Positions 1 through 64,000 of a stretch of DNA of 64,000 bases are shown here, piece by piece. The translations under genes were made by a program, and so were the position numbers. Below the pieces are notes generated by a model. The model made no database searches. It was not told the DNA's origin and worked only from the letters and a program-made list of their open reading frames with translations. Positions within the stretch are counted from its first letter, which is position 1. Each line of letters begins with the position of its first letter. Source of the stretch: a virus (lineage: Duplodnaviria; Heunggongvirae; Uroviricota; Caudoviricetes); IMG/VR virus record IMGVR_UViG_3300042890_004094. The stretch is one strand, 5' to 3'.

Positions 1-1
1 C

Positions 2-112
2 CCTGATCAAGTCAATAAAAGTACAGATGGAATGCTCACAGTAAATTACATTGAAGTTCTAGTTGCAAAGATACAGGAACTGGAGAATAGAATAAAACAA
101 TTGGAGAAATAA
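2..112 (+). CDS. C-terminal 36 codons of a gene that starts left of the window (partial)
   Basis: Open frame from position 2 translating ...IQELENRIKQLEK, ending TAA at 110-112 that overlaps the next ATG (TAATG). Confidence 0.4.
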   Translation, partial: PDQVNKSTDGMLTVNYIEVLVAKIQELENRIKQLEK

Positions 113-2028
113 TGGCTTGGATAGATCTTGCAGATAATCAAATGGTAAGCTTTACAGATGCACAAGGTGGTGGTTTTACACTACTTTCAGGTCAAAGTTC
201 GCTGAACTCAAACCAGTGTATGACTAAGGCTGATGCTTTAGGAAAGTATGACTTAGTTACTGCTAGTATGAGTGCATATCAGGACAATCAATTAGTTCCT
301 AAAATTACATGGGTTGCAAATTTGACAAACGGTTTTTGGGAATTAATAATTGATGTCACTAATCCCGGACAAAAATTTGGATTTAACATACCAACTGGTG
401 GATCACCTAGTATTAATATTGATTGGGGAGATACTAATACGTCAAATGTTACAAGTATAGGATTTGTAGAAAATACTTATGCTACACCGGGTACTTATTC
501 AGTAAAAACTTCCGGAAGTGCGTCTAGTATTAGTATTGCTTTAGTAACCGGTAATTGTGGACCATTGGTATTAAGTACATCTAAAATATCTGGAATAAGT
601 GGTTTGGGATCACTGCCAGAGTTATTCAAAGGATGTACTAATTTAACAAGTATTCCTTCAGATTTATTTAGTGATCTTACTGCGGTTCAAAATTTTTATG
701 GAACGTTTGTGGGTTGTACATCTTTAACTAGCATTCCTGGAAACCTATTTACTAACAATGTAAATGCTCTCCTTTTTAATTATACATTCTGGAATTGTAC
801 AGGTTTAACTGGTAGTATACCTGCAGGTTTATTTGATAATTGTCCGTCAGTAAATTCGTTCCAAGCCACATTCTATAATTGTACAGGTTTAACTGGTAGT
901 ATACCTGCAGGTTTATTTGATAATTGTCCGCTTGTTACAAGATTTGATCAAACATTCTCTAATTGTTCAGATTTAACTGGTATACCTACTGGTTTATTTG
1001 ATAATAATGTACTTGTGGAACTTTTTGTTTTGACATTTGCTTATTGTACATCTTTAACTAGTATACCTTCAGGTTTATTTGATAATTGCCCGGCTGTTAC
1101 AATGTTTTCACAAACATTCGCTGGTACAGGTTTAACTGGTAGTATACCTGTCGATTTATTTGATAATAATGTAAACGTTTACACTTTTTCTGGTGCATTC
1201 GCGCAGTGTGTATCTTTAACTAGCATACCTTCAGGTTTATTTGATACTAATTCAAATGTACTCGATTTTAGTTTTTTATTCAATGGTTGTTTCTCATTAG
1301 ATAGCATACCTGGGGGTTTATTTGATAATAATGAACTTGTTACAAATTTTTCTGGTGTATTTCAAAATTGTACATCTTTAACTAGCATCCCTGTGGGCTT
1401 ATTTGATAATAATGTACTTGTGGACAATTTTCAACAAGCATTCTATACTTGTTCAGATTTAACTGGAAGTATACCAACAGGTTTATTTGATAATAATGAA
1501 CTTGTTACAAATTTTTCTGCGACATTCAGGGATTGTACATCTTTAACTAGTATACCTACAGGTTTATTTGATAATAATGAACTTGTTATAAATTTTAGTT
1601 ATACATTTAATAACTGTGCTTCTTTAACTAGTATACCTGCGGGATTATTTGATAATAATGTAAATGTTACAACATTCCTAGCGATATTCTCAAGTTGTGT
1701 AAATTTGACTACAGTTCCTAGTAATTTATTTGTACCACTTTCTTCTTCTTCCATTAATTTTAATAGTGTATTTAGAGATTGCCGTAGCTTGGTACAGACT
1801 CCTGATATATTTGGTACTTCATATTCTACAACGTTCTTAAATAAAAATGTAAACTTCGGATCGGCATTTGAATTAGATAACTCTTACTTGGGTGCTACTA
1901 TTGGAGTAGCACCCGAATTATGGTCATTTGATTATGGTACCGGTTCTGCTACTAAAACTGATTGTTGGCAAGGTCATAGTACATCTTCCGTATCTAATTA
2001 TGCGTCAATACCAGGAGTATGGACATAG
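112..2028 (+). CDS. BspA-type leucine-rich-repeat protein
   Basis: 638-aa ORF with about 16 tandem ~23-aa units of the form C-T-S-L-T-S-I-P-x-G-L-F-D-N-N; near-identical 69-nt DNA repeats, e.g. 799-849 vs 868-918. Confidence 0.8.
   Translation: MAWIDLADNQMVSFTDAQGGGFTLLSGQSSLNSNQCMTKADALGKYDLVTASMSAYQDNQLVPKITWVANLTNGFWELIIDVTNPGQKFGFNIPTGGSPSINIDWGDTNTSNVTSIGFVENTYATPGTYSVKTSGSASSISIALVTGNCGPLVLSTSKISGISGLGSLPELFKGCTNLTSIPSDLFSDLTAVQNFYGTFVGCTSLTSIPGNLFTNNVNALLFNYTFWNCTGLTGSIPAGLFDNCPSVNSFQATFYNCTGLTGSIPAGLFDNCPLVTRFDQTFSNCSDLTGIPTGLFDNNVLVELFVLTFAYCTSLTSIPSGLFDNCPAVTMFSQTFAGTGLTGSIPVDLFDNNVNVYTFSGAFAQCVSLTSIPSGLFDTNSNVLDFSFLFNGCFSLDSIPGGLFDNNELVTNFSGVFQNCTSLTSIPVGLFDNNVLVDNFQQAFYTCSDLTGSIPTGLFDNNELVTNFSATFRDCTSLTSIPTGLFDNNELVINFSYTFNNCASLTSIPAGLFDNNVNVTTFLAIFSSCVNLTTVPSNLFVPLSSSSINFNSVFRDCRSLVQTPDIFGTSYSTTFLNKNVNFGSAFELDNSYLGATIGVAPELWSFDYGTGSATKTDCWQGHSTSSVSNYASIPGVWT
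649..1750 (+). repeat. Tandem ~69-bp coding repeats (LRR units) inside the 112..2028 gene
   Basis: Repeated tgtac/agatttaactggtagtatacctgcaggtttatttgataat... units visible by eye. Confidence 0.7.
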
Positions 2029-2037
2029 AAATTGTTG

Positions 2038-2122
2038 AAGAGAGTAAGGGAATCGAACCCTACCCAGTTTCCCGGGCGTCTCGCTTAGCAGGCGGACCCT
2101 ATCACCATCAAGGTTTACTCTC
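2038..2122 (-). tRNA. tRNA-Ser(GCT), type II (long variable arm)
   Basis: Reverse complement GGAGAGT...GGGTTCGATTCCC...ACTCTCT; anticodon loop CTGCTAA; variable-arm hairpin CCCGG-GAAA-CTGGG. Confidence 0.7.
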
Positions 2123-2133
2123 CATATTTTGTA

Positions 2134-2216
2134 GTGAGCAAGGGAATCGAACCCTATACATCTAAACGTACGCACTGCTTTCCAGGCAGACCCTATCACC
2201 ATCAAGGATTACTCAC
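2134..2216 (-). tRNA. tRNA-Ser(GGA), type II
   Basis: D-arm identical to previous tRNA; anticodon loop CTGGAAA; T-arm GGGTTCGATTCCC. Confidence 0.6.
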
Positions 2217-2226
2217 TATGTTGTTG

Positions 2227-2313
2227 CGGAGAAAACAGGGCTCGAACCTGCACACCAGTTTCCCGATACCGGTTTTCAAGACCGGGGCGATACCAATTAC
2301 GCTTTACTTCTCC
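2227..2313 (-). tRNA. tRNA-Ser(TGA), type II
   Basis: Reverse complement GGAGAAG...CCGGT-CTTGAAA-ACCGG...GGTTCGAGCCC...TTTCTCC. Confidence 0.7.
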
Positions 2314-2324
2314 AAGTAATTTAG

Positions 2325-2408
2325 AAGAGAGTGTGGGACTCGAACCCACAAAGGTATTACCCTTTACTAGTTTTCAAAACTAGGCCTTCATCCAGCCAGT
2401 TACTCTCC
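2325..2408 (-). tRNA. tRNA-Ser(TGA) second copy, type II
   Basis: Reverse complement GGAGAGT...CTAGT-TTTGAAA-ACTAG...GGGTTCGAGTCCCAC...ACTCTCT. Confidence 0.6.
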
Positions 2409-2417
2409 ATATATTTG

Positions 2418-2489
2418 TGATTCCAGAGGGAATCGAACCCCCACCTGATCGTTCGTAGCGACCTATCCTATCCGTTAAACGATGGAACC
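2418..2489 (-). tRNA. tRNA-Arg(ACG)
   Basis: Reverse complement GGTTCCA...GGTCG-CTACGAA-CGATC...GGGGGTTCGATTCCC...TGGAATC. Confidence 0.7.
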
Positions 2490-2496
2490 AATTAAA

Positions 2497-2536
2497 AACA
2501 AAAAACCCACAAACTTTGAAGTCTGTGGGTTTCATA
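2497..2536. terminator. Hairpin with flanking T/A runs (factor-independent terminator candidate; minus-strand reading gives stem then TTTTTTGTTTTT)
   Basis: aacccacaaac-tttgaa-gtctgtgggtt preceded on the plus strand by aaaaacaaaaaa. Confidence 0.5.
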
Positions 2537-2553
2537 CTAATTTTTTATATCAA

Positions 2554-2631
2554 TTATGAACACAACAGAACCTCCCTCAAATTACTTGAGCGACTAGACG
2601 AACTTGACGATGTTGTGATAATTGTTTTCAT
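2554..2631 (-). CDS. Micro-ORF (25 aa, MKTIITTSSSSSSRSSNLREVLLCS) directly fused to the conserved promoter-like motif; may instead be a small RNA
   Basis: ATG immediately follows TTTTAATATATAAATAAT on the minus strand; terminated by the hairpin at 2497-2536; a related copy lies at 3695-3805. Confidence 0.25.
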   Translation of the reverse strand: MKTIITTSSSSSSRSSNLREVLLCS

Positions 2632-2636
2632 ATTAT

Positions 2637-2653
2637 TTATATATTAAAATTTT
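2637..2653 (-). promoter_or_regulatory. Conserved AT-rich promoter-like motif (minus-strand reading AAAATTTTAATATATAA)
   Basis: Member of a TTTTAATATATA family that recurs upstream of at least 10 genes in this window. Confidence 0.45.
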
Positions 2654-2675
2654 ATTCTTTGTTTTTATTTATTTG

Positions 2676-2809
2676 ATAGAAAGGTGGGACTCGAACCCAC
2701 AACCACGGCTTTAACAGAGCGAAGTAACTTATTTCATTGCTACTAAGAGTTTCTTAGAGAAAGACTGACTAAGTATGATTACGTGCTCTACCAATTGAGC
2801 TACTTTCTA
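2676..2809 (-). tRNA. tRNA-like gene interrupted by a ~58-nt insertion (possible intron); anticodon region reads TCATAC (possibly CAT)
   Basis: Canonical 5' half TAGAAAG-TA-GCTC-AATTGGTA-GAGC and canonical 3' half GTGGG-TTCGAGT-CCCAC-CTTTCTA form a perfect 7-bp acceptor, but are separated by about 58 extra nt; no 3' anticodon-stem partner found at the canonical place. Confidence 0.5.
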
Positions 2810-2813
2810 TTTG

Positions 2814-2884
2814 CACGTCGACTAGGGCTCGAACCTAGAACATTGGTTTTGGAGACCAAGATGATACCATTTCACTATCGACGT
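2814..2884 (-). tRNA. tRNA-Trp(CCA)
   Basis: Reverse complement ACGTCGA...TTGGT-CTCCAAA-ACCAA...CTAGGTTCGAGCCCTAG-TCGACGT. Confidence 0.7.
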
Positions 2885-2891
2885 GTTTTGG

Positions 2892-2965
2892 GTTGACAGA
2901 CGGGACTTGAACCCGCAATCCCTTGGTTCACAACCAAGTGCTTTAACCAATTAAGCTACCATCAA
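2892..2965 (-). tRNA. tRNA-His(GTG)
   Basis: Reverse complement TTGATGG...CTTGG-TTGTGAA-CCAAG...GCGGGTTCAAGTCCCGT-CTGTCAA, discriminator C. Confidence 0.65.
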
Positions 2966-2967
2966 AG

Positions 2968-3042
2968 TGACCCCGGTGAGACTCGAACTCACAACCCCCG
3001 CATTAAAAGTGCGGTGCTCTAAACCAATTGAGCTACGAAGTC
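2968..3042 (-). tRNA. tRNA-Lys(TTT)
   Basis: Reverse complement GACTTCG-TAGCTCAATTGG...CCGCA-CTTTTAA-TGCGG...GTGAGTTCGAGTCTCAC-CGGGGTC. Confidence 0.7.
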
Positions 3043-3052
3043 ATTATTATTG

Positions 3053-3124
3053 TGCGGACTGACGGAATCGAACCGACCTCTTAGGGACTTCACTCCTACG
3101 CTAAACCGTCTCAGCTAAATCCGC
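3053..3124 (-). tRNA. tRNA, anticodon uncertain (loop GTGAAGT, possibly GAA/Phe-like; imperfect stems)
   Basis: Reverse complement GCGGATT...GGTTCGATTCC...AGTCCGC has a perfect acceptor and T-loop; the anticodon stem has a mismatch. Confidence 0.5.
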
Positions 3125-3130
3125 AATTTT

Positions 3131-3205
3131 GGGTGAAAGACGGGGATCGAACCCGCGACAACTTGAACCACAATCAAGCACTCTACCACTGAGCTACAAT
3201 CACCA
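3131..3205 (-). tRNA. tRNA-His(GTG)-like second copy (G-1 and C73 present, two T-T mismatches in acceptor stem; possibly degenerate)
   Basis: Reverse complement G-GTGATTG-TAGCTCAGTGGTAGAG...CTTGA-TTGTGGT-TCAAG...GCGGGTTCGATCCCCGT-CTTTCAC-C. Confidence 0.5.
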
Positions 3206-3211
3206 TGTTTG

Positions 3212-3284
3212 TGGACCCTCAGGGAATCGAGCCCTGTCCTTTGGATTTTCAGTCCAACGTACGCACCAGCTATACGAAAGGTCC
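3212..3284 (-). tRNA. tRNA-Phe(GAA)
   Basis: Reverse complement GGACCTT...TTGGA-CTGAAAA-TCCAA...CAGGGCTCGATTCCCTG-AGGGTCC. Confidence 0.65.
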
Positions 3285-3294
3285 ATTATATTTG

Positions 3295-3367
3295 CACAAG
3301 CCAAGGGAGTCGAACCCTTTCCATCCGAGGTTTTGGAGACCTGGTGCATACCATTATGCTGACCTGT
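3295..3367 (-). tRNA. tRNA-Trp(CCA)-like second copy (one mismatched pair in anticodon stem)
   Basis: Reverse complement ACAGGTC...CAGGT-CTCCAAA-ACCTC...AAGGGTTCGACTCCCTT-GGCTTGT; D-loop AATGGTAT shared with the other Trp gene. Confidence 0.5.
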
Positions 3368-3376
3368 ATATATTTG

Positions 3377-3469
3377 AAGAAAGAAGAGTATCGAAACTCT
3401 TAGGGGATATCTCCACGACTAGCCTACCTCTCGGATTCGAACCGAGACCTCTTCAACCTGACTTTCTTT
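3377..3469 (-). tRNA. Aberrant 93-nt tRNA-like element (candidate Ser-CGA type II tRNA with unusually long variable region, or a tRNA remnant)
   Basis: Perfect 7-bp acceptor AAGAAAG/CTTTCTT; internal CTCGG-TTCGAAT-CCGAG stem-loop and a second T-arm-like AAGAG-TTTCGATA-CTCTT; does not fold canonically. Confidence 0.35.
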
Positions 3470-3471
3470 TG

Positions 3472-3544
3472 TGATCCCGGTGGGGCTCGAACCCACAACC
3501 TTCTGATTAAAAGTCAGAAGCTCCACCAATTGAGCTACGAAATC
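3472..3544 (-). tRNA. tRNA-Lys(TTT) second copy
   Basis: Reverse complement GATTTCG-TAGCTCAATTGGTGGAGC...TCTGA-CTTTTAA-TCAGA...GTGGGTTCGAGCCCCAC-CGGGATC. Confidence 0.65.
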
Positions 3545-3549
3545 ATTAG

Positions 3550-3622
3550 TTCCCCCGCCGGGAGTCGAACCCGGCCCCATAGGTTAAAAGCCTATTGCCT
3601 ACTACCAGTTTGCTACGAGGGA
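3550..3622 (-). tRNA. tRNA-Lys(TTT) third copy
   Basis: Reverse complement TCCCTCG...ATAGG-CTTTTAA-CCTAT...GGCCGGGTTCGACTCCCGGC-GGGGGA. Confidence 0.6.
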
Positions 3623-3631
3623 TTATAAAAT

Positions 3632-3670
3632 AAAAAAACCCGAACTTTTTTATAAGTTCGGGTTTACGTT
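3632..3670. terminator. Strong hairpin with flanking A/T runs (bidirectional factor-independent terminator candidate upstream of the tRNA array)
   Basis: aaaaaaacccgaacttttttataagttcgggtttacgttt. Confidence 0.6.
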
Positions 3671-3694
3671 TATGCTTTATTCTCTTTTATGACA

Positions 3695-3805
3695 TTATCC
3701 TATAATAACATCTTCTTTTGAGAACGACATACTCATACATCCGAACTTGTGGCTAAACCACTTGAACGACTTACTAAAGCTTGTATGTTTGAAATTTGTT
3801 CTCAT
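3695..3805 (-). CDS. Micro-ORF (36 aa, MRTNFKHTSFSKSFKWFSHKFGCMSMSFSKEDVIIG), a related copy of 2554..2631; may be a small RNA
   Basis: ATG fused to TTTTAATATATATAACA on the minus strand, followed by the 3632-3670 terminator. Confidence 0.25.
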   Translation of the reverse strand: MRTNFKHTSFSKSFKWFSHKFGCMSMSFSKEDVIIG

Positions 3806-3807
3806 TG

Positions 3808-3826
3808 TTATATATATTAAAAGTTT
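3808..3826 (-). promoter_or_regulatory. Conserved promoter-like motif (minus-strand AAACTTTTAATATATATAA)
   Basis: Same motif family as 2637-2653. Confidence 0.45.
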
Positions 3827-3895
3827 ATTCTCTCTTTTTGTTTTTTTGTTATTTTTATAGTACAAAAGTAATAAAAGTTTACTTATCTACCTAAT

Positions 3896-4090
3896 TTATT
3901 TTAATTTATTTTTAATTTTCTCTGCAATCTTCTCTAAACTTGATTTAGAAGTCTCTTTCTGTTTTGGAAATCTACCATGATTTCCCATACTATCATAGTC
4001 AGTACATTCATACGCACTAGGTGACGGTAGTCCACTATAGTGACAGAATTCTTCTTCACTAAGTATTTCTTTTTTATCTTCTTTTTTCAT
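3896..4090 (-). CDS. Hypothetical small protein (64 aa)
   Basis: ORF only; no recognisable motif. Confidence 0.35.
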   Translation of the reverse strand: MKKEDKKEILSEEEFCHYSGLPSPSAYECTDYDSMGNHGRFPKQKETSKSSLEKIAEKIKNKLK

Positions 4091-4140
4091 ACTATAAATA
4101 TACTACTTTATTTTATTCTACCAAACTTTAATACAAAAAA

Positions 4141-7100
4141 TTATCGTTTTAGTGTAAAATGTCCTTTATGTATTCTACCATCATTTCTGTAAGCAACGAA
4201 CCAGTAATCATTAGAAAATATCTGATTTCCATTGTAGGTTCCATCCCATCCTTGGCTAGTTGAATTAAATGATGTAATTATTTTACCATAACGATCATAA
4301 ATAATAACTTTAAAATCAGGTTCATTTTCAGAATCTTTAATTCTCCAATAATCATTATATCCATCATTATTGGGAGTAAAGAATTTGTCATAGTAAAGCA
4401 GCCAAATAACTTGACTAGTGATCCCACAATTAGCTTTATCTCTTACATAAACAGTGTATAATCCGGTAGTTAAATTATCAAAGTAGTTTTCATTTTGGTA
4501 TGTAACATTATCTAGAGAATATTCAAAGGTTCCATTACCAGATGTAATTACTGTAATAGTGTTTTCTCTAGCGGTCCAATCTGATATTTCAATACTTTCA
4601 ATAACTGGTGGTCCAGAAATGATTACATTAATACTCTGACTATTACTACAAGCCAATCCATTATAAGTATTTGTGGCGGTAACTGTTAGATTTGTTATAC
4701 CAATATCAGTAATACTAATAGATGGAGTTGTTTCACCATTAGACCAAATATAGGTAGTTGAAGACAAATTATTAGATGTAGCATCAATAATAGTAGGATT
4801 GGTTGTGCAATTCAAATAGTTTTGACTTAGATTCAAATTTGGTATTTTTCCCACAATTAAATTAAATGTTCTTAATTCATAGCAATTAGGTAAAGAGTTA
4901 AGTATAATTTTAGCATAAATAAGTTGTGGATTTATAGAAGGATTAAAACTTACTAAGTTTGTAATTTGATTAGTACCACTTTGTGCATCACTTAACGTAG
5001 TATAATAGGTTATAGTATAATTACTTACTATTTGTGTTCCTAGAATTACAGAATTCTGTTGTGATAAATTAAAAGTTTCATTATTAGTAATAATAGTTTT
5101 ACATTGAAGTAAATCACTAGGATTATTTATCAAAATAAAAGACTCAAGTATACTTACATCAAAAAATCGGTTAACTATATTACCACAATTATCTTCTATT
5201 TGAAAAAGGTAAATTGCTGGATCTAAATTAGAAAAAGTATTTGAAGTACCATTATCAAAAAAGAAAGGTAAACCATTTTTTTGTATAAGAGTATATGTCA
5301 ATGGTGCAGTTCCACTTGCCTCAACAAAAACATCTAAAGCACCGTTTGTAGAGCAAGGTAATCGATAAACATCAATAAATTCTAAAGATTCATTATAACT
5401 TAATGGTTCTAATATTTCAATACAATTTTTATCGGCATTATTTACGTCTGTAGAATTCCAGTCACTTCCATTTTGGAATGATAAAAAAGAACGAACAATT
5501 CGAAAATCGCCATTAGAACTAAAATTAAAATTGGTAGTATTGTTTATTAGGACAATTGAGTTATTTGTATTTGGAATAGTACCATCAGTATAAACTAGAT
5601 TTGTACTAGGATTTCCCCAAGTATTAGTAACCGGATCAATCAATTTTTGTAACCAAAAAGTTTCATTTGATGTTCCATTACTCACAAAGTCTAGTGCAAT
5701 ATCAAAAGAACCACAGTTAGGAACCAATGAAAAATTGGAAGAAGTGATTGTATAACCTTGTAAAATTATGTTAGTAGTATTAGTTAAGTTACATTCATCA
5801 GTTCCAATAAAAGTATAATTTCCTGCAGGAAGATTATTCATATAAAAAATACCATCAGGTGCAATGTTATAAGACACATTTAATGGAAGATTAAAATTAA
5901 ACGTACTAGGAGCTGCTGTAATAATAATAGATGTCAATTTTGAATTCAAACTTTCAATTTTAACTGCACTAGTATTCAAGTCACAACCATTTCTTATAGA
6001 ATTAGATAAACCTTTATCTACATAGGCAGGAACAACAACTGTAATAGGTGTTAAAATATCATTACAAGTATTTGTTAATTCAATTATATAATTTCCTAAC
6101 GGAACTGGATTTAATATAATTGTACCATTATTAATTAAAGAGGTTATATTATGTGGTAAAGTGAAAGGATAATCAGATGGTGCAGAGGTTACTAATCCAG
6201 TTGTGATAATATATCCGGGTATGCTTATATTTATCTTTCCTGTTGTAGTCAGACATCCATTGTGTGATCCTGTTACACTTGGAATAGGTGGTCGATTTAT
6301 TATCGTAAAAGAAATATTTTTAGTATTACCACAAGAATCTGTAATAGTAGCATCATAAGTTCCTATGGGTGTAGGTAATGTTGTATTTCCAAAAGACACA
6401 CTGTTTTGATTATAGGGACCTGGATAGGAGTCATTAAAAACTAGAGGATTAAAACCAGTTGGAAAAGAATTAAAGTTTATAGTATAAGGAGGATAAAAAT
6501 TTGAAAGATTAAATGTAAAAAAGTTTTTGTTACAATCTAAACGGGTTGTAGTGTTGGTTAGGTTTATTCCATTGTTTACAACAAAATTTGTTGAAGAATA
6601 GGTTGAATTACATGCATCAGTAATAGATATTGAGTAACTAAAAGTTTGATTAATGTAATTTGTCATGTTTTGTACCAAATTTTGTTGTGTTAAACCTCCA
6701 GAATTTAAAGTACTATTCAATATAATTGGTACACCTCCAGGTGGTAAAATAGTGTAAGTAATGTTTAACGGATAACCAATAACAGTTCCAGTTGCAGCAG
6801 TTAAGGTATTAGTAACTGAAACTAAGTTACAATTAGATAATTGAGTAATTTGAGGTTGTCCAATTGTAATACCAGTTGTGTTTTGAACGGTTGTAAAAGT
6901 TGTTACAACTCCAATTCCACAATTATCAAAAACTCTAATCTTATAAACACCGATAGGTAAATTAGAAAAAGTATTGGAACTCTGTGATGGAAACAATAAA
7001 GGTCCATTAAATATTTCATAAGAAGCAGGTGTTCCGGTCAGTGTATTTACAGTAATTGTACTTGTGTTAGAACATGCTTGATTTAAAGTTTGAATGTTAT

Positions 7101-7422
7101 AAGTTAAGGAAACAACTGAGTTTACTATTGTTACATCTTGTTGTTGCTCTGTAGTGGTTGTTCCGAAAGTTTCTCTTGCAATAACACGGTAGTCTCCTGC
7201 AACTAATCCATTGATAGTTGTAGAATTTGTTGTTGCAAATGGTGTATCTGTATTGGGTAATTTATAGATGATGTACTGAATACTTCCACCAACAATAGTA
7301 TTGGTTGTATTAAATGTTAAACTACCATTACCTGAACAAGTTTCATTGGTAGTTGCTACTGAAAGGTTGAACCCAAAACAAAATTGGGTCATAAAAAAGA
7401 TAAGATAAATTAGGCTTTTCAT
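4141..7422 (-). CDS. Large secreted Asn/Thr-rich repeat protein with N-terminal signal peptide and C-terminal type-B T9SS sorting domain (gliding-motility-associated C-terminal domain)
   Basis: N-terminus MKSLIYLIFFMTQFCFGF; C-terminus ...FFTPNNDGYNDYWRIKD...YDRYGKII...GWDGTYNG...YWFVA...; many C-x-N Ig-like repeats. Confidence 0.8.
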   Translation of the reverse strand: MKSLIYLIFFMTQFCFGFNLSVATTNETCSGNGSLTFNTTNTIVGGSIQYIIYKLPNTDTPFATTNSTTINGLVAGDYRVIARETFGTTTTEQQQDVTIVNSVVSLTYNIQTLNQACSNTSTITVNTLTGTPASYEIFNGPLLFPSQSSNTFSNLPIGVYKIRVFDNCGIGVVTTFTTVQNTTGITIGQPQITQLSNCNLVSVTNTLTAATGTVIGYPLNITYTILPPGGVPIILNSTLNSGGLTQQNLVQNMTNYINQTFSYSISITDACNSTYSSTNFVVNNGINLTNTTTRLDCNKNFFTFNLSNFYPPYTINFNSFPTGFNPLVFNDSYPGPYNQNSVSFGNTTLPTPIGTYDATITDSCGNTKNISFTIINRPPIPSVTGSHNGCLTTTGKINISIPGYIITTGLVTSAPSDYPFTLPHNITSLINNGTIILNPVPLGNYIIELTNTCNDILTPITVVVPAYVDKGLSNSIRNGCDLNTSAVKIESLNSKLTSIIITAAPSTFNFNLPLNVSYNIAPDGIFYMNNLPAGNYTFIGTDECNLTNTTNIILQGYTITSSNFSLVPNCGSFDIALDFVSNGTSNETFWLQKLIDPVTNTWGNPSTNLVYTDGTIPNTNNSIVLINNTTNFNFSSNGDFRIVRSFLSFQNGSDWNSTDVNNADKNCIEILEPLSYNESLEFIDVYRLPCSTNGALDVFVEASGTAPLTYTLIQKNGLPFFFDNGTSNTFSNLDPAIYLFQIEDNCGNIVNRFFDVSILESFILINNPSDLLQCKTIITNNETFNLSQQNSVILGTQIVSNYTITYYTTLSDAQSGTNQITNLVSFNPSINPQLIYAKIILNSLPNCYELRTFNLIVGKIPNLNLSQNYLNCTTNPTIIDATSNNLSSTTYIWSNGETTPSISITDIGITNLTVTATNTYNGLACSNSQSINVIISGPPVIESIEISDWTARENTITVITSGNGTFEYSLDNVTYQNENYFDNLTTGLYTVYVRDKANCGITSQVIWLLYYDKFFTPNNDGYNDYWRIKDSENEPDFKVIIYDRYGKIITSFNSTSQGWDGTYNGNQIFSNDYWFVAYRNDGRIHKGHFTLKR

Positions 7423-7485
7423 ATTATAAACTATTAATTACAAATATACAAATATATTTTAAAATACAATAATTTATAAACATAT

Positions 7486-7752
7486 TTAAAGTCTTTTAAT
7501 ATCTGGTAATGTTTTACTTGAGTTAAGCATATTACGAATTGCTGCTTTCTTTAAGTCAGTCAATTTTTTACCTTTTAGAGATTCTTCTACAATCATATGG
7601 TATGTCAACATTGATATACTATAACTATTGAAGTTTGTTTCTTCATTTTTAATGAGTTCATCATAATTCGCAATAGGCATTGTTTCTTTGAACAATTGTC
7701 TGTGAATATCACGTATTATTTTTTCCTCTTTACTAATTTTGGTCATTTCCAT
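7486..7752 (-). CDS. Hypothetical protein (88 aa)
   Basis: ORF, AT-rich codon usage consistent with neighbours. Confidence 0.5.
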   Translation of the reverse strand: MEMTKISKEEKIIRDIHRQLFKETMPIANYDELIKNEETNFNSYSISMLTYHMIVEESLKGKKLTDLKKAAIRNMLNSSKTLPDIKRL

Positions 7753-7798
7753 AATTGTATTTTGTGTTTTTTATATATAAAATAAAAAATCTTTAAAA

Positions 7799-8002
7799 AT
7801 GCCGGCTCAATCGAAACAGCAACTAAAGTATATTTATGCAATGCGTAATAAATATAAAAACAAGAAAAGTGCTCCTAAACATATGAAGTGGGTATTTAAC
7901 AAAGATTGGACCCAAGACGTTAAAGCCAGTGGGTTACCAACCAAAGTTAAAAGTTTTCAAACTTATGTAAGTGAAAACTATGATGCTTCGACTAAGAAGT
8001 AA
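7799..8002 (+). CDS. Hypothetical small basic protein (67 aa)
   Basis: Lys-rich ORF; 3' end overlaps the convergent tyrS by 25 nt. Confidence 0.4.
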   Translation: MPAQSKQQLKYIYAMRNKYKNKKSAPKHMKWVFNKDWTQDVKASGLPTKVKSFQTYVSENYDASTKK

Positions 8003-9234
8003 CTTTTCTTACCTCTTTGTAGTATGATAAACTTATCATTTATCAAATCAACATCTGTTACGATGTAATCCTCTTCTCTTTTTATTTTATTTATTGCAAC
8101 TGAATTTTCTTTTAAAGCTCTTCTAGCTTCATTATTTGATTTTAAGAAACCTGTTTTAAATAGAATGTCTGTCATTGTAATGCCTACAAGAATTTCTTCC
8201 ATAGGAACTTTCGCTTGTGGTATTCCATTAAATACATCTAAGAATAATTCTTCATCAAGTAAGTTTAAATCTCCACCATTAAATAAAATGTTAGAAGCTT
8301 CTAGTGCTTTTTCAAACTCTTGCTGACCGTGAACCATAATAGTTATTTCTCTTGCTAATTTTTTTTGTAACAAAAATAAGTTCTTTGCTTTATTATGTTC
8401 TTCTATTAAATTATCAATAGTTTCTTTATCTAAAAATGTAAAGATTTTAATGTATTTCTCTGCATCATTATCATCGGTATTTATCCAAAATTGGTAAAAC
8501 TTGTACACAGAGGTCTTATCTTTATCTAACCATATATTTGTACCTCCTTCAGATTTTCCGAACTTAGAACCATCCGATTTAGTTAGTAAAGGACATGTCA
8601 TAGCAAATGCTTCCCTACCAGGATTCATTTTGTGAATTAGTTCAGTTCCTGTTGTAATGTTACCCCATTGATCTGAACCACCCATTTGTAATAAGCAGTT
8701 ATGTTCTTTATTTAGATGGTAGAAATCGTATCCTTGAATCAACTGGTACGTAAATTCTGTGAAAGACATTCCTTCACCTTCAATACGATTTTTCACAGAT
8801 TGTTTAGATAACATGTAATTTACAGTAATTCTTTTACCAATGTCTCTTACAAAGTCTATGAAACTAAATTTTGACATCCAATCGTAGTTATTTACTACAG
8901 GAGTATCACCTAAAAATCTTGTTAGTGTATTTCTAATACCTTCGACATTTTTATTAAGTGTTTCTTCGTCTAATAGATTTCTTTCATTTGACTTACCAGA
9001 GGGGTCACCGATCATACCAGTGGCACCTCCAACAAGTGCGATAGGATTGTGTCCAAAATTCTTCATATGTTTTAAAAGAATGATTGGAACTAAACTACCG
9101 ATATGTAGAGAATCTGACGTTGGATCAAAACCGATATAAGAGGTGGTGGCTTCTTTTAAAAGTTGAGCCTCCGTTCCTGGTATTATATCGTGTACCAACC
9201 CACGCCATTTTAATTCTTCTACTATATTTTTCAT
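7978..9234 (-). CDS. tyrS: Tyrosyl-tRNA synthetase, bacterial type
   Basis: GFDPTSDSLHIGSLVP (HIGH-region), GGATGMIGDP, GGSDQWGNIT and KFGKSEGG (KMSKS-like) motifs; C-terminal S4-like region. Confidence 0.9.
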   Translation of the reverse strand: MKNIVEELKWRGLVHDIIPGTEAQLLKEATTSYIGFDPTSDSLHIGSLVPIILLKHMKNFGHNPIALVGGATGMIGDPSGKSNERNLLDEETLNKNVEGIRNTLTRFLGDTPVVNNYDWMSKFSFIDFVRDIGKRITVNYMLSKQSVKNRIEGEGMSFTEFTYQLIQGYDFYHLNKEHNCLLQMGGSDQWGNITTGTELIHKMNPGREAFAMTCPLLTKSDGSKFGKSEGGTNIWLDKDKTSVYKFYQFWINTDDNDAEKYIKIFTFLDKETIDNLIEEHNKAKNLFLLQKKLAREITIMVHGQQEFEKALEASNILFNGGDLNLLDEELFLDVFNGIPQAKVPMEEILVGITMTDILFKTGFLKSNNEARRALKENSVAINKIKREEDYIVTDVDLINDKFIILQRGKKSYFLVEAS

Positions 9235-9638
9235 TATGCCAATACTTCTTTAATAACTTCTGATACAACTTTTCTGTCTACTTGTAAAGTAGCAAACTCT
9301 TTCATAATTCCACCAACATTGGTAATCCCTGATGCAACAAGTGCACTAACTTTTACAACAACATCTTCTCTTGTCATAGCAGCTGGAAGTAAAGCTTCAA
9401 CCATTTCTAATTGAGTTTTAGATTCTTCGTCACCAGAAGTTGCGATAACTTCTTTAAGAGATTTTGCAGTTTTATTAAGAATTTTAATTACCTCTGCATC
9501 AGAAAGACAATCTACTCCTGTATTTTTTTCAATAGTTTGGATCTCTCCTTTCACTACAGAAAGTAAGTTCTTTGCTACGACATTTCTTTCTTTGAAAGCA
9601 GTCATGTAGTCTTTGCTAATTTGTTCTTTTAAATTCAT
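9234..9638 (-). CDS. YqeY/GatB-domain protein
   Basis: 134 aa, MNLKEQISKDYMTAFKERN... resembles the YqeY family; stop overlaps the tyrS start as TAATG. Confidence 0.65.
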   Translation of the reverse strand: MNLKEQISKDYMTAFKERNVVAKNLLSVVKGEIQTIEKNTGVDCLSDAEVIKILNKTAKSLKEVIATSGDEESKTQLEMVEALLPAAMTREDVVVKVSALVASGITNVGGIMKEFATLQVDRKVVSEVIKEVLA

Positions 9639-9875
9639 AATATTTATTTTTAATAATTTCTAAAAAAAATACCTTTTTCATCTATTTTCTATATTTAATA
9701 TCAAGGTAGTTCACTGTTTTTCATAAAAGGTATTAGAAAATTCATTTACCAGCTACTTACTACCATAAACACTAACTATAACTATGTGACCAAAACTTAT
9801 TCTATAACAGGTCAGTTGTAGTAGCTCATTATTTATTGTGCAAATATACAATAAAGTTTCAATTTAAAAAATATA

Positions 9876-9894
9876 TTTTAATATATAGTTTATG
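9876..9894 (+). promoter_or_regulatory. Conserved promoter-like motif TTTTAATATATAGTTTATG fused to the start codon
   Basis: The 13-mer TATATAGTTTATG, including the ATG, is identical at 9882-9894, 28096-28108, 46307-46319 and, on the minus strand, at 11908-11920. Confidence 0.5.
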
Positions 9895-11565
9895 AAATAC
9901 TTAAAATTATACGAAGGTTTTGAATCTGATAGGATTAGTGCAATACTTTCATTTCTAAATAAAAAGATAAAGAGTGATTATCCAGCAAGAGAGTTTTTAA
10001 AAGTATTAAAAATACTTGCTGATAAATTTGATTTCCCACTAAGTACATTGAGTGATAAAGAAATACAATACCTATCAGTAAATAAAGCTTTAGCTGTTGG
10101 TAAAGGTGAAGAAGCAATGAACCCATCTGGTATTTATTGTATTAAGTATTGGTTTTCATTAGAAAAAGGTTATTTATGTAGTACTGGAACTGGAAATAAA
10201 ACTATGGACTATAATAAGTATAATTCTTATAGTGGTGTTATGATGAGTAATGGTGAAGGTTTAGATCAATCTCATTTAGCTTACTTGACTAGAGAATATA
10301 ATATAAGTGGTGTTATTACTCCGACTAGATTAGGAGATTTAAGAACTGGTGATAAAGTAGTAATGGTTTGTGGTGATGATTTCAATGGAGATCCTGCTTA
10401 TTTAACTTTTGGTGAAATATATGCCGATAATAGAAGAAATGATGATGAAATTCAATATTATTTTTATCAAAATGATCATGAAGGTTCAGATCCTGGTTCA
10501 ACTAGAAATAATATTACATTACCAGATAGATATAATCTTTATGCGGGTAATGCAGCATATCAATATGCTTGGTCATTGGGAAGTTCAGACGATCCATCAG
10601 ATGATCATTGTATGATACATAAAGTAATAATTGATGAAAACCCATTAAGATTTAAAGATGAAGATTTAGATAAAATAAATAAAACAGAAGAATCTGTTTG
10701 GGATTTCAATTTACCATTAGATGGAACTACTTTGGAAGAATGGAATAACAGAAAAACAGGAACTTTTAATAAAGTAAATAAAGAAGCAAACTTTGCAATC
10801 GTTCTTTTTCTCGATGATATAATAATTAAAAATGTTGATGATACTACATCTGATATTATAAAAAGAAGAAAATCTGGTAGAAAAGACGCATTAGCTTTAA
10901 AGAAACCAGAGGATATTAGAAAAGAAAATGTTGAAAGGTATTTAACTACTTTATTTAAAAAATTAGGAATTGAACAAGATAAACAAGAATTTAAAAATCT
11001 TAACTCAGTTGTTTTATCATCAATTATAGGAGATTATTTTATCATTGCACTTTATAATAGTAGTGCTTATATAGATAGATTATCAGACTTTATTACTTAT
11101 TTGTATAGACTTATGTCAGATAGTGAAGATTCATATAATTTTGAAAAAACATATGAATTGTTTAAGACTATTAAGAAAAGACGTTTAAAACAAACTACTG
11201 CTTACTCTAATGGTATTAAAGTTATTAAAGATAGTGATAATCAAAATACAGAAAGAATGTCTAATGTAATTGACAGAATAACTAATATAGGTCAAATTTT
11301 ATCAAATTCAATTAAAAATAGAAATATAGAAACTATTGAAGATCTTAAATCAATACAAGTTAGATTAGCATCATTATATGAATTAGTACAAGATGATATT
11401 TTTATACTTTCTAGAAATACTAAAAATGTTCTTATAAACTTAGATGGTGATACTTCTACATTAAAAGTAATTATGAGTAGATTCAGATATAGTGAAGAAG
11501 AGTATAATAGTGATATTAAAAGATTAGATAAACTTGAAAAGGTATTTAAAGATCTTTTAAGATAA
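9892..11565 (+). CDS. Hypothetical protein (557 aa), N-terminus MKYLKLYEGF
   Basis: Long ORF; shares the MKYLK-x-YE-x-F N-terminal motif with several other ORFs. Confidence 0.6.
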   Translation: MKYLKLYEGFESDRISAILSFLNKKIKSDYPAREFLKVLKILADKFDFPLSTLSDKEIQYLSVNKALAVGKGEEAMNPSGIYCIKYWFSLEKGYLCSTGTGNKTMDYNKYNSYSGVMMSNGEGLDQSHLAYLTREYNISGVITPTRLGDLRTGDKVVMVCGDDFNGDPAYLTFGEIYADNRRNDDEIQYYFYQNDHEGSDPGSTRNNITLPDRYNLYAGNAAYQYAWSLGSSDDPSDDHCMIHKVIIDENPLRFKDEDLDKINKTEESVWDFNLPLDGTTLEEWNNRKTGTFNKVNKEANFAIVLFLDDIIIKNVDDTTSDIIKRRKSGRKDALALKKPEDIRKENVERYLTTLFKKLGIEQDKQEFKNLNSVVLSSIIGDYFIIALYNSSAYIDRLSDFITYLYRLMSDSEDSYNFEKTYELFKTIKKRRLKQTTAYSNGIKVIKDSDNQNTERMSNVIDRITNIGQILSNSIKNRNIETIEDLKSIQVRLASLYELVQDDIFILSRNTKNVLINLDGDTSTLKVIMSRFRYSEEEYNSDIKRLDKLEKVFKDLLR

Positions 11566-11910
11566 TAGATATAAATCATGTTGTCTCGCTTCTAACTCTG
11601 TTAAAAGATGAACACACTCTCTTCTTAGATCCTTTAACTTTAAAAAGTCTTCCGTATTATTAGTTTTATTTAATCGTGAATTAAGATTATCAATTTCAAC
11701 CGTTATTAAATCTTTCATTAAACTCATTTCCTTACTAACCTCTTCTTTTAAATCAAGTGCTAATGATTTAAAATACGGATTCGCCATGATAACACTTTTA
11801 TAATTATTAGAACTAAAGTTCTTCATAAGTCTTTTGAGTGTATCAATAGCTTGTTCCTCAGTAGTTGATAGATGTAGCTTATCGAGATATTCTAACAAGG
11901 TCAATTTCAT
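11557..11910 (-). CDS. Hypothetical protein (117 aa)
   Basis: ORF preceded by the conserved motif. Confidence 0.5.
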   Translation of the reverse strand: MKLTLLEYLDKLHLSTTEEQAIDTLKRLMKNFSSNNYKSVIMANPYFKSLALDLKEEVSKEMSLMKDLITVEIDNLNSRLNKTNNTEDFLKLKDLRRECVHLLTELEARQHDLYLLS

Positions 11911-11921
11911 AAACTATATAT
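11908..11921 (-). promoter_or_regulatory. Conserved motif (minus-strand ATATATAGTTTATG) fused to the start codon; contains the TAG stop of smpB
   Basis: Reverse complement of cataaactatatat. Confidence 0.45.
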
Positions 11922-12345
11922 TTCGTTGCATCTCTCTAGTAAGGTCTCTTTCTTTGATAGTTTCACGTTTATCCCAAGTTTTCTTACCTTTGGCAACAGC
12001 TATTTTAATTTTAATTCTATTATTCTTAATAAACATACCAAGTGGAATTGCAGTTATGCCTTTATCTTCCAGTTTTCTTTTGATACGAGTGATTTCTTTT
12101 TTATTTAAAAGAAGTTTCTTATCACGATTTTCTTCGTGTTTATCTAAAGTATGTGCTGATTTATAAGCTGCAACTTTTAGATTTTTAATCCACACTTCAT
12201 TATCTTTTATGTAAATGAACGCATCAACCATGGTAACATTTCCCATTCTAACGGACTTTACTTCACTACCAACCAATATTATTCCGCAGTCAAATTCCTC
12301 TATAAAAGTATATTCGTAACGGGCTCTTCTATTTAATGCTATCAT
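11914..12345 (-). CDS. smpB: SsrA-binding protein SmpB
   Basis: 143 aa; ALNRRARYEY...GSEVKS...IAVAKGKK..DKR..IKERD pattern aligns with bacterial SmpB. Confidence 0.85.
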   Translation of the reverse strand: MIALNRRARYEYTFIEEFDCGIILVGSEVKSVRMGNVTMVDAFIYIKDNEVWIKNLKVAAYKSAHTLDKHEENRDKKLLLNKKEITRIKRKLEDKGITAIPLGMFIKNNRIKIKIAVAKGKKTWDKRETIKERDLTREMQRNI

Positions 12346-12895
12346 ATTTTATAATTTTATCGGAATCTCCTTTCCTGTTCTTAATGACTTGTATTACTTT
12401 ATCATTACTTTGTTGAGTTATAATCATTGCTAAATCTGCATAATATAAAGGTGTTGAACCACCCATAAAAGAATCATTATCTTTATTTAAACCATTGGTG
12501 TTTAATGGACAGGTAAGTATCAACTTAATGTCACATATATCTTTCCCATTTCTACTATCTCTTAGACAAGATCTTACATCATAGATAACATTTTTTATTA
12601 CACTTGCTCTACTTAAATCCTCGTTAGTAAAATTTCTTTGTTCAATATAAGTATTTCTTATATCATTTATATCTAATAGTAAGTATTCAAACTCTTCTTT
12701 CTCATTTAGAACTTGGTCAATTTTCATATCTCTGATAATTGACTTCATAGAAAAAGATGAACTTAAATCTATTGTCTTGGTTCTCCCAAGATTAGAAATA
12801 ATTTCATCTTTAATTCTTTCATCTGAAAATCGATAACCAATTAAGGTTGTCTCATTTTTACTAATTAGATTATATAAATAATCTATATTTTCCAT
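12329..12895 (-). CDS. Hypothetical protein (188 aa)
   Basis: ORF; overlaps smpB start by 17 nt. Confidence 0.5.
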   Translation of the reverse strand: MENIDYLYNLISKNETTLIGYRFSDERIKDEIISNLGRTKTIDLSSSFSMKSIIRDMKIDQVLNEKEEFEYLLLDINDIRNTYIEQRNFTNEDLSRASVIKNVIYDVRSCLRDSRNGKDICDIKLILTCPLNTNGLNKDNDSFMGGSTPLYYADLAMIITQQSNDKVIQVIKNRKGDSDKIIKYDSIK

Positions 12896-13215
12896 TAGTT
12901 TAAGTATTGCCCAACAAGTTCAGACAATTTTTCTTTAGTTGTCATACCAACACTTCTATCTACAATTTCTCCGTCTTTATAAACCAAGATTGTAGGAATG
13001 TTTCTGATTCCCAACTCTACAACCTTATCTCCATTCGGAGTTGCGTCTAATTTACCAACTGCTACTCTTCCTTGAAAATCAATTGAAAATTCATCTAAAA
13101 TAGGAGCAATTTGTTTGCAGGGGCCGCACCAATTTGCCCAAATGTCAACTAAAACAACTCCAGTTTGTGTAAATTCAGTATAATTAGTTTCTGATAATTC
13201 TGTTATAAATCCCAT
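12895..13215 (-). CDS. trxA: Thioredoxin
   Basis: 106 aa with WCGPCK active site. Confidence 0.85.
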   Translation of the reverse strand: MGFITELSETNYTEFTQTGVVLVDIWANWCGPCKQIAPILDEFSIDFQGRVAVGKLDATPNGDKVVELGIRNIPTILVYKDGEIVDRSVGMTTKEKLSELVGQYLN

Positions 13216-13260
13216 AATTTTATATTTAGTTTTTATTTATATTATATTTTATTGAAAAGT

Positions 13261-14520
13261 TTAATCCGTACAATCTACATAACATGCATCACTATCATCA
13301 TATTCTACCTTAGATAGTATACTTTCGACCATAGAATTATGTCTTTCATCAACTATTTCTTTTCTTACAGAAAGTTCATAAAGAAGTGCAGTTGAATCAT
13401 CAATCTCTTGATTTGGTTCAATCGTATGTTTTTCCAATACTGAAAAAGCAATTGTAGGATCTTCCTTATATCTTTCTAATAGTGATTTAACTATTGAAAC
13501 TTGTTCAGTTAGTTTATAACCTCTTAGATTAAGAATTGTCCTTGGTAAAAACTTTATAGTATTTGATAATAATTTCATATCTTCTACATCAACTCCACCA
13601 TCAACATAATCTTCATTTATGAATAATGGTCTCAGTTGATTCCATATGTTCACTAATTCTGGCTTAGTATAGATATTTCTTACATAAAATAGAAAATCTT
13701 CACCTTTGTGAATACTTAATAAATTATTATCATATGTACCTGACCAAGTTTTCTCACTTTTTGTTTTTAAAGTCCATAGATTTACGTCTTTGTCATATGT
13801 TGTTTTGACGTGTGTCATACAGTCAGTATCTTGTTCTATTGTAAAATAGTCGCTAAGTAATTTATAATTATTGAATAAATTAAAATATCTATCTTGAAAT
13901 CTAACTTTGTAAACATCCTGAAGCTGACGTACTAAAACTCCTTGAATAATCTCTAATTCAAATAAATCCAACTTAACATCTAGTTCTTCAGCTTTCTTTA
14001 CAATTCTAATTGCTGTATGACAAGGTGTTTTCAAATTACTTATTTTTAAGTCTCCAGTTTTTAAGAACTTCTCAAACTCCGGTGTCCAATAAAATTTATC
14101 TTCTTCAATTGAATAACCAACCGCAGTACAGTTTATATCAAATGATTTTATGATAATCTCTGGATTGTGAGTGTTTGACTTGTAACTAACGTAGTTGAAT
14201 ATACCTTCGGTAGTAGATTCACTAATGGAATAATAGTTTTTTGCTCTATCAATAAATCTTAAACCAGAGTAATCATCATACCAAACATTTTCTTCATCTT
14301 CTTTAAATGAAAAAAAGTATTCCTTTTTATCTTCGTTATAACTATCTAGTAGACCATCAAATAAAAAAACATCAATATCATTTATGATTGCTTTTGTACC
14401 TGAAACTTCTTCCCAAATAAGGTTTGAAATAGAACCACCCGCGATAAACCCTTTTTTAGGTAAACCCCAATTTGATTTTATTTTCTCAATCGCATTCTTT
14501 GCCAACTGTTCTACGTTCAT
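13261..14520 (-). CDS. Protein with polymerase-beta-superfamily nucleotidyltransferase motif (function unknown)
   Basis: 419 aa; GFIAGGSISNLIWEEVSGTKAIINDIDVFLF matches the GS-x(n)-DxD nucleotidyltransferase signature. Confidence 0.5.
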   Translation of the reverse strand: MNVEQLAKNAIEKIKSNWGLPKKGFIAGGSISNLIWEEVSGTKAIINDIDVFLFDGLLDSYNEDKKEYFFSFKEDEENVWYDDYSGLRFIDRAKNYYSISESTTEGIFNYVSYKSNTHNPEIIIKSFDINCTAVGYSIEEDKFYWTPEFEKFLKTGDLKISNLKTPCHTAIRIVKKAEELDVKLDLFELEIIQGVLVRQLQDVYKVRFQDRYFNLFNNYKLLSDYFTIEQDTDCMTHVKTTYDKDVNLWTLKTKSEKTWSGTYDNNLLSIHKGEDFLFYVRNIYTKPELVNIWNQLRPLFINEDYVDGGVDVEDMKLLSNTIKFLPRTILNLRGYKLTEQVSIVKSLLERYKEDPTIAFSVLEKHTIEPNQEIDDSTALLYELSVRKEIVDERHNSMVESILSKVEYDDSDACYVDCTD

Positions 14521-14678
14521 TACTTTTCTTTTTTAGTGTTTAAATTTAAAACTTCTGATATGTGATCATTTAATGATCTTCTAACAGAAGAATCAGAAGA
14601 AGTCTGACTTTCATCTTTAACTTCTTCTGATTCTTCTGTTGTTTTTATTTCTTTGTCTTTCATTTCTTTGTATTTCAT
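14520..14678 (-). CDS. Small acidic Ser-rich protein (52 aa) translationally coupled between the sigma factor and the nucleotidyltransferase-like gene; not in the ORF track (below size cutoff)
   Basis: MKYKEMKDKEIKTTEESEEVKDESQTSSDSSVRRSLNDHISEVLNLNTKKEK; TAATG overlaps at both ends. Confidence 0.4.
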   Translation of the reverse strand: MKYKEMKDKEIKTTEESEEVKDESQTSSDSSVRRSLNDHISEVLNLNTKKEK

Positions 14679-15280
14679 TAGTCTAAAAACATTTCATCTA
14701 TCTGTTCAAACTCTTTTTTGGATTGATCCATAAGTATTTGACGTCCATTCCTTATTTGACTTTTAATTGTACTCAAGTTTTTTCCTAATTTATCTGCGAT
14801 GTCTTTGTATTGCATTCTTTCTATCTCTCTCATTATAATAACTGTTTTATACGGCTCTTTTAACTCGTCGATATGTTTCTTCATTACATCAGCTTTCTGT
14901 GTAAAAACATCATAAATGGCCTCATTACTTTCAGTTTCTTGTAAGAAATCTTTTAAGGTAGTACCTTCATCATCAAACTCAATGTCTAACGATATGTTTC
15001 TGTTTTCAAGTTTCTTGTCTTGAAGTGATAAATTTTTTGCAATTGTGAATAACCACGTTGAGAATTGTGATTTTTCTTTTTGATACATTTCTATTTTTTC
15101 CAGAGCTATCATAAATGAGTCTGTCGAAATGTCTTCTGCTTTTTGTACATCATTACAAATTCTTGATGTAAAGTAGATTAGTTTTGGATAATACTTTTGA
15201 TAAAGTGTTGCGAAGTCTTTACCTGTTCTTTCTTTAAAGATTTTCTCTTGTTCAGAGAAGGGAGCTGTGCTTAATTCCAT
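14678..15280 (-). CDS. Sigma-70 family RNA polymerase sigma factor (regions 2 and 4 only, ECF-like size)
   Basis: 200 aa; region 2 ...FSTWLFTIAKNL..., region 4 HTH ...YKDIADKLGKNLSTIKSQIRNGRQIL. Confidence 0.8.
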   Translation of the reverse strand: MELSTAPFSEQEKIFKERTGKDFATLYQKYYPKLIYFTSRICNDVQKAEDISTDSFMIALEKIEMYQKEKSQFSTWLFTIAKNLSLQDKKLENRNISLDIEFDDEGTTLKDFLQETESNEAIYDVFTQKADVMKKHIDELKEPYKTVIIMREIERMQYKDIADKLGKNLSTIKSQIRNGRQILMDQSKKEFEQIDEMFLD

Positions 15281-15324
15281 AGATTGCTTTTGATTTTTCT
15301 TTTTGACATGCCGTCAATTGCTTT

Positions 15325-15350
15325 TGATTGATTGATTTTGATTGATTTTG
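15325..15350. repeat. Short direct repeats TTGATTGATTGATTTTGATTGATTTTG in the sigma-factor upstream region
   Basis: Visible tandem TTGATT(T) units; possible operator. Confidence 0.4.
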
Positions 15351-15388
15351 TTCTTAATTTATTCTAATTGCCGTAATAATATTATATG

Positions 15389-15406
15389 ATATATATATTA
15401 AAAGTT
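15389..15406 (-). promoter_or_regulatory. Conserved promoter-like motif (minus-strand AACTTTTAATATATATAT) about 110 nt upstream of the sigma-factor start
   Basis: Same motif family. Confidence 0.4.
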
Positions 15407-15517
15407 GTCGGGTTCCTTTAAAATTTCTTTTATTTTTATATCTCTAATATACGATTTACTTTCAAATAATTCTTCAATAAGTTCATTCAATTCATTAGAA
15501 TCCCTAACCAAATCATA

Positions 15518-16111
15518 TTATTTTGTTTTACGTTTTTTTCTTAATTGTAACTTTGCCAACTTAAAAGCTTCTTTTAATTCATCACTAGCTTGATTAGTTA
15601 CATACTTTCTTTGAGTGTAATCGTAGTATCTATGAGAACTACAATCTCTAAAATTGTGAATAGTTAAAATTGCTTTCATCCACTCTAAATCAGTAGATAG
15701 ATTTAAAAAGTAAGCTTTATAATCAATAATATATTTTTTGAAATTATCAATCTCAAATTTTACATTGTTTAATCCACGTAAAGTATTTACTCTTTTTCTA
15801 TCATCTTTCTCTAATGTAGGATACATATTGATAATTGTCAATATTGCATTATCCATTGGGTCTAGCTGATCCAGTAAAGACTTTAGTTGAAGATCTCTTT
15901 CATTACTAACTTTAGTTTGATCTACTCTTGCTTTATAATCAACAAGTGTGCCAGACTCACTAACTTCAAAAATTTGATAAGTCATTCTTGCAGCATAACT
16001 GTTTTCAAAATCTTGTCTTGAAATTATTCTTTTTATGTTATTCAAAAAGGTTTTTTCTGATCTATAAACAGAATCACCTAATACGAATATTTTATTTCTC
16101 TTCTTTGCCAT
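15518..16111 (-). CDS. Hypothetical protein (197 aa)
   Basis: ORF; start overlaps the ligA stop region. Confidence 0.55.
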   Translation of the reverse strand: MAKKRNKIFVLGDSVYRSEKTFLNNIKRIISRQDFENSYAARMTYQIFEVSESGTLVDYKARVDQTKVSNERDLQLKSLLDQLDPMDNAILTIINMYPTLEKDDRKRVNTLRGLNNVKFEIDNFKKYIIDYKAYFLNLSTDLEWMKAILTIHNFRDCSSHRYYDYTQRKYVTNQASDELKEAFKLAKLQLRKKRKTK

Positions 16112-17958
16112 TATTTTAATAAGTTTTCTAATTCTTCTACTGTTAAGATTACTACTCCAAGTGAAACTGCTTTTGTTTCTTTACTTGAACCTGAACCTTT
16201 AGCTTTCATTACCAAGTATGTTGTCGTTTTAGATACAGAACCTGCAACTTTACCACCACGTGATTCAATTACTTCTTCTAAATCTTTTCTACGAACTCCT
16301 GTGAATACAAATGATTTACCATCTAAATCTGTACCAACTTTTACTGACTCTACTTTTTTAGCAATCGTTATAGGAAGATTTCCTACAAAGGTAAAGAAAT
16401 TATCGTAATTATCCACAAAAACTTTTGCAGAAATTTCAGCAAAACCTTCAATCTCCATAACTTGGTCAACTGTAGGTTTAGTTATAAAGTGTTCTAATAA
16501 AGCTAACTTCTTACTACCTAGACCTCTAAACAAACCTGTAGCGTGTTGAAGTTTAGATAATTGAACATCTGTAACAGATTTTTGAATTGAGCTATAAACA
16601 ATCTGAGCTTTTCTTTTACCAAATCTGTCAATACTCTCTAATTGAGTAGTAGTAACATTTAAAATATCTTCGATAGTTTTATAACCAGCATCCCATAATT
16701 GAGTGATAATACCTTCTGACACATTGTCTGCTTCTAAGATTTCAAAGAAAGCAACATTTTGTTTCAACTTTTGGTCGTCAGTTTCAGTTAAAGTAACTAA
16801 CTCAATACCATTTTCATTCCATGTATAGTCAATTTCGCCATTTGAATCTGTAAGATATGGATATTGAAATTCAACAGTTTCTAATACTTCAACAATCAAT
16901 GGAATAACCATACCACTTCTTTTAACTACAACTTTCGCACCAATTCCTAAACCCATATCTTTTACGAATTTAGCATTATTACCAGTTACGTTAGAAACAG
17001 TAACACCGTCTAATTTAATTGGAGTAATATGTAAAACAGGTTTTAAGAGTCCATGTTTAGAGATATTCCAAGAAATACCTAATACTGTCGCTTCTGCTTT
17101 TTGTTCAAAACTATCGTGCTTAAATGCTCTTGCGTAACAAGGATTGTTAGAAGATGTTTCTCTTCCTAAACTTTCTTGTAGATTAAGATCATTTACTTCA
17201 AGAATTATACCATCGATTTCATAGTCGGTAGACCATCTTTTAAATAATTCTACTAAAAGGTCTTCGGTAATATCTTTTGCAATGAATAAATGATAGTTTA
17301 CTTTAACTTCCTGACCAGAGTTTAACATATCTAATATGTCTGACTTGGTTTTAAAGTTAAATCCTTCATTTGGTATTGCACCATATTTAATAAATTGTAA
17401 GTCTTTTAGTGGATCTGTTACTTCTTTTGAGTTAAGTAAACCAGCAACTAAGTTTCTTGGATTTGCAAACTCTGTTGAGTATTTATCTAAGAAAACTTGT
17501 TTAGGCATTATAACCTCACCATAAGTATATGTGAATACATCACTTTTTAAAGATAAGTGATTTTGTATTAGTTTGTAGTGTTCGTCTGACTTCTGGCCAA
17601 ATTCACCATCACCTCTAGTCCAGGTGTTTGTATTGATTTCGTCATGACATAAAGAAAGTCCGTCATATTTTGGAGTACATACGATTTCAGTATTTGGATT
17701 GATACCTTTTAATCTTAACCATGTGCGTATGTCTTCAATGGTTTTAATTTTATTCATAGAAGCCATATCAATAGGTAGTTTTGATTTTCTTGTTTCGTCA
17801 AGAACTTCAATACCTACTTTAGAAAATATTTCATTTTCTGGGTCATATGAATATAACAATTCAAGTAATGAATCATACTCTTTATCAGACATAATTTCAT
17901 TACCAGTTCTATAAGCAACATTTGCTTCTTCTAATTTTGCTACTATTTTATCTATCAT
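16111..17958 (-). CDS. ligA: NAD-dependent DNA ligase (no Cys4 zinc finger evident)
   Basis: 615 aa; KYDG adenylation motif, ANPRNLVAG, EIDGIILEVN, C-terminal BRCT (KSFVFTGVRRKDLEEVIESRGGKVAGSVSKTT). Confidence 0.9.
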   Translation of the reverse strand: MIDKIVAKLEEANVAYRTGNEIMSDKEYDSLLELLYSYDPENEIFSKVGIEVLDETRKSKLPIDMASMNKIKTIEDIRTWLRLKGINPNTEIVCTPKYDGLSLCHDEINTNTWTRGDGEFGQKSDEHYKLIQNHLSLKSDVFTYTYGEVIMPKQVFLDKYSTEFANPRNLVAGLLNSKEVTDPLKDLQFIKYGAIPNEGFNFKTKSDILDMLNSGQEVKVNYHLFIAKDITEDLLVELFKRWSTDYEIDGIILEVNDLNLQESLGRETSSNNPCYARAFKHDSFEQKAEATVLGISWNISKHGLLKPVLHITPIKLDGVTVSNVTGNNAKFVKDMGLGIGAKVVVKRSGMVIPLIVEVLETVEFQYPYLTDSNGEIDYTWNENGIELVTLTETDDQKLKQNVAFFEILEADNVSEGIITQLWDAGYKTIEDILNVTTTQLESIDRFGKRKAQIVYSSIQKSVTDVQLSKLQHATGLFRGLGSKKLALLEHFITKPTVDQVMEIEGFAEISAKVFVDNYDNFFTFVGNLPITIAKKVESVKVGTDLDGKSFVFTGVRRKDLEEVIESRGGKVAGSVSKTTTYLVMKAKGSGSSKETKAVSLGVVILTVEELENLLK

Positions 17959-17987
17959 AATTATTATATTTCTACAAATATACGAAG

Positions 17988-18224
17988 TTATATTAGTTTT
18001 TCCAAATTTTTATCTCTGTTATATGATTTTTCATCATAAACTTCGATAACATATCCTTCTATTTTGAATTCGGTTACCCATTTGTCATAACCTGTTTTAT
18101 ATCTTGGATGATTATCCAAAACTTTTTCAATTGCTTCTTCTTTGTTTTCTGCTACTATCTGAAAACTTGGTAGTGGACCACTGTGCCAACCGCCATCATT
18201 AAATGTTACATCATATATTTTCAT
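17988..18224 (-). CDS. Hypothetical protein (78 aa)
   Basis: ORF. Confidence 0.5.
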   Translation of the reverse strand: MKIYDVTFNDGGWHSGPLPSFQIVAENKEEAIEKVLDNHPRYKTGYDKWVTEFKIEGYVIEVYDEKSYNRDKNLEKLI

Positions 18225-18260
18225 TTAACAAATATACAAAATAAAACCTAAAGAATAAAC

Positions 18261-18280
18261 AAAATTTAATATATACTAAA
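18261..18280 (+). promoter_or_regulatory. Conserved promoter-like motif AAAATTTAATATATACTAAA, about 18 nt upstream of the ATG
   Basis: Same motif family. Confidence 0.4.
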
Positions 18281-18297
18281 AAATCAAAAATCATAAA

Positions 18298-21200
18298 ATG
18301 GTTCAAAGTTCATTTCCAAAAGTAGCGGATCAAATAATAACGTATAATAAAAATATTGTTGAGATTTTATCTAAAATCAACTCTCTAACAACAACAACAG
18401 ATTCTTCTGTTACTCTTCAAGTGTATGATGAGAATGGTATATTAAGAAATTTTACATTACCTTCTTTTACATCATTGAAAGCAGATATTGATAGATTAAA
18501 TAATAATATCAATTCACTTTATAGTATTGATGCAGCAGGTGCTCTAATTCAAACCTCAACACAAAATAAATACAAAAAGATTATTACAGTTGATTTGAAT
18601 AGAGATCCTACTCCAATTGGAAGCTTAGGTGCTTTGAGTACTTTTAGATCTTCACCTAATTGGTTTTTTGATTCACTTATGGATCCTATGGTCTCAGTAG
18701 AACTTGATTTATCAGGTAAAATTGAGGATAATGTTAGAAAATGTTTGATAAGAAGATATATTGTTGAATTTGCAAAAAATGCAGATGGTTCTTTTACTAC
18801 ACTAGGTCAATCAGCGTTAAATAGTTATAATCAATTATTTAGAGGTAATCCTAATATTATTATATCAGAATTTGAAAACTGGTATACTACAACTACAGGA
18901 CTATTAAATCCAACTAATCCTAAGTATGATGAACAAATGTTTGATTTGGAGCCTAATAATCTATTATATGATGGTCAATTTAGTGTTTTAAGAATACAAG
19001 AAGATAGATTAAATAGAAAACTTTGGTATGTTTTAGATACATTAGATTACTTAGTAGTTGATGCAAACTCAACTAGAAGATTATCTATTGGAGATGAAGT
19101 TATTATAAATTCAGAAAAAACATCAACAAGATATAAAATATTAGAGGTTTCTACTGCAGAATCTAATCCAAGAATTAGAGTAGAAAGACTTGAAGGTATT
19201 GAACCAATTCCAGTTGGAATTGGAACTTTAAAAGTTTATTCATCTGTTATTTATACTAAGAGGGTTAGAGTAAGTGTTGGTTATAATGAAAGAAATGTTC
19301 TTTTTGTTAAACCAGTAAATGCTGATAATAACTTAGTTGCAAAAAAATGGAGTTTAGGTACGGGTTATTATACAAATGACTTGAGACTTACTTCTGACTC
19401 TAGTGCAAATGGATTATCAATGGAACAATTCTATATTGATTATGTTTATGATTATGGTGTTGTTTTACAAGATTTAGTTGCCAAGAAAACACCAAACTCT
19501 TTGGCAGGTACACCTGGTTCCCCAACATTGGCATTAGATAACTTTAAGGTAGTTCAAATAAATAAACATCTTACTGATACTCCTGATTCTAACTTGGTTA
19601 AACAAAAACATAATTATCAGTTATCTTTAAAATCAGAGATACAACAATTACAAGAAGCTATTATATCAAGAAATAAGGCATCAAAATTTACTAAGTTTAA
19701 ATCAGATTCTGCAAAAAAACAGGCAGACTTAGAAGTTGGAGAACTAACAAATAAGAAAGATAGTAAAAGTAAATTACTTGCATCTGTTACTCAAGAAGTT
19801 ATTGACTTATCTAAAGATCCAAAAAATAAAGTTACTCCTAAATTTAGTGTAAGAGGTTTCTGGCCAATTCCAAGTGCTGTAGTTACTACTGGTACTAAAC
19901 CACAAGAGATTGTACAATTTAGAGTTCAATATAGATATACTAGTAAAGATGGTAGAGAAGCACCGGTAGATACTTTTACAATTACAGATTCTCAAAGTAA
20001 AGCTTCTTTTTCTAACTGGACAGAATTTAAAACTGATGCAAGAAAAAGAGAGTATAATACATCAACTGGTGAATATACTTGGGCAATTGAAGATGTTACT
20101 AATGCAGATACACCAAATATTAATCAAATAGATATTCCAATTCAATCTAATGAAAGAGTTGATATTAGAATAAAATCTATCTCAGAAGTTGGTTGGCCAG
20201 AATCTGCAGTTGAATCTGATTGGTCTGAAATTATTACAATTGATTTCCCGGATGATTTAAACACAATTGCTAATGAAAATGATTTTATTTTAACTGCTGC
20301 AACTAAGGAAGACTTAAAAATAAGTATGAATTCAGAACTATCTGCAAAAGGATTAGATAATCACTTAGCAGACACAGTGACAGTAAATAACGTTACATTC
20401 CATCACGATGCAAAGAAGATTTTATCTGGTTTCCAGGATGAGAATGGAGTTTCATTAGACTTATATACTTATATACAAAATTTGGTAGATAGAATTTCAT
20501 CATTAGAAGAGAAAATTACAAGAGCTAAAGGTGAACTTCAGATTATCATTCTTAGAAATAATCAAGAGTACATAGTAAATAATGGTTCTGAAACAACATT
20601 TAATGTTGAGTGTGAAGATTATTTAACTTTATTCAATGGACAAGGTGCACCAACTGGTAGAGTTTATGAAAACAATATTTATGTTATTAAAGATTTTGTT
20701 ATGAAGATTAAAAATAATGCAAAAGAATCATTATTAGGGTTACTATCTAATAGAACATATTTACAAAGTACTGCAGTATATAATACACAAGCACCTCAAA
20801 GTTTTTGGGTAAATAGTCAAGATGAGCTATTGACAAATGATGTTATTGAAACAGGTCAAACAAGAACTCACTTAGATAACCAATTTATTTGGCAAATGAA
20901 CTATGATTCTATTACACAAAATACTGTGGCAAAATTATCTGAAAATATAGGTAATACATTTGATAATGCTACTGTAAATTCAAACTCTATAACAAATGTA
21001 CTTTCAACCAGTGATTATAATGTTGGTTATAATGAGCCAGCTATATTAAAATTTATTGGTAATAATAAATCTTTATTAGATCCATCAAAATGGAATGATG
21101 TGACTGTTTCAATTGCATCAACAACTAAGTTCTTAACGACTATACATCCAGTAGTTAAAAGTTTAGAAAACATACAAGAAAACAATAGTGATAAGGTTAA

Positions 21201-21504
21201 GACTATAAATGTTGGTGATAAAAGTTCTATTATAGTTCCACTAAATATTTATTTCAAACTTAATTCATTAGATAATAGTCAAACAGGATTAAATTATCAA
21301 TATATTGATCTTAATAATTCAACAAGAACTGTAAAACATGTTAAGAAAATTAAATTTTTCCTAGAAAATGAGTCAGAGAATAGACCATTTATATTTACAT
21401 TAAAATTTAACTTAAATAGAAATAAAGTTATTGTAAGAAAGTTCAACTCAACCGGTGGTAGTCCAGCATATATAGATGATTGGTCAACATCAAGTAAAAA
21501 ATAA
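18298..21504 (+). CDS. Large hypothetical protein (1068 aa), probably structural
   Basis: Long ORF with Asn/Ser/Thr-rich composition; first gene of a plus-strand block of large proteins. Confidence 0.7.
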   Translation: MVQSSFPKVADQIITYNKNIVEILSKINSLTTTTDSSVTLQVYDENGILRNFTLPSFTSLKADIDRLNNNINSLYSIDAAGALIQTSTQNKYKKIITVDLNRDPTPIGSLGALSTFRSSPNWFFDSLMDPMVSVELDLSGKIEDNVRKCLIRRYIVEFAKNADGSFTTLGQSALNSYNQLFRGNPNIIISEFENWYTTTTGLLNPTNPKYDEQMFDLEPNNLLYDGQFSVLRIQEDRLNRKLWYVLDTLDYLVVDANSTRRLSIGDEVIINSEKTSTRYKILEVSTAESNPRIRVERLEGIEPIPVGIGTLKVYSSVIYTKRVRVSVGYNERNVLFVKPVNADNNLVAKKWSLGTGYYTNDLRLTSDSSANGLSMEQFYIDYVYDYGVVLQDLVAKKTPNSLAGTPGSPTLALDNFKVVQINKHLTDTPDSNLVKQKHNYQLSLKSEIQQLQEAIISRNKASKFTKFKSDSAKKQADLEVGELTNKKDSKSKLLASVTQEVIDLSKDPKNKVTPKFSVRGFWPIPSAVVTTGTKPQEIVQFRVQYRYTSKDGREAPVDTFTITDSQSKASFSNWTEFKTDARKREYNTSTGEYTWAIEDVTNADTPNINQIDIPIQSNERVDIRIKSISEVGWPESAVESDWSEIITIDFPDDLNTIANENDFILTAATKEDLKISMNSELSAKGLDNHLADTVTVNNVTFHHDAKKILSGFQDENGVSLDLYTYIQNLVDRISSLEEKITRAKGELQIIILRNNQEYIVNNGSETTFNVECEDYLTLFNGQGAPTGRVYENNIYVIKDFVMKIKNNAKESLLGLLSNRTYLQSTAVYNTQAPQSFWVNSQDELLTNDVIETGQTRTHLDNQFIWQMNYDSITQNTVAKLSENIGNTFDNATVNSNSITNVLSTSDYNVGYNEPAILKFIGNNKSLLDPSKWNDVTVSIASTTKFLTTIHPVVKSLENIQENNSDKVKTINVGDKSSIIVPLNIYFKLNSLDNSQTGLNYQYIDLNNSTRTVKHVKKIKFFLENESENRPFIFTLKFNLNRNKVIVRKFNSTGGSPAYIDDWSTSSKK

Positions 21505-21513
21505 TAGTTTAAA

Positions 21514-24500
21514 TTGAAAAGTTTTGGTTTATTAAGAACAAATGTTGGATTGACAACAAATATTAAGGTTACGATTGATACTAACTATAAATTTAGTTTA
21601 GATAGTATTGAATCTGATCCTAACTTATCTTTTGACAAATTTAAAAAAGTTAGTTTCACTAAAGATAATTACTATGATGAGTTGATTCCATACTTTTACA
21701 AAGATTTACCTGCAGATACCGCATTCTCAATTAAATATGACAATGATGTTGATACAATGTCAAATGATTTCAGAAATCAATATGATGAATTATATAGTTA
21801 CGGTGCACGTAATATAGTTAATAATAAAAACTATAGTGAAGAGTATGAGTATTTTGCACCTTTATACATCACTAAAAATCATTTACCTAAAAAATTTATT
21901 ATTTTTAGAGTTGATGGTTCTGGTATTGGAACAACAGATAGAAGTAATTTTAATGCAGAAATAATTAAGAAACTAAAGACAGTTAAACTATTTGATTTAA
22001 GTAAACAAAGTGTATTAGGTGATTGGTTAGGAAAGAATTTTACAGATAATAAATACTTCCCAGATTCTCCATTGGATATAGATTTTAGAAATTTAGAATT
22101 TTGTAGATGGAATGGTATAGATTATCAGAATGGTGGATATACATATAAATCTTTATTTATTGATGATATATTAGATGAGGAAAAAGAAATATTTGAACTT
22201 GAAAAGTTTATATTTGACTCTTATAAAAATAATAAAGTTGTTTTTCCAAATATAATAAACTTCTCATTTTTATTTGATGATACTCCATCTACTCCAGAAA
22301 TTAAAAAAAAGTGGTCTATAAATAGATATTATGGATTTTATTTAAACGATTTAGAATTGGTTAAAACTGTTTCACCATATTTATCAATACCTTTAAGAAG
22401 TGATATTATTATTCAGAATAATGCTGTAATTGGTGGTGATACAAATTCGGTATCAAATATAATTTACTCACCAAGTAATGAAAATCCATTTCTTCAAGAG
22501 TGGTCAAACAAAAGACCATTTTATGTAGAGTATGATGGAAACTACTATAAAGTAGAAAAATTTACTGAGACTGTTTCAAATCAATTGGTTAAAATTCCTA
22601 ATACATTTACTACTATGGAAAGTAGAATGTCTAAAGACTTAGGATTTAGTTCATCAAAATTTAATAAAAATGCAAGTGTTATTAAAAAATCAGTTACTAC
22701 AAATACTAAATCAGCAGTAGAGGATTTTGGTGATGTTATTGTTACTAAATATAAAATAATAACTAACCTAAATTTGACCGGTTTAACTGCGTCAAGTTTT
22801 AATCAGAACTATGCAGAAATAGATCCTACTAATAAACTAATTACTAGGGATGGTAGTACAATAAAAGATTTTCAGATAGCAGGATTTGACAGTGCAGATG
22901 TTTGGATAATTGAAATTGATGGTATATATCACAATTTAGTTAATATAGATAATTATATAATGCTTAGCACAGACTACTCTTTTATTTTTAACCAAAATGA
23001 TTTCATATATAAAGTTCGTGGAGAATCAAAAAAAGTTAGTACAGTAGTTGATTTTAATAATGCACCTAAAAAGTTTTCAATTTATAAACTTAATTTTTGT
23101 GATATAAAAGATTTTGATACAAGAATTGTTGATACTGATTATTCTAAATATGAATATGAAGAGTCTACAAATATTACTACTACAGATGAGACAAAAATGT
23201 ATTTAGAAGATATAAGAAGTTTAACAGATCCTATAAATTTAGATGATTTTAGCTATCAAAATAGAATAGTTAATATACCAACCTCTTCTGAATATACTGC
23301 TAACTATGAAACATTCAAAATAGATGGTAATGATCTATCTGAGATATGGAGAAAAAATCCTGTTTATTGTAAATGGGGATTTCATAAATCACTTTCAGCA
23401 AATGATTTACCATACACTTTAAATAACTCTTTAATCTTTGAGGATTTTAATAGAACTACTAATGTTTATGAACCGTATCCTAAAAGATCTGAAAGAAATT
23501 TAGATTATTTCTATACAATAAACTCTGCATCGTCATCATATGTTTATCATAGTTTACATATAGAAAATTTAGATAATAATAACAATATAGATACTGAATT
23601 TAAGTTTGAGTTAAATAAGTATTTAAACTTTACCTATTCATATTTTGATAGTATAACATCAACAACACAATCAACATCACCATATCCATATGATTATTTC
23701 ACATATTTATTTGGTAAGTCCAATACTTTCTTTAATGGTAAGATTAAAGAAAACTCTAATAAGTATTCTTATTTTAATGTTGGTGATGAGTCTGTACCAA
23801 ATCATACTTTATTTAGAGGTATAAAATTTGATATTTATGAGGTTAGTAGTATTACAATAAATACAAATAATCAAATTGATAAAATCAATATAAAGTCATC
23901 TAACACATTTGATGATTATAAGTTTTCAGTTTTATTATCAGAAAACAATACTTCACCAATATTTGATACTTTAGATAGTAGTAAAATAACAGGACTTGTA
24001 TATTCACCTAATACTCTTATGTGGTCTGTTATAGATGAGTGGAAAATGAATAAAAGATATGTCGGTGGTACAAGTTGGGCAGGTGCATCAAAAGTTTTAC
24101 ATGATGATATTTTATATGGCAAGTATGGTAATTCAAGTACTACTAATAATCCAATATTTGCAACATATGGTGTTACAATACCTTCTGCACCATATACACA
24201 GGGTTGGACTTTTTTTGTTAGTAATAATGATTCAGTTTTTTGGTCACCTAACTATAATGGTTATACATCATTAGTGGGACCAACTGCAGCAGCCACTGGT
24301 GAGGTTTTACCATTTGGTTATAAATTACAAGAGCCTAATAAACCATCAATTGTATATAATTCTGGTGAATATTACTTTTGTTCATCACAATCTAATGCTA
24401 TTGACTTTTGGAATCCACTAAAATCTATTTCAACTGGTTATATGTCACAGGATACCGTTATTTATAAGAATAATTACTATACATCACTAAAGGATAATAA

Positions 24501-25788
24501 TTACTTTAAACCAACAATGAATACTTGGACTGCATCCACTGGAGTTACATCAGCAAAATGGAAAATAATAGAATCCTGGAATGCAACAAAACAATATTAT
24601 TGGAATGATAATGTTGTTTATAATGAAAGTGTATATAAACTTTATACATCCAATTCAGATAATATTTCTTTATCTGATGGTATTCCTCCAGTTGGTACTG
24701 AACCAGTTAAGTCAAAAGGTTTCTGGTTTAGAAATAATGGAAAGTCATTTAATTCAATAAGTGTAACAAGTTCAATAGTAAAATTTAATAATAAATATAA
24801 TATCTTAGTAGGTGGTGGAAAAACAACAACTAGTAGTCTTAATAATGGCATTATTATTTATATAAATAAAAAGTGGAAAAATATACTAGTAAATATAAAT
24901 ATAAGTGATGGTACAACACCAGATATATCTAACTCAAATAGAGATAGTTTATATAATGATATAAATCAAAAACTAACCGCTGCTAATTTTATAAATGCGA
25001 TCAATGATATTAGTAATAAATATGGTTTTAGTAACTATCTATCATATGTTGTTGTTGATGAAAATAATAATATAAAAAAATATAGTTATTCAGATGTTGA
25101 TGGTGGTAATATTAAAGATCTACCATATTTATTAAGATGTGAAGAACCTGATAAATTAGATATTAAAGTAAATTCATTATTTAAAAGAGCAGTCGAACTT
25201 CCAAATACACTAAATCCAATTAGAAAGTTGGACTCTGGAAGAATAGTAGATATAACTCAACTAAACTACTTCAATAATATTCCAGTTGCTGCGAACATTA
25301 TCGAAAATCAATTTCCACCTAAAGTATTTGAGAATTATCACGGTAATACTAATATTATAAAAAATGAAATTTATAGATATAGTGGATATTATAGTCCGGT
25401 ATTCTATGATGTACAACTATTTGAAAGAGATTCTAATGGAATACCTTCAGGTGGTAATTATAAATTTGATACTTTATTAAATGATTTTGGTATAATGAAA
25501 GAAAGAAAAATTAGAAAAGTAAATAGAAAAGGAAACATACTAAGATTAGGTAATGTAAATGATGAAAAATCAATATATCCTATGTTAGATGAATTTGGAT
25601 ATTCTATCTATGACTTTTTTATATTCTCATCAACCTGGGATTTAAAGTATTATTTAGAAACAGTTTCTGTTAGTAAAAATAAAGATTATTTACAAAGATA
25701 TACTATTGATGAAAATGTAATAAATGCAGTTGATATAGTAACCCCAATTGTAATACCATCTAATATAGGAAAAACACAGGATAATTAA
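21514..25788 (+). CDS. Large hypothetical protein (1424 aa); start codon uncertain (track start is TTG; first ATG is 81 codons in)
   Basis: Very long ORF beginning 10 nt after the TAA-TAG double stop of the upstream gene. Confidence 0.65.
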   Translation: MKSFGLLRTNVGLTTNIKVTIDTNYKFSLDSIESDPNLSFDKFKKVSFTKDNYYDELIPYFYKDLPADTAFSIKYDNDVDTMSNDFRNQYDELYSYGARNIVNNKNYSEEYEYFAPLYITKNHLPKKFIIFRVDGSGIGTTDRSNFNAEIIKKLKTVKLFDLSKQSVLGDWLGKNFTDNKYFPDSPLDIDFRNLEFCRWNGIDYQNGGYTYKSLFIDDILDEEKEIFELEKFIFDSYKNNKVVFPNIINFSFLFDDTPSTPEIKKKWSINRYYGFYLNDLELVKTVSPYLSIPLRSDIIIQNNAVIGGDTNSVSNIIYSPSNENPFLQEWSNKRPFYVEYDGNYYKVEKFTETVSNQLVKIPNTFTTMESRMSKDLGFSSSKFNKNASVIKKSVTTNTKSAVEDFGDVIVTKYKIITNLNLTGLTASSFNQNYAEIDPTNKLITRDGSTIKDFQIAGFDSADVWIIEIDGIYHNLVNIDNYIMLSTDYSFIFNQNDFIYKVRGESKKVSTVVDFNNAPKKFSIYKLNFCDIKDFDTRIVDTDYSKYEYEESTNITTTDETKMYLEDIRSLTDPINLDDFSYQNRIVNIPTSSEYTANYETFKIDGNDLSEIWRKNPVYCKWGFHKSLSANDLPYTLNNSLIFEDFNRTTNVYEPYPKRSERNLDYFYTINSASSSYVYHSLHIENLDNNNNIDTEFKFELNKYLNFTYSYFDSITSTTQSTSPYPYDYFTYLFGKSNTFFNGKIKENSNKYSYFNVGDESVPNHTLFRGIKFDIYEVSSITINTNNQIDKINIKSSNTFDDYKFSVLLSENNTSPIFDTLDSSKITGLVYSPNTLMWSVIDEWKMNKRYVGGTSWAGASKVLHDDILYGKYGNSSTTNNPIFATYGVTIPSAPYTQGWTFFVSNNDSVFWSPNYNGYTSLVGPTAAATGEVLPFGYKLQEPNKPSIVYNSGEYYFCSSQSNAIDFWNPLKSISTGYMSQDTVIYKNNYYTSLKDNNYFKPTMNTWTASTGVTSAKWKIIESWNATKQYYWNDNVVYNESVYKLYTSNSDNISLSDGIPPVGTEPVKSKGFWFRNNGKSFNSISVTSSIVKFNNKYNILVGGGKTTTSSLNNGIIIYINKKWKNILVNINISDGTTPDISNSNRDSLYNDINQKLTAANFINAINDISNKYGFSNYLSYVVVDENNNIKKYSYSDVDGGNIKDLPYLLRCEEPDKLDIKVNSLFKRAVELPNTLNPIRKLDSGRIVDITQLNYFNNIPVAANIIENQFPPKVFENYHGNTNIIKNEIYRYSGYYSPVFYDVQLFERDSNGIPSGGNYKFDTLLNDFGIMKERKIRKVNRKGNILRLGNVNDEKSIYPMLDEFGYSIYDFFIFSSTWDLKYYLETVSVSKNKDYLQRYTIDENVINAVDIVTPIVIPSNIGKTQDN

Positions 25789-25789
25789 A

Positions 25790-26488
25790 ATGAGAAGAAG
25801 CTATATATCACCAGAATATCAAAATAGAGCTGTTTATGGAACATTAAACATGGTTGAAGAAAGTACCTTCTTTGGTGCTAAAATGCTTGAGGTAGAAGAT
25901 ACTATAAGTATAGATAATCAAGATATTATTTACTATCAAAGAACAAGTGGAGAACAATTAGATGTTTCAACTGAAACATCATTAGATTCATATATTTATT
26001 CACCTGGTAGTAATACTGGTGATAAATTTAAAAATCATACTTTGATTATTGATGCGACTCAACCAAATTTTCAATTAGATAACAATACTAAATGGATATT
26101 GACTATTGATCTAAAAACAATACTTACTAATTACTTATTTGCAACACTTAAAAAATATAGAACTTTTGAAGGTGTTAGAAATGATATGACAATGTTTAAT
26201 GATGTAAATGTTGCAGTAACTAGTTATATACGTTCAAATGTTTTAGATAGATATAAGTATAAAGGTGTGGAACTTTATGTAAGATACCAAGATCTAAGAA
26301 ATCAAAATTTACTTAGGTATAATAATACTTGGTCAACTAACATAATAGATCCTACTTATAAAGTAACTAAGATTCAAAGTGAGACAGAGTTTGACCAATC
26401 TTCAATTAAAATAATGTTTAATCAAGAAAAACCAAGTTCTTCTTATAAATTTGAGTATTACTTCAATATTTTATTTGAGAAAATATAA
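25790..26488 (+). CDS. Hypothetical protein (232 aa)
   Basis: ORF starting 2 nt after the previous stop. Confidence 0.6.
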   Translation: MRRSYISPEYQNRAVYGTLNMVEESTFFGAKMLEVEDTISIDNQDIIYYQRTSGEQLDVSTETSLDSYIYSPGSNTGDKFKNHTLIIDATQPNFQLDNNTKWILTIDLKTILTNYLFATLKKYRTFEGVRNDMTMFNDVNVAVTSYIRSNVLDRYKYKGVELYVRYQDLRNQNLLRYNNTWSTNIIDPTYKVTKIQSETEFDQSSIKIMFNQEKPSSSYKFEYYFNILFEKI

Positions 26489-26520
26489 ACCTTATCATTT
26501 AATTACTTATAATATGTAGT

Positions 26521-26886
26521 ATGAATAACGAGGAATTAAATGAAATTTTAGCAAACTTTTTAAAGATGTTTAAGAATAGACCTTATCATCTAGCAAAATA
26601 CCTTATTGAAAACTCTGCTCTAAATAAACCATTCTTAAATAAAATAGCAAAAAGTGCTAAATTAAATAATCCTAAAAATCAGGATGTTTATCTAACTAGT
26701 ATTTCTGAAATGGATGATTTTTACAATTCTATTTTAGATCCGGTAAAAATAGGTAATAAAACTTTAGAAGAAGTTACTAAAGAAGTAAATGATAAAATGG
26801 ATGAGCTTATTAAAAATGAAAAGTTTGAAGAAGCTGCAAAACTTAGAGACTATATGTTAAAAAAATCTATAAAAAGAATTAAATAA
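26521..26886 (+). CDS. Small protein with UVR-like motif (121 aa)
   Basis: ...NEKFEEAAKLRDYM... resembles the UvrB/UvrC UVR domain. Confidence 0.5.
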   Translation: MNNEELNEILANFLKMFKNRPYHLAKYLIENSALNKPFLNKIAKSAKLNNPKNQDVYLTSISEMDDFYNSILDPVKIGNKTLEEVTKEVNDKMDELIKNEKFEEAAKLRDYMLKKSIKRIK

Positions 26887-26937
26887 TTTAAAACTTTTTA
26901 ATAATTCACACTAAAACTTAAACACTAAAAAAAAATT

Positions 26938-28026
26938 ATGACAAACGAAATTTTAAACCCAGAAGTAGGAAACCCAGATTTTGAACTTTTATTTGAAGAA
27001 AAAAGTTACAGAAAGGGTAAGAATATGAGTGATAAAGACTTAGATGCTCTTTATAACTCTATTAAATTAGAAATACCACAAGTAGGTAATGTGGTTAGAT
27101 CTAGTTACCGAGGTATTATGGCTAATCAGTTTGTATTCAGTGTTGACGGATTCAAAGATGATGTCAGAGTTGAAGACAAACCAAATGAGGCCAAGTACCT
27201 TAAAAATTGCAACACTGGAGATGAGGTTGATGTTTTAATTACCGAGATAAATCAAGGTCAATATTTCATCAAAGGAAGCATTGCTTCACTATATGAGTCA
27301 AGAGCTCACGAAAACCTTAAATCTTTAGAGGAAGGAGAATCAGTAACTGCTTATGTAAGATCACTTAACCCAGCAGGTTACGATGTTGAAATCACAAATG
27401 GAGGAGTAACTCTTCCTGGATTTATGCCAAATACCTTAGCAGGTATCAACAAACTTTACGACCCAACTTCAATCGTTGGTGATACATTCCAAGTAATGAT
27501 CGAGTCTTTCTCAGAACATGAAGGAACTTATATCGTAAGTCGTAGAAAGTATCTACAAACATTGATTCCACAAGAAATTGGTAATCTTGAGTTTAACACC
27601 TTATATGGTGGTAGAGTAACTGGAACAACACCATTCGGTATCTTTGTTGAGTTCAACGAGTGCTTAACTGGTATGATTCACAAAGCTAATGTTACAGAAG
27701 AATGGCAAAACAGAATCTCCGAAATTAAACCAGGACAAGAGATTGAGTTCTATATTAAAGAAATCATTAAAGAGAAGATAATTCTTACTCAAGTCTTGAG
27801 AGAAACACTTTGGGATAACATCAAAAACGGTCAAGTTATTGATGGTCGAGTGAAAGATGTAAAACAATTTGGAACTTTAGTAATCTTAGATGATGAAACA
27901 GTTGGACTAATACACACTTCAGAAATGGAGAAATTAGGCAAAAAGTTTGTATCTGGGCAAGACATCAAAGTAAAAGTTCTTTCTGTAGATCGTCAAAGTC
28001 GCAAGATTTTCTTAACGATTGGATAA
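26938..28026 (+). CDS. Multi-S1-domain RNA-binding protein (ribosomal protein S1-like)
   Basis: 362 aa with several S1-like units, e.g. GRVTGTTPFGIFVEFNECLTGMIHKANV and DGRVKDVKQFGTLVILDDETVGLIHTSEM...GQDIKVKVLSVDRQSRKIFLT. Confidence 0.65.
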   Translation: MTNEILNPEVGNPDFELLFEEKSYRKGKNMSDKDLDALYNSIKLEIPQVGNVVRSSYRGIMANQFVFSVDGFKDDVRVEDKPNEAKYLKNCNTGDEVDVLITEINQGQYFIKGSIASLYESRAHENLKSLEEGESVTAYVRSLNPAGYDVEITNGGVTLPGFMPNTLAGINKLYDPTSIVGDTFQVMIESFSEHEGTYIVSRRKYLQTLIPQEIGNLEFNTLYGGRVTGTTPFGIFVEFNECLTGMIHKANVTEEWQNRISEIKPGQEIEFYIKEIIKEKIILTQVLRETLWDNIKNGQVIDGRVKDVKQFGTLVILDDETVGLIHTSEMEKLGKKFVSGQDIKVKVLSVDRQSRKIFLTIG

Positions 28027-28063
28027 TTAAAAACGACCCATTTTTAAATGAAAGAGCAAAAAG

Positions 28064-28090
28064 AACCCTGGAGAAATCTGGGGTTTTTTT
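28064..28090 (+). terminator. Weak hairpin followed by a T7 run
   Basis: aaccc-tggagaaatctg-gggtt-ttttt. Confidence 0.4.
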
Positions 28091-28108
28091 ATTTATATAT
28101 AGTTTATG
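28091..28108 (+). promoter_or_regulatory. Conserved motif ATTTATATATAGTTTATG fused to the start codon
   Basis: Identical 13-mer TATATAGTTTATG. Confidence 0.5.
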
Positions 28109-28567
28109 ATTAAAAATTGGGAAACTTTCTTAGAAGCGAGATTAAGAGATTTGGCAAACTTAAAAGGATTTGACTCAGAAACCAAATCAAGATGGGGTTT
28201 TGATAAAGAGTTTAATCTAGAAGGTAAATTAGTTAAAATTATTACTACTAATAAAAGAATTAGTGGTAAAAAACTTCAATTCAGAGTAACTTACTACAAT
28301 GATACTCATCATAGTATAGTAGATAGAATTCAGAAAAGGACTAATCTAAATGATGTAGAAGAATTTAACTCTATATTAAAAGATACTTTAAATAAATTAG
28401 TTGAAGAAAAAGAAAACTTTATATTTGATCGTAAGTATGCTGTTTATTTAAAAGAGTATAACTTTGCTATTATCTTCACACTAGACTATGAATTAAAGGA
28501 ATTAAATGTTTATACAATTTTACCAGGATCTGGTGTAAATAATGTTAGAAAAGTTTTTGTTTATTAG
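28106..28567 (+). CDS. Hypothetical protein (153 aa)
   Basis: ORF directly behind motif. Confidence 0.55.
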   Translation: MIKNWETFLEARLRDLANLKGFDSETKSRWGFDKEFNLEGKLVKIITTNKRISGKKLQFRVTYYNDTHHSIVDRIQKRTNLNDVEEFNSILKDTLNKLVEEKENFIFDRKYAVYLKEYNFAIIFTLDYELKELNVYTILPGSGVNNVRKVFVY

Positions 28568-28589
28568 AAAAAAGTTGTATCTTTGAAGT

Positions 28590-28814
28590 ATGAAAAATAT
28601 GATAGACAAGTTTGTAGATATGTGTGACTTAATAAGTGTTGACTCGAAAGGTCAATTCTTTTTTGACTCTGTTGATGTAGAATTTACTGAAGTTTATACT
28701 GACGTAGATTATCCTGTACTAGTAGAAAAAATGACTAAACTTATCACTCTTATCAACGAAGATAATTCTTTGATTGAAAAAGATGTTCAAGACGAACTTT
28801 GGTTTATGTTATAA
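28590..28814 (+). CDS. Hypothetical protein (74 aa)
   Basis: ORF. Confidence 0.45.
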   Translation: MKNMIDKFVDMCDLISVDSKGQFFFDSVDVEFTEVYTDVDYPVLVEKMTKLITLINEDNSLIEKDVQDELWFML

Positions 28815-28819
28815 TATAA

Positions 28820-28846
28820 AAAGCTATCAAATGATAGCTTTTTTAT
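28820..28846 (+). terminator. Hairpin plus T run
   Basis: aagctatcaaatgatagcttttttat. Confidence 0.55.
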
Positions 28847-29039
28847 TTAGTATATATTCCAATTTTTAATATGTATAACCCCATTTGAATCTATTGTAGA
28901 ACCTTTATCCTCAATCTCTTCTTCAAAGAAATCAGTATTAAGAACATCATCAATTGTTTTATCAGATAATTCTACTTGTGGTATATCTACTACAAATGCT
29001 TCAAAAAGTTTTAAGTATTTCACTTTTTATATATTATTT

Positions 29040-30224
29040 TTAATCCCAATCATCATCTTGCCACTCTTCATCATCATCATTTTCACTCCATATTATACCT
29101 CTTGATCCAGGAAAACTTCTATTACTAATTTTACCAGTTGTTGGATCCCAATTATTCATATTATCAACTGATGGATATTGATCAAATGTTCCAGGATTTA
29201 TATGTGCCACAAATGTATCTGTATAATTCATTTGTAAGTATCCTTTTGCATTCCCATACTCAATAAACACATTTCTATCAGAATCTTTACTAGTGTAAAT
29301 AGTATCCATTACTTGTCTACCATCATCTAATGTCCAAAGAAGTGCTCTACCAATAATTTTATCATCATGATTTTCTGACTTTAACATAAGTAGTTTAACT
29401 GTTTGTGGATTTTTAATATAAATTTCTAACCAATTAAGATTTCCAACTGCTTGACAAGAACCGCCTAATGTACCTTGATGTGGAAATTCATAGTTTCTTC
29501 TGTTATACCAGAATCCTAAGTCGTCTCCTTCAACGATCTCAAATCGAGAGAATACATCATTCATAATTGATAAGACTGCTCTAAACTCATTTACAAATGT
29601 TTCTATCGCTGCATCGTTTGTATTGAAGTTGTAAGCAGTCAATAGAAGTCTAACTGCTCTACCAATTCTTATTTCCTGTCTACTTTTAGTAAATACTATC
29701 TTTTGTTTATCATCAACAATAGTTCTTAGTTTTTCTCTATTGTAAACACCTTCTCCAGTTGGGAACTTAACATAACACCAAGTTTTACCAGTTTTTTCAG
29801 AAGTTACCTCACTAATTACTTCACCAATGGCATTATTATTTGGATGAAATACTTCTTCTGTTGTAGGAGTAAATCCAAGTCTTGCAAAGATAGCACCATT
29901 AGTTCTAACATTATTAGTCAACCAACCACCTCTACGGCCTATGTAATTTACATATTCTCTAGTATCCCCAAGTATTTGTTGAGCAACTCTGTCAGGAGTA
30001 AACGTCAATATATTATCATTGTCGATTTTTATATCAAAAAAGTTAGAAACTACGTCTAAATCTTGATTTTCTATTTCTAATAACTTTTGTGCTATTTCAT
30101 TATCAGGTAATTTTGTAAGTGCTTTTTTAAACTTACTAGAATAAATTACATTAGACTCTAATAAGAGTTGTTCTAATATAAGTTTCTCTACAATAAACTC
30201 TCCATACTTTGTTAGACTTCTCAT
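29040..30224 (-). CDS. Hypothetical protein (394 aa) with highly acidic C-terminal tail
   Basis: ORF ending ...ENDDDEEWQDDDWD; N-terminus MRSLTKYGEF resembles the MKYLK-x-YE-x-F family. Confidence 0.6.
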   Translation of the reverse strand: MRSLTKYGEFIVEKLILEQLLLESNVIYSSKFKKALTKLPDNEIAQKLLEIENQDLDVVSNFFDIKIDNDNILTFTPDRVAQQILGDTREYVNYIGRRGGWLTNNVRTNGAIFARLGFTPTTEEVFHPNNNAIGEVISEVTSEKTGKTWCYVKFPTGEGVYNREKLRTIVDDKQKIVFTKSRQEIRIGRAVRLLLTAYNFNTNDAAIETFVNEFRAVLSIMNDVFSRFEIVEGDDLGFWYNRRNYEFPHQGTLGGSCQAVGNLNWLEIYIKNPQTVKLLMLKSENHDDKIIGRALLWTLDDGRQVMDTIYTSKDSDRNVFIEYGNAKGYLQMNYTDTFVAHINPGTFDQYPSVDNMNNWDPTTGKISNRSFPGSRGIIWSENDDDEEWQDDDWD

Positions 30225-30971
30225 TTAATATGTTAATATTTTTAAAACAACATCTTCAACAAACTCTTTCATATCTGTTGGGTCAATTGTTGCAATCGTG
30301 TCTTTTGATGAATGACAATTAAATAACATTGAGTAATCTAAATATGTATTTTCATCCCATTTGACATTTGTTTTACCCTCTAAAACAGGAGGTAAAGGAT
30401 TTATAACTACTGAGTCAATTCCATTTCTTCTAAATGTAACCGAATCATTGAAAGGTGTTCTAACTATTGGACAATCAAAAAGAGTTTTAATATGATCTGT
30501 TAAAGGTCCTGGATAATCTCCAATAAAAAAGTGTTTACCACCTTTACCACTTAACTCTAAATTAAGTACCCACTCTATATCACCAAACTTACCATTATTG
30601 ATTAGTTCTGATGCTCTATTAGAGCCTACACCACCAACTTCTTCACCATCTAATAGAATTACATTCATTGTTGGTAAAAGCTTCTTAATCATCATCGCAT
30701 TGATTACTGATGCACTATTATCATTCGCATTATCTATATTAGGATTACTTACATCATGATGTGCAACAACCATTCTGTTTGATGATCCTTGTAGAATAAG
30801 ATTATACCCTGTTACCTCAGCAGTATAGAATTTATCTAATTCATATTTAATACCTTCTGATTCTAAAAGTTCCATTAGAAATTGAACTCTTGGAGGTGGC
30901 GTTTGTGAATTATTATCATAGATAGTTCCTTCATTTCTTACTTTACAGAAGTCGTATATTTTATTGTACAT
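30225..30971 (-). CDS. M28/M42-like metallopeptidase-fold protein (putative)
   Basis: VAHHDVSNP...NANDNSASV...LLDGEEVGG resemble the His/Asp, Asp and Glu-Glu metal ligands of M28/M42 peptidases. Confidence 0.5.
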   Translation of the reverse strand: MYNKIYDFCKVRNEGTIYDNNSQTPPPRVQFLMELLESEGIKYELDKFYTAEVTGYNLILQGSSNRMVVAHHDVSNPNIDNANDNSASVINAMMIKKLLPTMNVILLDGEEVGGVGSNRASELINNGKFGDIEWVLNLELSGKGGKHFFIGDYPGPLTDHIKTLFDCPIVRTPFNDSVTFRRNGIDSVVINPLPPVLEGKTNVKWDENTYLDYSMLFNCHSSKDTIATIDPTDMKEFVEDVVLKILTY

Positions 30972-31002
30972 AATTGTATATATTAAAAAATTATAAATAA
31001 AA

Positions 31003-31037
31003 ACACCCCTATTAGAAAATAGGGGTGTGATTTTTTA
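31003..31037. terminator. Strong bidirectional hairpin terminator candidate
   Basis: acacccctatt-agaaa-ataggggtgt followed by gatttttt and preceded by an A-rich run. Confidence 0.6.
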
Positions 31038-31049
31038 AAAAAGGTTTTA

Positions 31050-32945
31050 TTATTTTTTTCCTTTTTTATCTTCTACTACAACTTCAGCAGGAACTTCGAT
31101 AGTTTCATTTTCAATATTTTTGAAACCTTTACCCATCATATTCATGATTTGAACTCCAAGTAATCCATCTAACGAACCATTTCCGCCTTGACCACTACCG
31201 TTGATAAGTAAGTCTGGCATAATTTTCACATTACCTTTACCGATTTCTTCTGTTACTTTATAAGTCGTGAAGTTATCTTGACCCATTGCATCAACAGCCA
31301 ATCTATAAGATTCTGCGGTTGATTTACCCACTGCTAAGATAGCATTTGCTTCAGCGTCTCCAATAAGAGTTTTTCTTGTAGCTTCTGCTTTAGCATTCAA
31401 TGTTGTGGCTTCTGCGTTTGCTTCTGCTTCAATTTTCACTGAACGAGCTTTACCGGTTGCATCTTTAACTGCAGAGTCTGCAAGTCTTTCAGAGATCTGA
31501 ACACCTTGGTCTGCTTTTACAACTTCACCTTGCATATCAGCAATTGCGGTTTCTTTTTCCAAAGTTTGTCTTTGAATTTGAGCCATTTTTTGTGTCTCGT
31601 AAGTTACCTTTTGTTCTTCTGCAATTTTACGATCAGTCAATGTTTTCATTAATGATTCTGGTGGAGTAATATCTCCAATTAGAGTATCTACAGCGTGTAC
31701 GTTATACTCTTCAAGTACTGATGAAATAGCTTCTTTAGCAGCATCTTGTCTTGATTGACGAGTAGATAAGAAAGCAATAACGTCTGAATTTTGTGCAGAG
31801 TTACGGAAGTAGTTACCAATTGTTGGCTCTAATACTTGTGATACAAGTGCTTGTGTAGAACCGAAACGAGCGATTACTTTTGGAGCTTCTGCCATTGGAA
31901 TGTGAATGATTTGAGAAACGTCTAAGTTAAATGGGAAACCATCTTTAGAACGTACTGTAATCGTACTCAATCCTTTATCTAAGTTGTGAGACTCTGTTCT
32001 AGCATTTGCCCAGTTAAGTACAAGGTTAGTTGTTGGAACAATCTCAATTGTATTAGTATATTTATTAATCGCATACTTACCTGGTCCTAGTGGCTCAGCC
32101 CAAACACCTTTTTGTCCTTTAGATACTAAGTTACCATGCTTAAATCCAGCACCAGTTACATCAACACCATCAGCACCAACATAAGAAATAACAACACCAC
32201 AGTGACCAATAGGAATTTCTGTCATTTGTACTTCCTCAACTTGAACCGCCCATGGGTTTAGGTTATAAGATCCTGCTTGAATAACTTGTGTTTGTAAACC
32301 TCTATTTCCACCATTTGATAAAAATGCATCAAAATCTTGGAAGTTATTGTGACCTTCAATTTTCTCACCAGCAATTTGATCTTTGCTAAGTGGTTCACCA
32401 TCTAATGTAGTAACAATACCCACCATATTTTCTTGTACACTTACTTGTTTAACAGCAGATACTTCAAATAAGAATGTATTGATTTTATAACTACCGTTTG
32501 TAATATAAGCAGACTGACGTCCTTTTTGACCTCCATTATTAAGGAAACCTACCGCATCTTGGAAGTTATCACACTCAACTCTACGTCCTAAGATACGTCC
32601 TGTTTGTGGAACTTTACCATCTTTAGATGAAACTAATCCAATATGTCCCTCTGGAATAACTATAAATCCTTGCATATCAACAGAGTATTGCCAAGGCCAC
32701 ATCCACCAGTGTAAACCAGTTTCTAACATTTTTGCTTGTAAGCCTGCTTCTCCGTTTACTGCGATGATTCTATCACCACTAAGTTCTTTATTTTCTCCAA
32801 AAAGAACGAATTTTTTCGTTACTAAACCAATTTTGTTCTCAGGAACAATAACTAGTCCAAAAAATACACGAAAAATGAATTTGTACATAAGTACGGCTAC
32901 TACTAAGAGCATCCAAGGCCAATTGGCCAAAATCTGTGTTACCAT
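31050..32945 (-). CDS. SPFH/band-7 (flotillin-like) membrane protein
   Basis: 631 aa; N-terminal hydrophobic segment, SPFH-like core, C-terminal Ala/Glu-rich coiled coil (AEANAEATTLNAKAEATRKTLIGDAEANAILAVGKSTAESYRLAVDAMG) typical of bacterial flotillins. Confidence 0.75.
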   Translation of the reverse strand: MVTQILANWPWMLLVVAVLMYKFIFRVFFGLVIVPENKIGLVTKKFVLFGENKELSGDRIIAVNGEAGLQAKMLETGLHWWMWPWQYSVDMQGFIVIPEGHIGLVSSKDGKVPQTGRILGRRVECDNFQDAVGFLNNGGQKGRQSAYITNGSYKINTFLFEVSAVKQVSVQENMVGIVTTLDGEPLSKDQIAGEKIEGHNNFQDFDAFLSNGGNRGLQTQVIQAGSYNLNPWAVQVEEVQMTEIPIGHCGVVISYVGADGVDVTGAGFKHGNLVSKGQKGVWAEPLGPGKYAINKYTNTIEIVPTTNLVLNWANARTESHNLDKGLSTITVRSKDGFPFNLDVSQIIHIPMAEAPKVIARFGSTQALVSQVLEPTIGNYFRNSAQNSDVIAFLSTRQSRQDAAKEAISSVLEEYNVHAVDTLIGDITPPESLMKTLTDRKIAEEQKVTYETQKMAQIQRQTLEKETAIADMQGEVVKADQGVQISERLADSAVKDATGKARSVKIEAEANAEATTLNAKAEATRKTLIGDAEANAILAVGKSTAESYRLAVDAMGQDNFTTYKVTEEIGKGNVKIMPDLLINGSGQGGNGSLDGLLGVQIMNMMGKGFKNIENETIEVPAEVVVEDKKGKK

Positions 32946-32991
32946 AATTTAATTGTTTTTAATTGTTTGTTTTTAATTCTATTACTAATTT

Positions 32992-33720
32992 CTAATTTGT
33001 TTCGATTAAATCTAATATATCTTTTAAAGACATATTTAAAAGTGCTTCATAATCATCTACACTTACTTCTGTTTTCTTCGATACTTGTTGAATACCCCAA
33101 TCAAGTATTTTTAAACCGTGTCTGTTTGGATCTAAAATGGATTTTGATACAATCTTCACTAACTCCAAGTTTTTATCTTTAACTAAATCAATCTTTCTCG
33201 TATCATTAGTTGTGATTAGACCTGTTTCTTCATCAAATAGTAATTGGTTTAAAGCTAATTCTCTCGCTTCAGCAGTTGTCAGTTTTCTAAAACACCAACC
33301 ATTGAGTTTTAGCTTTCTTTTAACTCCTTGAAACTTAATAAAGTATTCTATAGATGGTTGTAATACAGTACCACTATAAGAAGTTCTTGGTGTTACTTTA
33401 CGAGTAATTTCTTCAACACGATACATACCATCTTTTACTAAAGACTTATAGTTATCTTGTTTACAAACGATTATATCACCTTTGGTAACATCTTCACCTT
33501 TTAATAATTCATATCTATTATAGAAGTTTGTTGGTAATGGAATGTCAATCTCTGGAAGAGGTTTGCCATCCATTGTAGTGAAGTTTTTTACAGAGTATGT
33601 ACCAAAATCTTTTAAGCGAACACTTTTGTATACACTTGATGAACTATTATTCATAGAAACTACTTCATAGGAATGTCCTTTTACTAATTTTGTACTACCT
33701 TTTTTACAAATTACATTCAT
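32992..33720 (-). CDS. Hypothetical protein (242 aa)
   Basis: ORF. Confidence 0.55.
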   Translation of the reverse strand: MNVICKKGSTKLVKGHSYEVVSMNNSSSSVYKSVRLKDFGTYSVKNFTTMDGKPLPEIDIPLPTNFYNRYELLKGEDVTKGDIIVCKQDNYKSLVKDGMYRVEEITRKVTPRTSYSGTVLQPSIEYFIKFQGVKRKLKLNGWCFRKLTTAEARELALNQLLFDEETGLITTNDTRKIDLVKDKNLELVKIVSKSILDPNRHGLKILDWGIQQVSKKTEVSVDDYEALLNMSLKDILDLIETN

Positions 33721-33721
33721 A

Positions 33722-34138
33722 TTAATCTAAAATTGTGTTACTTGGACTTGGTATTTGTCCTGATTTATTTTTTTGTGTAATTTTTATTGCAGAAGATGGA
33801 TTATCTTTTAATCCATTTTGCATCCATTCTTTGAATTCTAAATTCTCAAGGTAATCTTGTGCAGTTGGAATGAATCTCATTCCAAAGTCTTCTAGTATAT
33901 GTTGTTCACATATATCTTTTACAGATACAGTTTTATCATCTGAGTTTGTGATTGTGTATCCGAATATAGGTATCATCACCTCGTGTATCCAAAAACCGTG
34001 GTGAGTTAATGCTCTATGTCTATTATCTGATAGATAAGCCTTAGAGCAATCCATTTTTATATGTATTGTTAAGTAATCTTCTGGTTGTCCACCAAATCTA
34101 CGAGCGGAAGATACTGAATGTATATGTGCGTTTGCCAT
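33722..34138 (-). CDS. Hypothetical protein (138 aa)
   Basis: ORF, 1-nt spacing to neighbour. Confidence 0.55.
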   Translation of the reverse strand: MANAHIHSVSSARRFGGQPEDYLTIHIKMDCSKAYLSDNRHRALTHHGFWIHEVMIPIFGYTITNSDDKTVSVKDICEQHILEDFGMRFIPTAQDYLENLEFKEWMQNGLKDNPSSAIKITQKNKSGQIPSPSNTILD

Positions 34139-34591
34139 TTAATATTCTATTTTTTCTAATGTTTCTTTTAATTGTTCGTCTGATAGTTTATTGAGTACAA
34201 ATGTAATCAATTGTTCTGAGTTACCAAAATTTGTTTGAATAGATTGTTTAATAAAGTCTAAATAATCTTGTCTTGTACCTATTCCTAATTTTAACATATT
34301 CGCTTCTCTCTGCCATTGTACACCACCATTGATTTCATAGTTATAAAATGACATTTCATCCTCACCAGATATGTTAGTCCAAGATAAATCATCTAAAAGT
34401 TTTTTTACATCAGAGATACTCTTATTCATTGGAATTTCAAACTCAACATACTTAAATGGTTGATTACATATATTATCAACAATATCTTTAGAACTTCTTA
34501 AATCTAAATCTAGAAGTTCTTTTACACTTTTGACAAATTGTAATTTACCCGCACATTGGTTGATAAGTTTTATTTTTACTGTATTTTTCAT
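34139..34591 (-). CDS. Hypothetical protein (150 aa)
   Basis: ORF contiguous with neighbours. Confidence 0.55.
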   Translation of the reverse strand: MKNTVKIKLINQCAGKLQFVKSVKELLDLDLRSSKDIVDNICNQPFKYVEFEIPMNKSISDVKKLLDDLSWTNISGEDEMSFYNYEINGGVQWQREANMLKLGIGTRQDYLDFIKQSIQTNFGNSEQLITFVLNKLSDEQLKETLEKIEY

Positions 34592-35239
34592 TTATACACA
34601 AAGTATTAGGCTTTCTTTATATAAGTATTCGTCAATAACTTTTTGATCAATTTGATTTACTTGTTTTACTAAGTTTGGTAACTTTGTAGGTTGTAAACCA
34701 ATGTGTCCTACGACTTCACCATTATTATAATTGTTTATAATATAGTCTGCCATTTGATTTTTTTGTAGTGGATCCATTTCTGTTTTCATTCTATCTCTAA
34801 TGTTTAGTAAACCTTCATTAGTTTGATAACGAGCTCTTTTTAATCTATCTCCCTCTGGTGAGAATACAGTGATACTTAAATCAACTTTCTTATCCCACTC
34901 TCTTTCAAATAAAAGTGATGAATGAAAGATTGTATAGATAGCACCTTTTCGCTCATATCTATCACAGAACTTATTAAAAGCATTGAAAAGATCATCTTCA
35001 ACAACATCAAGAACTTTATCAAAGGTAGATTTCTTTAGTCTACGAAAATCTAATTGATGATTTAAAAATAAGTCAGAACCAATTTCTCTTCTTACATCAC
35101 TTAATAACTCATGATTATGATTTAAGATAAACTTTAAAATAAGGTCTGCATCAAAAACAGGTATACCTATTCTCTTGAATACCTCAACAGTTGTTTTTTT
35201 TCCTGAGTATCTACTACCTGATAATCCTAATGTAATCAT
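34592..35239 (-). CDS. coaE: Dephospho-CoA kinase-like P-loop kinase
   Basis: GLSGSRYSGKKTTVEVFKRIGIPVFDADLI aligns with the CoaE N-terminal P-loop region (GLTGGIGSGKST...VIDADII). Confidence 0.7.
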   Translation of the reverse strand: MITLGLSGSRYSGKKTTVEVFKRIGIPVFDADLILKFILNHNHELLSDVRREIGSDLFLNHQLDFRRLKKSTFDKVLDVVEDDLFNAFNKFCDRYERKGAIYTIFHSSLLFEREWDKKVDLSITVFSPEGDRLKRARYQTNEGLLNIRDRMKTEMDPLQKNQMADYIINNYNNGEVVGHIGLQPTKLPNLVKQVNQIDQKVIDEYLYKESLILCV

Positions 35240-35343
35240 ATTTCGTCTTTATATTTTGAAATACAAATATACAACTATTTTTTAGTAAAACAAAACTAAA
35301 CTAATAAAAATTTAGTGATATAAATAAATAAAACAATTAAAAT

Positions 35344-36453
35344 ATGATAATAAATTTAAAAAGTCAAACAGATCTTTCAGGGTTTTATGTAGTTTATGAG
35401 GGTTCAACAAACTTAGAAAAACCAGGATGGTATGGAATTACACACCTAATGGAACACTTAGTTTGTAAATCATTTGACCACTTACAAGAAGACTTTGATA
35501 GAGACGGTATTGATTGGAATGCTTATACTTCATCAAATGAGATAGTATTCTATTTAACAGGACTAGATGAAAAAGTAAATAAATATAAAAATCAATTTGT
35601 TGATTTACTAACTTCTTTTAAAGTTACTAAAGAAGAATTTGAAAACGAAAGAAAAATAGTTCTTGAAGAGTATATGGATTGTTTCAATGATCAATCACAA
35701 TCACATATGTTAAATCTTTCTAGAAAATTATTTAATGATTATGATCCAATTGGATTGAAGAAGGATTTAGAGAATCTAAAATTTATGGATTGTCTTAACT
35801 TCTTTGAGTTACAATATGCAAAACCAACTAAAATTATCAATGTATCTAAAAACAAAGATTATAAAAATAAAGCGGTTGAATTTCAAGAAAGAAAAATCGT
35901 AACTAATTTAAGTTTTGGTAATCACGATACCGATTTAGAATTAAATAATGATTTTAAAGATAAAACGTCTGTTGTAATTCTTTCACCAGTAATCGAAGAA
36001 GATTTTGCTTATGTTCATTTTATCAATGCAATGTTATCTTTAGGATTAAAATCTCCATTATATCAAGAAATTAGAGAGAAAAAAGGATTAGTTTATTTTA
36101 TTCACTGTTATCAGTCAAGAGTAAATGATAAAGGTTTAAACTCTATATCAACTTTGACTTCAAATAAGAATTTTAATGAAGTTGTAGAAGCAGTTAAGAA
36201 AGTAATTACAAATCCTGATAAATTTTTAACTAAAGAAAGATTTAATCTTGTTAAAGAATACTATGGTGTTAGAAAACAAAAAGATGAAATCAATAGATAT
36301 GCATCAGTAAATCAATGGATAAACCCTAATGGTTGGTCAGTGTATGATATATTAGAGGATGTTACTTTGAAAAAGATTAAAGAAGTTTATGCTAAGTATT
36401 ATGACTTTGATAAGTTTTACATTTCTTCTGATAAAAAAGAATTTAAAAAGTAA
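35344..36453 (+). CDS. M16-family (insulinase-like) zinc peptidase homologue
   Basis: 369 aa with inverted zinc motif HLMEHL near the N-terminus. Confidence 0.55.
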   Translation: MIINLKSQTDLSGFYVVYEGSTNLEKPGWYGITHLMEHLVCKSFDHLQEDFDRDGIDWNAYTSSNEIVFYLTGLDEKVNKYKNQFVDLLTSFKVTKEEFENERKIVLEEYMDCFNDQSQSHMLNLSRKLFNDYDPIGLKKDLENLKFMDCLNFFELQYAKPTKIINVSKNKDYKNKAVEFQERKIVTNLSFGNHDTDLELNNDFKDKTSVVILSPVIEEDFAYVHFINAMLSLGLKSPLYQEIREKKGLVYFIHCYQSRVNDKGLNSISTLTSNKNFNEVVEAVKKVITNPDKFLTKERFNLVKEYYGVRKQKDEINRYASVNQWINPNGWSVYDILEDVTLKKIKEVYAKYYDFDKFYISSDKKEFKK

Positions 36454-36457
36454 ATAA

Positions 36458-36488
36458 AAAAAACCACTCAAATGAGTGGTTTTTTTAT
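36458..36488. terminator. Bidirectional hairpin terminator candidate
   Basis: aaaaaaaccactcaaatgagtggttttttttatttt. Confidence 0.6.
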
Positions 36489-36489
36489 T

Positions 36490-37047
36490 TTAGTAGTTTT
36501 CTTTTACCCAGTCAACTAATTTTAATAAGTTTTCTGTATTGTTTGGATATCTATCTAACATAGATTCTAAGAATTTTAATCTTCCATCTTTGTATAAGTC
36601 ACCATATGCTTTATACTCATTAAAAATTCCATTCTCCCATTCTAATAATTGTTCGAAATCTCTTTCAACAATATTCATATCATAGTAGTTAAATGATTCA
36701 GATAAGTTTGTAGTAGCTTCATGTGTTTTAGTATCTAAAATCATTTGTCTAATATCTTTATTATCTTTACTATCTTTATCTTGACAACATTCCGTAAAGA
36801 AGTCTGCGGATTTTTCTTCGTTATCAGTTTTCATTGGATCATAAACACAATCATGAAAAAGTGCAGTAATTAGTAATTTCTCATATTCTTTTTGAGAGTA
36901 TTTAGATTTTCCCTCATTTATTTGTTCAATTAAATCGTTTAAGTGATTTAAAGTGTGATAAGATCTGTGTGATTCATTCCACATAGCAAGTAATGTAGTA
37001 ACGTCACATTTAATATTCCATTCGTTTAATAGTTCTTGTAAATCCAT
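36490..37047 (-). CDS. HD-domain phosphohydrolase-like protein (putative)
   Basis: 185 aa with H...HD...D pattern (SYHTLNHLNDL...ALFHDCVYDP). Confidence 0.5.
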   Translation of the reverse strand: MDLQELLNEWNIKCDVTTLLAMWNESHRSYHTLNHLNDLIEQINEGKSKYSQKEYEKLLITALFHDCVYDPMKTDNEEKSADFFTECCQDKDSKDNKDIRQMILDTKTHEATTNLSESFNYYDMNIVERDFEQLLEWENGIFNEYKAYGDLYKDGRLKFLESMLDRYPNNTENLLKLVDWVKENY

Positions 37048-37065
37048 TTATTTAATTATTTTTGA

Positions 37066-37083
37066 TAAACTATATATTAAATA
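37066..37083 (-). promoter_or_regulatory. Conserved motif (minus-strand ATTTAATATATAGTTTAT) 18 nt upstream of the start of 36490..37047
   Basis: Same motif family; shows the motif is not always fused to the ATG. Confidence 0.45.
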
Positions 37084-37296
37084 TTTTTTTTATACTTTCT
37101 TTACGAGAATATCTCTTATATGACTTATATGAATCTATTATCTTTTTTATGTTCATATAAGTACTACCTGTTCTCCTTTGCTTTAATAAGTACATTCTGT
37201 ATTATCTTTTTCCTTTTAATGGGTCTCATTAAAACATTTATTGTTGAATAATAATTTCTTATAACATCATTGTAAGTAGTTGCTCCACTATCCATA

Positions 37297-37551
37297 CTAT
37301 TTTTTAAGTATTTGATCAATTTTAGCTTCTCTAGCTTCTGCTTTTTCTCTTAATAAACGAGATTCTCTTTCTTGTGGAGTTTCTTCTCGCTTTTCTGACT
37401 TATCTGCTTTATATCTCAAAAGATCGTCAAAGATTCCATAATAGTCAGTGTTACCATATTTATCTACTTTCATATAACTACCTAAATCGTAGTATTTATC
37501 ATGAGTACTTTTATAAGATTTAAAGTCGTCGAAAATGTATTTCTCTTTCAT
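37297..37551 (-). CDS. Hypothetical protein (84 aa), charged C-terminal helix
   Basis: ORF ending 1 nt before the next start. Confidence 0.45.
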   Translation of the reverse strand: MKEKYIFDDFKSYKSTHDKYYDLGSYMKVDKYGNTDYYGIFDDLLRYKADKSEKREETPQERESRLLREKAEAREAKIDQILKK

Positions 37552-37552
37552 A

Positions 37553-38272
37553 TTATTTGTTTAATTGGTTAAAAATATATTGCATTCCTTTTGTGGCTAC
37601 CTTTTTCACGTGGTGAAAATAAGGTAATTTATAATCTGGTATATCATACATAACCATATCTATATTAGATGGTTCAATGTAATATACCGGCACTTTTTCG
37701 TCTACTAAAAATGGAATTTCATTTGCAGGAGAAACTTGTAAAGAAGTTCCAACTATTATACAATAGTCACATTGTTCTGCTGCTTTTACTGCTTTATTTA
37801 TATAATCTTGATTTAACATTTCTCCAAACCAAACAATGTGGGGTCTTAGTTGAGATCCCTTATCACATTTATCTCCTATATTTACGTCTTCTGTCCAATC
37901 ATAGATTAGTCTTGGATCTAATGTTGAACGTACTTTGGTTAGTTCACCGTGTAAGTGTATTATATTAGTAGAGCCTGATCTTTCGTGTAAGTCGTCAACA
38001 TTTTGTGTAACTACGGTTACATCAAATTCATTTTCTAATTCTGCTATAAGTCTATGTGCTAGGTTTGGTTGTACTTCTTTTAATTGAGCTCTACGTTCAT
38101 TGTAGAATTTTAGTACTAATTCTTTATCTTTTCTCCATGCATCGATAGTGGCAACATCTTCAATCTTGAAATTGTTCCATAAACTTTCTTTAGAGTCTCT
38201 AAAGGTTTCTATTCCACTTTCCTTGGAAACACCTGCTCCAGAGAATACTAATATTTTTTTTCGGTTATTCAT
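37553..38272 (-). CDS. Sir2-family NAD-dependent protein deacylase/ADP-ribosyltransferase lacking the usual Cys4 zinc ribbon
   Basis: GAGVSKESGIETFR, QNVDDLHERSGS, HLHG catalytic His present; only one Cys where the two CxxC pairs normally lie. Confidence 0.75.
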   Translation of the reverse strand: MNNRKKILVFSGAGVSKESGIETFRDSKESLWNNFKIEDVATIDAWRKDKELVLKFYNERRAQLKEVQPNLAHRLIAELENEFDVTVVTQNVDDLHERSGSTNIIHLHGELTKVRSTLDPRLIYDWTEDVNIGDKCDKGSQLRPHIVWFGEMLNQDYINKAVKAAEQCDYCIIVGTSLQVSPANEIPFLVDEKVPVYYIEPSNIDMVMYDIPDYKLPYFHHVKKVATKGMQYIFNQLNK

Positions 38273-38316
38273 ATTTAATTATAGTTAAAAGGGTAAAATT
38301 AGTTTAGATACTATTA

Positions 38317-38340
38317 ATAAATTTATATATAGATAAAAAC
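38317..38340 (+). promoter_or_regulatory. Conserved motif AATAAATTTATATATAGATAAAAAC upstream of the 1911-aa gene
   Basis: Same motif family. Confidence 0.4.
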
Positions 38341-38352
38341 TAAACCGTTTTA

Positions 38353-41300
38353 ATGAGTTCAACAAATTTAGTGAAAAAGAATTTATTCACCAAACCTTAT
38401 TTAATAACCTTAGATGAATTAAATCAAATTGGCCAAGATATTAATTTAGTAGGATATGATCCCCAATTAAATCTAACAAGTGATGATACAAATGTCGTTT
38501 TAAAATATGGTATACCTTGTAGTCCTAAACTTTTAAATTGGGTTGAACCTTATAAAGTTGCAGGTATTGATTATACATTATTCTATACAGAAGTTAACTC
38601 TGGATTTAGTATAGGAGATAGAGTATTTATAATTAATGGTACTTATGATAGTAATTTACTAATAACAAGTGATAAGTATAAAAAGGGTCATGATGGTTAT
38701 AAAGTTCTGTTTGTAGATAAATGTCAAGTTGTATTAGATATAGAATTTAATGGTAGTTTACCAAGTAACGAAGGAACAGAACCAAGTGATGACTTAGATA
38801 ATCTAATTAAAGTTTATTATATTAAAGATCAGAATGATTTTATTCATGTAAATAGACAAATTACAACTCGTGGTGGTGATTTTGATTATAGATTTAATAA
38901 GAATCAAAATAATATAATATTTGCACCAGCACAGAGTTATAATGTAACTGGTGCTTGGGGTGAATCATTAGGTTTAACTGGTGGTCCTGGATTTTTTATT
39001 AAAAATGGAACTTCGAGTTGGATAAATATAAGTAATGGCTTTATAATTGGTTCCTATTCTATTGCGGCTACTGCAAGTGCCAACAAAATACTGATATTAA
39101 ATAATAGTTTTGATTATTCAGGTGTAAGTTTTCTAGAAAATTTAGTTTATAGTTACGAAACAACAGGTACTTTTTCTGGTTGGCAAGTAAATGTAAAACA
39201 TGAAAATAAAAATGTTCCTTTAATATCTAAATCTAATTTTAGAAATGGTACATTTAATGGAAATTGGAATGGTGGTATTTATGGTAGTAATGATAAAAGA
39301 ATTACTTGGGGTTCTACCTCATCTATTTGGAACTCAGGTACTTTATTAAATACTATTTGGGAAAATGGTATAATGGAATCTAAACAAAGTCAACCACAAA
39401 GTTTTGTTGCAGAATTTGATAATATTGTGGGTACTTTTGGTGCACCATACCAAAAATCAACTAATCCAGATAATGACGGATATGGTTATAACTTTGTTAT
39501 AAACTCAGAAATAAGAAATGCAATTATCAATAATGCAAATGTTAGTAATTCAATACTAGGTACATCATCTACCTCAATTTCAATTGTAGAGAAACATTTG
39601 GAAGGAACATTGACACCGCAGTTTATTCAAACTTACTTTAACGATACTCTTATAAATAAGGCTTATTTTGAAAGTTGTGGTATTCAAAATGCAAATATAC
39701 AAAACTCTGTTGTAAAAAATTCAAGAGTAGAAAATAGTAGATTTTATAATGTTAAGTCAATAAATACACAATATAAAAAATCTTTATTTAAAAACTCTAA
39801 TTATATTAGTGATAATTCAATAAGAATATTACACTTTGAGGAAACAGATTTTGCAGAAGGTAATTTACCAACTAGTCCTAGAACCCATAAAATTTATAAA
39901 TTTTATATAAATAAAAGAAGTTATGAGAAGTTTAAATTTAAGGACTCTTTTTATATAAAGGGATTAAAAATAAATAGTAATACTACTTCATTACTTAACT
40001 TCTTTGATAAGAAGTTTAAAATGGGTCCATATATTGATTATATTGATCAATTTGATAGTTTTTCTAAAAAATGGTATAAAAGAGGATTTGAGTATAACTG
40101 TATGATTTCAACTCCCAAAGATAATGATTATTTATCAGATGTTAATACAACTAGTCCTTTAAATTCAAATATTGTGACCATTAAAGATAATTTTGGTTAT
40201 TCTATTGATATTTTTGTTAAGATTGCAGATATTAAAAATTTTAATATTACATTACCTAGTTATACAACCCCAGATGTTATTATTGATTATTCAGATGCTT
40301 ATATTTTAAACTCTGATTTTGAAAGTGGTATCTTTGAAAATTCTAATTGGAATAGTGGAAATCATTTTAATTTTAGTAATGATGTGAATATAAAAATTGG
40401 TGATAATTATGTTGAACCGATTTGGAATTTGGATAATAAGTTTGGAAATCTTTCAGATAGTGGTGGATATTATAATATGTCATTAGTTGACGGAACATCA
40501 TCTATAAATGTTAAAACTCTTTATTCAGTTAATGATAGTCAGAGCAATGACTTGTATATAAATGGTAGATATCCTGAATTGGAAGAAGATTACTTGGCGT
40601 TAAACGAAATAGTATTTTTAAATGCAGTCGATTATGATACTAGAGGAAAAGTAACTGGTATTTCTTTCTCTGGCACTGGATCAAATTATACAGTTGCTAC
40701 TGAACTAGCAACTGCATATACTGGAGAAGGAACAGGACTAACTGTTGATATTACTGCAAGTACTATTGGTCAGGTAACAGGTTTCGGCATACTATCTGAA
40801 GGTTCTGGACACCCAAATGATAATACCTACGATTATGAAACCTATAATGCAACCTCTCCAGGATTTGGATTACAATTTAGTATGTATGCGGGAAATACTT
40901 CTTCTATAACGATTGTAAATGGTGGTCAAAATTATACGGTAGGTGCTACAGTATCTATGTTAAGAGATGAATTGACCCCTACCGCAACTAATGATATTCT
41001 TCTTATTACTTCAGTAAATAATGGTGCTGTTTTATCGGTGAATATTAATTATCCTGGCTTGGGTTATTCAAATGGTGATATACTAACGATTATTCAACCC
41101 CCATTAGGAGGTAATGCAACATTTTCAGTAACTGGTATAACAGGATCTTTAACTAGATTACCGGATCAATATAAAATAGTAGAAGAACAATCAAGAGGTA
41201 GTTATAAATTACAAGAAATTATTGCAACTGGCTCAACTAGTATTTTACCTGGATTAACTGCAGGTGGTAAATTTAGTTCTTATGATGCAAATAATAGATA

Positions 41301-44088
41301 TGGTTATTTACATAAAACTAAATTTTATAGATCAAAAATATTATCTGGTATATTTAAAAAAGCATATTTTAATACATCTTTAATAAAAAATGAGTTATAT
41401 GATGTTAGTGATAGAGATTTTAATAATGTTGAAAAAATAAAAATCTTACTAATAGTAGATTCAATATTTTCTAAAAATTCAAATATTCTATCTAAGGCAA
41501 CTTATATGAATTCATTTTTTGTGGGTGGTAGTGATATATGGGAAAATGGTATTTTATATGATTCTATTTGGAATGGTATGACATTTAATGATGGTTTGGT
41601 TAAATCTTCAACTTGGTTAGATGGTATATTTAATAATGGATTATTCTATAGTTCAAATTCTTTTGATGGTAATATTGATAATTTCTCATATAATGAAAAT
41701 AATATAAATTCTTTTTATAGAAGTGGTTTAACTTTTGTAATTATAGAAGACAATTCATCTTCACAGGCTAGAGCAGCACTCAAATTAGTATATAATAATA
41801 GACACTCTTGGCAAAAAGGTACATTTATAAATGGTGAATTTTATAAAAGTGATTGGGAAGGTGGAAATTTCAATGGTGGTAAATTCTACTATTCAAAATT
41901 CTATGATGGTATAATAAATGGTGGTATAATAGGAGATTTATCAACATCTACTGGATATACTAAAATTTATAATGGTGTTATAAATTATACAACTGTTGAA
42001 AATGCAGAACTTATTGCACAGACTAATCTAAAATTATTACCTCCGGACTTTTTAAATAGTAATGGTAATATAAGATGGTTAAATGGTATATTCAACGGTG
42101 GTGTTTTTAGTACATATAACAATCTTAATTTTGCCACTTGGAGTAATGGTATATTCAACGGTGGTGATTTTACAGGAACTGCTAAATGGTTAAATGGTGT
42201 ATTTAATGGTGGTAAATTTACATCATATTATAATTCGTCACAGCTTATATTATATTCACCATCAGATATTAGACAAAACTATTCTTGGGAATATGGCGTA
42301 TTTAATGGTGGTGAGTTCGGAACTGGTGATTTAATAAATAATTCTGGACAAAGAACTTCTTCTGTTGTAAATAATTCAAGTTGGTTTGATGGTGAGTTTA
42401 ATGGAGGTTATTTTAGTGGTAAAGTTTGGAATAATGGTGTATTTACAGCTGGAGAGTTTAACGGATCAGGTAAAACACAATCTGATTATTTTGCAATAGG
42501 CGGTACTGAATCAAATAATGCAAAAATATTTGTATTATCTTTTGGAATAAATATAAATAGTTATGGTATTTGGAAAAGTGGATTTGTAACGGATACTAAA
42601 GATAGATACATTACTAGAGGGGTATACATTGATTCAAAAAGAGTAAGTGATACAAATAGAAATTTAAAAACTGTTGTACTAAGAGATATGCTTTGGATGA
42701 GTGGAACATTTAGTCATCCAAGTGGAACTATACAAAATTCTGTTTGGATAGATGGAACATTTGAAAATGGTACATTTAAGTCAAGTTCATTTAATCCATA
42801 TGTAAATAGAAATGTATTTCTATCATCTGGTTCAAGACTTTTGCCACCATCTTTTAGTATTAGTGATACCTGTATTTGGAAAAATGGTACACTTATAGAT
42901 AGTGATTTTTATATATCAAAATGGGAAAATGGTAACTTTATATCTGGTAATGGATATGGTATGATTTGGAAAAATGGTATTGTAAGTTATATGAATGCTT
43001 ATAATATTTTTTGGGAAAATGGTCTTTGGAGAAATGGTAACTGGTATGGTTCTAGTTTTAATCTAAATAATGATGGTTCCTTAACTAATGATTTTGAAAG
43101 ACAGATTTTATTCAGAGGTATGAATTGGGGAGGTACATCATCATCTCATGTTTGGAATGTTTTTAATAGAGAGTCACTATCTGATGTTAATAATTCTATA
43201 TCTGCATCTGCATCAGTAATAACATATGATCCTAATAGTACTATTGATGAAACCACAATCAATTTACCACCATTTTGGTCATCGAACTCTTCATTTGGTG
43301 TGAATACACCAGTTGTACCACCGCCACCTGTTTTTACTATTACTATAGTTTGGACTTCTACAAATAATGATGATGATATAGCAGTTTCGGGAGATATAAA
43401 TGAAACAATTACTATAACAAGTGACTTACAAATTCTTGTTACTAATGCTGCAGAATTACAAAGTTCTAGTGATGGTACAAATTGGCTTTTTACAAATATA
43501 ACTATTCAAAATTCACCATTCTCACCAAGCTTTATAATTTATGAAAGTTTACCTGATAATTATTTTAGAATATTTGATCCTGTAAGAAATATCTATTCAA
43601 ATGTTCTAAAAATCACAAAATTATTTCCAGAAGAAGAAGATATTGCACCAGGTAAAGCTTTAATTTCACAGATCACATTTGGTCCTTATACTGGTGTAAA
43701 TTATATAATAAGTCGTACAAGAAGTGGAACGATATCAAATTTAGGAGGTAGACAATTTGATGGTACGAGTCCATATATTGCTGTCGGAATTCCTAACAAC
43801 GCGGATGATGGTTATGATTCATTCGGGATCGGAAATGATCTGAATCAATTAGTAAATGGTGATCAAATTTCTATAGGATGTTATGCTGAAGATCAGGTTC
43901 CATTAGCTACAGTTAATGTTACTGTAGAATTGATTTTAGAAAGATCTTTAAGAACTTTAGAAAGCTATGTTGAGATAGATTCTGATTCTGAAACTGGTCA
44001 AACTGTTTCAACAAATATTCCTCTTTACACTATTACTGATTTAGAAACATATGTATATAGGGTAAGAGTTAGTGTTGTTTTAGTTTAA
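38353..44088 (+). CDS. Giant repeat protein (1911 aa), fibre/adhesin-like
   Basis: Dozens of W-x-N-G-x-F-N-G-G-x-F repeats (e.g. WLNGIFNGGVFS, WSNGIFNGGDFT, WLNGVFNGGKFT), Asn/Ser-rich. Confidence 0.75.
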   Translation: MSSTNLVKKNLFTKPYLITLDELNQIGQDINLVGYDPQLNLTSDDTNVVLKYGIPCSPKLLNWVEPYKVAGIDYTLFYTEVNSGFSIGDRVFIINGTYDSNLLITSDKYKKGHDGYKVLFVDKCQVVLDIEFNGSLPSNEGTEPSDDLDNLIKVYYIKDQNDFIHVNRQITTRGGDFDYRFNKNQNNIIFAPAQSYNVTGAWGESLGLTGGPGFFIKNGTSSWINISNGFIIGSYSIAATASANKILILNNSFDYSGVSFLENLVYSYETTGTFSGWQVNVKHENKNVPLISKSNFRNGTFNGNWNGGIYGSNDKRITWGSTSSIWNSGTLLNTIWENGIMESKQSQPQSFVAEFDNIVGTFGAPYQKSTNPDNDGYGYNFVINSEIRNAIINNANVSNSILGTSSTSISIVEKHLEGTLTPQFIQTYFNDTLINKAYFESCGIQNANIQNSVVKNSRVENSRFYNVKSINTQYKKSLFKNSNYISDNSIRILHFEETDFAEGNLPTSPRTHKIYKFYINKRSYEKFKFKDSFYIKGLKINSNTTSLLNFFDKKFKMGPYIDYIDQFDSFSKKWYKRGFEYNCMISTPKDNDYLSDVNTTSPLNSNIVTIKDNFGYSIDIFVKIADIKNFNITLPSYTTPDVIIDYSDAYILNSDFESGIFENSNWNSGNHFNFSNDVNIKIGDNYVEPIWNLDNKFGNLSDSGGYYNMSLVDGTSSINVKTLYSVNDSQSNDLYINGRYPELEEDYLALNEIVFLNAVDYDTRGKVTGISFSGTGSNYTVATELATAYTGEGTGLTVDITASTIGQVTGFGILSEGSGHPNDNTYDYETYNATSPGFGLQFSMYAGNTSSITIVNGGQNYTVGATVSMLRDELTPTATNDILLITSVNNGAVLSVNINYPGLGYSNGDILTIIQPPLGGNATFSVTGITGSLTRLPDQYKIVEEQSRGSYKLQEIIATGSTSILPGLTAGGKFSSYDANNRYGYLHKTKFYRSKILSGIFKKAYFNTSLIKNELYDVSDRDFNNVEKIKILLIVDSIFSKNSNILSKATYMNSFFVGGSDIWENGILYDSIWNGMTFNDGLVKSSTWLDGIFNNGLFYSSNSFDGNIDNFSYNENNINSFYRSGLTFVIIEDNSSSQARAALKLVYNNRHSWQKGTFINGEFYKSDWEGGNFNGGKFYYSKFYDGIINGGIIGDLSTSTGYTKIYNGVINYTTVENAELIAQTNLKLLPPDFLNSNGNIRWLNGIFNGGVFSTYNNLNFATWSNGIFNGGDFTGTAKWLNGVFNGGKFTSYYNSSQLILYSPSDIRQNYSWEYGVFNGGEFGTGDLINNSGQRTSSVVNNSSWFDGEFNGGYFSGKVWNNGVFTAGEFNGSGKTQSDYFAIGGTESNNAKIFVLSFGININSYGIWKSGFVTDTKDRYITRGVYIDSKRVSDTNRNLKTVVLRDMLWMSGTFSHPSGTIQNSVWIDGTFENGTFKSSSFNPYVNRNVFLSSGSRLLPPSFSISDTCIWKNGTLIDSDFYISKWENGNFISGNGYGMIWKNGIVSYMNAYNIFWENGLWRNGNWYGSSFNLNNDGSLTNDFERQILFRGMNWGGTSSSHVWNVFNRESLSDVNNSISASASVITYDPNSTIDETTINLPPFWSSNSSFGVNTPVVPPPPVFTITIVWTSTNNDDDIAVSGDINETITITSDLQILVTNAAELQSSSDGTNWLFTNITIQNSPFSPSFIIYESLPDNYFRIFDPVRNIYSNVLKITKLFPEEEDIAPGKALISQITFGPYTGVNYIISRTRSGTISNLGGRQFDGTSPYIAVGIPNNADDGYDSFGIGNDLNQLVNGDQISIGCYAEDQVPLATVNVTVELILERSLRTLESYVEIDSDSETGQTVSTNIPLYTITDLETYVYRVRVSVVLV

Positions 44089-44147
44089 TAGCCACATATG
44101 AATAAAATTAATTTAAAGTAAAGAATAATAAAAATATAAAATAAAAT

Positions 44148-46289
44148 ATGACACCAATAACAATTTTAAGTAGAACTGTAGTAACGGATTCAGGTTTAGG
44201 TTTAACTAGGTGGAGATTCTACATATCTCAAACAGCGTATGAAGCAATAAATGAAGATCATTTTTCATTGACTTTAACACTTCTTTTATTTGACGATCAA
44301 GTTCGGCCATCATTGCCATCAGCACCATGGAGTGAAATATATGGCGATTCAGAGAATCCGATTACTTTTGATCCTTATGGTGTGGCTTGGTTTGTAGAGG
44401 AGGATACTGATACTGTTGCTGGTGGTTGGTATATAAGATTTAATGTGCCAGATGGTAATTCAAAGTTTACAGATATTGATCAATGGGATTTCTTTGAATT
44501 AAATGCAACAAGTGGATCATCTGGGACTAGTGGATCTTCGGGAACTAGTGGATCTTCGGGAACTAGTGGATCAGGAACTAGTGGAACAAGTGGATCAGGA
44601 ACTAGTGGAACAAGTGGATCAGGAACTAGTGGATCTTCGGGAACTAGTGGAACAAGTGGATCAGGAACAAGTGGATCATCAGGAACTAGTGGATCATCAG
44701 GAACTACAACTCCAACAAATTCATTAATACTATTAGAATGGAGTGGTGCATCTGATTTAGATGGTACTGTAGTGGGATATCAACTATCATATAAAACAAC
44801 AGGACCTTCTTTTATAAATATAGCTACTGTACCAGCCAATCTTAATGACCCATCTCATGGTAGTTATAGTTATACTCCAATACAACAAATTGCACATACA
44901 TTTAGAATAATAGCAGTTGATAATCTCGGAGCAGTTAGTGTACCCAAATATTATCAGCATCAGATTGTTGCAAACTATCAAATATCGAATTTATTTGACA
45001 CACAAACTACTACTAGTGCTTGTCAAATTACACAAGAAGGTGGTGCATATAGTTCTATTTTTCTTAGTGCAACTCCGATTGCAGTAGGTGTTATTGTTTT
45101 TACAAATGCGGAAAAGACAATTAGATATGCAGGAGGTAATAATTGTTGGATAATTAAAACTCCTGGAGGATTAGAATATTCTTGTAGAATAAATGGGTCT
45201 GGGGGCTCAACAGGTGGTGAAATAATCGAATTATACTTATGTAGTGGTGGTGGTGGTGTTGGTGATAATAGTGGTCTTATAACATTAGGCAGATCAAGTA
45301 TTCAAGGTGGTAATGGAGTTTGTTCATTGGGTTGGGATGTTCCTAAATACTGGCAAGATACATTAGCAATAGATACAATAATATATAATGATCCTGCATA
45401 TACTTCATTTTTTATTGGAAATTTAAAATATTACATTATCCAATATTTCAATGAGTTTGATTTGACAGTTGAGAATGTTGTACAAATAAATAATTTAGGT
45501 AAAATAACTTATATAAATAATAGAATTAATGCGTGTTCGTCTATTAAAACTGCACGAAGATCATTTGCATCCGGCATCTTCCCGGGAAATGACTCATGTA
45601 CTCTATCTACAGTTGGATGTTATATAAGAACAGTTGATGCTTATATTATTAATAATGGAGATATAGTATATAATGATATTCTTGGTGCAAGTGCATTTAA
45701 TGGAGGTGATCAATACTATAGATTATATCTAAACTCAAATTTGGGTGCTACTAGTGTAGCAGATTTAACTAATGCAATTGCAAAAGTTGGTATAAATGGA
45801 TTAGTAACAATATCTGGATATTGTGGTCTTTCTACTGAAGGTGGTTGCCCAGTACCAGAAACATTAATATTGCTAGCAAATGGTAAACAGATACCGGCAG
45901 GTGATGTAATGGTTGGTGATAAGGTATTTACATTACATGAGATTACATTTGAATTAGGTGAGTATGAGGTAAAAGAAAAAGAAATACTATATCAAGATAG
46001 ACTTCAGATAACATTTGAAGATGAGTCTATAATTAAAGTATCAGATACACATAAATTTTTAATGATTGATAAATCTTGGAAGAGTTCATATAAATTGGAG
46101 AACGGTGACATTATTAAAGGATTAGATATTGATAAAAAGATTATATCAATTGAGAAAATAGGTATTGGTGAAGTAGTTAGATTTAATATAATTGATGCAC
46201 ACACATATATTTCGGAAGGACTAATATCACATAACAAAGGTATAGATGATTATAATACTTATACACCTAATTTTACTAATAATCCATAA
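44148..46289 (+). CDS. Structural-like protein with Ser/Gly/Thr linker and C-terminal Hint (intein-like) domain
   Basis: 713 aa; (SGT)n low-complexity block; C-terminal C-PVPETLILLANGKQIPAGDVMVGDKVF...IIDAHTYISEGLISHN with only 17 aa after HN. Confidence 0.75.
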   Translation: MTPITILSRTVVTDSGLGLTRWRFYISQTAYEAINEDHFSLTLTLLLFDDQVRPSLPSAPWSEIYGDSENPITFDPYGVAWFVEEDTDTVAGGWYIRFNVPDGNSKFTDIDQWDFFELNATSGSSGTSGSSGTSGSSGTSGSGTSGTSGSGTSGTSGSGTSGSSGTSGTSGSGTSGSSGTSGSSGTTTPTNSLILLEWSGASDLDGTVVGYQLSYKTTGPSFINIATVPANLNDPSHGSYSYTPIQQIAHTFRIIAVDNLGAVSVPKYYQHQIVANYQISNLFDTQTTTSACQITQEGGAYSSIFLSATPIAVGVIVFTNAEKTIRYAGGNNCWIIKTPGGLEYSCRINGSGGSTGGEIIELYLCSGGGGVGDNSGLITLGRSSIQGGNGVCSLGWDVPKYWQDTLAIDTIIYNDPAYTSFFIGNLKYYIIQYFNEFDLTVENVVQINNLGKITYINNRINACSSIKTARRSFASGIFPGNDSCTLSTVGCYIRTVDAYIINNGDIVYNDILGASAFNGGDQYYRLYLNSNLGATSVADLTNAIAKVGINGLVTISGYCGLSTEGGCPVPETLILLANGKQIPAGDVMVGDKVFTLHEITFELGEYEVKEKEILYQDRLQITFEDESIIKVSDTHKFLMIDKSWKSSYKLENGDIIKGLDIDKKIISIEKIGIGEVVRFNIIDAHTYISEGLISHNKGIDDYNTYTPNFTNNP
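44508..44705 (+). repeat. Tandem 9/18-nt repeats encoding (S-G-T/S)n linker
   Basis: Repeated ggaactagtggatc(t/a)tc(g/a) units. Confidence 0.8.
45846..46235 (+). other. Hint/intein-like domain coding region within 44148..46289
   Basis: Starts at Cys of GGCPVPETLIL, ends at His-Asn of ISHN. Confidence 0.55.
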
Positions 46290-46298
46290 GTAGTATAA

Positions 46299-46319
46299 AA
46301 ATTTAATATATAGTTTATG
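46299..46319 (+). promoter_or_regulatory. Conserved motif AAATTTAATATATAGTTTATG fused to the start codon
   Basis: Identical 13-mer TATATAGTTTATG. Confidence 0.5.
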
Positions 46320-49300
46320 CCATTTATAGATACAAACTTAATACAGTCTTGGACTACATCAAATATACAATCACAGGTTGGTATTAACAGAAATGATTAC
46401 CAGGGTTTGTTCTATATTGATAATAGAACAAACGATAGTTTTCCTTATCCAACTGGATATACTTACACACAAGGTAAAAATTATCAAATAGTTACAACTG
46501 TGTTAAGTTCAAATTCAACAATTGGTGCGGAATTGTCTATTAAATTTGCCGCACCTTTTAAGAGTACAGTCGCTGCAACTACACCAGATGTGAATACTAC
46601 ATCATCTGGTGTAGAATTTTATACTTATGCAACACCTTTATCTACATTAAAATCAAAATCAATAGTCAGATATGGTGCTACCGAAGCTTTTACACAGTCA
46701 ATAATTACAAAATCTGTATTAAATGAAATTGACTTTTTAATAAATGGATTTAGAGAATATAGTGATTTATCAATGGCAATAGATGATATTTCACAACCAA
46801 ATGGTTGGTATTTTAACGAAATTAGTGGCTCATATAGGTACCATTGGCTTAATAATGGAGGTAGTTCTGCACCAGCATATTCAACATTTGGATCCGGATT
46901 AGATACTATAGTTAATCAAAATTTTATAGCAAAACCAATTGAATATGATGTTTTTGGGTTAGAGTTAAATTATAATTTTATAAACCGTACAGATCCAAGT
47001 GATGGTATGAATATTTATATAGTAAGAAGTGATTTATTAAAAGACCCAACAAGTTGGGGTCCTTCTATAGCAAATCTAACCGCAGCAAATACAGTATTTG
47101 CAACTAACAGTTTGCCAGGAATAAGTTCAAATGGTTCTAGAAACTATTTAGTTATTTCTGCATTAAGTGTTGGAACCTATTCTGCTTATTTAGATAATAT
47201 TTATATCTACGGTGCTTATCATAAAGATAACAATAGATTACAATTACCAACTGATAGTATATCATATTCAAATCCAACTTTATTGAATATTTCTATGATT
47301 TCTGCTACTTATTCACATGTACTACTACAAAATGGAACTCCTTATACACTAACATCTAGAATTGGTAATGGTTTATTTAGGTCAGGTATTTGGGAGAATG
47401 GTGTTTGGAATAGTGGTTGGAGGGATGATGAAGAAGCAAGAGACTTTGATGATGTTGCATTTTCAGTTTTAACTGAGTCTGATATTTCATGGAAAATTGA
47501 AATTAGGGGATCTACATACTCAATTGCAAATTTTGCAACTGGATCTGCAGTATCTATTGGTAATATTGTTGCAATAGATATAAATGATAATAGAAAACTT
47601 CTGGGAGACTATTATAAAATTGAAGACTTGGGTATTGGTTATAACTATTCACCAAGTGGTTCAACACAATCCACATATGGTTGGATTAGAGTAAATTTGA
47701 ATACTACTTTCCCTTATAGAAGAATTGAGAAGGATTCACAAAATCATAAGATAAAAGTAACTAAGAATATTTGGTTATCTGGTGGCTTCTTTAATGGTTA
47801 TTTCTCTGGTGTTTGGAACAATGGATTATTCAAAGGATATCCACTTATAACAGAGATGTTTAATACACACTGGATTGATGGATTCTTTAATGGAGGTCAT
47901 TTCAATTCTATCTATTCAGAGACTTATGAATTCACTAATTTGAATCCTCGTGAGGCGTGTACAAACGGTTATATAAATCTTACATTTGAGACACAACATA
48001 CATCATTTTTACCTGGAGATTATATCATGATTACCTTTGGAAGTGCAGTTCTTAATAGTGCTGGATATGGAGGAGTTGCACAAATTATCGCAATTGAACA
48101 TGTGGTTGATTCATCCGGTTCATTTAGAGATATTATTACAATTGATAAAATATTTACTGGTGATAGTATTATTACCGCAGCCGGTACTAATCTAGGTGTA
48201 ACTGTATTGGGATCGGTAGTAAGATATACTGGAACAGGTTTAATACAGAATTTTAAATTTTATGATAATAATAGATCTAAAATAAAATCTATTGATAATA
48301 TATTATCTACTGCAGTATTTAGTTTTAATTCCTGGATTGATGTAAATTACGATGAAACTAGAGCAGTAACTTTAGGTAGAGATTTTAGAATGTATGAACC
48401 ACTTACTAAAAAATCTATAAATAGAAATAATTTATATGGTTATCCAACATATGATGTTCTATCATCTTTATCACGTTTTAGAGATAGTAATACATTAGAT
48501 TATAAATTATATAAATTAGGTACTAAATATAAATTATTTACTGATTTTATTGGAAGTGCATCAGGTTTTAATGAGCCATTTAATGAGTTAGATTTTAGTA
48601 GCTTTACAAATGCAGGTTGGACTTCATCATATAATAATATAAATAACTTTTCTTTAAAAAGAACAGAAAATATAATATCATTAAACAATCAACTATCTAC
48701 TGATTTTTTAAATTCCGGTGTAACTGGTGATGAGTTACATGTATTGGCAAGTAATACTGGATTTATATTAAATAATAATAATATAAATATTTCAAAATCT
48801 AGGTATTCAGTTGTAGAGTTTGATGTAATAACACATAGTAGTGTAACTACTTTTAATTATAAAAATCCAGATATTTACATAATTAAAAGTATCAATAGTA
48901 TTGGTCTGACATTTAGCGAAACAATATTTGCAGGTGATGGTTCTACATCAAATAATAGTATAACAAGTGTTTATAATATAACTGGTCCAGTCACTATAAA
49001 TACCAATGATAGACCAATTGATGATATTTTGGTTATGGTTGATATTTATGGAGATGTTTCTGCAACAACAATTAATTTAGTTGCACCTAATGGTAAAATA
49101 ATAAATATTAAAAGAAATGGAAGTGGTTTAGGTACAAGATTATCAAATACTAAGTTTAGTTTAAGAGACGTATATACTAAATTTTCATCAATTACAACAC
49201 CATATAGTTTAAATAATACAACTACTTCTTATGCTGATACATATTTAATGGATAAAGAACTTGGACAAGGTGATGTGAATTCAACTCCCTCTCCACAATT

Positions 49301-50960
49301 TTTATCAGATAGTAATAAATTATCTGACCTTATTACTTTACCATACGGTGATTGGATCTTATACATTAAGTATAATCCAAATTCTGTAATTCCGTTTGAT
49401 TTAGTAAATTGGTCAATAGAAATTCAATATAGAGAGACTGTTAGTGTAGATACTGAACCAATTTCAACATTGCCGGTATTAAATTTATCTAACCTTAACT
49501 ATGATATTACTACACAATTATCAGGTTATGATAATGTACAGATTTATAAACAAATGAATTATCTACCAATACGACAAAATGTCAATCATTTAAAAGTGAG
49601 TAATACATTTAGATTAGACTCAATTGAGGACTCTAGACCTAGTAGATGGGGTGGTTTTGGGAAAAATCAACCAACTAAAAAGTATGAATATTTCTATAAT
49701 AAAACTGATATGATGTTAAATATCAATGGTAATGGTGTAACTGGAGCAAGTACATCAATGTTAGTATTGGATAATCTTAATATGTATGAAGTAGATATGA
49801 TTCCATTCTTTAAATACTTTGATGAGGTGAATATTTACAAAGGAATACAAATTCCTTATATCGGTGAAGCACCTAATATTGATTATTTAAACTCAGATTT
49901 TGTATTTGTTGATAATATTACAGTTGGTGTTGATGCAATTGATGCAAATGGTAATAATACTTTTTCTACAAATTGTGACCCTGTTATTGTAGTTGCTGCA
50001 ACACCGGTAGCTAGTACAACACCAATATTTAGAGTATATACAAATCCTGGTCAACCAACAAATCAAAATCCTTTTAATATAACACAAAATAATACTAATG
50101 CGATTCAACTATCTGCATATATATATGCAAATGGTATAAGTGATATTCCTTCATCAATTAGTTGGGCGATAATAACTGGCCCGGGTGCTAGTTTGAATAC
50201 TAGTTCTTCTCTAACGCCTATTATATCAGGATTAGTATCTGGTACTTATGTATTACGTGTTAGAGCAGTATCTGCTACTTATAGTAATGTGAATGGAGTA
50301 ATTGACTCTATATCCTGGGAAGCATTTATTAATATTGGTATTAGTGTACCTGTTGTACCAGGACCTGTTATAAATACCGGTAATCAAAATAAATTTAAAG
50401 GTATTACTTATAGTGTGGATGATATTAATTTACAAGCCTTTGCAAAAAGTTTTACATCTCCTGAGATAATAGGTGCATATAGTACTAGTGTGCCAGGTGG
50501 TGCAAGTACTATAAAAATTCTATCATTGCCATCAGTTGGAAAATTAGTTTTTGCTGGTGCCTCAGAATATGATAATTTATCAGTAAATAGTGTTGTTTTT
50601 GTATCTGATATAACTGATACTAGAATGGCTTATTCGGCGTGGGGTAATCCTCCAACTAATGATGGTATATCATTGGCATCAACTACACCAGAAGGTCAGT
50701 TCTATAGTACATCGTTTAAATATGTGATTATTGATACTGCAGGTAATCAATCTCTAGATATTACTATGACACTAACATGTACTAAAGGTGTTGTTTCTGT
50801 AACAACAATTGGTGGAAATACTGGGACAGGACCTTCACCAGGACAAGGACAAGAACAAGAAACTCCAGATCCTGAGCAGCCTGATCAACAATATGAACCA
50901 GGTGAAGAACAAGGATCACAAGAAGGGCAAGAAGGACCAGAGAATGATGGTTGGTGTTAA
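46317..50960 (+). CDS. Giant repeat protein (1547 aa), fibre/adhesin-like, acidic Gln/Glu/Pro-rich C-terminal tail
   Basis: W-x-N-G-x-W/F repeats (IWENGVWNSGW, WLSGGFFNGYFSGVWNNGLFKGY, HWIDGFFNGGHFNS); a short region (about 49000-49260) loosely resembles a proprotein-convertase P-domain; tail GPSPGQGQEQETPDPEQPDQQYEPGEEQGSQEGQEGPENDGWC. Confidence 0.75.
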   Translation: MPFIDTNLIQSWTTSNIQSQVGINRNDYQGLFYIDNRTNDSFPYPTGYTYTQGKNYQIVTTVLSSNSTIGAELSIKFAAPFKSTVAATTPDVNTTSSGVEFYTYATPLSTLKSKSIVRYGATEAFTQSIITKSVLNEIDFLINGFREYSDLSMAIDDISQPNGWYFNEISGSYRYHWLNNGGSSAPAYSTFGSGLDTIVNQNFIAKPIEYDVFGLELNYNFINRTDPSDGMNIYIVRSDLLKDPTSWGPSIANLTAANTVFATNSLPGISSNGSRNYLVISALSVGTYSAYLDNIYIYGAYHKDNNRLQLPTDSISYSNPTLLNISMISATYSHVLLQNGTPYTLTSRIGNGLFRSGIWENGVWNSGWRDDEEARDFDDVAFSVLTESDISWKIEIRGSTYSIANFATGSAVSIGNIVAIDINDNRKLLGDYYKIEDLGIGYNYSPSGSTQSTYGWIRVNLNTTFPYRRIEKDSQNHKIKVTKNIWLSGGFFNGYFSGVWNNGLFKGYPLITEMFNTHWIDGFFNGGHFNSIYSETYEFTNLNPREACTNGYINLTFETQHTSFLPGDYIMITFGSAVLNSAGYGGVAQIIAIEHVVDSSGSFRDIITIDKIFTGDSIITAAGTNLGVTVLGSVVRYTGTGLIQNFKFYDNNRSKIKSIDNILSTAVFSFNSWIDVNYDETRAVTLGRDFRMYEPLTKKSINRNNLYGYPTYDVLSSLSRFRDSNTLDYKLYKLGTKYKLFTDFIGSASGFNEPFNELDFSSFTNAGWTSSYNNINNFSLKRTENIISLNNQLSTDFLNSGVTGDELHVLASNTGFILNNNNINISKSRYSVVEFDVITHSSVTTFNYKNPDIYIIKSINSIGLTFSETIFAGDGSTSNNSITSVYNITGPVTINTNDRPIDDILVMVDIYGDVSATTINLVAPNGKIINIKRNGSGLGTRLSNTKFSLRDVYTKFSSITTPYSLNNTTTSYADTYLMDKELGQGDVNSTPSPQFLSDSNKLSDLITLPYGDWILYIKYNPNSVIPFDLVNWSIEIQYRETVSVDTEPISTLPVLNLSNLNYDITTQLSGYDNVQIYKQMNYLPIRQNVNHLKVSNTFRLDSIEDSRPSRWGGFGKNQPTKKYEYFYNKTDMMLNINGNGVTGASTSMLVLDNLNMYEVDMIPFFKYFDEVNIYKGIQIPYIGEAPNIDYLNSDFVFVDNITVGVDAIDANGNNTFSTNCDPVIVVAATPVASTTPIFRVYTNPGQPTNQNPFNITQNNTNAIQLSAYIYANGISDIPSSISWAIITGPGASLNTSSSLTPIISGLVSGTYVLRVRAVSATYSNVNGVIDSISWEAFINIGISVPVVPGPVINTGNQNKFKGITYSVDDINLQAFAKSFTSPEIIGAYSTSVPGGASTIKILSLPSVGKLVFAGASEYDNLSVNSVVFVSDITDTRMAYSAWGNPPTNDGISLASTTPEGQFYSTSFKYVIIDTAGNQSLDITMTLTCTKGVVSVTTIGGNTGTGPSPGQGQEQETPDPEQPDQQYEPGEEQGSQEGQEGPENDGWC

Positions 50961-50973
50961 AATAAAATATATT

Positions 50974-51504
50974 ATGAATATAAAATATGGTAAAATAGAA
51001 ATAGATATAGATATAGAGGATTGGAATGTTCCGGATGTAGTATCATTTTTTAGTTGGAGAGATGACTTCTTTAAAATACCTAATTCTGAAAAGTTTGATG
51101 TTTATTTACTTGGTAGTTTTTTACATAAATTACTTGATAATGTTGGTACTCCTAATGATATTGATATTATTTTGACGGGAAATCATAATATAGAGGATAT
51201 TGAAAATGTAATTTACCAAGGTATAAAAATAGGTATAGAGAAGTATGGTATATTCTTTGATATTCATTGGAATGAGGAAATACGTTATAATCCATATACT
51301 GCTGAAGAAACTAAATATTATGAATTCTATTCACATGGTAATAAGTTTATGAAAGATGGTAAAATTATAACAAGTTATAAATCTACAGTAAAGGTATCTG
51401 ATAGTTTATATAAAATTACTATAGATGGAAAAGTAGGTAAAAAACACACGGCTAGAATGAAAAGTGGTTATATTTATAAAGAACCACTTTTAATTAACTA
51501 CTAA
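50974..51504 (+). CDS. Small nucleotidyltransferase-motif protein, paralogue 1 (start set at first ATG after upstream stop; track ORF 50809 is a TTG-extended version)
   Basis: MNIKYGKIEIDID...LGSFLHKLLDNVGTPNDIDIILTGNHNIEDIENVIYQGIKIGIEKYGI...SGYIYKEPLLINY. Confidence 0.6.
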   Translation: MNIKYGKIEIDIDIEDWNVPDVVSFFSWRDDFFKIPNSEKFDVYLLGSFLHKLLDNVGTPNDIDIILTGNHNIEDIENVIYQGIKIGIEKYGIFFDIHWNEEIRYNPYTAEETKYYEFYSHGNKFMKDGKIITSYKSTVKVSDSLYKITIDGKVGKKHTARMKSGYIYKEPLLINY

Positions 51505-51521
51505 AAAATATATACTATTAT

Positions 51522-52094
51522 ATGAATATAAAATATGGTAAAATAGATATAGATATAGATAATTTGTGTGCACCAGATGTAGTATCATTTTTTAGTTGGA
51601 GAGATGACTTCTTTAAAATACCTAATTCTGAAAAGTTTGATGTTTATCTACATGGTAGCTTTTTACATAAATTACTTGATAATGTTGGTAATCCTAATGA
51701 TATTGATATTATTTTGACGGGAAATCATAATATAGAGGACATTGAAAATGTAATTTACCAAGGTATAAAAATAGGTATAGAGAAGTATGGTATCTTAATT
51801 GATATTCGTTGGGATGATAAGATAAACTATCTTTCTCCCGGATTAGCAAGTATTTGCGGATTTGATACATCTAAATCACTTGAAAATTCCTCTAATTCTG
51901 TAAACAATTATGAATTTTATGTACATGGTGATAAGTTGATAATTGATGGTAAAAACTGGAGGGGATATAAATCTACAATAAAGTTAGCAGATAGTTTATA
52001 CAAAGTTACCTACCTTGGAGAAGTAAGTGAAAAACACACAGCTAAAGCGAAAAGTGGTTATATTTACAAAGAACCACTTTTAATTAACTATTAA
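51522..52094 (+). CDS. Small nucleotidyltransferase-motif protein, paralogue 2 (tandem duplicate)
   Basis: Near-identical N-terminal 110 aa and C-terminal SGYIYKEPLLINY to paralogue 1; upstream DNA also duplicated. Confidence 0.65.
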   Translation: MNIKYGKIDIDIDNLCAPDVVSFFSWRDDFFKIPNSEKFDVYLHGSFLHKLLDNVGNPNDIDIILTGNHNIEDIENVIYQGIKIGIEKYGILIDIRWDDKINYLSPGLASICGFDTSKSLENSSNSVNNYEFYVHGDKLIIDGKNWRGYKSTIKLADSLYKVTYLGEVSEKHTAKAKSGYIYKEPLLINY

Positions 52095-52791
52095 TAATTA
52101 GTAAATATCCTACTTTACCAGGTTCATTTTTAGAACAATGACCCATTGCATCAATCTTAGTTTCATCACCAGTTAGTTTTATCTTAGTAAGTTTTTGTTT
52201 TCCTAAAATACGTTTTTCTCCTTTACAAGTTGTACAAGGATTTAAACCTACTTTACCTTTACCAAAACAAAATGGACAATCTTGATCTCTATATTTTCCA
52301 GTTCCTTCACATAAATCACATCCATCCTCAGAATCAAATATCTTTAGAATATTACCATCATTATCTTTGATAACAATTTTAGAAGAAAGATCTTTACCAG
52401 TACCATCACAAGGTTTACAACGAACCCATCTTTCATATTCTAATGTACCATCAAAAGTATCATCAACTTTAATATAAATATTATAGACTTCATTCTTTTT
52501 AAACTTTTCATATTTATCTTTAGTATCATCATATGAGTAGTCAAAGTTTGTTTCAAAAAGTTCAAAGTATTCGTTATAACAATTACCAAACTTACTTTTC
52601 TTGTCGTAGTCTTCTCTTTCTTCACCACAAAGGATATCATATGCTTCAGTTATTTCACCGAAGATAATTGGATCACCACCTTTGTCTGGGTGGTTAGTAA
52701 AAGAAAGTTTATAGTAAGCTTTCTTAATTTCTTTTTCAGTTGATGTATTTAAAACTCCAAGTAGTGCATAATAATTTTTATTTAGATTCAT
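52084..52791 (-). CDS. DnaJ-like protein (J domain plus CxxCxGxG zinc-finger repeats)
   Basis: YYALLGV...KAYYKLSFTNHPDKGGD (HPD motif); CKPCDGTGK, CDLCEGTGK, CPFCFGKGK, CTTCKGEKR. Confidence 0.8.
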   Translation of the reverse strand: MNLNKNYYALLGVLNTSTEKEIKKAYYKLSFTNHPDKGGDPIIFGEITEAYDILCGEEREDYDKKSKFGNCYNEYFELFETNFDYSYDDTKDKYEKFKKNEVYNIYIKVDDTFDGTLEYERWVRCKPCDGTGKDLSSKIVIKDNDGNILKIFDSEDGCDLCEGTGKYRDQDCPFCFGKGKVGLNPCTTCKGEKRILGKQKLTKIKLTGDETKIDAMGHCSKNEPGKVGYLLIINS

Positions 52792-52984
52792 CTAGTAATT
52801 CATTTATTTTTTCTTGTAGAATTGGGAAATCATAATTTAGAACTATATCTGACATTTCTTCTGAAAATTCATCTTCAAATATTAAACAATCACTATTCTC
52901 AATAAATTGAACTAAACTTGTTAATCCACTACTGTAAACATTTAAAATTTTTTCCTTACTTAAATAACGCTTATTAAATCCCAT
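52778..52984 (-). CDS. Hypothetical protein (68 aa)
   Basis: ORF overlapping the DnaJ start by 14 nt. Confidence 0.4.
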   Translation of the reverse strand: MGFNKRYLSKEKILNVYSSGLTSLVQFIENSDCLIFEDEFSEEMSDIVLNYDFPILQEKINELLDESK

Positions 52985-53111
52985 ATTTTTCTTAATTTAT
53001 TTATTTTTATTACTCTATTCCAAATTCTGTTTTGTATTCCGTTTACTCCAATTGTTCCGGACATTCCAGTAGGTCCAAATGTTATACTATTATTCATATT
53101 TTCTAAAAAGT

Positions 53112-54809
53112 TTAGTTATCATATTCTACTTCTTCAATAGAAGAAAAAACTTCCTTATTTATCTTAATTATTCTATCAAACATTTCTTGATTCAAAATTG
53201 CATGATGAACAACAAATATATTGATGTTATAATCATTTGCGAACGATTTAAGAAGTAATAGTATAGAATCGATACCTTCGATGTCAATTGATGAAAACAC
53301 CTCATCCAAGAACAGAATATTGATATGTTTCTTAGTTCTGATTAGTTTTAAATAAGCAATTAAGATGGCTATATTTACTTTTTTAGATTCACCAGTAGAT
53401 AATGAATCATGTTCAACAACAGAGCCTAATGTTTTAATTTCTGAACTAAATGTCTCATCTAATTTTACATCAAATGGTAGACCCATTTTCTTAATATTTT
53501 CTGCAATAAAATGATTTATTGGTTTAATAATACCTGCAATGATTGATTTCTTAGCACCATCTTCACTGAATACTCTTGTAAGTTCTTTATAGAATAATTC
53601 TTTCTCTTTACATATAGTTATATGATCTTGACTAACAGTTTTTTTAGAATCTAATTCACCAATAGTATTTTGAAATTCTTGTACATTTACTGACTCACCA
53701 GTTTCTTTTGATTTCTTTGTATTAAGAGCATCAATTTGAGACTTATAATTTCTAAGAAGATAGTTTAGATCATTAAATGAAGTTGTTGTACTATCTGCAA
53801 TAGTTTTTAACTTTGTTTGTTTTAATTTAATTGAAGTAATATTATCATTTATTTCTGACAATACTGACTCAAAACTTTCCTTCTTTTCAACTAAAGTAGC
53901 TCTTAATGAAATAAAGTGGTCTGAATTAAAATCGGTACTACATGTAGGACATTTACCAGAATCATAAAGACTTATTTCTCGTTGAACATTTCTTACTTCA
54001 TTCTGAGTATTACTTAATTGTCTTTTCTCAACATCTAACTCATCAGTAAGTATTTTATCTTTTTCTTTAATCTTATCTACTTTTTCTTTAAGAAGTTTAT
54101 AGTCTTCTTTTTTAGAATTCATTTCTTCAGTAAGAGTTTCAATTTCCTGTTGTATATTCTCTTTTGCTTTTTCAATTGCTTTCTCAATAGATTTCTTTAT
54201 TGAACCAATAGAATCTTCTAATGTTCTAATCTCAGAATCTAACGAAGCCATTCTAAGTTTGTTATTCTTATTTATATCTTTAAGAATACCATTTAGAATA
54301 TTGATAACTTCTAAATTAAATAATTTATCTAATAGTAATTGTTTCTCTTCATTTGTTAAAGAGATAAAGTTTTTAAAGTCATTGATAGACATTGAGATAA
54401 ATGATTTGAATGTTTCTATATCTAAACCGATATACTTTTCAATTTTATCATCTATGTTTGCTTTACCAGCTCTTTCATTTGGAATACCGTTTTCAATCAA
54501 TTCTAATACACCAGGAGAAATACCTCTTTTGATTTCTACATCTGTTCCATTTGAAATAAATTTTATACGATTTAATAGTTCACCGTTTATACGGTTTGGC
54601 AACGAAGAAAGTTTGTGCCATTTTTTTGCTTTACCAGATTTTACTTTTCCGTAAATAGCATATTCAAAAGATTCAAGTAATGAAGATTTACCATTACCAT
54701 TGTTTCCTACAAGAAGAACCAATTCTCCTTTTTCTGTGTTTAATTTTAATACTTGTTCATTATTTCCAAAGGATTTATATCCTCTGATTCCTATCTCACT
54801 AATTAGCAT
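53112..54809 (-). CDS. Rad50/SbcC-like SMC-family ATPase with CxxC zinc hook
   Basis: Walker A LLVGNNGNGKSSLLESF, long coiled coil with central DSGKCPTCSTDF hook, C-terminal LFLDEVFSSID Walker B/D-loop. Confidence 0.8.
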   Translation of the reverse strand: MLISEIGIRGYKSFGNNEQVLKLNTEKGELVLLVGNNGNGKSSLLESFEYAIYGKVKSGKAKKWHKLSSLPNRINGELLNRIKFISNGTDVEIKRGISPGVLELIENGIPNERAGKANIDDKIEKYIGLDIETFKSFISMSINDFKNFISLTNEEKQLLLDKLFNLEVINILNGILKDINKNNKLRMASLDSEIRTLEDSIGSIKKSIEKAIEKAKENIQQEIETLTEEMNSKKEDYKLLKEKVDKIKEKDKILTDELDVEKRQLSNTQNEVRNVQREISLYDSGKCPTCSTDFNSDHFISLRATLVEKKESFESVLSEINDNITSIKLKQTKLKTIADSTTTSFNDLNYLLRNYKSQIDALNTKKSKETGESVNVQEFQNTIGELDSKKTVSQDHITICKEKELFYKELTRVFSEDGAKKSIIAGIIKPINHFIAENIKKMGLPFDVKLDETFSSEIKTLGSVVEHDSLSTGESKKVNIAILIAYLKLIRTKKHINILFLDEVFSSIDIEGIDSILLLLKSFANDYNINIFVVHHAILNQEMFDRIIKINKEVFSSIEEVEYDN

Positions 54810-54857
54810 TTAATATAATAATTTCTTATTTATATAGTAAATACTTATATAAGTTGA

Positions 54858-55142
54858 TTATTCTTCATCAAAGAAACCTGAGAAATCAAGTTCGTCTAAT
54901 CTTCCTAAAATTTCATCCCCGGGAATAACTTTTTTCATTATATCTAAGACTAAATTATTATAACCTGACCATAGTTCTACCTGACCTATAATTTGTTCTA
55001 AATCATCATCTATTGTTAGTGTTACAAAATTATCTTTATAATAAAAAGTGGTGTCATAGTAGTTATCTTCATAATTTAATGAAATAAGTACTAAAACACC
55101 ATCTTCAAATTTTCCTAAATATTCAATTATATCAAAGGTCAT
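54858..55142 (-). CDS. Hypothetical acidic protein (94 aa)
   Basis: ORF. Confidence 0.45.
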   Translation of the reverse strand: MTFDIIEYLGKFEDGVLVLISLNYEDNYYDTTFYYKDNFVTLTIDDDLEQIIGQVELWSGYNNLVLDIMKKVIPGDEILGRLDELDFSGFFDEE

Positions 55143-55366
55143 TATCCTAATATAGTTTCAATTTTTTCCTCTCTTTCTTCTTGGGTTACATTTTTCAAAA
55201 ATCCACCTCTTACTAATGTATTCATAATACTTTGAGCTTGATCATATCTTTTCTCAGCAACTGCATACATCATATCTCTATAATAATTATGTATATACTG
55301 TCTTTCGTCTTCTGTGTTTAGAGTTGATACTTTATCAAGATCTAAATAGTAATCTTCTATGTTCAT
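55142..55366 (-). CDS. Hypothetical protein (74 aa)
   Basis: ORF, 1-nt overlap with neighbour. Confidence 0.45.
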   Translation of the reverse strand: MNIEDYYLDLDKVSTLNTEDERQYIHNYYRDMMYAVAEKRYDQAQSIMNTLVRGGFLKNVTQEEREEKIETILG

Positions 55367-55373
55367 GCTTCAA

Positions 55374-55646
55374 TTATATTTTTTGTCCAACAACAAATTC
55401 AATTTTTTTGAATTTATCATCAGTATCGGTAAAAACGATTTGTATCTTATCCACATCAACAAATTCTTTTGCTTCTCCAGAAAATTCGTTTACCATTACG
55501 TCTTTTTTATAGATTACATCAATTCCAGGCTCTTCTCCTAAAAATCTACGCATATCTTCTTTAATTTGTGAGATTTTCCAATCATCATTTATAAAGTCAA
55601 TTTTTGAAATATATTCTCTAATTGAAAATTCTTTAAGTGAACTCAT
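55374..55646 (-). CDS. Hypothetical protein (90 aa)
   Basis: ORF. Confidence 0.45.
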   Translation of the reverse strand: MSSLKEFSIREYISKIDFINDDWKISQIKEDMRRFLGEEPGIDVIYKKDVMVNEFSGEAKEFVDVDKIQIVFTDTDDKFKKIEFVVGQKI

Positions 55647-55679
55647 ACTTATATTTTATTTTTTATATCTTATTTATTA

Positions 55680-56012
55680 CTAAAAGTTGGGTTTATCTAA
55701 GTAGTATGTATTGTGTTCAGTAATAAATTCAAAGTTATCGTGTAATGTTTGACAATATCCATTAAATGAGTGAACATCTTCTTGTGTTAGATTAAACCAT
55801 TCACCTCTAACTCTTTTACTTCTAAATATTCTGTGAAGACTTGATTCTATTTTAGTTCCCCATTTTGATGTAAATGAGTCAACTAAATAAAGATCTGCTG
55901 CATTTCCAGTCTTAAACTCTTTAAGACGTTTTTCAATCTTTCTTTTAGTGAAACCTATTTTATGTAATTTTTCACCTTCTATATCCGCACAAATTAAATA
56001 TATGTTTGTCAT
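55680..56012 (-). CDS. T5orf172/GIY-YIG-like domain protein
   Basis: 110 aa; NIYLICADIEGEKLHKIGFTKRKIEKRLKEFKTGN...GEWFNL resembles the T5orf172 (MUG113) domain. Confidence 0.55.
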   Translation of the reverse strand: MTNIYLICADIEGEKLHKIGFTKRKIEKRLKEFKTGNAADLYLVDSFTSKWGTKIESSLHRIFRSKRVRGEWFNLTQEDVHSFNGYCQTLHDNFEFITEHNTYYLDKPNF

Positions 56013-56055
56013 AGAAGTATATATTACTTCTTCTAAACCCTCTTTTTTAATTTTT

Positions 56056-56427
56056 TTAAGATTTAACTACTGGTTTTTTATAGATTTCAATTAAAGTATC
56101 ACCATATTTTATCTTTTCATAGTAGTATTTAATAGATACTAAATTATGTTTTCTATCTATTCTTAGTCTACCAAAGACTTTAGCACTTTTAATATTTACT
56201 ATATAAGGTCCATTTTTAAGTTTTTTATAGTTTTTTAGAATAGTATCACAAACCTCTCTTCTTATAAGAGGTCTTGATCTATAATTAGAATAAACAACCA
56301 TTGAATCAGAACCTCTAACCATACTTATACTTTCCATTCCATCATAACCATAGTTATAGTAAACAGTCTTTTGTTGTGAATAAACAAAAGTAGCTAGAAA
56401 TAGAAGTAAGATTTTTATTATTTTCAT
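56056..56427 (-). CDS. Small secreted protein (123 aa, signal peptide)
   Basis: MKIIKILLLFLATFVYSQQ hydrophobic N-terminus. Confidence 0.5.
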   Translation of the reverse strand: MKIIKILLLFLATFVYSQQKTVYYNYGYDGMESISMVRGSDSMVVYSNYRSRPLIRREVCDTILKNYKKLKNGPYIVNIKSAKVFGRLRIDRKHNLVSIKYYYEKIKYGDTLIEIYKKPVVKS

Positions 56428-56451
56428 TTAGAAGATTTTAATAGTGTAAAG

Positions 56452-56613
56452 TCAGTCATGCTCTTGAACATAAACTCCAGGGCTAATATACATATTCTTT
56501 TCCGGTAGACCTAATAATCTTCTTAATTTTTTTAAACGATTGTATTTTCTAAGTCTTTTATCCATTATATCTTTTTCATAAAGATTGACTCCAGGTGGTA
56601 CATATCTACTCAT
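56452..56613 (-). CDS. Possible small ORF (53 aa) in the 56428-56605 gap, not in the track
   Basis: MSRYVPPGVNLYEKDIMDKRLRKYNRLKKLRRLLGLPEKNMYISPGVYVQEHD. Confidence 0.25.
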   Translation of the reverse strand: MSRYVPPGVNLYEKDIMDKRLRKYNRLKKLRRLLGLPEKNMYISPGVYVQEHD

Positions 56614-56929
56614 TGACTTTAAATATATTATTGATTTTTCTTTTTCTTATTGTATGTTTTGTATTACCATATTGATAATCTGCATAAAATAATTGACCAC
56701 TAGGAGCAGGTAATGGTTTAACGGATACTAGATCTAATCCTACAGTTTGTGCAGCCACTTTCATAGCGATTGGAAACATACTAGGAAAATTTGATTGTGT
56801 TATTGATTGTGATTGTAAACCAGCATACTGAGACATCCAGGTGGCTTTAGATCCAGTTAGACCCATATTTCCAATAAGATTATCCCATTTATTTTGAGTA
56901 TCTTTTCTGGTATTTTTTAAATTTTTCAT
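56606..56929 (-). CDS. Hypothetical protein (107 aa)
   Basis: ORF. Confidence 0.45.
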   Translation of the reverse strand: MKNLKNTRKDTQNKWDNLIGNMGLTGSKATWMSQYAGLQSQSITQSNFPSMFPIAMKVAAQTVGLDLVSVKPLPAPSGQLFYADYQYGNTKHTIRKRKINNIFKVNE

Positions 56930-56964
56930 AATAAAAATTTGTTTATTATAGAAAAATTATCATG

Positions 56965-57252
56965 TTAGTTTAGAGTTTTGTATTCTTGTTTAAGAGCATT
57001 TTCTAGTTGAGTTTCTTGTTGTTCGTCTAATTGTTTATTAAACTCTTTTTTATACCAAGAAATTAGTTGATGTATAATGATTTCTTCTGCTTCACCATTA
57101 CTGACTGCATTATAATCACCTTCTTCAACCCATTCTTTTACTTCATCAGCAAGCATTTCAGAAACAGTTTCTTCTGTGAACTGTTCTTTAATCTTTACAA
57201 TCGCATGATGTTTATCAAAAGTATTCTCGTTATATTTTTTTAAATATCTCAT
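56965..57252 (-). CDS. Hypothetical protein (95 aa), N-terminus MRYLKKYNEN
   Basis: ORF. Confidence 0.45.
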   Translation of the reverse strand: MRYLKKYNENTFDKHHAIVKIKEQFTEETVSEMLADEVKEWVEEGDYNAVSNGEAEEIIIHQLISWYKKEFNKQLDEQQETQLENALKQEYKTLN

Positions 57253-57677
57253 ATCTCATTATTATATTTTACATAAATGCTTATTCCTGAAATCTCTTCT
57301 ATAGTATGTGATTTTAATTCCTCTATTGTAAATGGAGTACTTTCATAATTAAGATCCCATACTAATATAATTTGTTCATCATCCAATCTATCGTCTAGAT
57401 TATAAGGTCCAAAAGCAGGAACTAATTTATACTTTTTATTTAAAATCTCTATAAATGGAATTAAATGATCTTTAACATCAATCCATTTAATATTTTGATG
57501 ATTATCTGTATGAACCTCTATTGCTACACAACTATCTTCATAAGTATATACAGAAACTTTAATATTATCATCATCTAATAAGTAAGCCAGATACATCTCA
57601 CTAACTTCCTTTAGTTCATTTATAAAGTCTTCAATATAAAAATTTTCAAATAATTTATAAAACTTCAAATATTTCAT
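57249..57677 (-). CDS. Hypothetical protein (142 aa), N-terminus MKYLKFYKLFENF
   Basis: ORF, 4-nt overlap with downstream gene. Confidence 0.5.
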   Translation of the reverse strand: MKYLKFYKLFENFYIEDFINELKEVSEMYLAYLLDDDNIKVSVYTYEDSCVAIEVHTDNHQNIKWIDVKDHLIPFIEILNKKYKLVPAFGPYNLDDRLDDEQIILVWDLNYESTPFTIEELKSHTIEEISGISIYVKYNNEI

Positions 57678-58630
57678 TACTTTAATTTAATATGTACATA
57701 TAACCAAAATGAGTGTGGTTTAACACTAATCAGAACTTTTTGACCCCATTTTTTAGTCATAACCCAAGTAGTGAAATTGTTTTTAATATTCAATAATTCA
57801 CCTTCATCTAATTTACCATTATCCCATTTACCAATACCATAGTATCCAAATGAAATTACTTTATCAGAAATTGTTGGTTTTGATTCTTTCTCAAAATATC
57901 CAGGTTTAAAATCTTTCATATCGGTTTTAATCTTACCAAGAAGTAACATATCAGTATTTGATATATTTACTATTTCCTTTTTCAAAGAAGCTGCAGATTT
58001 AGATTCAATAGTTACTAACCATCTTACAACTGAAGGAGTTAGTTTGAATTGTCCAATTGGATTTAATTTATCATAAGTAACACCATATTCAAATGTACCA
58101 TCACATTTAATACCAAAGTAAAGACCACATTCATTTTTACCATAATCAATCATATCTAAATATCTTGTCAATGATTTGAATCTACTAAATACCGATTTAA
58201 CATCTTCTGATGATAGGTCTGGATAATAATAAAATAATAAGAAATGAGAAGGACATTTTTCAACATTTGAACCTTTCTCTTTTTGACCTAGTGCGGTCAA
58301 TGATTTTAAAAATGAATTAAAGATTGATTTACCAGCAATTGTAATTTCTGCAGACTCATTGATTTCAGTTGAAACTAAAATCTCTGGTTCTTTTTCTTCA
58401 ATACCATTTTGAAGATAAGTATCAATTTGTAATTTAATGTCATCTTGTTCAGATTGCTCTAATGTATTTATGGCATTAGACAATCTTATATTAGAAGTGA
58501 TATCCCCTAAAAATCGATTTACTATGTTTTTAACATATTCATCATCATACAAAGACTCAACCCACTCTCCAAGTGAGTTGAAGTCTTGTAATTCAGATTC
58601 TTTAATAAACTCTAAATACTTTTTTATCAT
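57677..58630 (-). CDS. Hypothetical protein (317 aa), N-terminus MIKKYLEFIKE
   Basis: ORF, 1-nt overlap. Confidence 0.55.
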   Translation of the reverse strand: MIKKYLEFIKESELQDFNSLGEWVESLYDDEYVKNIVNRFLGDITSNIRLSNAINTLEQSEQDDIKLQIDTYLQNGIEEKEPEILVSTEINESAEITIAGKSIFNSFLKSLTALGQKEKGSNVEKCPSHFLLFYYYPDLSSEDVKSVFSRFKSLTRYLDMIDYGKNECGLYFGIKCDGTFEYGVTYDKLNPIGQFKLTPSVVRWLVTIESKSAASLKKEIVNISNTDMLLLGKIKTDMKDFKPGYFEKESKPTISDKVISFGYYGIGKWDNGKLDEGELLNIKNNFTTWVMTKKWGQKVLISVKPHSFWLYVHIKLK

Positions 58631-58658
58631 AGAGTATATATTAAAAATATATTTTACT

Positions 58659-61600
58659 TTATTTAATTTTTCTATTTACTAATATACCCAATCCGTAAGA
58701 TTCTTTGTAGTTATAAAACTCTAAATCATAATTATATGATAATTCATGACAAGCTCTCTTTACCTCAGCATAAGACTCTGTATCATGAAAAACAGTAACT
58801 CTACTATGTTGTACTGCCCACTCACCACACTCATAGGTATGTTTAAAATCATGAACTATATCAATATGTGTTAGACCGTATATATCACTATTTTCTTTAA
58901 TAAAGTCTTTATAATCAGATTTTAGTAAAGTTATATTTTTATAAGGTTCTAAATAACTTTTAGTTTGTTCTAAATGATCATCTTTTAATCCACTGTGTAT
59001 ATCACCAGTAAAAATGTCTACTCCTAAAACATTACTAAAATAGTTTGATAGAGCTGACGTTGAATAGCCATATTCTACACCAAATTCTAATGCGTTAGTT
59101 GTATCGACATCAAATCTTTCAATAATATCCTTTAAAATTGTTGGTATATTACCCCATGCAGAAGGATGAGGTTGTTCAGCCAATATTGGAAAGTCTCTAT
59201 TTTTCGGAATAAATTCTATTTCACTGTTATTTCTATACTGTAGAGTTTTATCAGATTCTATTATAGAGATTACTTGTTTAGATGTAATTGATTTACTACA
59301 TTCAAATTGTTTATCAGTTCCTTTATTAACAGGACACCAGTTCCAATCACCAGCATCTAATCTATGAGTATTGAAACATCCATTACAAACAGATTCATTA
59401 ATTATTCTAATAATATTATCATCTAATGGTTCCGTAATAGGTTTACTAAATCCAGATATAATTACTGTTGGTTTACTTAAAGCCCAAGATAACCAACTGA
59501 TACCTGAACTTATACCAATAAACATATCACAATTATATAAATATGTAATTAAGCTATCCATAGAACTATCTTTCATATAAATAACACCTTCTGGATTTTT
59601 ATTACCCATATATCCATCTGATTCTGAACTTACAATAACTACATCATAACCATTTAATTTATAATGATCTACAATATCTTGCCAACCGGTTGGGTTATTC
59701 CAATACTTTGCTTGTGCAGTTGAGTGTATTGCAATACAGATATATTTATTATCTAAAGGTCTACTTATATCATTTATCTTAATAAGTGGTTTTAAACAAC
59801 TCTGGTAAAGTCCTAGAATGTCTGTTGTGACTGCTTGTAATGGAATATTTTTAAAATCTCTTGGATTTTTAAATTTATTAAAAACATTATTATCATAGAA
59901 CCAACCAATATTATATGTTGTGTAAGTATTAAAATCTTGACCAGGATTTACAAATGTTAATCTTGGATATTTTTCGAGATCAAATAGAAAGTTTTTAAAG
60001 GTACTTAATATTACACTACAGTTATTTTTCTCAGCGAACTCGTTAACATGAGGTACCCATGCTAAAGTATCACCTAAAGATGATGACTCTAATTTTACTC
60101 GGACAATTTTATTATCAAGATTAAAGTTATCAATTACTAACTCATTTGTAGTTAAGTTATAAATTTCTATTCTCCACTTAATATAATAAGTAATTGAGCA
60201 TTTAGTCCAACAGTTTTTACCTATTGTAGTTTCATATAATATTTCATTAGTGTCATTATTTATAAACTTCACATTATATTTAAAATCTTCACCACCAATA
60301 ATTTCAACAAATGGACCATCATTATAATCTATGTTATATGTTTCCTTTTCTATTTCAACTTTATTGTCATTAATATCTCTTAATATATTTCTATTTTTAA
60401 CTTTAAAACTAGCGATTGAATTATCAATATTAAATTTATCGATAAATGTTTTTTCTTTATCGTATATTTCTATACCGTTTATTAGATCATTATAATCAAT
60501 TTTTACTAACTTATATCCTAAAGTAGAACTAATTATGTATTCATTATCTTTTGTTTTAATAAATAAATCATTTTTATTATTAAAGAATACATAATAGTCA
60601 CTATTAAACTTTCCTGATATACAACCAGAGTTACTTAACCATCTGTTATTTATTTCAAATTTATTAATGATATTATTATCATTTTTAATATCATTAATAT
60701 TAAAAATTTTATAATTTATATTATTTTGTATAATTGATGTACCTATAACATCTTCTAAAATAACCTTATTATTATATTTAAAATAGTTTTTCTTTGAATT
60801 TAACTCTTTAATAACACTACCAAATTTACAATTTGTAGAAAAGAATCCAGTATTAACTGATAAGTCTTTGTTATAACTATCCCAATTATATCCAATTAAA
60901 TCATAACTTTCTAATAGATTGGAATTATTATTTAATGTATCATAATCTATGATATAATCATAATTTATAAAGTGTATTTTTTCAAAACCATTATATTCCG
61001 CGATTGCAAAGCCATTCCTTATTAATTTAAGTGCGGCATAACTATGATTGAATCTAAAAGGCAAATTAATATCACAATAATTATAATTCCAAAAAGTGAA
61101 TAGTGAATGACTTGTATAAACTTTACTTTCTTTATATGAAATTATTGGATTATCCTTATCAATTATAACATAATCACATAATTCTGTTATGTTTTTTGGA
61201 ACTTCAATATGTGATGTTAAAATTACACTAAATCCATTATCTATTGAGTTAACTACATTTTTTCTCAGGATATCTAATTTTTCATCATTGTCACAGTGTG
61301 ACATTATTACAACAACCTCTTTCTTATTTAAAGATCTTTTTAATTCTTTAAATCCATCTTGGCCTATCTTCTCCCAATTAAACTTTTCTTTAATTATTTT
61401 AGCATCTTTTAAGGCAACTTCTTTCTTTTGTTGATAGTTATCATAACAATCAATTAAAACTCGTTGTAAGTCGTTATAATCAGGTTCTGCATATAGTCCA
61501 GGTGTATCACTGGCAAATCCTAGATCTTTACCTATATTAGCGGGTAGTTCAGTTCTTATAGCTACTGGATTTCCTAATCCTTTTGCAAATTCTAATTGAG

Positions 61601-62474
61601 CTCCCCAATTTGAGTATGTTGTAGGTGTTCCTGCTGCCATAGCTTCAATTAAAGGAATATTCCATCCTTCACTACGAGCACAAGTAATTAAGACATTACC
61701 AGTTTTAATATAATTTACATACTCTTCGTATTTAGGAAAATGAAGAACCTTTATTCGATCATCATTAAAGTTATAATGTTTTAATCTTTCCTCAGTTGAA
61801 TTGAATCCATCTACTGAATAAGGATTGTCTGCACTTAATATAAGTTCGACATTATCATTATTAGTAAATGATTTCAAGAAAGTATCAATTATTTCAGGAA
61901 CTGCTTTTCTATAGTCCCATCTACCAAAGAACATAAACTTGAACTTGTCATTATTACTTTCGACATGATCAAAAAAGATAGAGTTAACACCTTCATTTAC
62001 AATAGCTACTCTATCTTCTGGATAGCCTTGTTTAATAATCATATCTTTGTGCCATTGTGTAACAACCCAAAGATAATCAAACTTTAGAAGTTGATTAAAA
62101 AATCCTTCTTCTAGTTCGGTACTTTCCCAAACAGTATAAGCTATTTTAATAGGTGCTGTATATTCTTGGTAAAAATAATTGTGACGCATATCCATAAGTA
62201 CAATATCAACATCTTGTTTAAAATCTTCTTTATGCTTCCAAGGTAAATTTGGAAATGAGTGTGATATAGGATAATCGGAATATTTATTATCTGAATTACT
62301 TAATGTAATTTTATCTAAAATTGAATAATCAATTTCATCTAACTGTGGATTAGGATCCCAGGTATAGTTTCTAACTCTTAAATCAACGTGTTTTGATAAT
62401 TCTCTAAAAAAATTTCTTGCATGTGCTGCAAAACCAGTATGACCTAAGTAACAGGTGTGTGCTCTAACTTTCAT
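58659..62474 (-). CDS. Multidomain glycosyltransferase (GT4-like E-x7-E domain plus further GT-like region) with C-terminal class-I SAM methyltransferase-like domain
   Basis: 1271 aa; ...CARSEGWNIPLIEAMAAGTP... (GT4 signature); C-terminal ...LEFGVEYGYSTSALSNYF... Rossmann-like motif. Confidence 0.65.
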   Translation of the reverse strand: MKVRAHTCYLGHTGFAAHARNFFRELSKHVDLRVRNYTWDPNPQLDEIDYSILDKITLSNSDNKYSDYPISHSFPNLPWKHKEDFKQDVDIVLMDMRHNYFYQEYTAPIKIAYTVWESTELEEGFFNQLLKFDYLWVVTQWHKDMIIKQGYPEDRVAIVNEGVNSIFFDHVESNNDKFKFMFFGRWDYRKAVPEIIDTFLKSFTNNDNVELILSADNPYSVDGFNSTEERLKHYNFNDDRIKVLHFPKYEEYVNYIKTGNVLITCARSEGWNIPLIEAMAAGTPTTYSNWGAQLEFAKGLGNPVAIRTELPANIGKDLGFASDTPGLYAEPDYNDLQRVLIDCYDNYQQKKEVALKDAKIIKEKFNWEKIGQDGFKELKRSLNKKEVVVIMSHCDNDEKLDILRKNVVNSIDNGFSVILTSHIEVPKNITELCDYVIIDKDNPIISYKESKVYTSHSLFTFWNYNYCDINLPFRFNHSYAALKLIRNGFAIAEYNGFEKIHFINYDYIIDYDTLNNNSNLLESYDLIGYNWDSYNKDLSVNTGFFSTNCKFGSVIKELNSKKNYFKYNNKVILEDVIGTSIIQNNINYKIFNINDIKNDNNIINKFEINNRWLSNSGCISGKFNSDYYVFFNNKNDLFIKTKDNEYIISSTLGYKLVKIDYNDLINGIEIYDKEKTFIDKFNIDNSIASFKVKNRNILRDINDNKVEIEKETYNIDYNDGPFVEIIGGEDFKYNVKFINNDTNEILYETTIGKNCWTKCSITYYIKWRIEIYNLTTNELVIDNFNLDNKIVRVKLESSSLGDTLAWVPHVNEFAEKNNCSVILSTFKNFLFDLEKYPRLTFVNPGQDFNTYTTYNIGWFYDNNVFNKFKNPRDFKNIPLQAVTTDILGLYQSCLKPLIKINDISRPLDNKYICIAIHSTAQAKYWNNPTGWQDIVDHYKLNGYDVVIVSSESDGYMGNKNPEGVIYMKDSSMDSLITYLYNCDMFIGISSGISWLSWALSKPTVIISGFSKPITEPLDDNIIRIINESVCNGCFNTHRLDAGDWNWCPVNKGTDKQFECSKSITSKQVISIIESDKTLQYRNNSEIEFIPKNRDFPILAEQPHPSAWGNIPTILKDIIERFDVDTTNALEFGVEYGYSTSALSNYFSNVLGVDIFTGDIHSGLKDDHLEQTKSYLEPYKNITLLKSDYKDFIKENSDIYGLTHIDIVHDFKHTYECGEWAVQHSRVTVFHDTESYAEVKRACHELSYNYDLEFYNYKESYGLGILVNRKIK

Positions 62475-62516
62475 CTAATTTATAGAGAAATCTTTGTAAA
62501 GAGTTTATTTTTGTAA

Positions 62517-62765
62517 TTAGTTTATTTCCCAACCTAAAACTACCATTTCTTCCTCAGATTTAAGTTGTAGTATTTCTGAGTCTTCTAACAAGTATTCATA
62601 ATCTTCTGGAATAATCAATGCACCTATTGTAACATCAGTTGGATGATTTAATATACCAAAAAATTGATACGTTTCATCATTAGGATTTAACCCACAACCC
62701 ATTGATATAGCAATTTCAGTTGTAATCTTTTTACAGATAATTAAATTTTCTATTAAGTATTTCAT
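62517..62765 (-). CDS. Hypothetical protein (82 aa)
   Basis: ORF; TAATG overlap with upstream gene. Confidence 0.45.
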   Translation of the reverse strand: MKYLIENLIICKKITTEIAISMGCGLNPNDETYQFFGILNHPTDVTIGALIIPEDYEYLLEDSEILQLKSEEEMVVLGWEIN

Positions 62766-64000
62766 TATAATTTATAATATTGCATTATATTATTTTCCAT
62801 TGCTGCTCTATACATTTGACAATCCTCTGGAATAATTATTACTTCTGATATAGTCCTATCCCAAGCACTTACTGCGTTTGGAGTAATAGCTCCTATACAT
62901 CCTTGAACACTATTAGTATTAGATGTTCTAGTACCTGTCGATTGTCCATTAATACCTAATAATCTTTGGATACTATTTTCTCTATGGTCAACAAAATTAT
63001 TCCTATAATCTAAATAAACACTATATAAAAAGTTTCCAGCTCTAAGAGGTCTAGAAACTGCTGACGTAAATGATTGACCATCTATTCTGGTATAGTCAAT
63101 CAATACATTATTAGTGGTTACTTGGTTGCTTATTCTAAACCTAGGATTAGTAGATGTTGAAGAAGGAATATTTATTACACCTCTTTGATTATAATAACTA
63201 GTACTCGATTGATTAACCACCGCAAAGCAAGTAACACCTTCAACATTTCTAAGTAAATCAGTTGGTGAAAATAATAAACTTCTAGAAACATTAGAGGTAA
63301 TAGTATTACTAGTTGGAAAACCACCTAGTAGCTCTAGTAAACCACCCCACATAATTCTTGGTTGATTTATTAAAGTTGGTTGCGTTGCATGTCTATCATT
63401 AAATTGGTCATACAATGTTGTAATATACCCACTTCCTGTCATATCTATTGTGGTTGAAGTATATGATTTTGAAATATGGTCACGGTAAACTTGAACACCA
63501 TATAAATAAAAAGAAGAACCATTACCCACATAGCTTAAATAATTAGTAGCGGTAGTTGATGTATAAAAATTTAAAAGCAGACCAGTATCAAGTCTACCTC
63601 CAATTATAGGTGAAAAATTCTCTTCAATTAAAAACCACCCATCTGGTAATGTGGTTACAGTTATCACTGAGTTTGAACCCCAGTTAGTGTTAACTTGTGT
63701 AACAACTCCTGTGGTAAAATTTAAAGATCTATAACAAAATTGTCCACTTGGACTAAAAAATAATCTATATGTCATAAAACTAGACACATTTGCTTTTACA
63801 TAAAATTTTAATGTACTTTTACCAAAATTTAGTGGTATGGTTCCACTGTAAAATATTAAAGAATTTGCTGATATGTTATGATTAGTTGTTCCCGTAACAT
63901 CAGTAAGTAAAGATGCTGTTATGGCACCATTAATTGGGTTAGCGATAACATTATCAGTTACGGTAATATTAGTTTTTGTCCAATTAGTATTATTATAAGC
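62765..64000 (-). CDS. Hypothetical Asn/Ser/Thr-rich protein, 5'-partial (reading frame stays open to the window edge; the track start at 63787 is an internal GTG)
   Basis: Translating the minus strand from 64000 in the same frame gives 71 stop-free codons (AYNNTNWTKTNITVTDNVIANPING...) before the annotated start. Confidence 0.6.
   Translation of the reverse strand, partial: AYNNTNWTKTNITVTDNVIANPINGAITASLLTDVTGTTNHNISANSLIFYSGTIPLNFGKSTLKFYVKANVSSFMTYRLFFSPSGQFCYRSLNFTTGVVTQVNTNWGSNSVITVTTLPDGWFLIEENFSPIIGGRLDTGLLLNFYTSTTATNYLSYVGNGSSFYLYGVQVYRDHISKSYTSTTIDMTGSGYITTLYDQFNDRHATQPTLINQPRIMWGGLLELLGGFPTSNTITSNVSRSLLFSPTDLLRNVEGVTCFAVVNQSSTSYYNQRGVINIPSSTSTNPRFRISNQVTTNNVLIDYTRIDGQSFTSAVSRPLRAGNFLYSVYLDYRNNFVDHRENSIQRLLGINGQSTGTRTSNTNSVQGCIGAITPNAVSAWDRTISEVIIIPEDCQMYRAAMENNIMQYYKL

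What the first reader, a model, noticed from the sequence alone, without database searches (positions are those of the whole stretch)
13261..14520. Three genes with the same GS-x(n)-NDID(V/I) nucleotidyltransferase signature, two as a tandem duplicate
The 13261..14520 gene (GGSISNLIWEEVSGTKAIINDIDVF) and the tandem paralogues 50974..51504 and 51522..52094 (LGSFLHKLLDNVGTPNDIDII) share the polymerase-beta-superfamily GS...DxD core. The two small ones (177 and 190 aa) are about 65 percent identical and their upstream DNA is duplicated too. Most encoded tRNAs lack a 3' CCA, so one hypothesis is tRNA CCA-adding or repair activity. Minimal NTases are also toxin/antitoxin or CD-NTase-like signalling enzymes, which would point to a defence or anti-defence role.
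Basis: partly seen in the sequence, partly recalled or inferred. Interest (0 to 1): 0.55.

Follow-up and report, generated by a model that had tools for sequence, protein, structure and literature searches.

The report
Two unrelated nucleotidyltransferase families in a megaphage
A giant gut phage carries one 419-residue enzyme, distantly related in its catalytic half to the phage anti-Gabija protein Gad2 and not a tRNA CCA-adding enzyme, and a separate pair of small enzyme-like proteins that in several phages sit behind giant or tail-associated genes; none has a known substrate.

Summary
All three ORFs and the shared motif are real. A strict form of the motif occurs only in these three genes in the six-frame translation of the window. 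They belong to two unrelated families.

**Small pair (176 and 190 aa, 69% identical).** These are long-separated paralogues, not a recent duplication. The family is known only from metagenomes and has invariant D60 and D62 and near-invariant G45 and D94. It occurs in 1-3 tandem copies, in most phage lineages sampled among large or giant ORFs, in two of them next to recognisable tail or baseplate genes. No HEPN partner, CD-NTase or CitX relationship was found. Its nucleotidyltransferase fold is likely but not shown by structure.

The parts
13261..14520 (-). 419-aa nucleotidyltransferase gene, a Gad2-like / class-II-like family of Lak-like megaphages
   Evidence: ORF. 627 homologues, many on 400-656 kb contigs, with precomputed PF26128 and sometimes PF06042. 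AlphaFold model pLDDT 82.
13960..14520 (-). Residues 1-187: catalytic head and neck, the only part with detectable relatives
14368..14439 (-). Motif A: G28-G29-S30 ... N47-D48-I49-D50-V51 (hG[GS] plus DxD metal-binding carboxylates)
   Evidence: G28, G29, D48 and D50 are invariant in 28 family members. They align with GG and DxD of Gad2 and of two CCA enzymes.
14131..14145 (-). S126-F-D128-I-N130: the counterpart of class-II motif B (RRDxTxNA), with both arginines lost
   Evidence: Invariant SFDIN. D128 aligns with the D of RRD in E. coli Cca and the LR745206 CCA enzyme, and with FDF of Gad2.
13993..14028 (-). Neck motif T165-P166-x-H168 ... R172 ... K175-K176, in the position of class-II motif D (EDxxR..LRxxRF)
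   Evidence: Invariant in the family. P, R and K are shared with invariant P146, R152 and K155 of Gad2. The ED..R template residues are absent.
13261..13959 (-). Residues 188-419: mostly helical C-terminal domain with no detected relative
   Evidence: Secondary structure. Not aligned to Gad2 (hhalign of the C-terminal halves E 0.27). No full-length match in BFVD. No PDB sequence match of note.
14520..14678 (-). 52-aa ORF whose stop overlaps the nucleotidyltransferase start codon (possibly translationally coupled)
   Evidence: ORFs of 63-68 aa occupy the same position with the same overlap in L001-L003, but sequence conservation is weak.
50974..51504 (+). Small nucleotidyltransferase-like paralogue, 176 aa ('type b'); motif GSFLHKLLDNVGTPNDIDI at 51112-51168
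   Evidence: Its orthologue in L004 (8001-8531) is 96-97% identical at nucleotide level.
51522..52094 (+). Small nucleotidyltransferase-like paralogue, 190 aa ('type c', with a 16-residue insertion); motif at 51654-51710
   Evidence: Its orthologue in L004 (8550-9122) is 98-99% identical at nucleotide level.
50959..52100 (+). Tandem repeat unit pair (50959-51510 and 51505-52100), 89% nucleotide identity over 542 columns
   Evidence: Local alignment. The N-terminal 100 codons are 93.5% identical and the C-terminal part 73%.
46317..50960 (+). 1547-aa giant ORF immediately upstream (13-nt spacer), last of three co-directional giant ORFs (38353-44088, 44148-46289, 46317-50960). This is the conserved neighbour of the small genes.
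   Evidence: The same arrangement occurs in L004, L006, L018 and a 41-kb contig.

Best explanation
The finding combines two unrelated families of Pol-beta-superfamily nucleotidyltransferases in a Lak-like megaphage.

**(A) 13261-14520, the 419-aa protein.**
- Shown: its first ~187 residues are a class-II-type head and neck, the fold of CCA-adding enzymes and poly(A) polymerases. The GG, DxD and FD residues are intact. The RRD and EDxxR elements of CCA/poly(A) enzymes are missing.
- Shown: its last ~230 residues are a helical domain with no detectable relatives.
- Shown: it is a remote relative, in the N-terminal module only, of Gad2, the phage nucleotidyltransferase needed to overcome Gabija. 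Pfam files its close homologues under PF26128 (Gad2).
- Shown: a related megaphage carrying a homologue of this gene also has a canonical CCA-adding enzyme at another locus, so this family does not stand in for that enzyme there.
- Inferred: it is an active nucleotidyltransferase. It lies downstream of the phage sigma-factor gene on the same strand, with contiguous ORFs, so it may be co-transcribed with it. It would add nucleotides to a nucleic-acid 3' end or another target, and a counter-defence or host-takeover role is the leading guess.

**(B) 50974-51504 and 51522-52094, the small pair.**
- Shown: they are two long-separated paralogues of a small (160-190 aa) family known only from metagenomes. 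The conserved N-terminal half carries G45, D60, D62 and D94. The C-terminal half is variable.
- Shown: the family occurs in 1-3 tandem copies. In five of the seven lineages sampled it lies among large or giant ORFs, and in two of these next to recognisable tail or baseplate genes.
- Inferred: they are minimal nucleotidyltransferases that act on or with those giant virion or tail-fibre-like proteins. They are not toxin-antitoxin or cyclic-nucleotide signalling enzymes.
For: **(A)**
- The model has pLDDT 82.
- PF06042 matches at E 2.7e-5.
- G28, G29, D48, D50, D128, P166, R172 and K175 are invariant in the family. They align with invariant Gad2 residues.
- Homologues of 47-93% identity carry precomputed PF26128, which is named Gad2. 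All bona fide Gad2 homologues carry it too.
- Against verified Gad2: BLASTP E 0.004; hhalign E 3.6e-4 full length and 5e-5 for the N-terminal halves.
- Gad2 biology comes from the bioRxiv paper 10.1101/2023.05.01.538930.
- LR745206 has a canonical CCA enzyme at about 516.2-517.4 kb (PF01743 E 9.8e-30, with GGSVRD, RRD and EDSLR motifs). Its homologue of the 419-aa protein lies at 330.6-331.8 kb.
- The order sigma factor, small ORF, nucleotidyltransferase, thioredoxin, unknown gene, SmpB is conserved in relatives of 47-52% identity.

**(B)**
- 111 cluster representatives match at E<=1e-3.
- D60 and D62 are invariant, and G45 and D94 at least 90% conserved, across 64 sequences of 18-36% identity.
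- Distant members give weak hits to NTP_transf_2, DUF6932, the Pol-beta palm, AbiEii and PDC-M63A. The best PDB profile hit is an MNT, at the motif.
- The predicted N-terminal secondary structure is alpha-beta-alpha-beta-alpha-beta.
- Copy number at the same locus is 1, 2 or 3.
- W1/L4b and W2/L4c are orthologous pairs at 96-99% nucleotide identity. The paralogues differ mainly in the C-terminal half.
- A distant phage also has a tandem pair, 48% identical.
- Contexts behind ORFs of at least 2332, 3109 and 1547 aa, and inside gp25/gp6 baseplate and tail-spike modules, are.
Against: **(A)**
- Similarity to experimentally verified Gad2 is weak. hhalign probability is 37-67%. A HMM I built from Firmicutes Gad2 scores the megaphage proteins at only 2-9 bits.
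- The similarity stops at residue ~187, so the target-specifying part may be entirely different.
- The PF26128 model is not in the Pfam copy available here. The window protein itself could not be scored, and the region matched is unknown.
- Gad2's own mechanism is unknown, so 'works like Gad2' specifies little.
- The neighbours (SmpB, TyrRS, YqeY, tRNA array) are translation genes, which fits an RNA-directed role as well as a counter-defence one.
- Whether the host carries Gabija was not tested.

**(B)**
- No curated family is matched by the window proteins above noise.
- Two of the seven contexts sampled do not fit the giant-ORF pattern: a replication module and a bacterial chromosome.
- The giant ORFs of the window have no recognisable structural annotation.
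Confidence: 0.45

Rival explanations
1. The 419-aa protein is the phage's tRNA CCA-adding or 3'-end repair enzyme, serving the phage tRNAs that lack an encoded CCA.
For: The best structural matches are class-II CCA-adding enzymes. The length, about 400 aa with a helical C-terminal part, resembles them. Twelve of 13 tRNA genes lack CCA. It lies on the same strand as SmpB, YqeY and TyrRS, about 10 kb from the tRNA array.
Confidence: 0.1
2. The 419-aa protein is a non-templated RNA 3'-tailing enzyme (poly(A)/TENT-like, or one acting on tmRNA, tRNA or mRNA). It would be part of the phage's translation-takeover gene set, not a counter-defence protein.
Against: No recognised RNA-binding domain was found. 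The nearest functionally studied sequence relative, Gad2, is linked to a DNA-targeting defence system. The context is only guilt by association in a genome rich in translation genes.
Confidence: 0.2
3. The small proteins are defence-type minimal nucleotidyltransferases: MNT-like antitoxins or toxins, AbiEii-like, or signalling enzymes used for defence or anti-defence.
For: The best PDB profile hit is an MNT (E 0.15). There are weak PADLOC hits to PDC-M05A and PDC-M63A, and one to AbiEii. Tandem, copy-number-variable paralogues with variable C-terminal halves are compatible with an arms race.
Against: There is no HEPN or other partner gene. The neighbours are a giant ORF, a paralogue and a convergent DnaJ-like gene. 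All defence-library hits are weak and scattered (at most 5 of 64 members). Most contexts are structural or giant-ORF modules. At 160-190 aa they are much shorter than CD-NTases (general knowledge).
Confidence: 0.12
4. The small proteins are not enzymes. The GS..DIDI string sits in a non-catalytic protein, for example a fibre-assembly chaperone encoded behind its client.
For: Position directly downstream of large or tail genes, often with overlapping stop and start, is where such chaperones would be expected (general knowledge). The structure model gave no nucleotidyltransferase match. No curated nucleotidyltransferase family is matched by the window proteins.
Against: D60 and D62 are invariant, and G45 and D94 near-invariant, at 18-36% overall identity. 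That is the pattern of a catalytic triad, with the spacing and predicted strand/helix order of the Pol-beta core. Independent weak hits all fall in nucleotidyltransferase families. No tail-assembly family such as Caudo_TAP appeared among the Pfam or PHROG hits.
Confidence: 0.18

Closest known systems
Gad2 (Gabija anti-defence 2; Pfam PF26128), phage SPbetaL7 and a Brevibacillus laterosporus prophage
   Same: Phage-borne and about 400 aa. The N-terminal nucleotidyltransferase module has the same conserved residues (GG, NDxDV, FD, P..R..K). Close homologues of the window protein are annotated PF26128.
   Different: About 24-27% identity, confined to residues ~6-187. The C-terminal ~230 residues are unrelated by every test. 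The host phylum differs (Bacillota versus a likely Bacteroidota host). No functional test exists, and Gad2's own mechanism is unknown.
Class-II tRNA nucleotidyltransferases / poly(A) polymerases (PF01743; e.g. PDB 3h37, 1miv, 3wfo, 3aql)
   Different: No PF01743 match. RRD is replaced by SFD, and EDxxR is absent. Body and tail are not matched. A canonical enzyme of this family is encoded separately in a related megaphage.
PF06042 (NTP_transf_6, formerly DUF925; PDB 2la3, 'CCA-adding enzyme head domain')
   Different: PF06042 proteins are single-domain, about 190 aa, and of unknown function (PMC2794190). The window protein scores 24.5 bits, just under the 25-bit cut-off, and has an extra 230-residue domain.
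Minimal nucleotidyltransferases (MNT / PF01909 NTP_transf_2, DUF6932, AbiEii), compared with the small pair
   Same: hG[GS]-x(9-13)-DhDh motif and a third Asp on the next predicted strand. Weak profile hits for some family members.
   Different: No hit for the window proteins themselves above noise. No HEPN partner. There is an extra conserved N-terminal 30 residues (G6, P18, W26) and a variable, beta-rich C-terminal half. The genomic setting is behind giant or tail genes.
CitX / MdcG holo-ACP synthases (small nucleotidyltransferase-fold enzymes that attach a prosthetic group to a protein)
   Same: Similar size of about 180 aa. One distant relative of the small family is preceded by a CitG-like gene (PF01874). 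The idea of a small nucleotidyltransferase modifying a neighbouring protein is comparable.
   Different: hhalign of the family against E. coli CitX gives E 0.028 over 9 columns, with the motif at a different position. No CitX or MdcG Pfam hits in 64 members. No CitG-like gene lies next to the small genes in the window.

Membership tests
Pol-beta-superfamily nucleotidyltransferase fold (419-aa protein) | hG[GS] motif, DxD on the next strand, and a further conserved carboxylate | tested here: met
   G28, G29, D48, D50 and D128 are invariant in 28 sequences.
Pol-beta-superfamily nucleotidyltransferase fold (419-aa protein) | Three-dimensional fold of the catalytic domain | tested here: met
Class-II CCA-adding enzyme / poly(A) polymerase (PF01743) | Match to the PolyA_pol head-domain profile | tested here: not met
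   No PF01743 hit at E<=1. The control, the LR745206 CCA enzyme, scores E 9.8e-30.
Class-II CCA-adding enzyme / poly(A) polymerase (PF01743) | Motif A: GGxVRD ... DxD | tested here: met
   GGSISN ... DID aligns with GGSVRD ... DFD and GGAVRD ... DRD. VRD is not conserved.
Class-II CCA-adding enzyme / poly(A) polymerase (PF01743) | Motif B: RRD (ribose recognition) | tested here: not met
   KSFDINCTA versus KRRDITYNA and KRRDLTINA. Only the Asp is retained.
Class-II CCA-adding enzyme / poly(A) polymerase (PF01743) | Motif D: EDxxR amino-acid template for CTP/ATP selection | tested here: not met
   NLKTPCHTAIRI versus DEDSLRILRAFRF. Only the later Arg (R172) is retained.
Class-II CCA-adding enzyme / poly(A) polymerase (PF01743) | Body and tail domains that hold the tRNA | tested here: inconclusive
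Class-II CCA-adding enzyme / poly(A) polymerase (PF01743) | CCA-adding activity on tRNA | not testable with these tools
   Needs an in vitro assay or complementation.
Gad2 (PF26128) | Match to the Pfam PF26128 profile | tested here: inconclusive
   Homologues of 47-93% identity carry precomputed PF26128.2. It is unmarked (E<=1e-5) for P0092 and 'weak' for P0067. The model is not in the local Pfam copy, so the window protein itself and the region matched could not be scored.
Gad2 (PF26128) | Homology to experimentally verified Gad2 over the whole length | tested here: not met
   Only residues ~6-187 align (hhalign E 3.6e-4 and 5e-5). The C-terminal halves give E 0.27. BLASTP E 0.004. A Firmicutes-Gad2 HMM gives 2-9 bits.
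Gad2 (PF26128) | Neutralises Gabija defence | not testable with these tools
   Known only for SPbetaL7 Gad2 and the Brevibacillus homologue.
PF06042 (NTP_transf_6) | Profile match above the gathering score | tested here: inconclusive
   24.5 bits against a cut-off of 25, over residues 24-66 only. Several homologues have precomputed PF06042.18.
CD-NTase / OAS / cGAS-like signalling enzymes | Structural or profile similarity to CD-NTases | tested here: not met
MNT-HEPN toxin-antitoxin (small pair) | Minimal nucleotidyltransferase profile (PF01909) match | tested here: inconclusive
   None for the window proteins. Three of 64 relatives match, best E 4.7e-5. PDB MNT E 0.15.
MNT-HEPN toxin-antitoxin (small pair) | Adjacent HEPN partner gene | tested here: not met
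   The neighbours are the 1547-aa ORF, the paralogue and a convergent DnaJ-like gene. The same holds in L004, L006 and L018.
Pol-beta-superfamily nucleotidyltransferase fold (small pair) | Conserved G[GS], DxD and a third carboxylate, with alpha-beta-alpha-beta-alpha-beta order | tested here: met
   D60 and D62 invariant, G45 and D94 at least 90% conserved in 64 sequences. Predicted element order H20-30, E41-42 (2-residue strand), H46-53, E62-65, H71-89, E94-96.
Pol-beta-superfamily nucleotidyltransferase fold (small pair) | Three-dimensional fold | tested here: inconclusive
CitX/MdcG holo-ACP synthase (small pair) | Profile similarity to CitX | tested here: not met
   hhalign E 0.028 over 9 columns. 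No Pfam CitX or MdcG hits.

The most novel reading that the evidence does not exclude
The small nucleotidyltransferase-like proteins are a previously unrecognised class of phage morphogenesis or host-range enzymes. Each paralogue, through its variable C-terminal half, would recognise a particular giant virion or tail-fibre protein encoded just upstream. It would then covalently modify that protein (for example by nucleotidylylation or phospho-ligand transfer), or be needed for its maturation. This would explain the tandem, copy-number-variable arrays behind giant ORFs in unrelated phages.
Probability: 0.12. Interest if true: 0.7.

Novelty: new variant of a known kind. Interest (0 to 1): 0.4.

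Why it matters
Gad2 is a phage counter-defence protein predicted to be an enzyme, and its mechanism is still unknown. A large, deeply conserved megaphage clade keeps the Gad2-type catalytic module but replaces the rest of the protein. That separates the module likely to carry the chemistry from the part that may specify the target, and it supplies many natural variants for working out the reaction. It also corrects a tempting annotation. This gene resembles a CCA-adding enzyme in fold and sits among translation genes, but it is not the phage's CCA enzyme.

The small family is a separate lead. It is an unannotated, enzyme-like protein that recurs, sometimes in tandem copies, among large or giant ORFs and tail or baseplate genes of several phage lineages. 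If it modifies or matures those proteins, that would add a morphogenesis step not so far described, to my knowledge.

Tried and rejected
- **PHROGs, NCBIfam and PADLOC on the three proteins.** Nothing above noise. The Rex, phrog_28667, phrog_35631 and PDC-M05A hits are weak.
- **PDB sequence-profile searches.** For the 419-aa family only spurious oxidoreductase and aminotransferase hits appeared, plus 2la3 at E 0.24. For the small family, REH1, MNT and DnaQ all scored E>0.1.
- **afdb50 fold search.** The library was not available. BFVD gave only N-terminal matches with TM<0.3.
- **One superfamily-level relationship among the three genes.** Rejected.
- **CitX/MdcG idea for the small family.** Prompted by a CitG-like neighbour in one distant relative; rejected at profile level.
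- **Recent duplication or gene conversion of the small pair.** Rejected. Each copy has its own orthologue at 96-99% nucleotide identity in another phage.
- **Stop-codon recoding as a confounder.** Rejected. All three genes end in TAA, and TAG terminates full-length TyrRS and SmpB in this window.
- **Annotation from the literature.** The Lak-phage supplementary tables held no hit for the nucleotidyltransferase, CCA-enzyme or SmpB search terms. The Nature version of the Gad2 paper is not held.
- **The search for related loci.** With the narrow one it gave only 3 loci.
- **PHROGs on the giant ORFs of the window.** No structural annotation.
Full report
**What the window is.** The sequence is AT-rich (29% G+C) and densely coding.
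- It holds a tRNA array, TyrRS, YqeY, SmpB, thioredoxin, a sigma-70-type factor and an NAD-dependent ligase.
- It also holds several ORFs of 1000-1900 aa and a protein with a CHU_C/type-IX-secretion sorting domain.
- The 419-aa protein's only matches among 50,697 phage records are two uncultured phages of 634 and 642 kb (45% and 44% identity).
- Its metagenomic homologues lie on contigs of up to 656 kb.

The window therefore comes from a Lak-like megaphage, probably of a Bacteroidota host (inference from the CHU_C domain and the Lak literature, PMC8346664). TAG acts as an ordinary stop codon here.

**Check of the observation.** The three ORFs are as described.
- A strict form of the motif, G[GS]-x(8-25)-D[IVL]D[IVL], occurs only in these three genes in the six-frame translation. 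The loose GS...DxD form matches 17 times (overlapping matches counted) and carries no information.
- The two small proteins are 69% identical.
- The duplicated DNA is 50959-51510 versus 51505-52100 at 89% identity. It includes only about 15 nt before each start codon.
- Twelve of the 13 tRNA genes lack an encoded CCA.
- Beyond the motif, the large and small proteins are unrelated: no BLASTP similarity, and hhalign E 0.056 over 23 columns.

**The 419-aa protein: anatomy.** A 28-sequence alignment of homologues (47-91% identity) gives these invariant residues: G28, G29, D48, D50, D83, S126-F-D-I-N130, T165, P166, H168, R172, K175 and K176. Many C-terminal positions are also invariant.
- The AlphaFold model is confident (mean pLDDT 82, pTM 0.71).
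- It shows an N-terminal alpha/beta domain (about 1-145), a helical neck (about 147-198), and a further mostly helical region up to residue 402.
- About 175 residues are aligned in each case.
- Foldseek against viral models again matches only about 200 N-terminal residues, to viral tRNA-nucleotidyltransferase or poly(A)-polymerase-like proteins and to small uncharacterised phage proteins. TM-scores are below 0.3 and there is no full-length match.
- Pfam gives PF06042 at E 2.7e-5, which is 24.5 bits against a cut-off of 25, over residues 24-66. There is no PF01743 match.

**Is it a CCA-adding enzyme?** I aligned the N-terminal 190 residues with E. coli Cca, a megaphage CCA enzyme and Gad2.
- Motif A (GG ... 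DxD) is kept.
- In motif B, RRD becomes SFD.
- The EDxxR nucleotide-selection template of motif D is replaced by KTPCH. Only the following Arg (R172) is retained.
- E. coli Cca used as a tblastn query finds 494 phage records. These include 15 Prevotella-phage records (among them Lak-A1 and Lak-B2) and LR745206 at 516,312-516,977.
- The ORF there (390 aa) reads LVGGSVRDF...DFDLAT...KRRDITYNA...DEDSLRILRAFRF and scores PF01743 at E 9.8e-30.
- The same genome carries its homologue of the 419-aa protein 185 kb away, at 330,642-331,841.
- The canonical enzyme is not in the 64-kb window. The rest of this phage's genome is not available.

So a related megaphage with a homologue of this gene already has a standard CCA enzyme, and the 419-aa protein lacks the family's defining motifs. 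Membership is rejected. CCA-like activity is unlikely but not excluded.

**Relation to Gad2.** Nearly all of the 120 listed homologues carry the precomputed Pfam family PF26128. The context tool names this family 'Gad2'.
- Gad2 is the 400-aa protein of phage SPbetaL7 whose deletion makes the phage sensitive to Gabija.
- A Brevibacillus laterosporus prophage homologue of Gad2 abolishes Gabija defence.
- AlphaFold2 predicted a nucleotidyltransferase domain in Gad2, and the SPbetaL7 protein was toxic when expressed (bioRxiv 10.1101/2023.05.01.538930).
- A 2026 review lists Gad2's mechanism as not yet elucidated (PMC12904381).
- A search with the verified Brevibacillus sequence returned 400 proteins, and all those listed are PF26128.

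Direct comparison shows that the relationship is real but remote and partial.
- BLASTP gives E 0.004 and 24% identity.
- hhalign of the two family alignments gives E 3.6e-4 (probability 37%) over residues 6-187 versus Gad2 14-167.
- The N-terminal halves alone give E 5e-5 (67%). The C-terminal halves give nothing (E 0.27).
- A HMM built only from Firmicutes Gad2 scores the megaphage proteins at 2-9 bits. Pfam's model must therefore be broader than that clade.
- The residues invariant in both families coincide: GG, N-D-x-D-V, F-D, P, R and K.

I therefore treat the protein as a variant that shares Gad2's catalytic head and neck but has a different C-terminal domain.

**Context of the 419-aa gene.** On the minus strand the order is:
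- ligase (16111-17958) and an unknown ORF;
- sigma factor (14678-15280);
- a 52-aa ORF (14520-14678) whose stop overlaps the nucleotidyltransferase start codon;
- the nucleotidyltransferase, then thioredoxin (12895-13215);
- an unknown ORF, SmpB and another unknown ORF;
- an opposite-strand 557-aa ORF (9892-11565);
- YqeY, then TyrRS.

The core of this order is kept in relatives of 47-52% identity. A GIY-YIG endonuclease or a ClpP gene is inserted in some of them. The small upstream ORF is conserved in position but only weakly in sequence. This context fits a multi-gene transcription unit, but it does not separate an RNA-directed role from a counter-defence one.

**The small pair.** The narrow family (13 homologues, 52-99% identity) has no Pfam annotation.
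- A profile search of 1.84 billion cluster representatives found 111 relatives at E<=1e-3. All those looked up were unnamed metagenomic proteins.
- Across 64 of them (18-36% identity to the window protein), D60 and D62 are invariant. M1, G6, P18, W26, G45, D94, L159 and K171 are at least 90% conserved.
- The spacing is hG[GS]-x(13)-DIDI, a helix, then D94 on the next strand. With the predicted order of helices and strands, this fits a minimal Pol-beta core.
- Only weak profile links exist:
  - NTP_transf_2 in 3 members (best E 4.7e-5), DUF6932 in 2, and the Pol-beta palm in 1;
  - PDC-M63A in 5, PDC-M05A in 2, and AbiEii in 1;
  - an MNT as the best PDB hit, at E 0.15.

The fold is therefore likely (about 80% in my judgement) but not demonstrated.

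**The small pair is not a recent duplicate.**
- The 176-aa copy has an orthologue in contig L004 at 96-97% nucleotide identity, and the 190-aa copy one at 98-99%.
- The two copies differ from each other by 6.5% in the first 100 codons and by 27% in the rest, with 33 non-synonymous changes in 76 codons.
- At the same locus, between the ~1550-aa ORF and a convergent DnaJ-like gene, related megaphages carry one copy (L006 and a 41-kb contig), two (the window; L018, with a different combination) or three (L004).
- A distant relative in another phage is also tandemly duplicated. Its copies of 176 and 167 aa are 48% identical, with an almost identical N-terminus.

**Context of the small family.** Seven independent lineages were sampled. 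Five place the gene among large ORFs, co-directional and often with overlapping stop and start:
- behind the 1547-aa ORF in the megaphages;
- behind an ORF of at least 2332 aa in a marine contig;
- behind a 3109-aa ORF with Ig/fn3-like hits plus a CitG-like gene;
- inside a gp25/gp6 baseplate module, before a 1289-aa ORF;
- in a module that begins with a tail-spike-like protein and continues with ORFs of 869, 424, 560 and 1345 aa.

Two lineages do not fit. One lies between a RecA-like gene and a 5'-3' exonuclease in a replication module. The other is in a bacterial chromosome, after a glycosyltransferase. None of the contexts sampled has a HEPN partner directly adjacent to the gene (for the window; for relatives); the bacterial locus L009 does carry a separate NTP_transf_2/HepT pair about 4 kb downstream. 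The CitX/MdcG idea raised by the CitG-like neighbour failed the profile test. The giant ORFs of the window have no structural annotation in Pfam or PHROGs, apart from weak, sub-threshold Pfam hits to pentapeptide repeats and a PT-HINT domain. Calling them virion or fibre proteins is therefore an inference from size, position and the relatives.

**Mechanism, with steps marked.**
- *419-aa protein, shown:* class-II-type head and neck; the GG, DxD and FD residues conserved; loss of the CCA/poly(A) specificity motifs; remote homology to Gad2 in this module only; a canonical CCA enzyme encoded elsewhere in a relative.
- *419-aa protein, inferred:*
  - It is catalytically active.
  - It transfers nucleotides to a 3'-OH of nucleic acid or to another acceptor chosen by its own C-terminal domain.
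  - The purpose is counter-defence or host takeover.
  - Within the overall 0.45 given for the combined explanation, I put roughly 0.4 on counter-defence, 0.2 on RNA tailing in the translation programme, and 0.1 on CCA addition or repair. The remainder is unknown.
- *Small pair, shown:* conserved acidic triad and glycine; variable C-terminal half; copy-number variation; recurrent placement among giant or tail genes.
- *Small pair, inferred:* nucleotidyltransferase chemistry directed at, or cooperating with, the neighbouring giant proteins.

**Novelty and score.** The nucleotidyltransferase nature of the large protein and its Pfam assignment are already recorded in public annotation. What is new here:
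- only the catalytic module is shared with Gad2;
- the gene is not the phage's CCA enzyme;
- it is conserved across the homologue-bearing megaphage contigs sampled here, within a conserved gene order in the three relatives examined.

The small family is unannotated, and its association with giant or tail genes is, as far as I could find, undescribed. No function is established for either family, and the evidence is computational. I rate the finding a new variant of a known kind, with interest 0.4.

Noticed in passing
window 2039-3622 (-): Dense tRNA array with many duplicated isoacceptors (3 Lys-UUU, 2 Phe, 2 His, 2 Trp, 3 Ser). ARAGORN finds 13. Rfam finds one more at 2039-2122, and its list omits two of ARAGORN's (2131-2217, 3294-3367). 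Only one tRNA (His, 2889-2965) ends in an encoded CCA.
   Followed up: partly
window 7978-12345 (-) and 26938-28026 (+): Translation-related genes: TyrRS, YqeY, SmpB and an S1-domain protein. No tmRNA partner for SmpB was found in the window by ARAGORN or Rfam.
   Followed up: partly
whole window (47 long ORFs): Stop codon usage is TAA 38, TAG 8, TGA 1. TAG terminates full-length TyrRS and SmpB, so TAG is a genuine stop here, unlike the TAG-to-Gln recoding reported for Lak phages. TGA is almost unused.
   Followed up: partly
window 14520-14678 (-): A 52-aa Ser/Glu/Lys-rich ORF whose stop overlaps the ATG of the 419-aa nucleotidyltransferase. ORFs of 63-68 aa sit in the same overlapping position in three relatives, with weak sequence conservation. 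It could be a partner or regulator of the enzyme; SPbetaL7 Gad2 was reported toxic when expressed.
   Followed up: partly
window 4141-7422 (-): A 1093-aa protein with a C-terminal CHU_C / type IX secretion sorting domain. This is a Bacteroidota-specific signal and suggests the host phylum.
   Followed up: no
window 44148-46289 (+); L001 9605-10306; L004 9815-10891: Mobile-element footprints at both loci. The 713-aa ORF has a weak, sub-threshold PT-HINT hit (E 0.0015), and its counterpart in a relative hits Intein_splicing and AXH. A GIY-YIG/NUMOD endonuclease lies between the nucleotidyltransferase and thioredoxin in one relative. A LAGLIDADG-like ORF sits beside the DnaJ-like gene in another.
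   Followed up: no
window 52084-52791 (-): A DnaJ-like protein (J domain plus CxxCxGxG zinc finger, 235 aa) converges on the second small gene and overlaps it by 11 nt. This junction is conserved in all related contigs examined.
   Followed up: no
L015/L016 6186-8041: In a distant phage, the small-family gene is also tandemly duplicated (176 and 167 aa, 48% identity). It is preceded by a 267-269-aa ORF that hits PF01874 (CitG, triphosphoribosyl-dephospho-CoA synthase), which in turn follows a 3109-aa ORF.
   Followed up: partly
window 30225-36453: A cluster with an M28 peptidase (30225-30971), a 631-aa SPFH/Band-7 protein (31050-32945) and an M16 (insulinase-like) peptidase (35344-36453). These are unusual phage cargo.
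   Followed up: no
L008 2390-3562 (LR745206 516201-517373): The unannotated 634-kb phage record encodes a canonical class-II CCA-adding enzyme (390 aa, PF01743 E 9.8e-30). Neighbouring ORFs begin with similar N-terminal peptides (MI(I/L)KKY..FLES), suggesting a local paralogous N-terminal module.
   Followed up: no

What the first reader, a model, noticed from the sequence alone, without database searches (positions are those of the whole stretch)
26938..28026. Ribosomal protein S1-like multi-S1-domain protein encoded in the element
The 362-aa ORF contains at least three recognisable S1 folds. The last is near-canonical (G-x-V-x-G-x-V-x-x-I-x-x-F-G-x-F-V-x-L...G-L-x-H-x-S-E...V-K-V-L-x-V-D). 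S1 is the ribosomal protein most often found in viral genomes. Combined with leaderless, SD-less mRNAs it may help recruit host ribosomes to the element's transcripts.
Basis: partly seen in the sequence, partly recalled or inferred. Interest (0 to 1): 0.55.

Follow-up and report, generated by a model that had tools for sequence, protein, structure and literature searches.

The report
Huge-phage short ribosomal protein bS1
A giant bacteriophage carries its own shortened copy of ribosomal protein S1, which helps bacterial ribosomes catch messenger RNAs; it keeps the parts that dock to the ribosome and bind RNA, but such genes were already reported in huge phages in 2020.

Summary
The 362-aa ORF at 26938..28026 (+) is real. 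It has four S1/OB folds, not three, behind a short N-terminal tail and helix (AF2 pLDDT 92.9). It is a true bS1 derivative, not a generic S1-domain protein. A 99-member family profile aligns end to end with E. coli bS1 residues 7-346 (E=8e-77) and with a Flavobacterium-type bS1 (E=5e-65). Its domains 1 and 2 match only the ribosome-docking domains 1 and 2 of bS1. The Zn-pocket lysine and OB2 aromatics are conserved family-wide. dN/dS is 0.06-0.08. Domains 5-6 are missing, which is the part E. coli can lose without harm.

The window is a new relative of the 634-735 kb 'Mahaphage' genomes, which are predicted to infect Bacteroidota. The gene belongs to a deep, monophyletic phage lineage (133 clusters at 50% identity). 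Diverged members keep the N-terminal extension seen here only in Bacteroidota bS1.

The window's genes are SD-less with A-rich leaders (confirmed). Only a few look leaderless, and the S1 gene does not. 'S1 is the commonest viral ribosomal protein' is not supported by the literature read (bS21 and bL12 are). Al-Shayeb et al. 2020 reported possible rpS1 in these phages, so this is a new member of a known kind. Ribosome binding remains untested.

The parts
26887..26937 (+). 51-nt A-rich, G-free, SD-less leader / intergenic spacer upstream of the S1 gene (...CACTAAAACTTAAACACTAAAAAAAAATT|ATG)
   Evidence: Sequence read. No SD core is present. The gene is therefore not leaderless.
26938..28026 (+). 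CDS of the 362-aa phage bS1-like protein (stop codon included)
   Evidence: ORF. (bS1 homology). (dN/dS 0.055-0.078 against close relatives).
26938..27027 (+). N-terminal tail, residues 1-30, with the acidic/aromatic motif G11-N-P-D-F15-E-L-L-F19-E-E...Y24-R-K-G27; low model confidence
   Evidence: pLDDT 50-56. Family columns: F15 is F/L/I/V in 68%, F19 is F/L/I/Y in 75%, E20 is E in 46%. In diverged family members this region is significantly similar to the Bacteroidota bS1 N-terminal extension F[DN]W..[YF]E.G. For the window's own subclade the link is only weak (hhalign P=0.0085, probability 4.7%).
27028..27069 (+). Helix before D1 (residues 31-44, model helix 32-41, ...KDLDALYNSI...), positional equivalent of the uS2-binding N-terminal helix of E. 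coli bS1 (F5-A-Q-L-F9-E-E)
   Evidence: pLDDT about 90. The family profile aligns it with E. coli residues 7-13 and with Flavobacterium 'NLQEFEELV'. L38 is L/M in 72% and Y39 is Y/F/L in 82% of the family.
27070..27291 (+). OB1 (residues 45-118), orthologue of bS1 domain 1; includes K73, the equivalent of E. coli K43, which inserts into the uS2 Zn pocket
   Evidence: Domain HMM scores 34.6 bits against bS1 D1 and <=20.1 against D2-D6. K73 is K/R in 91% of the family. The role of K43 is from PMC10123108.
27322..27552 (+). OB2 (residues 129-205), orthologue of bS1 domain 2; motif A-G-Y148...F162-M-P-N-T-L-A-G-I-N-K-L, compare E. coli G-G-F120...A-F130-L-P-G-S
   Evidence: Domain HMM scores 42.7 bits against bS1 D2 and <=14.7 against the others. 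Y148 is aromatic in 97%, F162 is F in 96%, P164 in 98% and N171 in 97%.
27580..27801 (+). OB3 (residues 215-288), canonical RNA-binding S1 fold and the most conserved region of the family (V-T-G-T-T-x-F-G-V-F-V-E-F-N-x-C-L-T-G-M-I-H-K)
   Evidence: Mean column conservation is 0.58, the highest of all regions. F233 is F/Y in 90%, F236 is F in 98%, H248 is H in 77%. Best match is to bS1 D4/D5/D3 (33.8/30.9/23.3 bits).
27814..28023 (+).
   Evidence: Best Pfam S1 stretch is 296-361. It scores 54-56 bits against bS1 D3/D4/D5. F311 is F/Y in 80%.
28059..28097 (+). Intrinsic terminator directly after the S1 stop codon (14-pair stem, 4-nt loop, T-run); closes the co-oriented block 18298-28026
   Evidence: 3 terminator-like sites in the region against 0.7 expected. 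The stem is kept through compensatory and wobble changes in relatives L093 and L094.
28091..28108 (+). Promoter-like motif TTTATATATAGTTT abutting the ATG of the next gene (28106); marks the start of the next transcription unit
   Evidence: The same motif follows the terminator in L093 and L094, but there the start codon lies about 20 nt further downstream.
18298..26886 (+). Four co-oriented, tightly spaced upstream genes (1068 aa = phrog_29329 of unknown function; 1424 aa; 232 aa; 121 aa with a UVR motif) that form a conserved block with the S1 gene
   Evidence: The same order is found in LR745206 and on a 639.6-kb scaffold and a 99-kb contig. That they form an operon is inferred from spacing and the single downstream terminator.

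Best explanation
The gene encodes a phage-lineage descendant of bacterial ribosomal protein bS1, cut down to the N-terminal docking helix plus OB domains 1-4. During infection of a Bacteroidota host it most likely occupies the bS1 site on the host 30S subunit. The pre-D1 helix and OB1 (K73, equivalent to E. coli K43) would dock on uS2, and OB2 would sit at the mRNA exit channel. OB3-OB4 would bind the A-rich, Shine-Dalgarno-less leaders typical of this phage's genes and deliver them to the decoding channel. It would either supplement or replace the loosely bound, exchangeable host bS1, and so keep or bias initiation towards phage messages.

Shown here: bS1 orthology of D1 and D2, conservation of docking and RNA-binding residues, loss of D5-D6, purifying selection, SD-less A-rich leaders, and phage genomic context.

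Inferred: physical binding to host 30S, and any preference for phage mRNAs.
For: (1) Collinear full-length homology to bS1. NCBIfam rpsA models cover residues 30-361. The family profile matches E. coli bS1 residues 7-346 at E=8e-77 and Flavobacterium-type bS1 residues 8-371 at E=5e-65, while other S1-domain enzymes match only one domain at E>=5e-10. The Foldseek top hits are bS1 chains.
(2) Domain-specific orthology. Phage D1 matches bS1 D1 (34.6 bits against <=20.1) and phage D2 matches bS1 D2 (42.7 against <=14.7). In E. coli these two domains anchor bS1 to uS2/30S (PMC10123108).
(3) Docking residues are kept family-wide. K43->K73 is K/R in 91%, F120->Y148 is aromatic in 97%, and F130->F162 is F in 96%. 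The helix L38/Y39 corresponds to L8/F9.
(4) RNA-binding aromatic and His positions of D3 and D4 are conserved.
(5) The architecture matches the experimentally defined functional core. In E. coli D5-D6 are dispensable and D1-D3 retain 30S binding, mRNA binding and melting (PMC3858243). Lak-phage homologues stop after D3.
(6) dN/dS is 0.055-0.078. The lineage is deep and monophyletic, with 133 clusters at E<1e-30 and 200/200 bootstraps.
(7) Context. 2 of 44 genes have an SD core, and upstream A content is 50-66%. The window also holds 13 tRNAs, TyrRS and SmpB. The relatives are 460-735 kb phage genomes.
(8) bS1 is easily lost from Flavobacterium johnsoniae ribosomes during purification, and is thought to be especially important where SD pairing is not used (PMC7797042).
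Against: No experiment bears on this protein or any family member. It is only 20-25% identical to any cellular bS1 and scores 100 bits against a 577-bit equivalog cutoff. In the window protein the two helix phenylalanines of E. coli (F5, F9) are L35 and Y39, and K117 of OB2 is P145. Its own N-tail is not significantly similar to the Bacteroidota extension (2.2 bits; hhalign probability 4.7%). How bS1 docks on a Bacteroidota ribosome has not been seen, because there was no bS1 or uS2 density in the F. johnsoniae structure. The AF2 model is unusually compact (pTM 0.80), unlike flexible cellular bS1, so it may behave differently. Host bS1 is presumably still present, so the benefit of a second copy is unexplained.
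Confidence: 0.6

Rival explanations
1. It works off the ribosome as an RNA chaperone or cofactor. The four-OB protein binds A/U-rich phage RNA to protect it or remodel it. Alternatively it activates a phage nuclease or polymerase, as host S1 does for T4 RegB and for Q-beta replicase.
For: S1 has documented extraribosomal roles with phages: RegB activation, the Q-beta replicase subunit, and lambda beta protein (summarised in PMC13157829). D3 is the most conserved region of the family. The model is compact (pTM 0.80). Al-Shayeb 2020 explicitly leaves open 'on or off the ribosome'. The gene sits in a conserved block with large proteins of unknown function, not with translation genes.
Against: Off-ribosome RNA binding would not require keeping the bS1-specific D1 and D2 types or the uS2 Zn-pocket lysine across a family that has diverged to about 30% identity. 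That said, in Q-beta replicase it is D1-D2 that bind the beta-subunit, so D1/D2 retention is not fully exclusive. No RegB-like or replicase-like partner was found next to the gene.
Confidence: 0.2
2. It is a competitive decoy. By occupying the uS2 site it displaces full-length host bS1 and down-shifts translation of host leadered mRNAs, while the phage genes that are leaderless escape.
For: D1-D2 docking features are conserved. D5-D6 are missing. A promoter-like motif abuts the ATG of four window genes, which is compatible with leaderless transcripts. Ribosomes lacking functional S1 are proposed to favour leaderless mRNAs, and S1 overexpression displaces them (PMC3858243).
Against: D3 and D4 keep the RNA-binding residues and D3 is the most conserved domain. 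In E. coli a D1-D4 protein is functional, not inhibitory. About 90% of window genes, including the large ones, have A-rich leaders or are internal cistrons, not leaderless. In relatives the same motif lies about 20 nt upstream of the ATG.
Confidence: 0.1
3. It is a helper of a phage-encoded trans-translation system, presenting tmRNA to stalled ribosomes together with the phage SmpB.
For: SmpB is encoded about 15 kb away in the window (173.9 bits). bS1 has been implicated in trans-translation (cited in PMC13157829).
Against: No tmRNA is found in the window by ARAGORN or Rfam. SmpB and S1 are not adjacent or co-oriented. Nothing in the sequence points specifically to tmRNA binding.
Confidence: 0.05
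4. It is a host (cellular) rpsA gene, or assembly contamination, and not a phage gene.
For: Some 'phage' database records do contain bacterial rpsA, for example the Acinetobacter, Staphylococcus and Escherichia 'phage' records.
Against: The same gene block occurs in LR745206 (634.8 kb), on a 639.6-kb scaffold and on several other contigs. The family is monophyletic, about 360 aa long and only 20-25% identical to any cellular bS1. Cellular Bacteroidota bS1 is about 590-830 aa. Window GC is about 28% with phage-like content throughout.
Confidence: 0.01

Closest known systems
'Possible rpS1' genes of huge phages (Mahaphage clade), Al-Shayeb et al. 2020, Nature 578:425 (PMC7162821); closest sequences LR745206 (65.9% aa) and LR756502 (61.8%); UniProt/BFVD A0A8D9CG03 '30S ribosomal protein S1 [uncultured marine phage]' (48%)
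   Same: Same protein family, same length class and same conserved gene block. The same link to genomes without Shine-Dalgarno sequences and to predicted Bacteroidota hosts.
   Different: The window is a new genome: only 7% of a 20-kb stretch aligns to LR745206, at 76% nt identity. The paper states that 'true' rpS1 is hard to confirm. The domain-specific orthology, docking-residue conservation and N-terminal extension shown here go beyond what that main text describes.
Bacterial ribosomal protein bS1 (rpsA), six-domain Gram-negative type: E. coli (PDB 6h4n_y, 9gut_B) and Flavobacterium-type (PDB 9zcd_A)
   Same: N-terminal helix plus OB1-OB4 are collinear. OB1 and OB2 are of the specialised bS1 types. 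The K43, F120 and F130 equivalents are kept, as are the RNA-binding residues in OB3 and OB4.
   Different: It lacks OB5-OB6 and the C-terminal tail and is 20-25% identical. It falls below the NCBIfam equivalog cutoffs (100 against 577 bits). The F5 equivalent is not aromatic in the window protein, and K117 is replaced by P145. It is predicted to be compact, not a flexible chain of domains.
E. coli rpsA deletion alleles lacking D5-D6 or D4-D6 (Duval et al. 2013, PMC3858243)
   Same: The domain content is identical to the delta-5-6 protein. The Lak-phage homologues match delta-4-6. In E. coli the delta-5-6 protein supports growth with limited effect, and D1-D3 retain all activities on the 30S.
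   Different: Those are laboratory truncations of a host protein. This is a natural, long-diverged viral lineage, and its activity is untested.
Four-domain S1 of Firmicutes (PRK06676; IspH/S1 fusion NF000907)
   Same: Similar length and four S1 domains. NF000907 gives the top NCBIfam score for the window protein (114.9 bits). The NJ tree groups the phage family with Firmicutes in 63% of bootstraps.
   Different: Pairwise scores of the phage family are clearly lower against Firmicutes S1 (mean 35.8 bits) than against Bacteroidota (61.9) or Proteobacteria (47-51), although 16 Bacteroidota references were compared with one or two per other group. The tree grouping joins the two longest branches and is probably long-branch attraction. 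Firmicutes S1 lacks the F[DN]W extension.
bS1 of jumbo cyanophage PhiMa05 (ISME J 2026, PMC13157829)
   Same: Another phage-encoded bS1 proposed to replace the host protein.
   Different: It is an independent acquisition; that paper's trees group it with Vampirovibrio ribosomal proteins. It lies within a cluster of six ribosomal protein genes. AF3 gave pTM<0.5 for it, whereas this protein models at pTM 0.80.

Membership tests
Ribosomal protein bS1 (rpsA) | Four to six tandem S1/OB domains, collinear with rpsA | tested here: met
   Four OB folds in the AF2 model. One collinear alignment to E. coli bS1 residues 7-346 and to Flavobacterium-type bS1 residues 8-371. rpsA models cover residues 30-361.
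Ribosomal protein bS1 (rpsA) | Specialised first domain (OB1) that docks on uS2, including the loop-2 lysine (E. coli K43) that enters the uS2 Zn pocket | tested here: met
   The family D1 HMM scores 34.6 bits on bS1 D1 against <=20.1 on D2-D6. K73 aligns with K43 and is K/R in 91% of 99 family members.
Ribosomal protein bS1 (rpsA) | Specialised second domain (OB2) with the conserved aromatic pair (E. coli F120, F130) and the A-F-L-P-G-S motif | tested here: met
   The D2 HMM scores 42.7 bits on bS1 D2 against <=14.7 elsewhere. Y148 is aromatic in 97%, F162 is F in 96% and P164 is kept in 98%. K117 is not conserved (P145).
Ribosomal protein bS1 (rpsA) | N-terminal amphipathic helix with two aromatic residues (E. 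coli F5, F9) that stack on uS2 F32 | tested here: inconclusive
   A confident helix at 32-41 lies at the right distance before D1 and is aligned by HMMER with E. coli residues 7-13. The window has L35/Y39 and the family mostly has Y34...L38-Y39. The alignment register is ambiguous. A second candidate, F15-x3-F19-E-E, lies in the low-confidence tail.
Ribosomal protein bS1 (rpsA) | Score above the curated NCBIfam equivalog cutoff | tested here: not met
   TIGR00717 gives 100 bits against a cutoff of 577. The best model, NF000907, gives 114.9 against 624. The shortfall comes from the missing D5-D6 and from 20-25% identity.
Ribosomal protein bS1 (rpsA) | RNA-binding C-terminal domains (OB3 onwards) with the canonical aromatic and His surface | tested here: met
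   F233, F236 and H248 in D3 and F311 in D4 are conserved in 77-98% of the family. The Pfam S1 match is significant. Only OB3-OB4 are present; OB5-OB6 are absent.
Ribosomal protein bS1 (rpsA) | Physical, exchangeable association with the 30S subunit and stimulation of initiation | not testable with these tools
   This needs co-sedimentation, cryo-EM or toeprinting.
Bacteroidota-type bS1 | N-terminal extension F[DN]W[DE]x[YF]E.G ... EELEKxYDxTL ahead of D1 | tested here: inconclusive
   The extension is present in 72 of 80 Bacteroidota rpsA genes and absent from the five non-Bacteroidota bS1 examined. An HMM of it hits 9 of 99 phage-family N-termini at >=10 bits (best E=4e-6), against 0 of 990 shuffled and 0 of 99 reversed. 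The window protein itself scores 2.2 bits and its subclade gives hhalign P=0.0085. The OB-core NJ tree does not place the family with Bacteroidota (15 of 200 bootstraps).
S1-domain ribonucleases and helicase-type proteins (PNPase, RNase R/II, RNase E/G, Tex) | A catalytic or other core domain next to a single S1 domain | tested here: not met
   No such Pfam domain is present. The NCBIfam matches to PNPase and RNase R cover only the S1 part, at <=50 bits against cutoffs of 471-598. PDB profile matches are single-domain, at E>=5e-10.
Small S1-domain regulators (GSP13/CvfD/Ygs; CvfB) | One S1 domain of about 120 aa, or for CvfB three S1 domains plus a winged helix | tested here: not met
   These models match only residues 293-361, at 76-78 bits against cutoffs of 117-148. 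CvfB_2nd scores 19.1 against a cutoff of 27. The CvfB-like structure 3go5 has a TM-score of 0.16.

The most novel reading that the evidence does not exclude
The megaphage runs a two-tier translation programme. A compact, D5-D6-less viral bS1 re-equips host 30S subunits for A-rich leadered phage messages, while a separate set of genes behind the TTTAATATATAGTTTA promoter-like element is expressed as leaderless or near-leaderless mRNAs that do not need S1. The viral bS1 lineage, which descends from an ancient Bacteroidota rpsA and keeps its phylum-specific N-terminal extension, would then be a host-range-linked, ribosome-specialising factor, and not just a spare part.
Probability: 0.12. Interest if true: 0.7.

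Novelty: new member of a known kind. Interest (0 to 1): 0.38.

Why it matters
How ribosomes choose start codons in Bacteroidota is unsettled: the anti-SD sequence is sequestered and bS1-mRNA contacts are suspected to be central. A naturally minimised, strongly conserved viral bS1 (helix plus OB1-OB4, or OB1-OB3 in Lak phages) marks which parts of bS1 matter in that setting. It also gives a compact, well-folding protein for biochemical and structural work on SD-independent initiation and on phage takeover of translation. For huge-phage biology, the analysis answers a caveat raised when these genes were first reported, that 'true' rpS1 could not be told apart from generic S1-domain proteins. On sequence and model evidence this is a true bS1 derivative.

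Tried and rejected
(1) PHROGs gave no significant match for the protein.

(2) The search for related loci with the 99-sequence family alignment failed for lack of a conserved stretch. The replacement query, Flavobacterium plus E. coli bS1, returned only Bacteroidota loci. Outgroups therefore had to come from mis-filed 'plasmid' chromosomes. Two of those (Calothrix L091, Streptomyces L092) proved not to be rpsA and were dropped.

(3) The NJ/Kimura tree on 315 columns resolves only the monophyly of the phage family (200/200). Its sister group is unresolved and probably affected by long-branch attraction. No maximum-likelihood program was available.

(4) I first took the window's D-F-E-L-L-F-E-E (14-21) for the E. 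coli F5-A-Q-L-F9-E-E helix. The HMMER alignments instead place the E. coli helix opposite residues 34-41 and the DFELLFEE motif opposite the Bacteroidota-specific extension. I keep both as candidates.

(5) The three long top-150 hits (774-811 aa) are unrelated proteins with 7-8 S1 domains.

(6) A tmRNA partner for the window's SmpB was sought and not found.

(7) The sigma-70 consensus scan around the gene found fewer promoter-like sites than in shuffles (16 against 22.9), so it is uninformative for this AT-rich phage.

(8) The exact motif plus ATG is absent from relatives, which showed that adjacency to the ATG is not conserved.
Full report
OBSERVATION. The ORF at 26938..28026 (+) exists as described: ATG start, 362 aa. 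Pfam S1 (PF00575) is significant (78.9 bits, E=3.7e-22), but only two stretches pass on their own. Full-length NCBIfam rpsA models align collinearly with residues ~30-361. TIGR00717 positions 19-342 of 516 correspond to bS1 domains 1-4, yet the score is far below the equivalog cutoff (100 against 577 bits). PHROGs has nothing. An AlphaFold2 model built on a 99-sequence family alignment is confident (mean pLDDT 92.9, pTM 0.80). It shows four OB folds (strands 52-114, 136-201, 223-284, 300-361), a confident helix at 32-41, and a poorly defined tail at 1-30.

WHAT THE ELEMENT IS. The window has ~28% GC. It carries a 13-tRNA array, a TyrRS, a YqeY-like protein, SmpB, an ECF-type sigma factor, an NAD-dependent ligase, a 1093-aa protein with a type IX secretion (CHU_C) domain, DnaJ, Sir2, CoaE and peptidases, together with several 1000-1900-aa ORFs without Pfam matches. 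By tblastn the S1 protein is closest to the manually curated huge-phage genomes LR745206 (634.8 kb, 65.9%), LR756502 (61.8%), LR756504/501/503 (40-43%) and LR756500 (31%), and more distantly to the Lak megaphages. At the DNA level only 7% of a 20-kb stretch aligns to LR745206, at 76% identity. The window is therefore a new relative of the Mahaphage clade. Al-Shayeb et al. 2020 predict that the members of that clade above 634 kb infect Bacteroidetes (PMC7162821). The gene order 1068 aa - 1424 aa - 232 aa - 121 aa (UVR motif) - S1 is conserved in LR745206, on a 639.6-kb scaffold and on a 99-kb contig.

IS IT bS1 OR JUST AN S1-DOMAIN PROTEIN? Al-Shayeb et al. left this question open ('difficult to confirm true rpS1'). 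Four lines of evidence say it is a bS1 derivative.

(i) A profile of 99 diverse family members matches E. coli bS1 in one collinear alignment, chain residues 7-346, which is the N-terminal helix through domain 4 (E=8e-77). It also matches the 591-aa Flavobacterium-type bS1 9zcd_A over residues 8-371 (E=5e-65). PNPase, RNase R, Tex and DHX8 match only through a single domain, at E>=5e-10.

(ii) Foldseek against the PDB puts bS1 chains first (9gut_B E=6e-24, 360 columns).

(iii) Per-domain HMMs are specific. Phage D1 scores 34.6 bits on bS1 D1 against <=20.1 on D2-D6. Phage D2 scores 42.7 on bS1 D2 against <=14.7 elsewhere. Phage D3 and D4 are generic RNA-binding S1 folds of the D3-D5 type. D1 and D2 are the domains that anchor bS1 to uS2 and the 30S (PMC10123108).

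(iv) Residues that make those contacts in E. coli are kept across a family that has diverged to ~30% identity. K43 (uS2 Zn pocket) corresponds to K73, which is K/R in 91%. F120 corresponds to Y148, aromatic in 97%. F130 corresponds to F162, F in 96%, within a conserved F-M-P motif. Helix positions L38/Y39 correspond to L8/F9. K117 is not kept, and the F5 equivalent is L35 in the window protein. The canonical RNA-binding positions of D3 and D4 are conserved, and D3 is the most conserved region.

THE LINEAGE. An exhaustive search of 1.84 billion cluster representatives finds 133 clusters at E<1e-30, and nearly all of the best 150 are 340-420 aa. The word-indexed search finds hundreds of close homologues, some on contigs of 400-656 kb. 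BFVD already holds members named '30S ribosomal protein S1 [uncultured marine phage]' (48% identity, E=1e-48). In an NJ tree with 16 Bacteroidota, 3 proteobacterial and 2 Firmicutes bS1, the phage family is monophyletic in 200/200 bootstraps. Its sister group is unresolved: phage+Firmicutes against Bacteroidota+Proteobacteria gets 63%, phage+Bacteroidota gets 7.5%. The window protein is 20-25% identical to every cellular bS1. The grouping of the two longest branches looks like long-branch attraction. Pairwise HMMER scores favour Bacteroidota (mean 61.9 bits) over Proteobacteria (47-51) and Firmicutes (35.8), although more Bacteroidota references were used.

An independent character points to Bacteroidota. 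72 of 80 Bacteroidota rpsA genes carry an N-terminal extension F[DN]W[DE]x[YF]E.G...EELEKxYDxTL. It is absent from the E. coli, Acinetobacter, Rhodobacter, Enterococcus and Acetoanaerobium proteins. An HMM of that extension alone hits 9 of 99 phage-family N-termini at >=10 bits (best E=4e-6), against none of 990 shuffled and 99 reversed controls. Examples are SFDWDAYEKS, VEFDWEAYENED and EDFNWEEYENVG, each followed by YAQELYDLY. The window's own tail (GNPDFELLFEEKSYRKG...KDLDALYNSI) aligns collinearly but weakly, with hhalign P=0.0085 and probability 4.7%. So the Bacteroidota origin is a family-level inference, from a sample of only five non-Bacteroidota sequences. Lak-phage homologues end after D3 with an acidic, Ala-rich tail.

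FUNCTIONAL STATE AND EXPRESSION. dN/dS against three close relatives is 0.055-0.078. The gene has a 51-nt A-rich, G-free leader. It is the last gene of a co-oriented, tightly packed block that begins at 18298. A strong intrinsic terminator follows at 28059-28090, and its stem is preserved through compensatory and wobble changes in relatives. Immediately after the terminator lies the element TTTA(T/A)ATATAGTTTA. In this window it abuts the ATG of four genes (9892, 11910 on the minus strand, 28106, 46317). There are 6 matches with <=2 mismatches against 1.87 expected, and 1 of 100 shuffles reaches that number. In relatives the same element lies ~20 nt upstream of the start codon, and the exact motif plus ATG is absent from all fetched loci. 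It is best read as a promoter-like element that would give leaderless or short-leader transcripts for a minority of genes. This is an inference without transcript data.

SD AND LEADERLESS CLAIMS. Only 2 of 44 window genes have GGAG/GAGG/AGGA at -20..-4, the same as random positions (5.4%). Upstream A content is 50-66% and G is 2-9%. That fits Bacteroidota-type initiation, in which the anti-SD is sequestered and bS1-mRNA contacts are suspected to be important (PMC7797042). It also fits the correlation reported for huge phages with possible rpS1. The 'leaderless' part is weaker, since most genes are leadered or internal cistrons. In E. coli, S1 overexpression displaces leaderless mRNAs from ribosomes, and ribosomes lacking S1 are proposed to favour them (PMC3858243). 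The statement that S1 is the ribosomal protein most often found in viral genomes is not supported. Mizuno et al. name bS21 and bL12 as the most common and set the S1 domain aside as ambiguous (PMC6375957).

MECHANISM. In E. coli the last two domains are dispensable for growth, deleting D4-D6 still allows slow growth, and D1-D3 retain 30S binding, mRNA binding and RNA melting on the subunit. The phage architecture (helix + D1-D4, and D1-D3 in Lak) coincides with that functional core. The best-supported reading (confidence ~0.6) is a ribosome-bound initiation factor-like protein. It would dock on uS2 through the helix, OB1 and K73, and feed A-rich SD-less phage leaders to the 30S through OB3-OB4, supplementing or replacing the exchangeable host bS1.

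The rivals are as follows:
- An off-ribosome RNA chaperone or enzyme cofactor, analogous to host S1 with T4 RegB or Q-beta replicase (0.2).
- A competitive decoy that favours leaderless phage messages (0.1).
- A helper of phage SmpB-dependent trans-translation (0.05). No tmRNA is present in the window.
- Cellular contamination, which is effectively excluded.

An unexplained difference from cellular bS1 is the high pTM (0.80). It implies a defined arrangement of the four domains, whereas another group could not model a phage bS1 above pTM 0.5.

NOVELTY AND VERDICT. Phage-encoded possible rpS1 in exactly this clade, and its link with missing SD sequences, were published in 2020, and family members are already annotated as S1. 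The finding is therefore a new member of a known kind. This analysis adds computational evidence that the family is a true bS1 derivative: D1/D2 orthology, docking residues, an N-terminal extension shared with Bacteroidota bS1, and a precise truncation to the functional core. Ribosome binding remains untested. Interest 0.38.

Noticed in passing
window 9880-9894(+), 11908-11922(-), 28094-28108(+), 46305-46319(+), 37064-37078(-), 58628-58642(-); L093 ~7165-7180, L094 ~4155-4170: A conserved element, TTTAATATATAGTTTA, abuts the ATG of four genes. After the S1 gene it directly follows the intrinsic terminator. In relatives it keeps that position, but the start codon is ~20 nt downstream. It is likely a phage promoter that gives leaderless or short-leader mRNAs. 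It does not match the host-type sigma-70 consensus scan.
   Followed up: partly
window 2039-3622 (-): A dense tRNA array. ARAGORN finds 13 (Ser x3, Arg, Trp x2, His x2, Lys x3, Phe x2). Rfam finds 12, including one at 2039-2122 that ARAGORN did not list. Several isoacceptors are duplicated.
   Followed up: no
window 11914-12345 (-): A phage-encoded SmpB (Pfam 173.9 bits), but no tmRNA gene in the 64-kb window by ARAGORN or Rfam. Its RNA partner must be elsewhere in the genome, or the host's.
   Followed up: partly
window 7978-9638 (-): A tyrosyl-tRNA synthetase (264.6 bits) immediately followed by a YqeY-like protein. These are further translation-related cargo near the tRNA array.
   Followed up: no
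window 4141-7422 (-): A 1093-aa protein ending in a CHU_C type IX secretion sorting domain. From general knowledge this signal is characteristic of Bacteroidota, which independently hints at the host phylum.
   Followed up: no
L005 2503-3633 and L006 2428-3549 (Lak-B5, Lak-C1): The Lak megaphage homologues of this protein have an insertion-bearing D1, then D2 and D3, then an acidic, Ala-rich tail in place of D4. They keep an F-D-W motif and SHESYAQDLYDAY in the N-terminus. This is a natural 'D1-D3 only' bS1.
   Followed up: partly
window 26521-26886 (+): A 121-aa protein with a UvrB/UvrC (UVR) motif lies directly upstream of the S1 gene and is syntenic with it in every relative examined (LR745206, ERZ19026131 scaffold, JGI 3300024346 contig). 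It is a possible functional partner of unknown role.
   Followed up: no
window 18298-25788 (+), 38353-44088 (+), 46317-50960 (+), 58659-62474 (-): Very large ORFs (1068-1911 aa) without Pfam domains. Only the 1068-aa one matches a PHROG, phrog_29329 of unknown function (E=3e-90). The two upstream of S1 may be co-transcribed with it.
   Followed up: partly
model mf20c8fe7595e (window 26938-28023): AlphaFold2 gives pTM 0.80 for a four-domain protein, which implies a fixed inter-domain arrangement. Cellular bS1 is notoriously flexible, and whole-chain TM-scores to bS1 structures are only 0.34-0.47.
   Followed up: no
window 14678-15280 (-) and 16111-17958 (-): An ECF-like sigma factor (regions 2 and 4) and an NAD-dependent DNA ligase with a BRCT domain. 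The sigma factor could be the one that recognises the TTTAATATATAGTTTA element.
   Followed up: no
L007-L086 (Bacteroidota rpsA loci): Bacteroidota bS1 proteins carry a conserved N-terminal extension, F[DN]W[DE]x[YF]E.G...EELEKxYDxTL, often preceded by long acidic or low-complexity leaders (proteins up to ~830 aa). It is absent from the five non-Bacteroidota bS1 examined. The ribosome paper I read reports no bS1 density, so the role of this extension has not been seen structurally.
   Followed up: partly

What the first reader, a model, noticed from the sequence alone, without database searches (positions are those of the whole stretch)
44148..46289. C-terminal Hint/intein-like domain on a structural-type protein, preceded by an (SGT)n linker
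The last ~130 aa begin with Cys (GGCPVPETLILLANGK...) and end with ...ISHN, which are the hallmark first and last blocks of Hint domains. Only 17 aa follow, so this is not a classical intein and not a toxin-delivering PT-Hint. It may drive autoproteolytic release, C-terminal processing or covalent attachment of a fibre-like protein. The upstream (SGT)n linker is encoded by near-perfect DNA tandem repeats and may vary in copy number.
Basis: partly seen in the sequence, partly recalled or inferred. Interest (0 to 1): 0.65.

Follow-up and report, generated by a model that had tools for sequence, protein, structure and literature searches.

The report
Self-cleaving Hint module ending a phage protein
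The last 147 residues of this huge-phage protein form a real, catalytically complete intein-like (Hint) self-processing domain, one member of a large, apparently phage-restricted and apparently unstudied family that caps tail fibres and other big virion proteins and nearly always has a lysine just after its cleavage site.

Summary
ORF 44148-46289 encodes 713 aa. Cys567-Asn696 is a Hint domain followed by 17 residues.

- **Fold:** the AlphaFold model of this domain has pLDDT 90.7. It matches BIL2 of Tetrahymena, DnaB mini-inteins and Hedgehog with TM 0.72-0.79.
- **Catalysis:** the residues needed for self-processing are all present: Cys567, Ser632/His635, His685 and His695-Asn696. The +1 residue is Lys, so it is not a classical intein. 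It is not a PT-HINT either, because no toxin domain follows.
- **Family:** an exhaustive search found 952 cluster representatives. A scan of IMG/VR found at least 120 viral loci, against 5 hits in 185,579 cellular genomes.
- **Architecture:** about 40% of members sit at the C-terminus with a tail of 30-45 aa or less. Lys occupies +1 or +2 in 92-95% of members. Hosts include tail-fibre, central-fibre-J, tape-measure-like and neck-module proteins.
- **Cassette behaviour:** a syntenic orthologue carries a different C-terminal domain, and a 642-kb relative lacks the gene altogether.
- **Selection:** the Hint is the most constrained part of the protein.
- **Linker:** the (SGT)n DNA repeat is imperfect and absent from relatives. 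It marks a mosaic breakpoint.

The most likely function is BIL-type self-excision through a Gly566-Cys567 thioester and Asn696 cyclisation. Whether water or a lysine amine resolves the thioester is untested.

The parts
44148..46289 (+). Whole gene: a 713-aa accessory protein lying between two giant genes (1911 aa and 1547 aa)
   Evidence: Synteny is kept in L001 (378-kb scaffold) and on P0271's contig. The gene is absent from the 642-kb phage LR756502.1, where the two giant genes are adjacent.
44148..44507 (+). N-terminal domain (about aa 1-120), homologous among the three orthologues but very divergent
   Evidence: Alignments. It is only about 50% nt identical to L002, whereas the rest of the gene is 94-100% identical. 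No paralogue was found in the window or in the fetched loci.
44508..44717 (+). (S-G-S/T)n low-complexity spacer encoded by imperfect tandem DNA repeats; it is also a mosaic junction
   Evidence: TRF: periods 18/24/42, 72-81% matches; sequence. The repeat is absent from P0001/L002. In L001 it is replaced by a PSPSPS stretch plus at least 4 tandem Ig/FN3-like domains. Identity to L002 jumps from about 50% to above 94% at about 44700.
44721..44987 (+). FN3/Ig-like domain (about aa 192-280); weak evidence
   Evidence: It carries the LLEWSGASDxDG..GYxLSYK motif, which is conserved in P0001, P0002 and P0271. There are only faint FN3 hits in PDB sequences and Big_9/DUF5126 hits at E about 0.04 for P0271. 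This is an inference, not a demonstration.
45000..45827 (+). Cys-bounded repeat modules of about 90 aa (about aa 285-560), fast-evolving body of the protein
   Evidence: Modules R2 and R3 are significantly similar (Smith-Waterman z=4.7, 0 of 300 shuffles reach the score). R1 shares only the pattern. P0271 is 38% identical over this region. Nonsynonymous:synonymous counts are 20:3 against L002 and 79:34 against L001.
45846..46235 (+). Hint (BIL/mini-intein-like) autoprocessing domain, Cys567-Asn696. Key residues: Cys567 (block A), Ser632-x-x-His635 (block B), Asp683-Ala-His685-Thr-Tyr (block F), Ser694-His695-Asn696 (block G).
   Evidence: Nonsynonymous:synonymous counts are 0:4 against L002 and 17:16 against L001.
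46236..46286 (+). 17-aa C-terminal tail starting with Lys697 (the +1 residue)
   Evidence: Lys is at +1 or +2 in 147 of 155 representative domains and 115 of 125 IMG/VR domains. The rest of the tail is not conserved across the family. pLDDT of the tail is 55-61.

Best explanation
Residues 567-696 are a catalytically competent Hint domain of the bacterial-intein-like (A-type-like) kind. It is fused as a C-terminal cassette to a rapidly evolving, modular, probably virion-surface or fibre-like accessory protein. The phage is a huge one related to the Lak/'Mahaphage' group, and its host is probably in Bacteroidota.

Shown:
- the Hint fold;
- the complete catalytic set (Cys1, block-B Ser/His, block-F His, terminal His-Asn);
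- the absence of a +1 nucleophile;
- membership of a large, almost exclusively viral family with this architecture;
- stronger purifying selection on the Hint than on the rest of the protein;
- cassette-like presence or absence among orthologues.

Inferred mechanism: after folding or assembly, Cys567 attacks the Gly566 carbonyl (N-S acyl shift) to give a thioester. Asn696 cyclises to a succinimide and releases the 17-aa tail. The thioester is then resolved either by water or by an amine. Water would give simple cleavage: a mature protein of about 566 aa ending in ...EGG, plus a free 130-aa Hint. The likeliest amine is the alpha- or epsilon-amino group of the conserved Lys697, as in BIL domains that lack a +1 nucleophile and in Tetrahymena BIL2.

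Either way the Hint removes itself. It would then be a transient C-terminal module, functionally comparable to the self-cleaving S74 chaperone domains of tailspikes.
For: Fold and family:
- PDB profile hits to inteins and BIL domains.
- 35 of 37 family members hit Pfam Intein_splicing and 26 of 37 hit PT-HINT.
- AF2 pLDDT is 90.7. The Foldseek top hits are BIL2, DnaB, gp41-1, 2lwy and Hedgehog at TM 0.72-0.79.

Catalytic residues across 155 aligned domains:
- Cys1 in 152 of 155;
- block-B His in 155 of 155;
- His-Asn in 155 of 155;
- block-F His in 152 of 155;
- residue -1 mostly Gly, Ser, Thr or Ala.

+1 position: Lys at +1 or +2 in 92-95% of domains; Cys, Ser or Thr at +1 in only 6 of 155 and 4 of 125.

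Architecture: 62 of 145 representatives have tails of 45 aa or less, and 45 of 111 complete IMG/VR ORFs have tails of 30 aa or less.

Host proteins of the family:
- tail fibre phrog_5616 (2.6e-98) and central tail fibre J;
- tape-measure-like motifs;
- the phrog_29329 protein, which lies next to the neck protein in phage PTm1.

Selection: Hint 0 nonsynonymous: 4 synonymous and 17:16, against 20:3 and 79:34 for the body of the protein.

Precedent: BIL domains cleave at either end and sit in hypervariable regions (PMC7765530). BIL2 forms a Lys epsilon-amine isopeptide by splicing (PMC8616854).
Against: - There is no experimental evidence of cleavage for any member of this family.
- This sequence alone scores below Pfam's gathering thresholds (PT-HINT 19-24 bits against 27.7; Intein_splicing 11.5-20.6 bits against 35.8).
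- Virion association of this particular protein is not shown. Its neighbours have no annotated structural function.
- The purpose of cleaving off tails as short as 1-10 aa is unexplained.
- Tandem arrays of 2-5 Hints in some relatives do not fit a simple 'chaperone cap' picture.
Confidence: 0.72

Rival explanations
1. Covalent conjugation in trans. The Gly566 thioester is captured by a lysine, or another amine or hydroxyl, on a different molecule. That could be another virion protein (permanent anchoring of the fibre by its conserved C-terminal end) or a host-surface molecule. This would resemble BIL2-mediated Ubl conjugation or Hedgehog cholesteroylation.
For: - The top structural match is BIL2, which conjugates its N-extein to lysines.
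- The N-extein often ends in Gly-Gly or poly-Gly.
- Polarity is unusual for a fibre: the N-terminal domain is the most divergent part and the C-terminal part the most conserved. That would fit C-terminal anchoring.
Against: - The invariant His-Asn and the conserved Lys at +1/+2 point to chemistry in cis at the C-terminal junction.
- No partner protein has been identified.
- Structural similarity to BIL2 is no greater than to ordinary mini-inteins (E 4e-11 against 5e-11).
Confidence: 0.12
2. A selfish or neutral mini-intein-like cassette. The Hint spreads by recombination into linkers and C-termini of phage proteins. It is kept active only because failure to excise would harm the host protein, and it makes no adaptive contribution.
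For: - Patchy presence or absence among orthologues, and movement between unrelated proteins.
- Insertion between low-complexity Pro- or Gly-rich linkers, and tandem arrays.
Against: - There is no homing endonuclease.
- At a C-terminus, a single stop codon would remove the domain at no cost. Yet about 40% of members are C-terminal, with every catalytic residue intact and under purifying selection.
- The family is common in viral contigs, with at least 120 loci found.
Confidence: 0.12
3. A classical protein-splicing intein or a PT-HINT toxin-release module.
For: - Weak Pfam hits to PT-HINT and Intein_splicing.
- The best sequence-profile hits in the PDB are true inteins.
Against: - +1 is Lys, not Cys, Ser or Thr.
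- The C-extein is 17 non-conserved residues.
- The orthologue without the Hint has an unrelated C-terminal domain rather than joined exteins.
- No toxin domain and no immunity gene follow the Hint; the next gene is the conserved 1547-aa giant.
Confidence: 0.02
4. A degenerate, non-catalytic Hint fold that serves only as a structural or binding domain.
For: None specific; this is the generic null hypothesis.
Against: All catalytic positions are present here and are invariant or nearly so across 155 divergent domains. The domain is under purifying selection.
Confidence: 0.03

Closest known systems
A-type bacterial intein-like (BIL) domains (Amitai et al. 2003; Dassa et al. 2004, as summarised in PMC7765530); solved example 2lwy from Clostridium thermocellum
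   Same: - Hint fold, Cys1 and a C-terminal His-Asn.
- No nucleophile at +1.
- Located in hypervariable regions of non-conserved proteins.
- Expected to self-cleave at either junction.
- 2lwy is hit at 3.7e-4 by the single sequence and at 2.4e-8 by the family profile, with TM 0.75.
   Different: - This family has its own signature: CP[DV]P, S-x-[ST]-H-K-F, DAHTY, SHN-K.
- It is almost entirely viral.
- It is often the very last domain, with a tail of 1-30 aa.
- It keeps Lys at +1 or +2.
- True inteins score at least as well as 2lwy against the profile, so assignment to the A-type subfamily is unresolved.
BIL2 of the Tetrahymena thermophila BUBL1 polyubiquitin-like locus (PDB 6y75/6tmm)
   Same: - It is the best Foldseek match (E 4e-11, TM 0.79).
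- The N-extein ends in Gly before Cys1.
- Splicing uses a lysine amine and produces an isopeptide bond (PMC8616854).
   Different: - Sequence identity is only 18%.
- The system is eukaryotic.
- The flanks are ubiquitin-like domains, not a fibre-like protein and a 17-aa tail.
- A role for Lys697 here is inference only.
Class 1 mini-inteins (gp41-1, Ssp/Npu DnaB, DnaE)
   Same: - Same fold and the same catalytic blocks A, B, F and G.
- They are the best sequence-profile hits (gp41-1 at 7.6e-12).
   Different: - Inteins have Cys, Ser or Thr at +1.
- They interrupt conserved sites of essential enzymes and leave a seamless host protein.
- Here +1 is Lys, the flanks are linkers, and the C-extein is vestigial.
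PT-HINT (PF07591) of polymorphic toxins
   Same: A Hint domain lying near the C-terminus of a large, variable, extracellular-type protein; it is the best single-sequence Pfam hit.
   Different: - The score is below the gathering threshold (19-24 bits against 27.7).
- No toxin domain or immunity gene lies downstream.
Peptidase S74 intramolecular chaperone domains of phage tailspikes and fibres (functional analogue only)
   Same: A C-terminal, self-cleaving, discarded module on phage fibre proteins. Some relatives carry an S74-like 'SDIRLKTNI' segment right after the Hint.
   Different: The fold and chemistry are unrelated (a Ser-Lys dyad against a Cys thioester plus Asn cyclisation).

Membership tests
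Hint (Hedgehog/intein) superfamily | Hint fold | tested here: met
   AF2 model with pLDDT 90.7. Foldseek probability is 1.00 and TM is 0.72-0.79 to BIL2, DnaB, DnaE and RecA inteins and to Hedgehog 1at0.
Hint (Hedgehog/intein) superfamily | N-terminal nucleophile (block A Cys/Ser) and block B T/S-x-x-H | tested here: met
   Cys567 and Ser632-Asp-Thr-His635 are present. Across the family Cys is found in 152 of 155 domains and His in 155 of 155.
Hint (Hedgehog/intein) superfamily | Significant sequence-profile match to curated or solved Hint domains | tested here: met
   The family profile hits PDB inteins and BIL domains at E 7.6e-12 to 1e-5. The single sequence is below Pfam's thresholds.
Classical (class 1) intein | Cys/Ser/Thr at +1 of the C-extein | tested here: not met
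   +1 is Lys697. Across the family, Cys, Ser or Thr is at +1 in only 6 of 155 and 4 of 125 domains.
Classical (class 1) intein | Insertion into a conserved host protein, with contiguous exteins in intein-less homologues | tested here: not met
   The orthologue P0271 lacks the Hint and has an unrelated C-terminal domain of about 125 aa. The 17-aa tail is not conserved.
Classical (class 1) intein | Terminal His-Asn for succinimide formation | tested here: met
   His695-Asn696 are present, and the pair is found in 155 of 155 family domains.
A-type BIL domain | Hint motifs with a C-terminal His-Asn and no +1 nucleophile | tested here: met
   definition as given in PMC7765530.
A-type BIL domain | Residence in hypervariable regions of non-conserved proteins | tested here: met
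   The gene is absent, Hint-less or Hint-bearing among close relatives. Family members are flanked by low-complexity linkers.
A-type BIL domain | Closer in sequence to A-type BILs than to other Hint families | tested here: inconclusive
   2lwy scores 2.4e-8, but gp41-1 and DnaX/DnaB inteins score 7.6e-12 to 4e-9 against the family profile. No A-type BIL profile was available to test against.
A-type BIL domain | Demonstrated auto-cleavage | not testable with these tools
   Needs expression and mass spectrometry.
PT-HINT (PF07591) | Score above Pfam's gathering threshold | tested here: not met
   19.2 bits for the whole protein and 23.6 bits for the domain, against 27.7.
PT-HINT (PF07591) | A C-terminal toxin domain downstream of the Hint | tested here: not met
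   Only 17 residues follow.
Hedgehog Hog domain | Sterol-recognition region after the Hint, and no terminal His-Asn | tested here: not met
   His-Asn is present and nothing resembling an SRR follows.

The most novel reading that the evidence does not exclude
This phage-restricted Hint family may be a lysine-directed protein ligase in cis or in trans. The Gly-Cys thioester would be captured by the conserved Lys at +1/+2, or by a lysine on another virion or host protein. That would create an isopeptide-linked or branched C-terminus without ATP, as Tetrahymena BIL2 does for ubiquitin-like domains. If so, phages would use intein chemistry to cap, staple or covalently anchor fibres and other large virion proteins.
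Probability: 0.2. Interest if true: 0.85.

Novelty: new variant of a known kind. Interest (0 to 1): 0.55.

Why it matters
Hint chemistry is well known from inteins, Hedgehog, polymorphic toxins and bacterial BIL domains. A dedicated, abundant, virus-restricted Hint family on tail fibres and other large virion proteins does not appear in the literature I could search. This family is often the last domain of the protein, with a vestigial tail that begins with lysine.

If it self-excises, it is a second, independent solution to the 'disposable C-terminal assembly module' of phage fibres, alongside the S74 chaperone. If the thioester is passed to a lysine, it would be a natural ATP-free ligation system in virions and a source of compact new protein-engineering tools.

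Locally, it shows how an accessory host-interaction gene of a huge phage is assembled from exchangeable cassettes joined at low-complexity linkers.

Tried and rejected
- **Full-length AF2 model:** built on three sequences, it had pLDDT 29 and was unusable.
- **First homologue search:** it was swamped by collagen-like low-complexity hits to the SGT linker, and only P0001 and P0002 were real. A word-indexed search with the Hint alone found one fragment. The exhaustive search was needed.
- **afdb50 fold library:** not available.
- **Cultured and deposited phage genomes:** they contain almost no members. tblastn gave one weak hit among 50,697 records.
- **Flanking giant proteins:** PHROG, Pfam and NCBIfam gave nothing beyond weak pentapeptide-like repeats.
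- **Promoter and terminator scans:** no better than shuffled sequence.
- **N-terminal domain:** no paralogue in the window or the fetched loci.
- **P0271's alternative C-terminal domain:** no PDB or Pfam match, and one weak cyanophage hit.
- **Readings rejected:** classical intein, PT-HINT and Hedgehog-type were rejected on defining features (see the membership test).
- **Literature:** searches for intein-like or Hint domains on tail fibres or tape-measure proteins found no description of this family.
Full report
**1. The observation**

The window carries an ORF at 44148-46289 (+) of 713 aa. It runs from an ATG immediately after an in-frame stop. It lies 59 nt downstream of a 1911-aa gene and 27 nt upstream of a 1547-aa gene on the same strand.

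The C-terminal region reads ...GLSTEGG|C567-PVPETLILLANGK ... DAHTYISEGLIS-H695-N696|K697-GIDDYNTYTPNFTNNP.

The S/G/T spacer (about aa 121-190) is encoded by tandemly repeated DNA at about 44507-44706. The repeats are imperfect: periods of 18, 24 and 42 nt, 72-81% matches, 8-17% indels.

**2. Is it a Hint domain?**

On its own the sequence gives only sub-threshold signals. Pfam PT-HINT scores E 0.0015 at 19 bits against a cutoff of 27.7. The solved BIL domain 2lwy scores E 3.7e-4.

An exhaustive phmmer search with residues 555-713 found 952 cluster representatives at E<=1e-3 and 333 at E<=1e-10. A profile of 37 of them (alignment A2) hits solved Hint domains convincingly:
- gp41-1 intein at 7.6e-12;
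- DnaX and DnaB mini-inteins at about 3e-9 to 7e-8;
- the C. thermocellum BIL at 2.4e-8;
- Tetrahymena BIL2 at 5e-8.

Of the 37 members, 35 hit Pfam Intein_splicing and 26 hit PT-HINT at E<0.01.

AlphaFold2 on that alignment gives pLDDT 90.7 and pTM 0.82. Foldseek places the model on BIL2 (6y75, E 4e-11, TM 0.79), Ssp and Npu DnaB, gp41-1, NpuDnaE, 2lwy and Hedgehog 1at0, all at probability 1.00. The fold assignment is therefore secure.

**3. Catalytic anatomy**

Counts across 155 aligned domains:

| Position | Residue(s) found | Count out of 155 |
|---|---|---|
| 1 | Cys | 152 |
| Block B | Ser / Thr at His-3 | 151 / 4 |
| Block B | His | 155 |
| Block F (DAHTY) | His | 152 |
| Terminal pair | His-Asn | 155 |
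| -1 | Gly / Ser / Thr / Ala | 67 / 28 / 15 / 11 |
| +1 | Lys | 103 |

- Residue -1 is small and is often preceded by poly-Gly.
- Counted by motif, Lys is at +1 or +2 in 147 of 155 representative domains and 115 of 125 IMG/VR domains. A classical nucleophile (Cys, Ser or Thr) is at +1 in only 6 and 4.
- The window protein has every one of these residues: Cys567, Ser632, His635, His685, His695, Asn696 and Lys697.
- The invariant His-Asn implies that cleavage at the C-terminal junction matters, even where the tail is only 1-10 residues long.

**4. The family and where it sits**

All 120 contain a true Hint by HMM.

A slightly stricter pattern, which also required the +1 Lys, found only 5 stretches in one genome from each of 185,579 bacterial and archaeal species. 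All 5 were in MAGs. tblastn against 50,697 deposited phage genomes found one weak hit. On these scans the family looks almost entirely viral and mostly uncultivated; the two pattern scans are not strictly comparable.

Position within the host protein:
- 62 of 145 representatives have 45 residues or fewer after His-Asn.
- 45 of 111 3'-complete viral ORFs have 30 or fewer, and 26 have 10 or fewer.
- The short tails are not conserved apart from the Lys.
- The other members lie inside long proteins between Pro- or Gly-rich linkers.
- Some proteins carry 2-5 Hints in tandem.

Proteins that carry the domain:
- a tail fibre (phrog_5616, 2.6e-98) and a central tail fibre J homologue;
- proteins with tape-measure motifs;
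- in L079 and L078, the homologue of this window's own ORF 18298-21504 (phrog_29329, 29% identity over 844 aa). Its Hint is 52% identical to ours.

In Tenacibaculum phage PTm1 the phrog_29329 gene follows the head-completion and neck genes. BFVD also holds automatically named 'Hint domain containing protein' entries from uncultured Caudovirales phages, some combined with FN3 or collagen repeats. I found no paper describing this family.

**5. The host protein and its genome**

The window has 28% GC and carries:
- 13 tRNA genes;
- a tyrosyl-tRNA synthetase and an NAD-dependent ligase;
- a 1093-aa protein with a CHU_C type IX secretion sorting domain.

Its large genes are 68-74% identical at protein level to those of uncultured phages of 635-642 kb. 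They are more distantly related to genes of Lak, Tenacibaculum, Chryseobacterium, Flavobacterium and Sphingomonas jumbo phages. This is a huge phage, and its host is probably in Bacteroidota.

True orthologues of the target gene are few:
- L002 (P0001, a 2.8-kb contig);
- L001 (a 378-kb scaffold). There the gene really starts at 8593 and is broken by a scaffold gap, so the database protein P0002 is truncated;
- P0271, a syntenic gene 38% identical over the FN3-like and repeat region.

P0271 has no N-terminal domain and no Hint. After the same ...YC..GG boundary it carries an unrelated domain of about 125 aa. In LR756502.1 the two giant genes are adjacent and the gene is missing altogether. So the gene is accessory, and its two ends are exchangeable cassettes.

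The spacer differs in kind, not in copy number:
- (SGT)n in the window;
- a short Pro/Val/Thr linker in L002;
- a PSPSPS stretch plus at least 4 tandem Ig/FN3-like domains in L001.

Against L002, nucleotide identity is about 50% upstream of about 44700 and 94-100% downstream. The linker is therefore a recombination junction.

**6. Selection**

Codon changes, nonsynonymous: synonymous:

| Compared with | Hint | FN3-like domain | Repeat body |
|---|---|---|---|
| L002 | 0:4 | 8:3 | 20:3 |
| L001 | 17:16 | 23:13 | 79:34 |

The Hint is the most constrained part of a fast-evolving protein. That argues for a functional domain rather than a decaying one. The N-terminal domain is the most divergent part, which is the reverse of the usual fibre polarity.

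**7. Mechanism**

Shown:
- the fold and the full catalytic set;
- no +1 nucleophile and no toxin domain;
- the domain is only a cassette, present in some orthologues and absent from others.

Inferred from established Hint chemistry:
- an N-S acyl shift at Gly566-Cys567 produces a thioester;
- Asn696 cyclisation frees the tail;
- the thioester is resolved by hydrolysis or by an amine.

BIL domains that lack a +1 nucleophile are known to cleave at either end (PMC7765530). Tetrahymena BIL2, the best structural match, joins its N-extein to a lysine epsilon-amine (PMC8616854). The Lys at +1/+2, conserved in 92-95% of domains, makes an amine-capture route a serious possibility. It remains untested.

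The net effect I consider most likely (0.72) is self-removal of the Hint from a fibre-like protein. This would be analogous in role, not in fold, to S74 intramolecular chaperones. Some relatives even carry S74-like SDIRLKTNI segments after the Hint.

Rival readings:
- trans-conjugation (0.12);
- a selfish cassette with no adaptive role (0.12);
- classical intein or PT-HINT (0.02);
- an inactive structural fold (0.03).

**8. Verdict**

The domain is not a member of the classical intein, PT-HINT or Hedgehog families. It behaves like an A-type BIL domain, but its sequence affinity to that subfamily is unresolved.

It is best described as a new variant of a known kind: a virus-restricted, lysine-flanked, frequently C-terminal Hint family. 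Interest is moderate to high (0.55). It would be much higher if lysine-directed ligation were shown.

Noticed in passing
window 2131-3622 (-): A cluster of 13 tRNA genes with duplicates (Ser x3, Lys x3, Phe x2, His x2, Trp x2, Arg). It coincides with a local rise in GC to 41% in a genome of about 28% GC.
   Followed up: no
window 4141-7422 (-): A 1093-aa phage protein ending in a CHU_C type IX secretion sorting domain (Pfam 2.5e-11). This implies a phage-encoded cargo for the host's T9SS and points to a Bacteroidota host.
   Followed up: partly
window 7978-9234 (-) and 16111-17958 (-): A phage-encoded tyrosyl-tRNA synthetase (phrog_9270, 5e-140) and an NAD-dependent DNA ligase (phrog_3869, 4e-112).
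   Followed up: no
window 18298-21504 (+); L079 1517-5680 (-); L078 10342-14091 (-): The window's 1068-aa phrog_29329 protein has no Hint, but its homologues in two IMG/VR contigs end in a Hint of the same family, 52% identical to ours. Both are followed by the homologue of window ORF 21514-25788. In Tenacibaculum phage PTm1 this gene sits next to the head-completion and neck genes.
   Followed up: partly
L046, L041, L081 (IMG/VR); P0220, P0131, P0128: Proteins with 3-5 Hint domains in tandem, separated by only 14-58 residues (and as few as 6 in P0125). A simple cleavable-cap model does not explain these arrays. The layout resembles a polyprotein or a BUBL-like locus.
   Followed up: no
P0148, P0152, P0157, P0164, P0169 and others; L003, L036: A recurrent C-extein follows the Hint: K-[AF]-[KR]-G-G-[LIMV]-V ... 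GPGDGVSDSIPA..LADGEFVVPARIVSELGNGST. It matches motifs of PHROG tape-measure families (for example phrog_25241 at 4e-29 for P0163).
   Followed up: partly
P0125, P0214, P0202, P0215, P0233: Some relatives have a Peptidase-S74-like start (SDIRLKTNI, or KRCDIRTKEDISKL...) directly after the Hint. That would put two different self-processing modules in series.
   Followed up: no
P0271 residues about 365-492: The Hint-less orthologue ends in an unrelated domain of about 125 aa (KIICNLLYNQGFLSKEIWEADEKFG...KPWSEHMAY...) with a hydrophobic and then poly-basic C-terminus. It has no Pfam or PDB match. Its only phage hit is a weak one to a hypothetical protein of Synechococcus phage SynMITS9220M01 (4e-4).
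   Followed up: partly
window about 44700; L002: A sharp mosaic breakpoint lies at the end of the SGT linker. The end of the upstream giant gene, the intergenic region and the N-terminal domain are about 50% identical to L002. Everything downstream is 94-100% identical.
   Followed up: yes
L001 8593-11905: The orthologous gene in the 378-kb scaffold is split by a run of N inside at least 4 tandem Ig/FN3-like repeats of about 90 aa. The database protein P0002 (634 aa, TTG start) is therefore a truncated gene call.
   Followed up: yes
window 38353-44088 (+) and 46317-50960 (+): Two giant proteins (1911 aa and 1547 aa) are rich in W-x-NG-x-F-x-GG-x-F repeats, with only weak pentapeptide-repeat hits. 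They are conserved and adjacent in the 635-642-kb uncultured phages LR745206 and LR756502. Their function is unknown.
   Followed up: partly
window 58659-62474 (-): A 1271-aa multidomain protein combines two kinds of glycosyltransferase (GT1-type and heptosyltransferase/TibC-like) with a methyltransferase domain.
   Followed up: no
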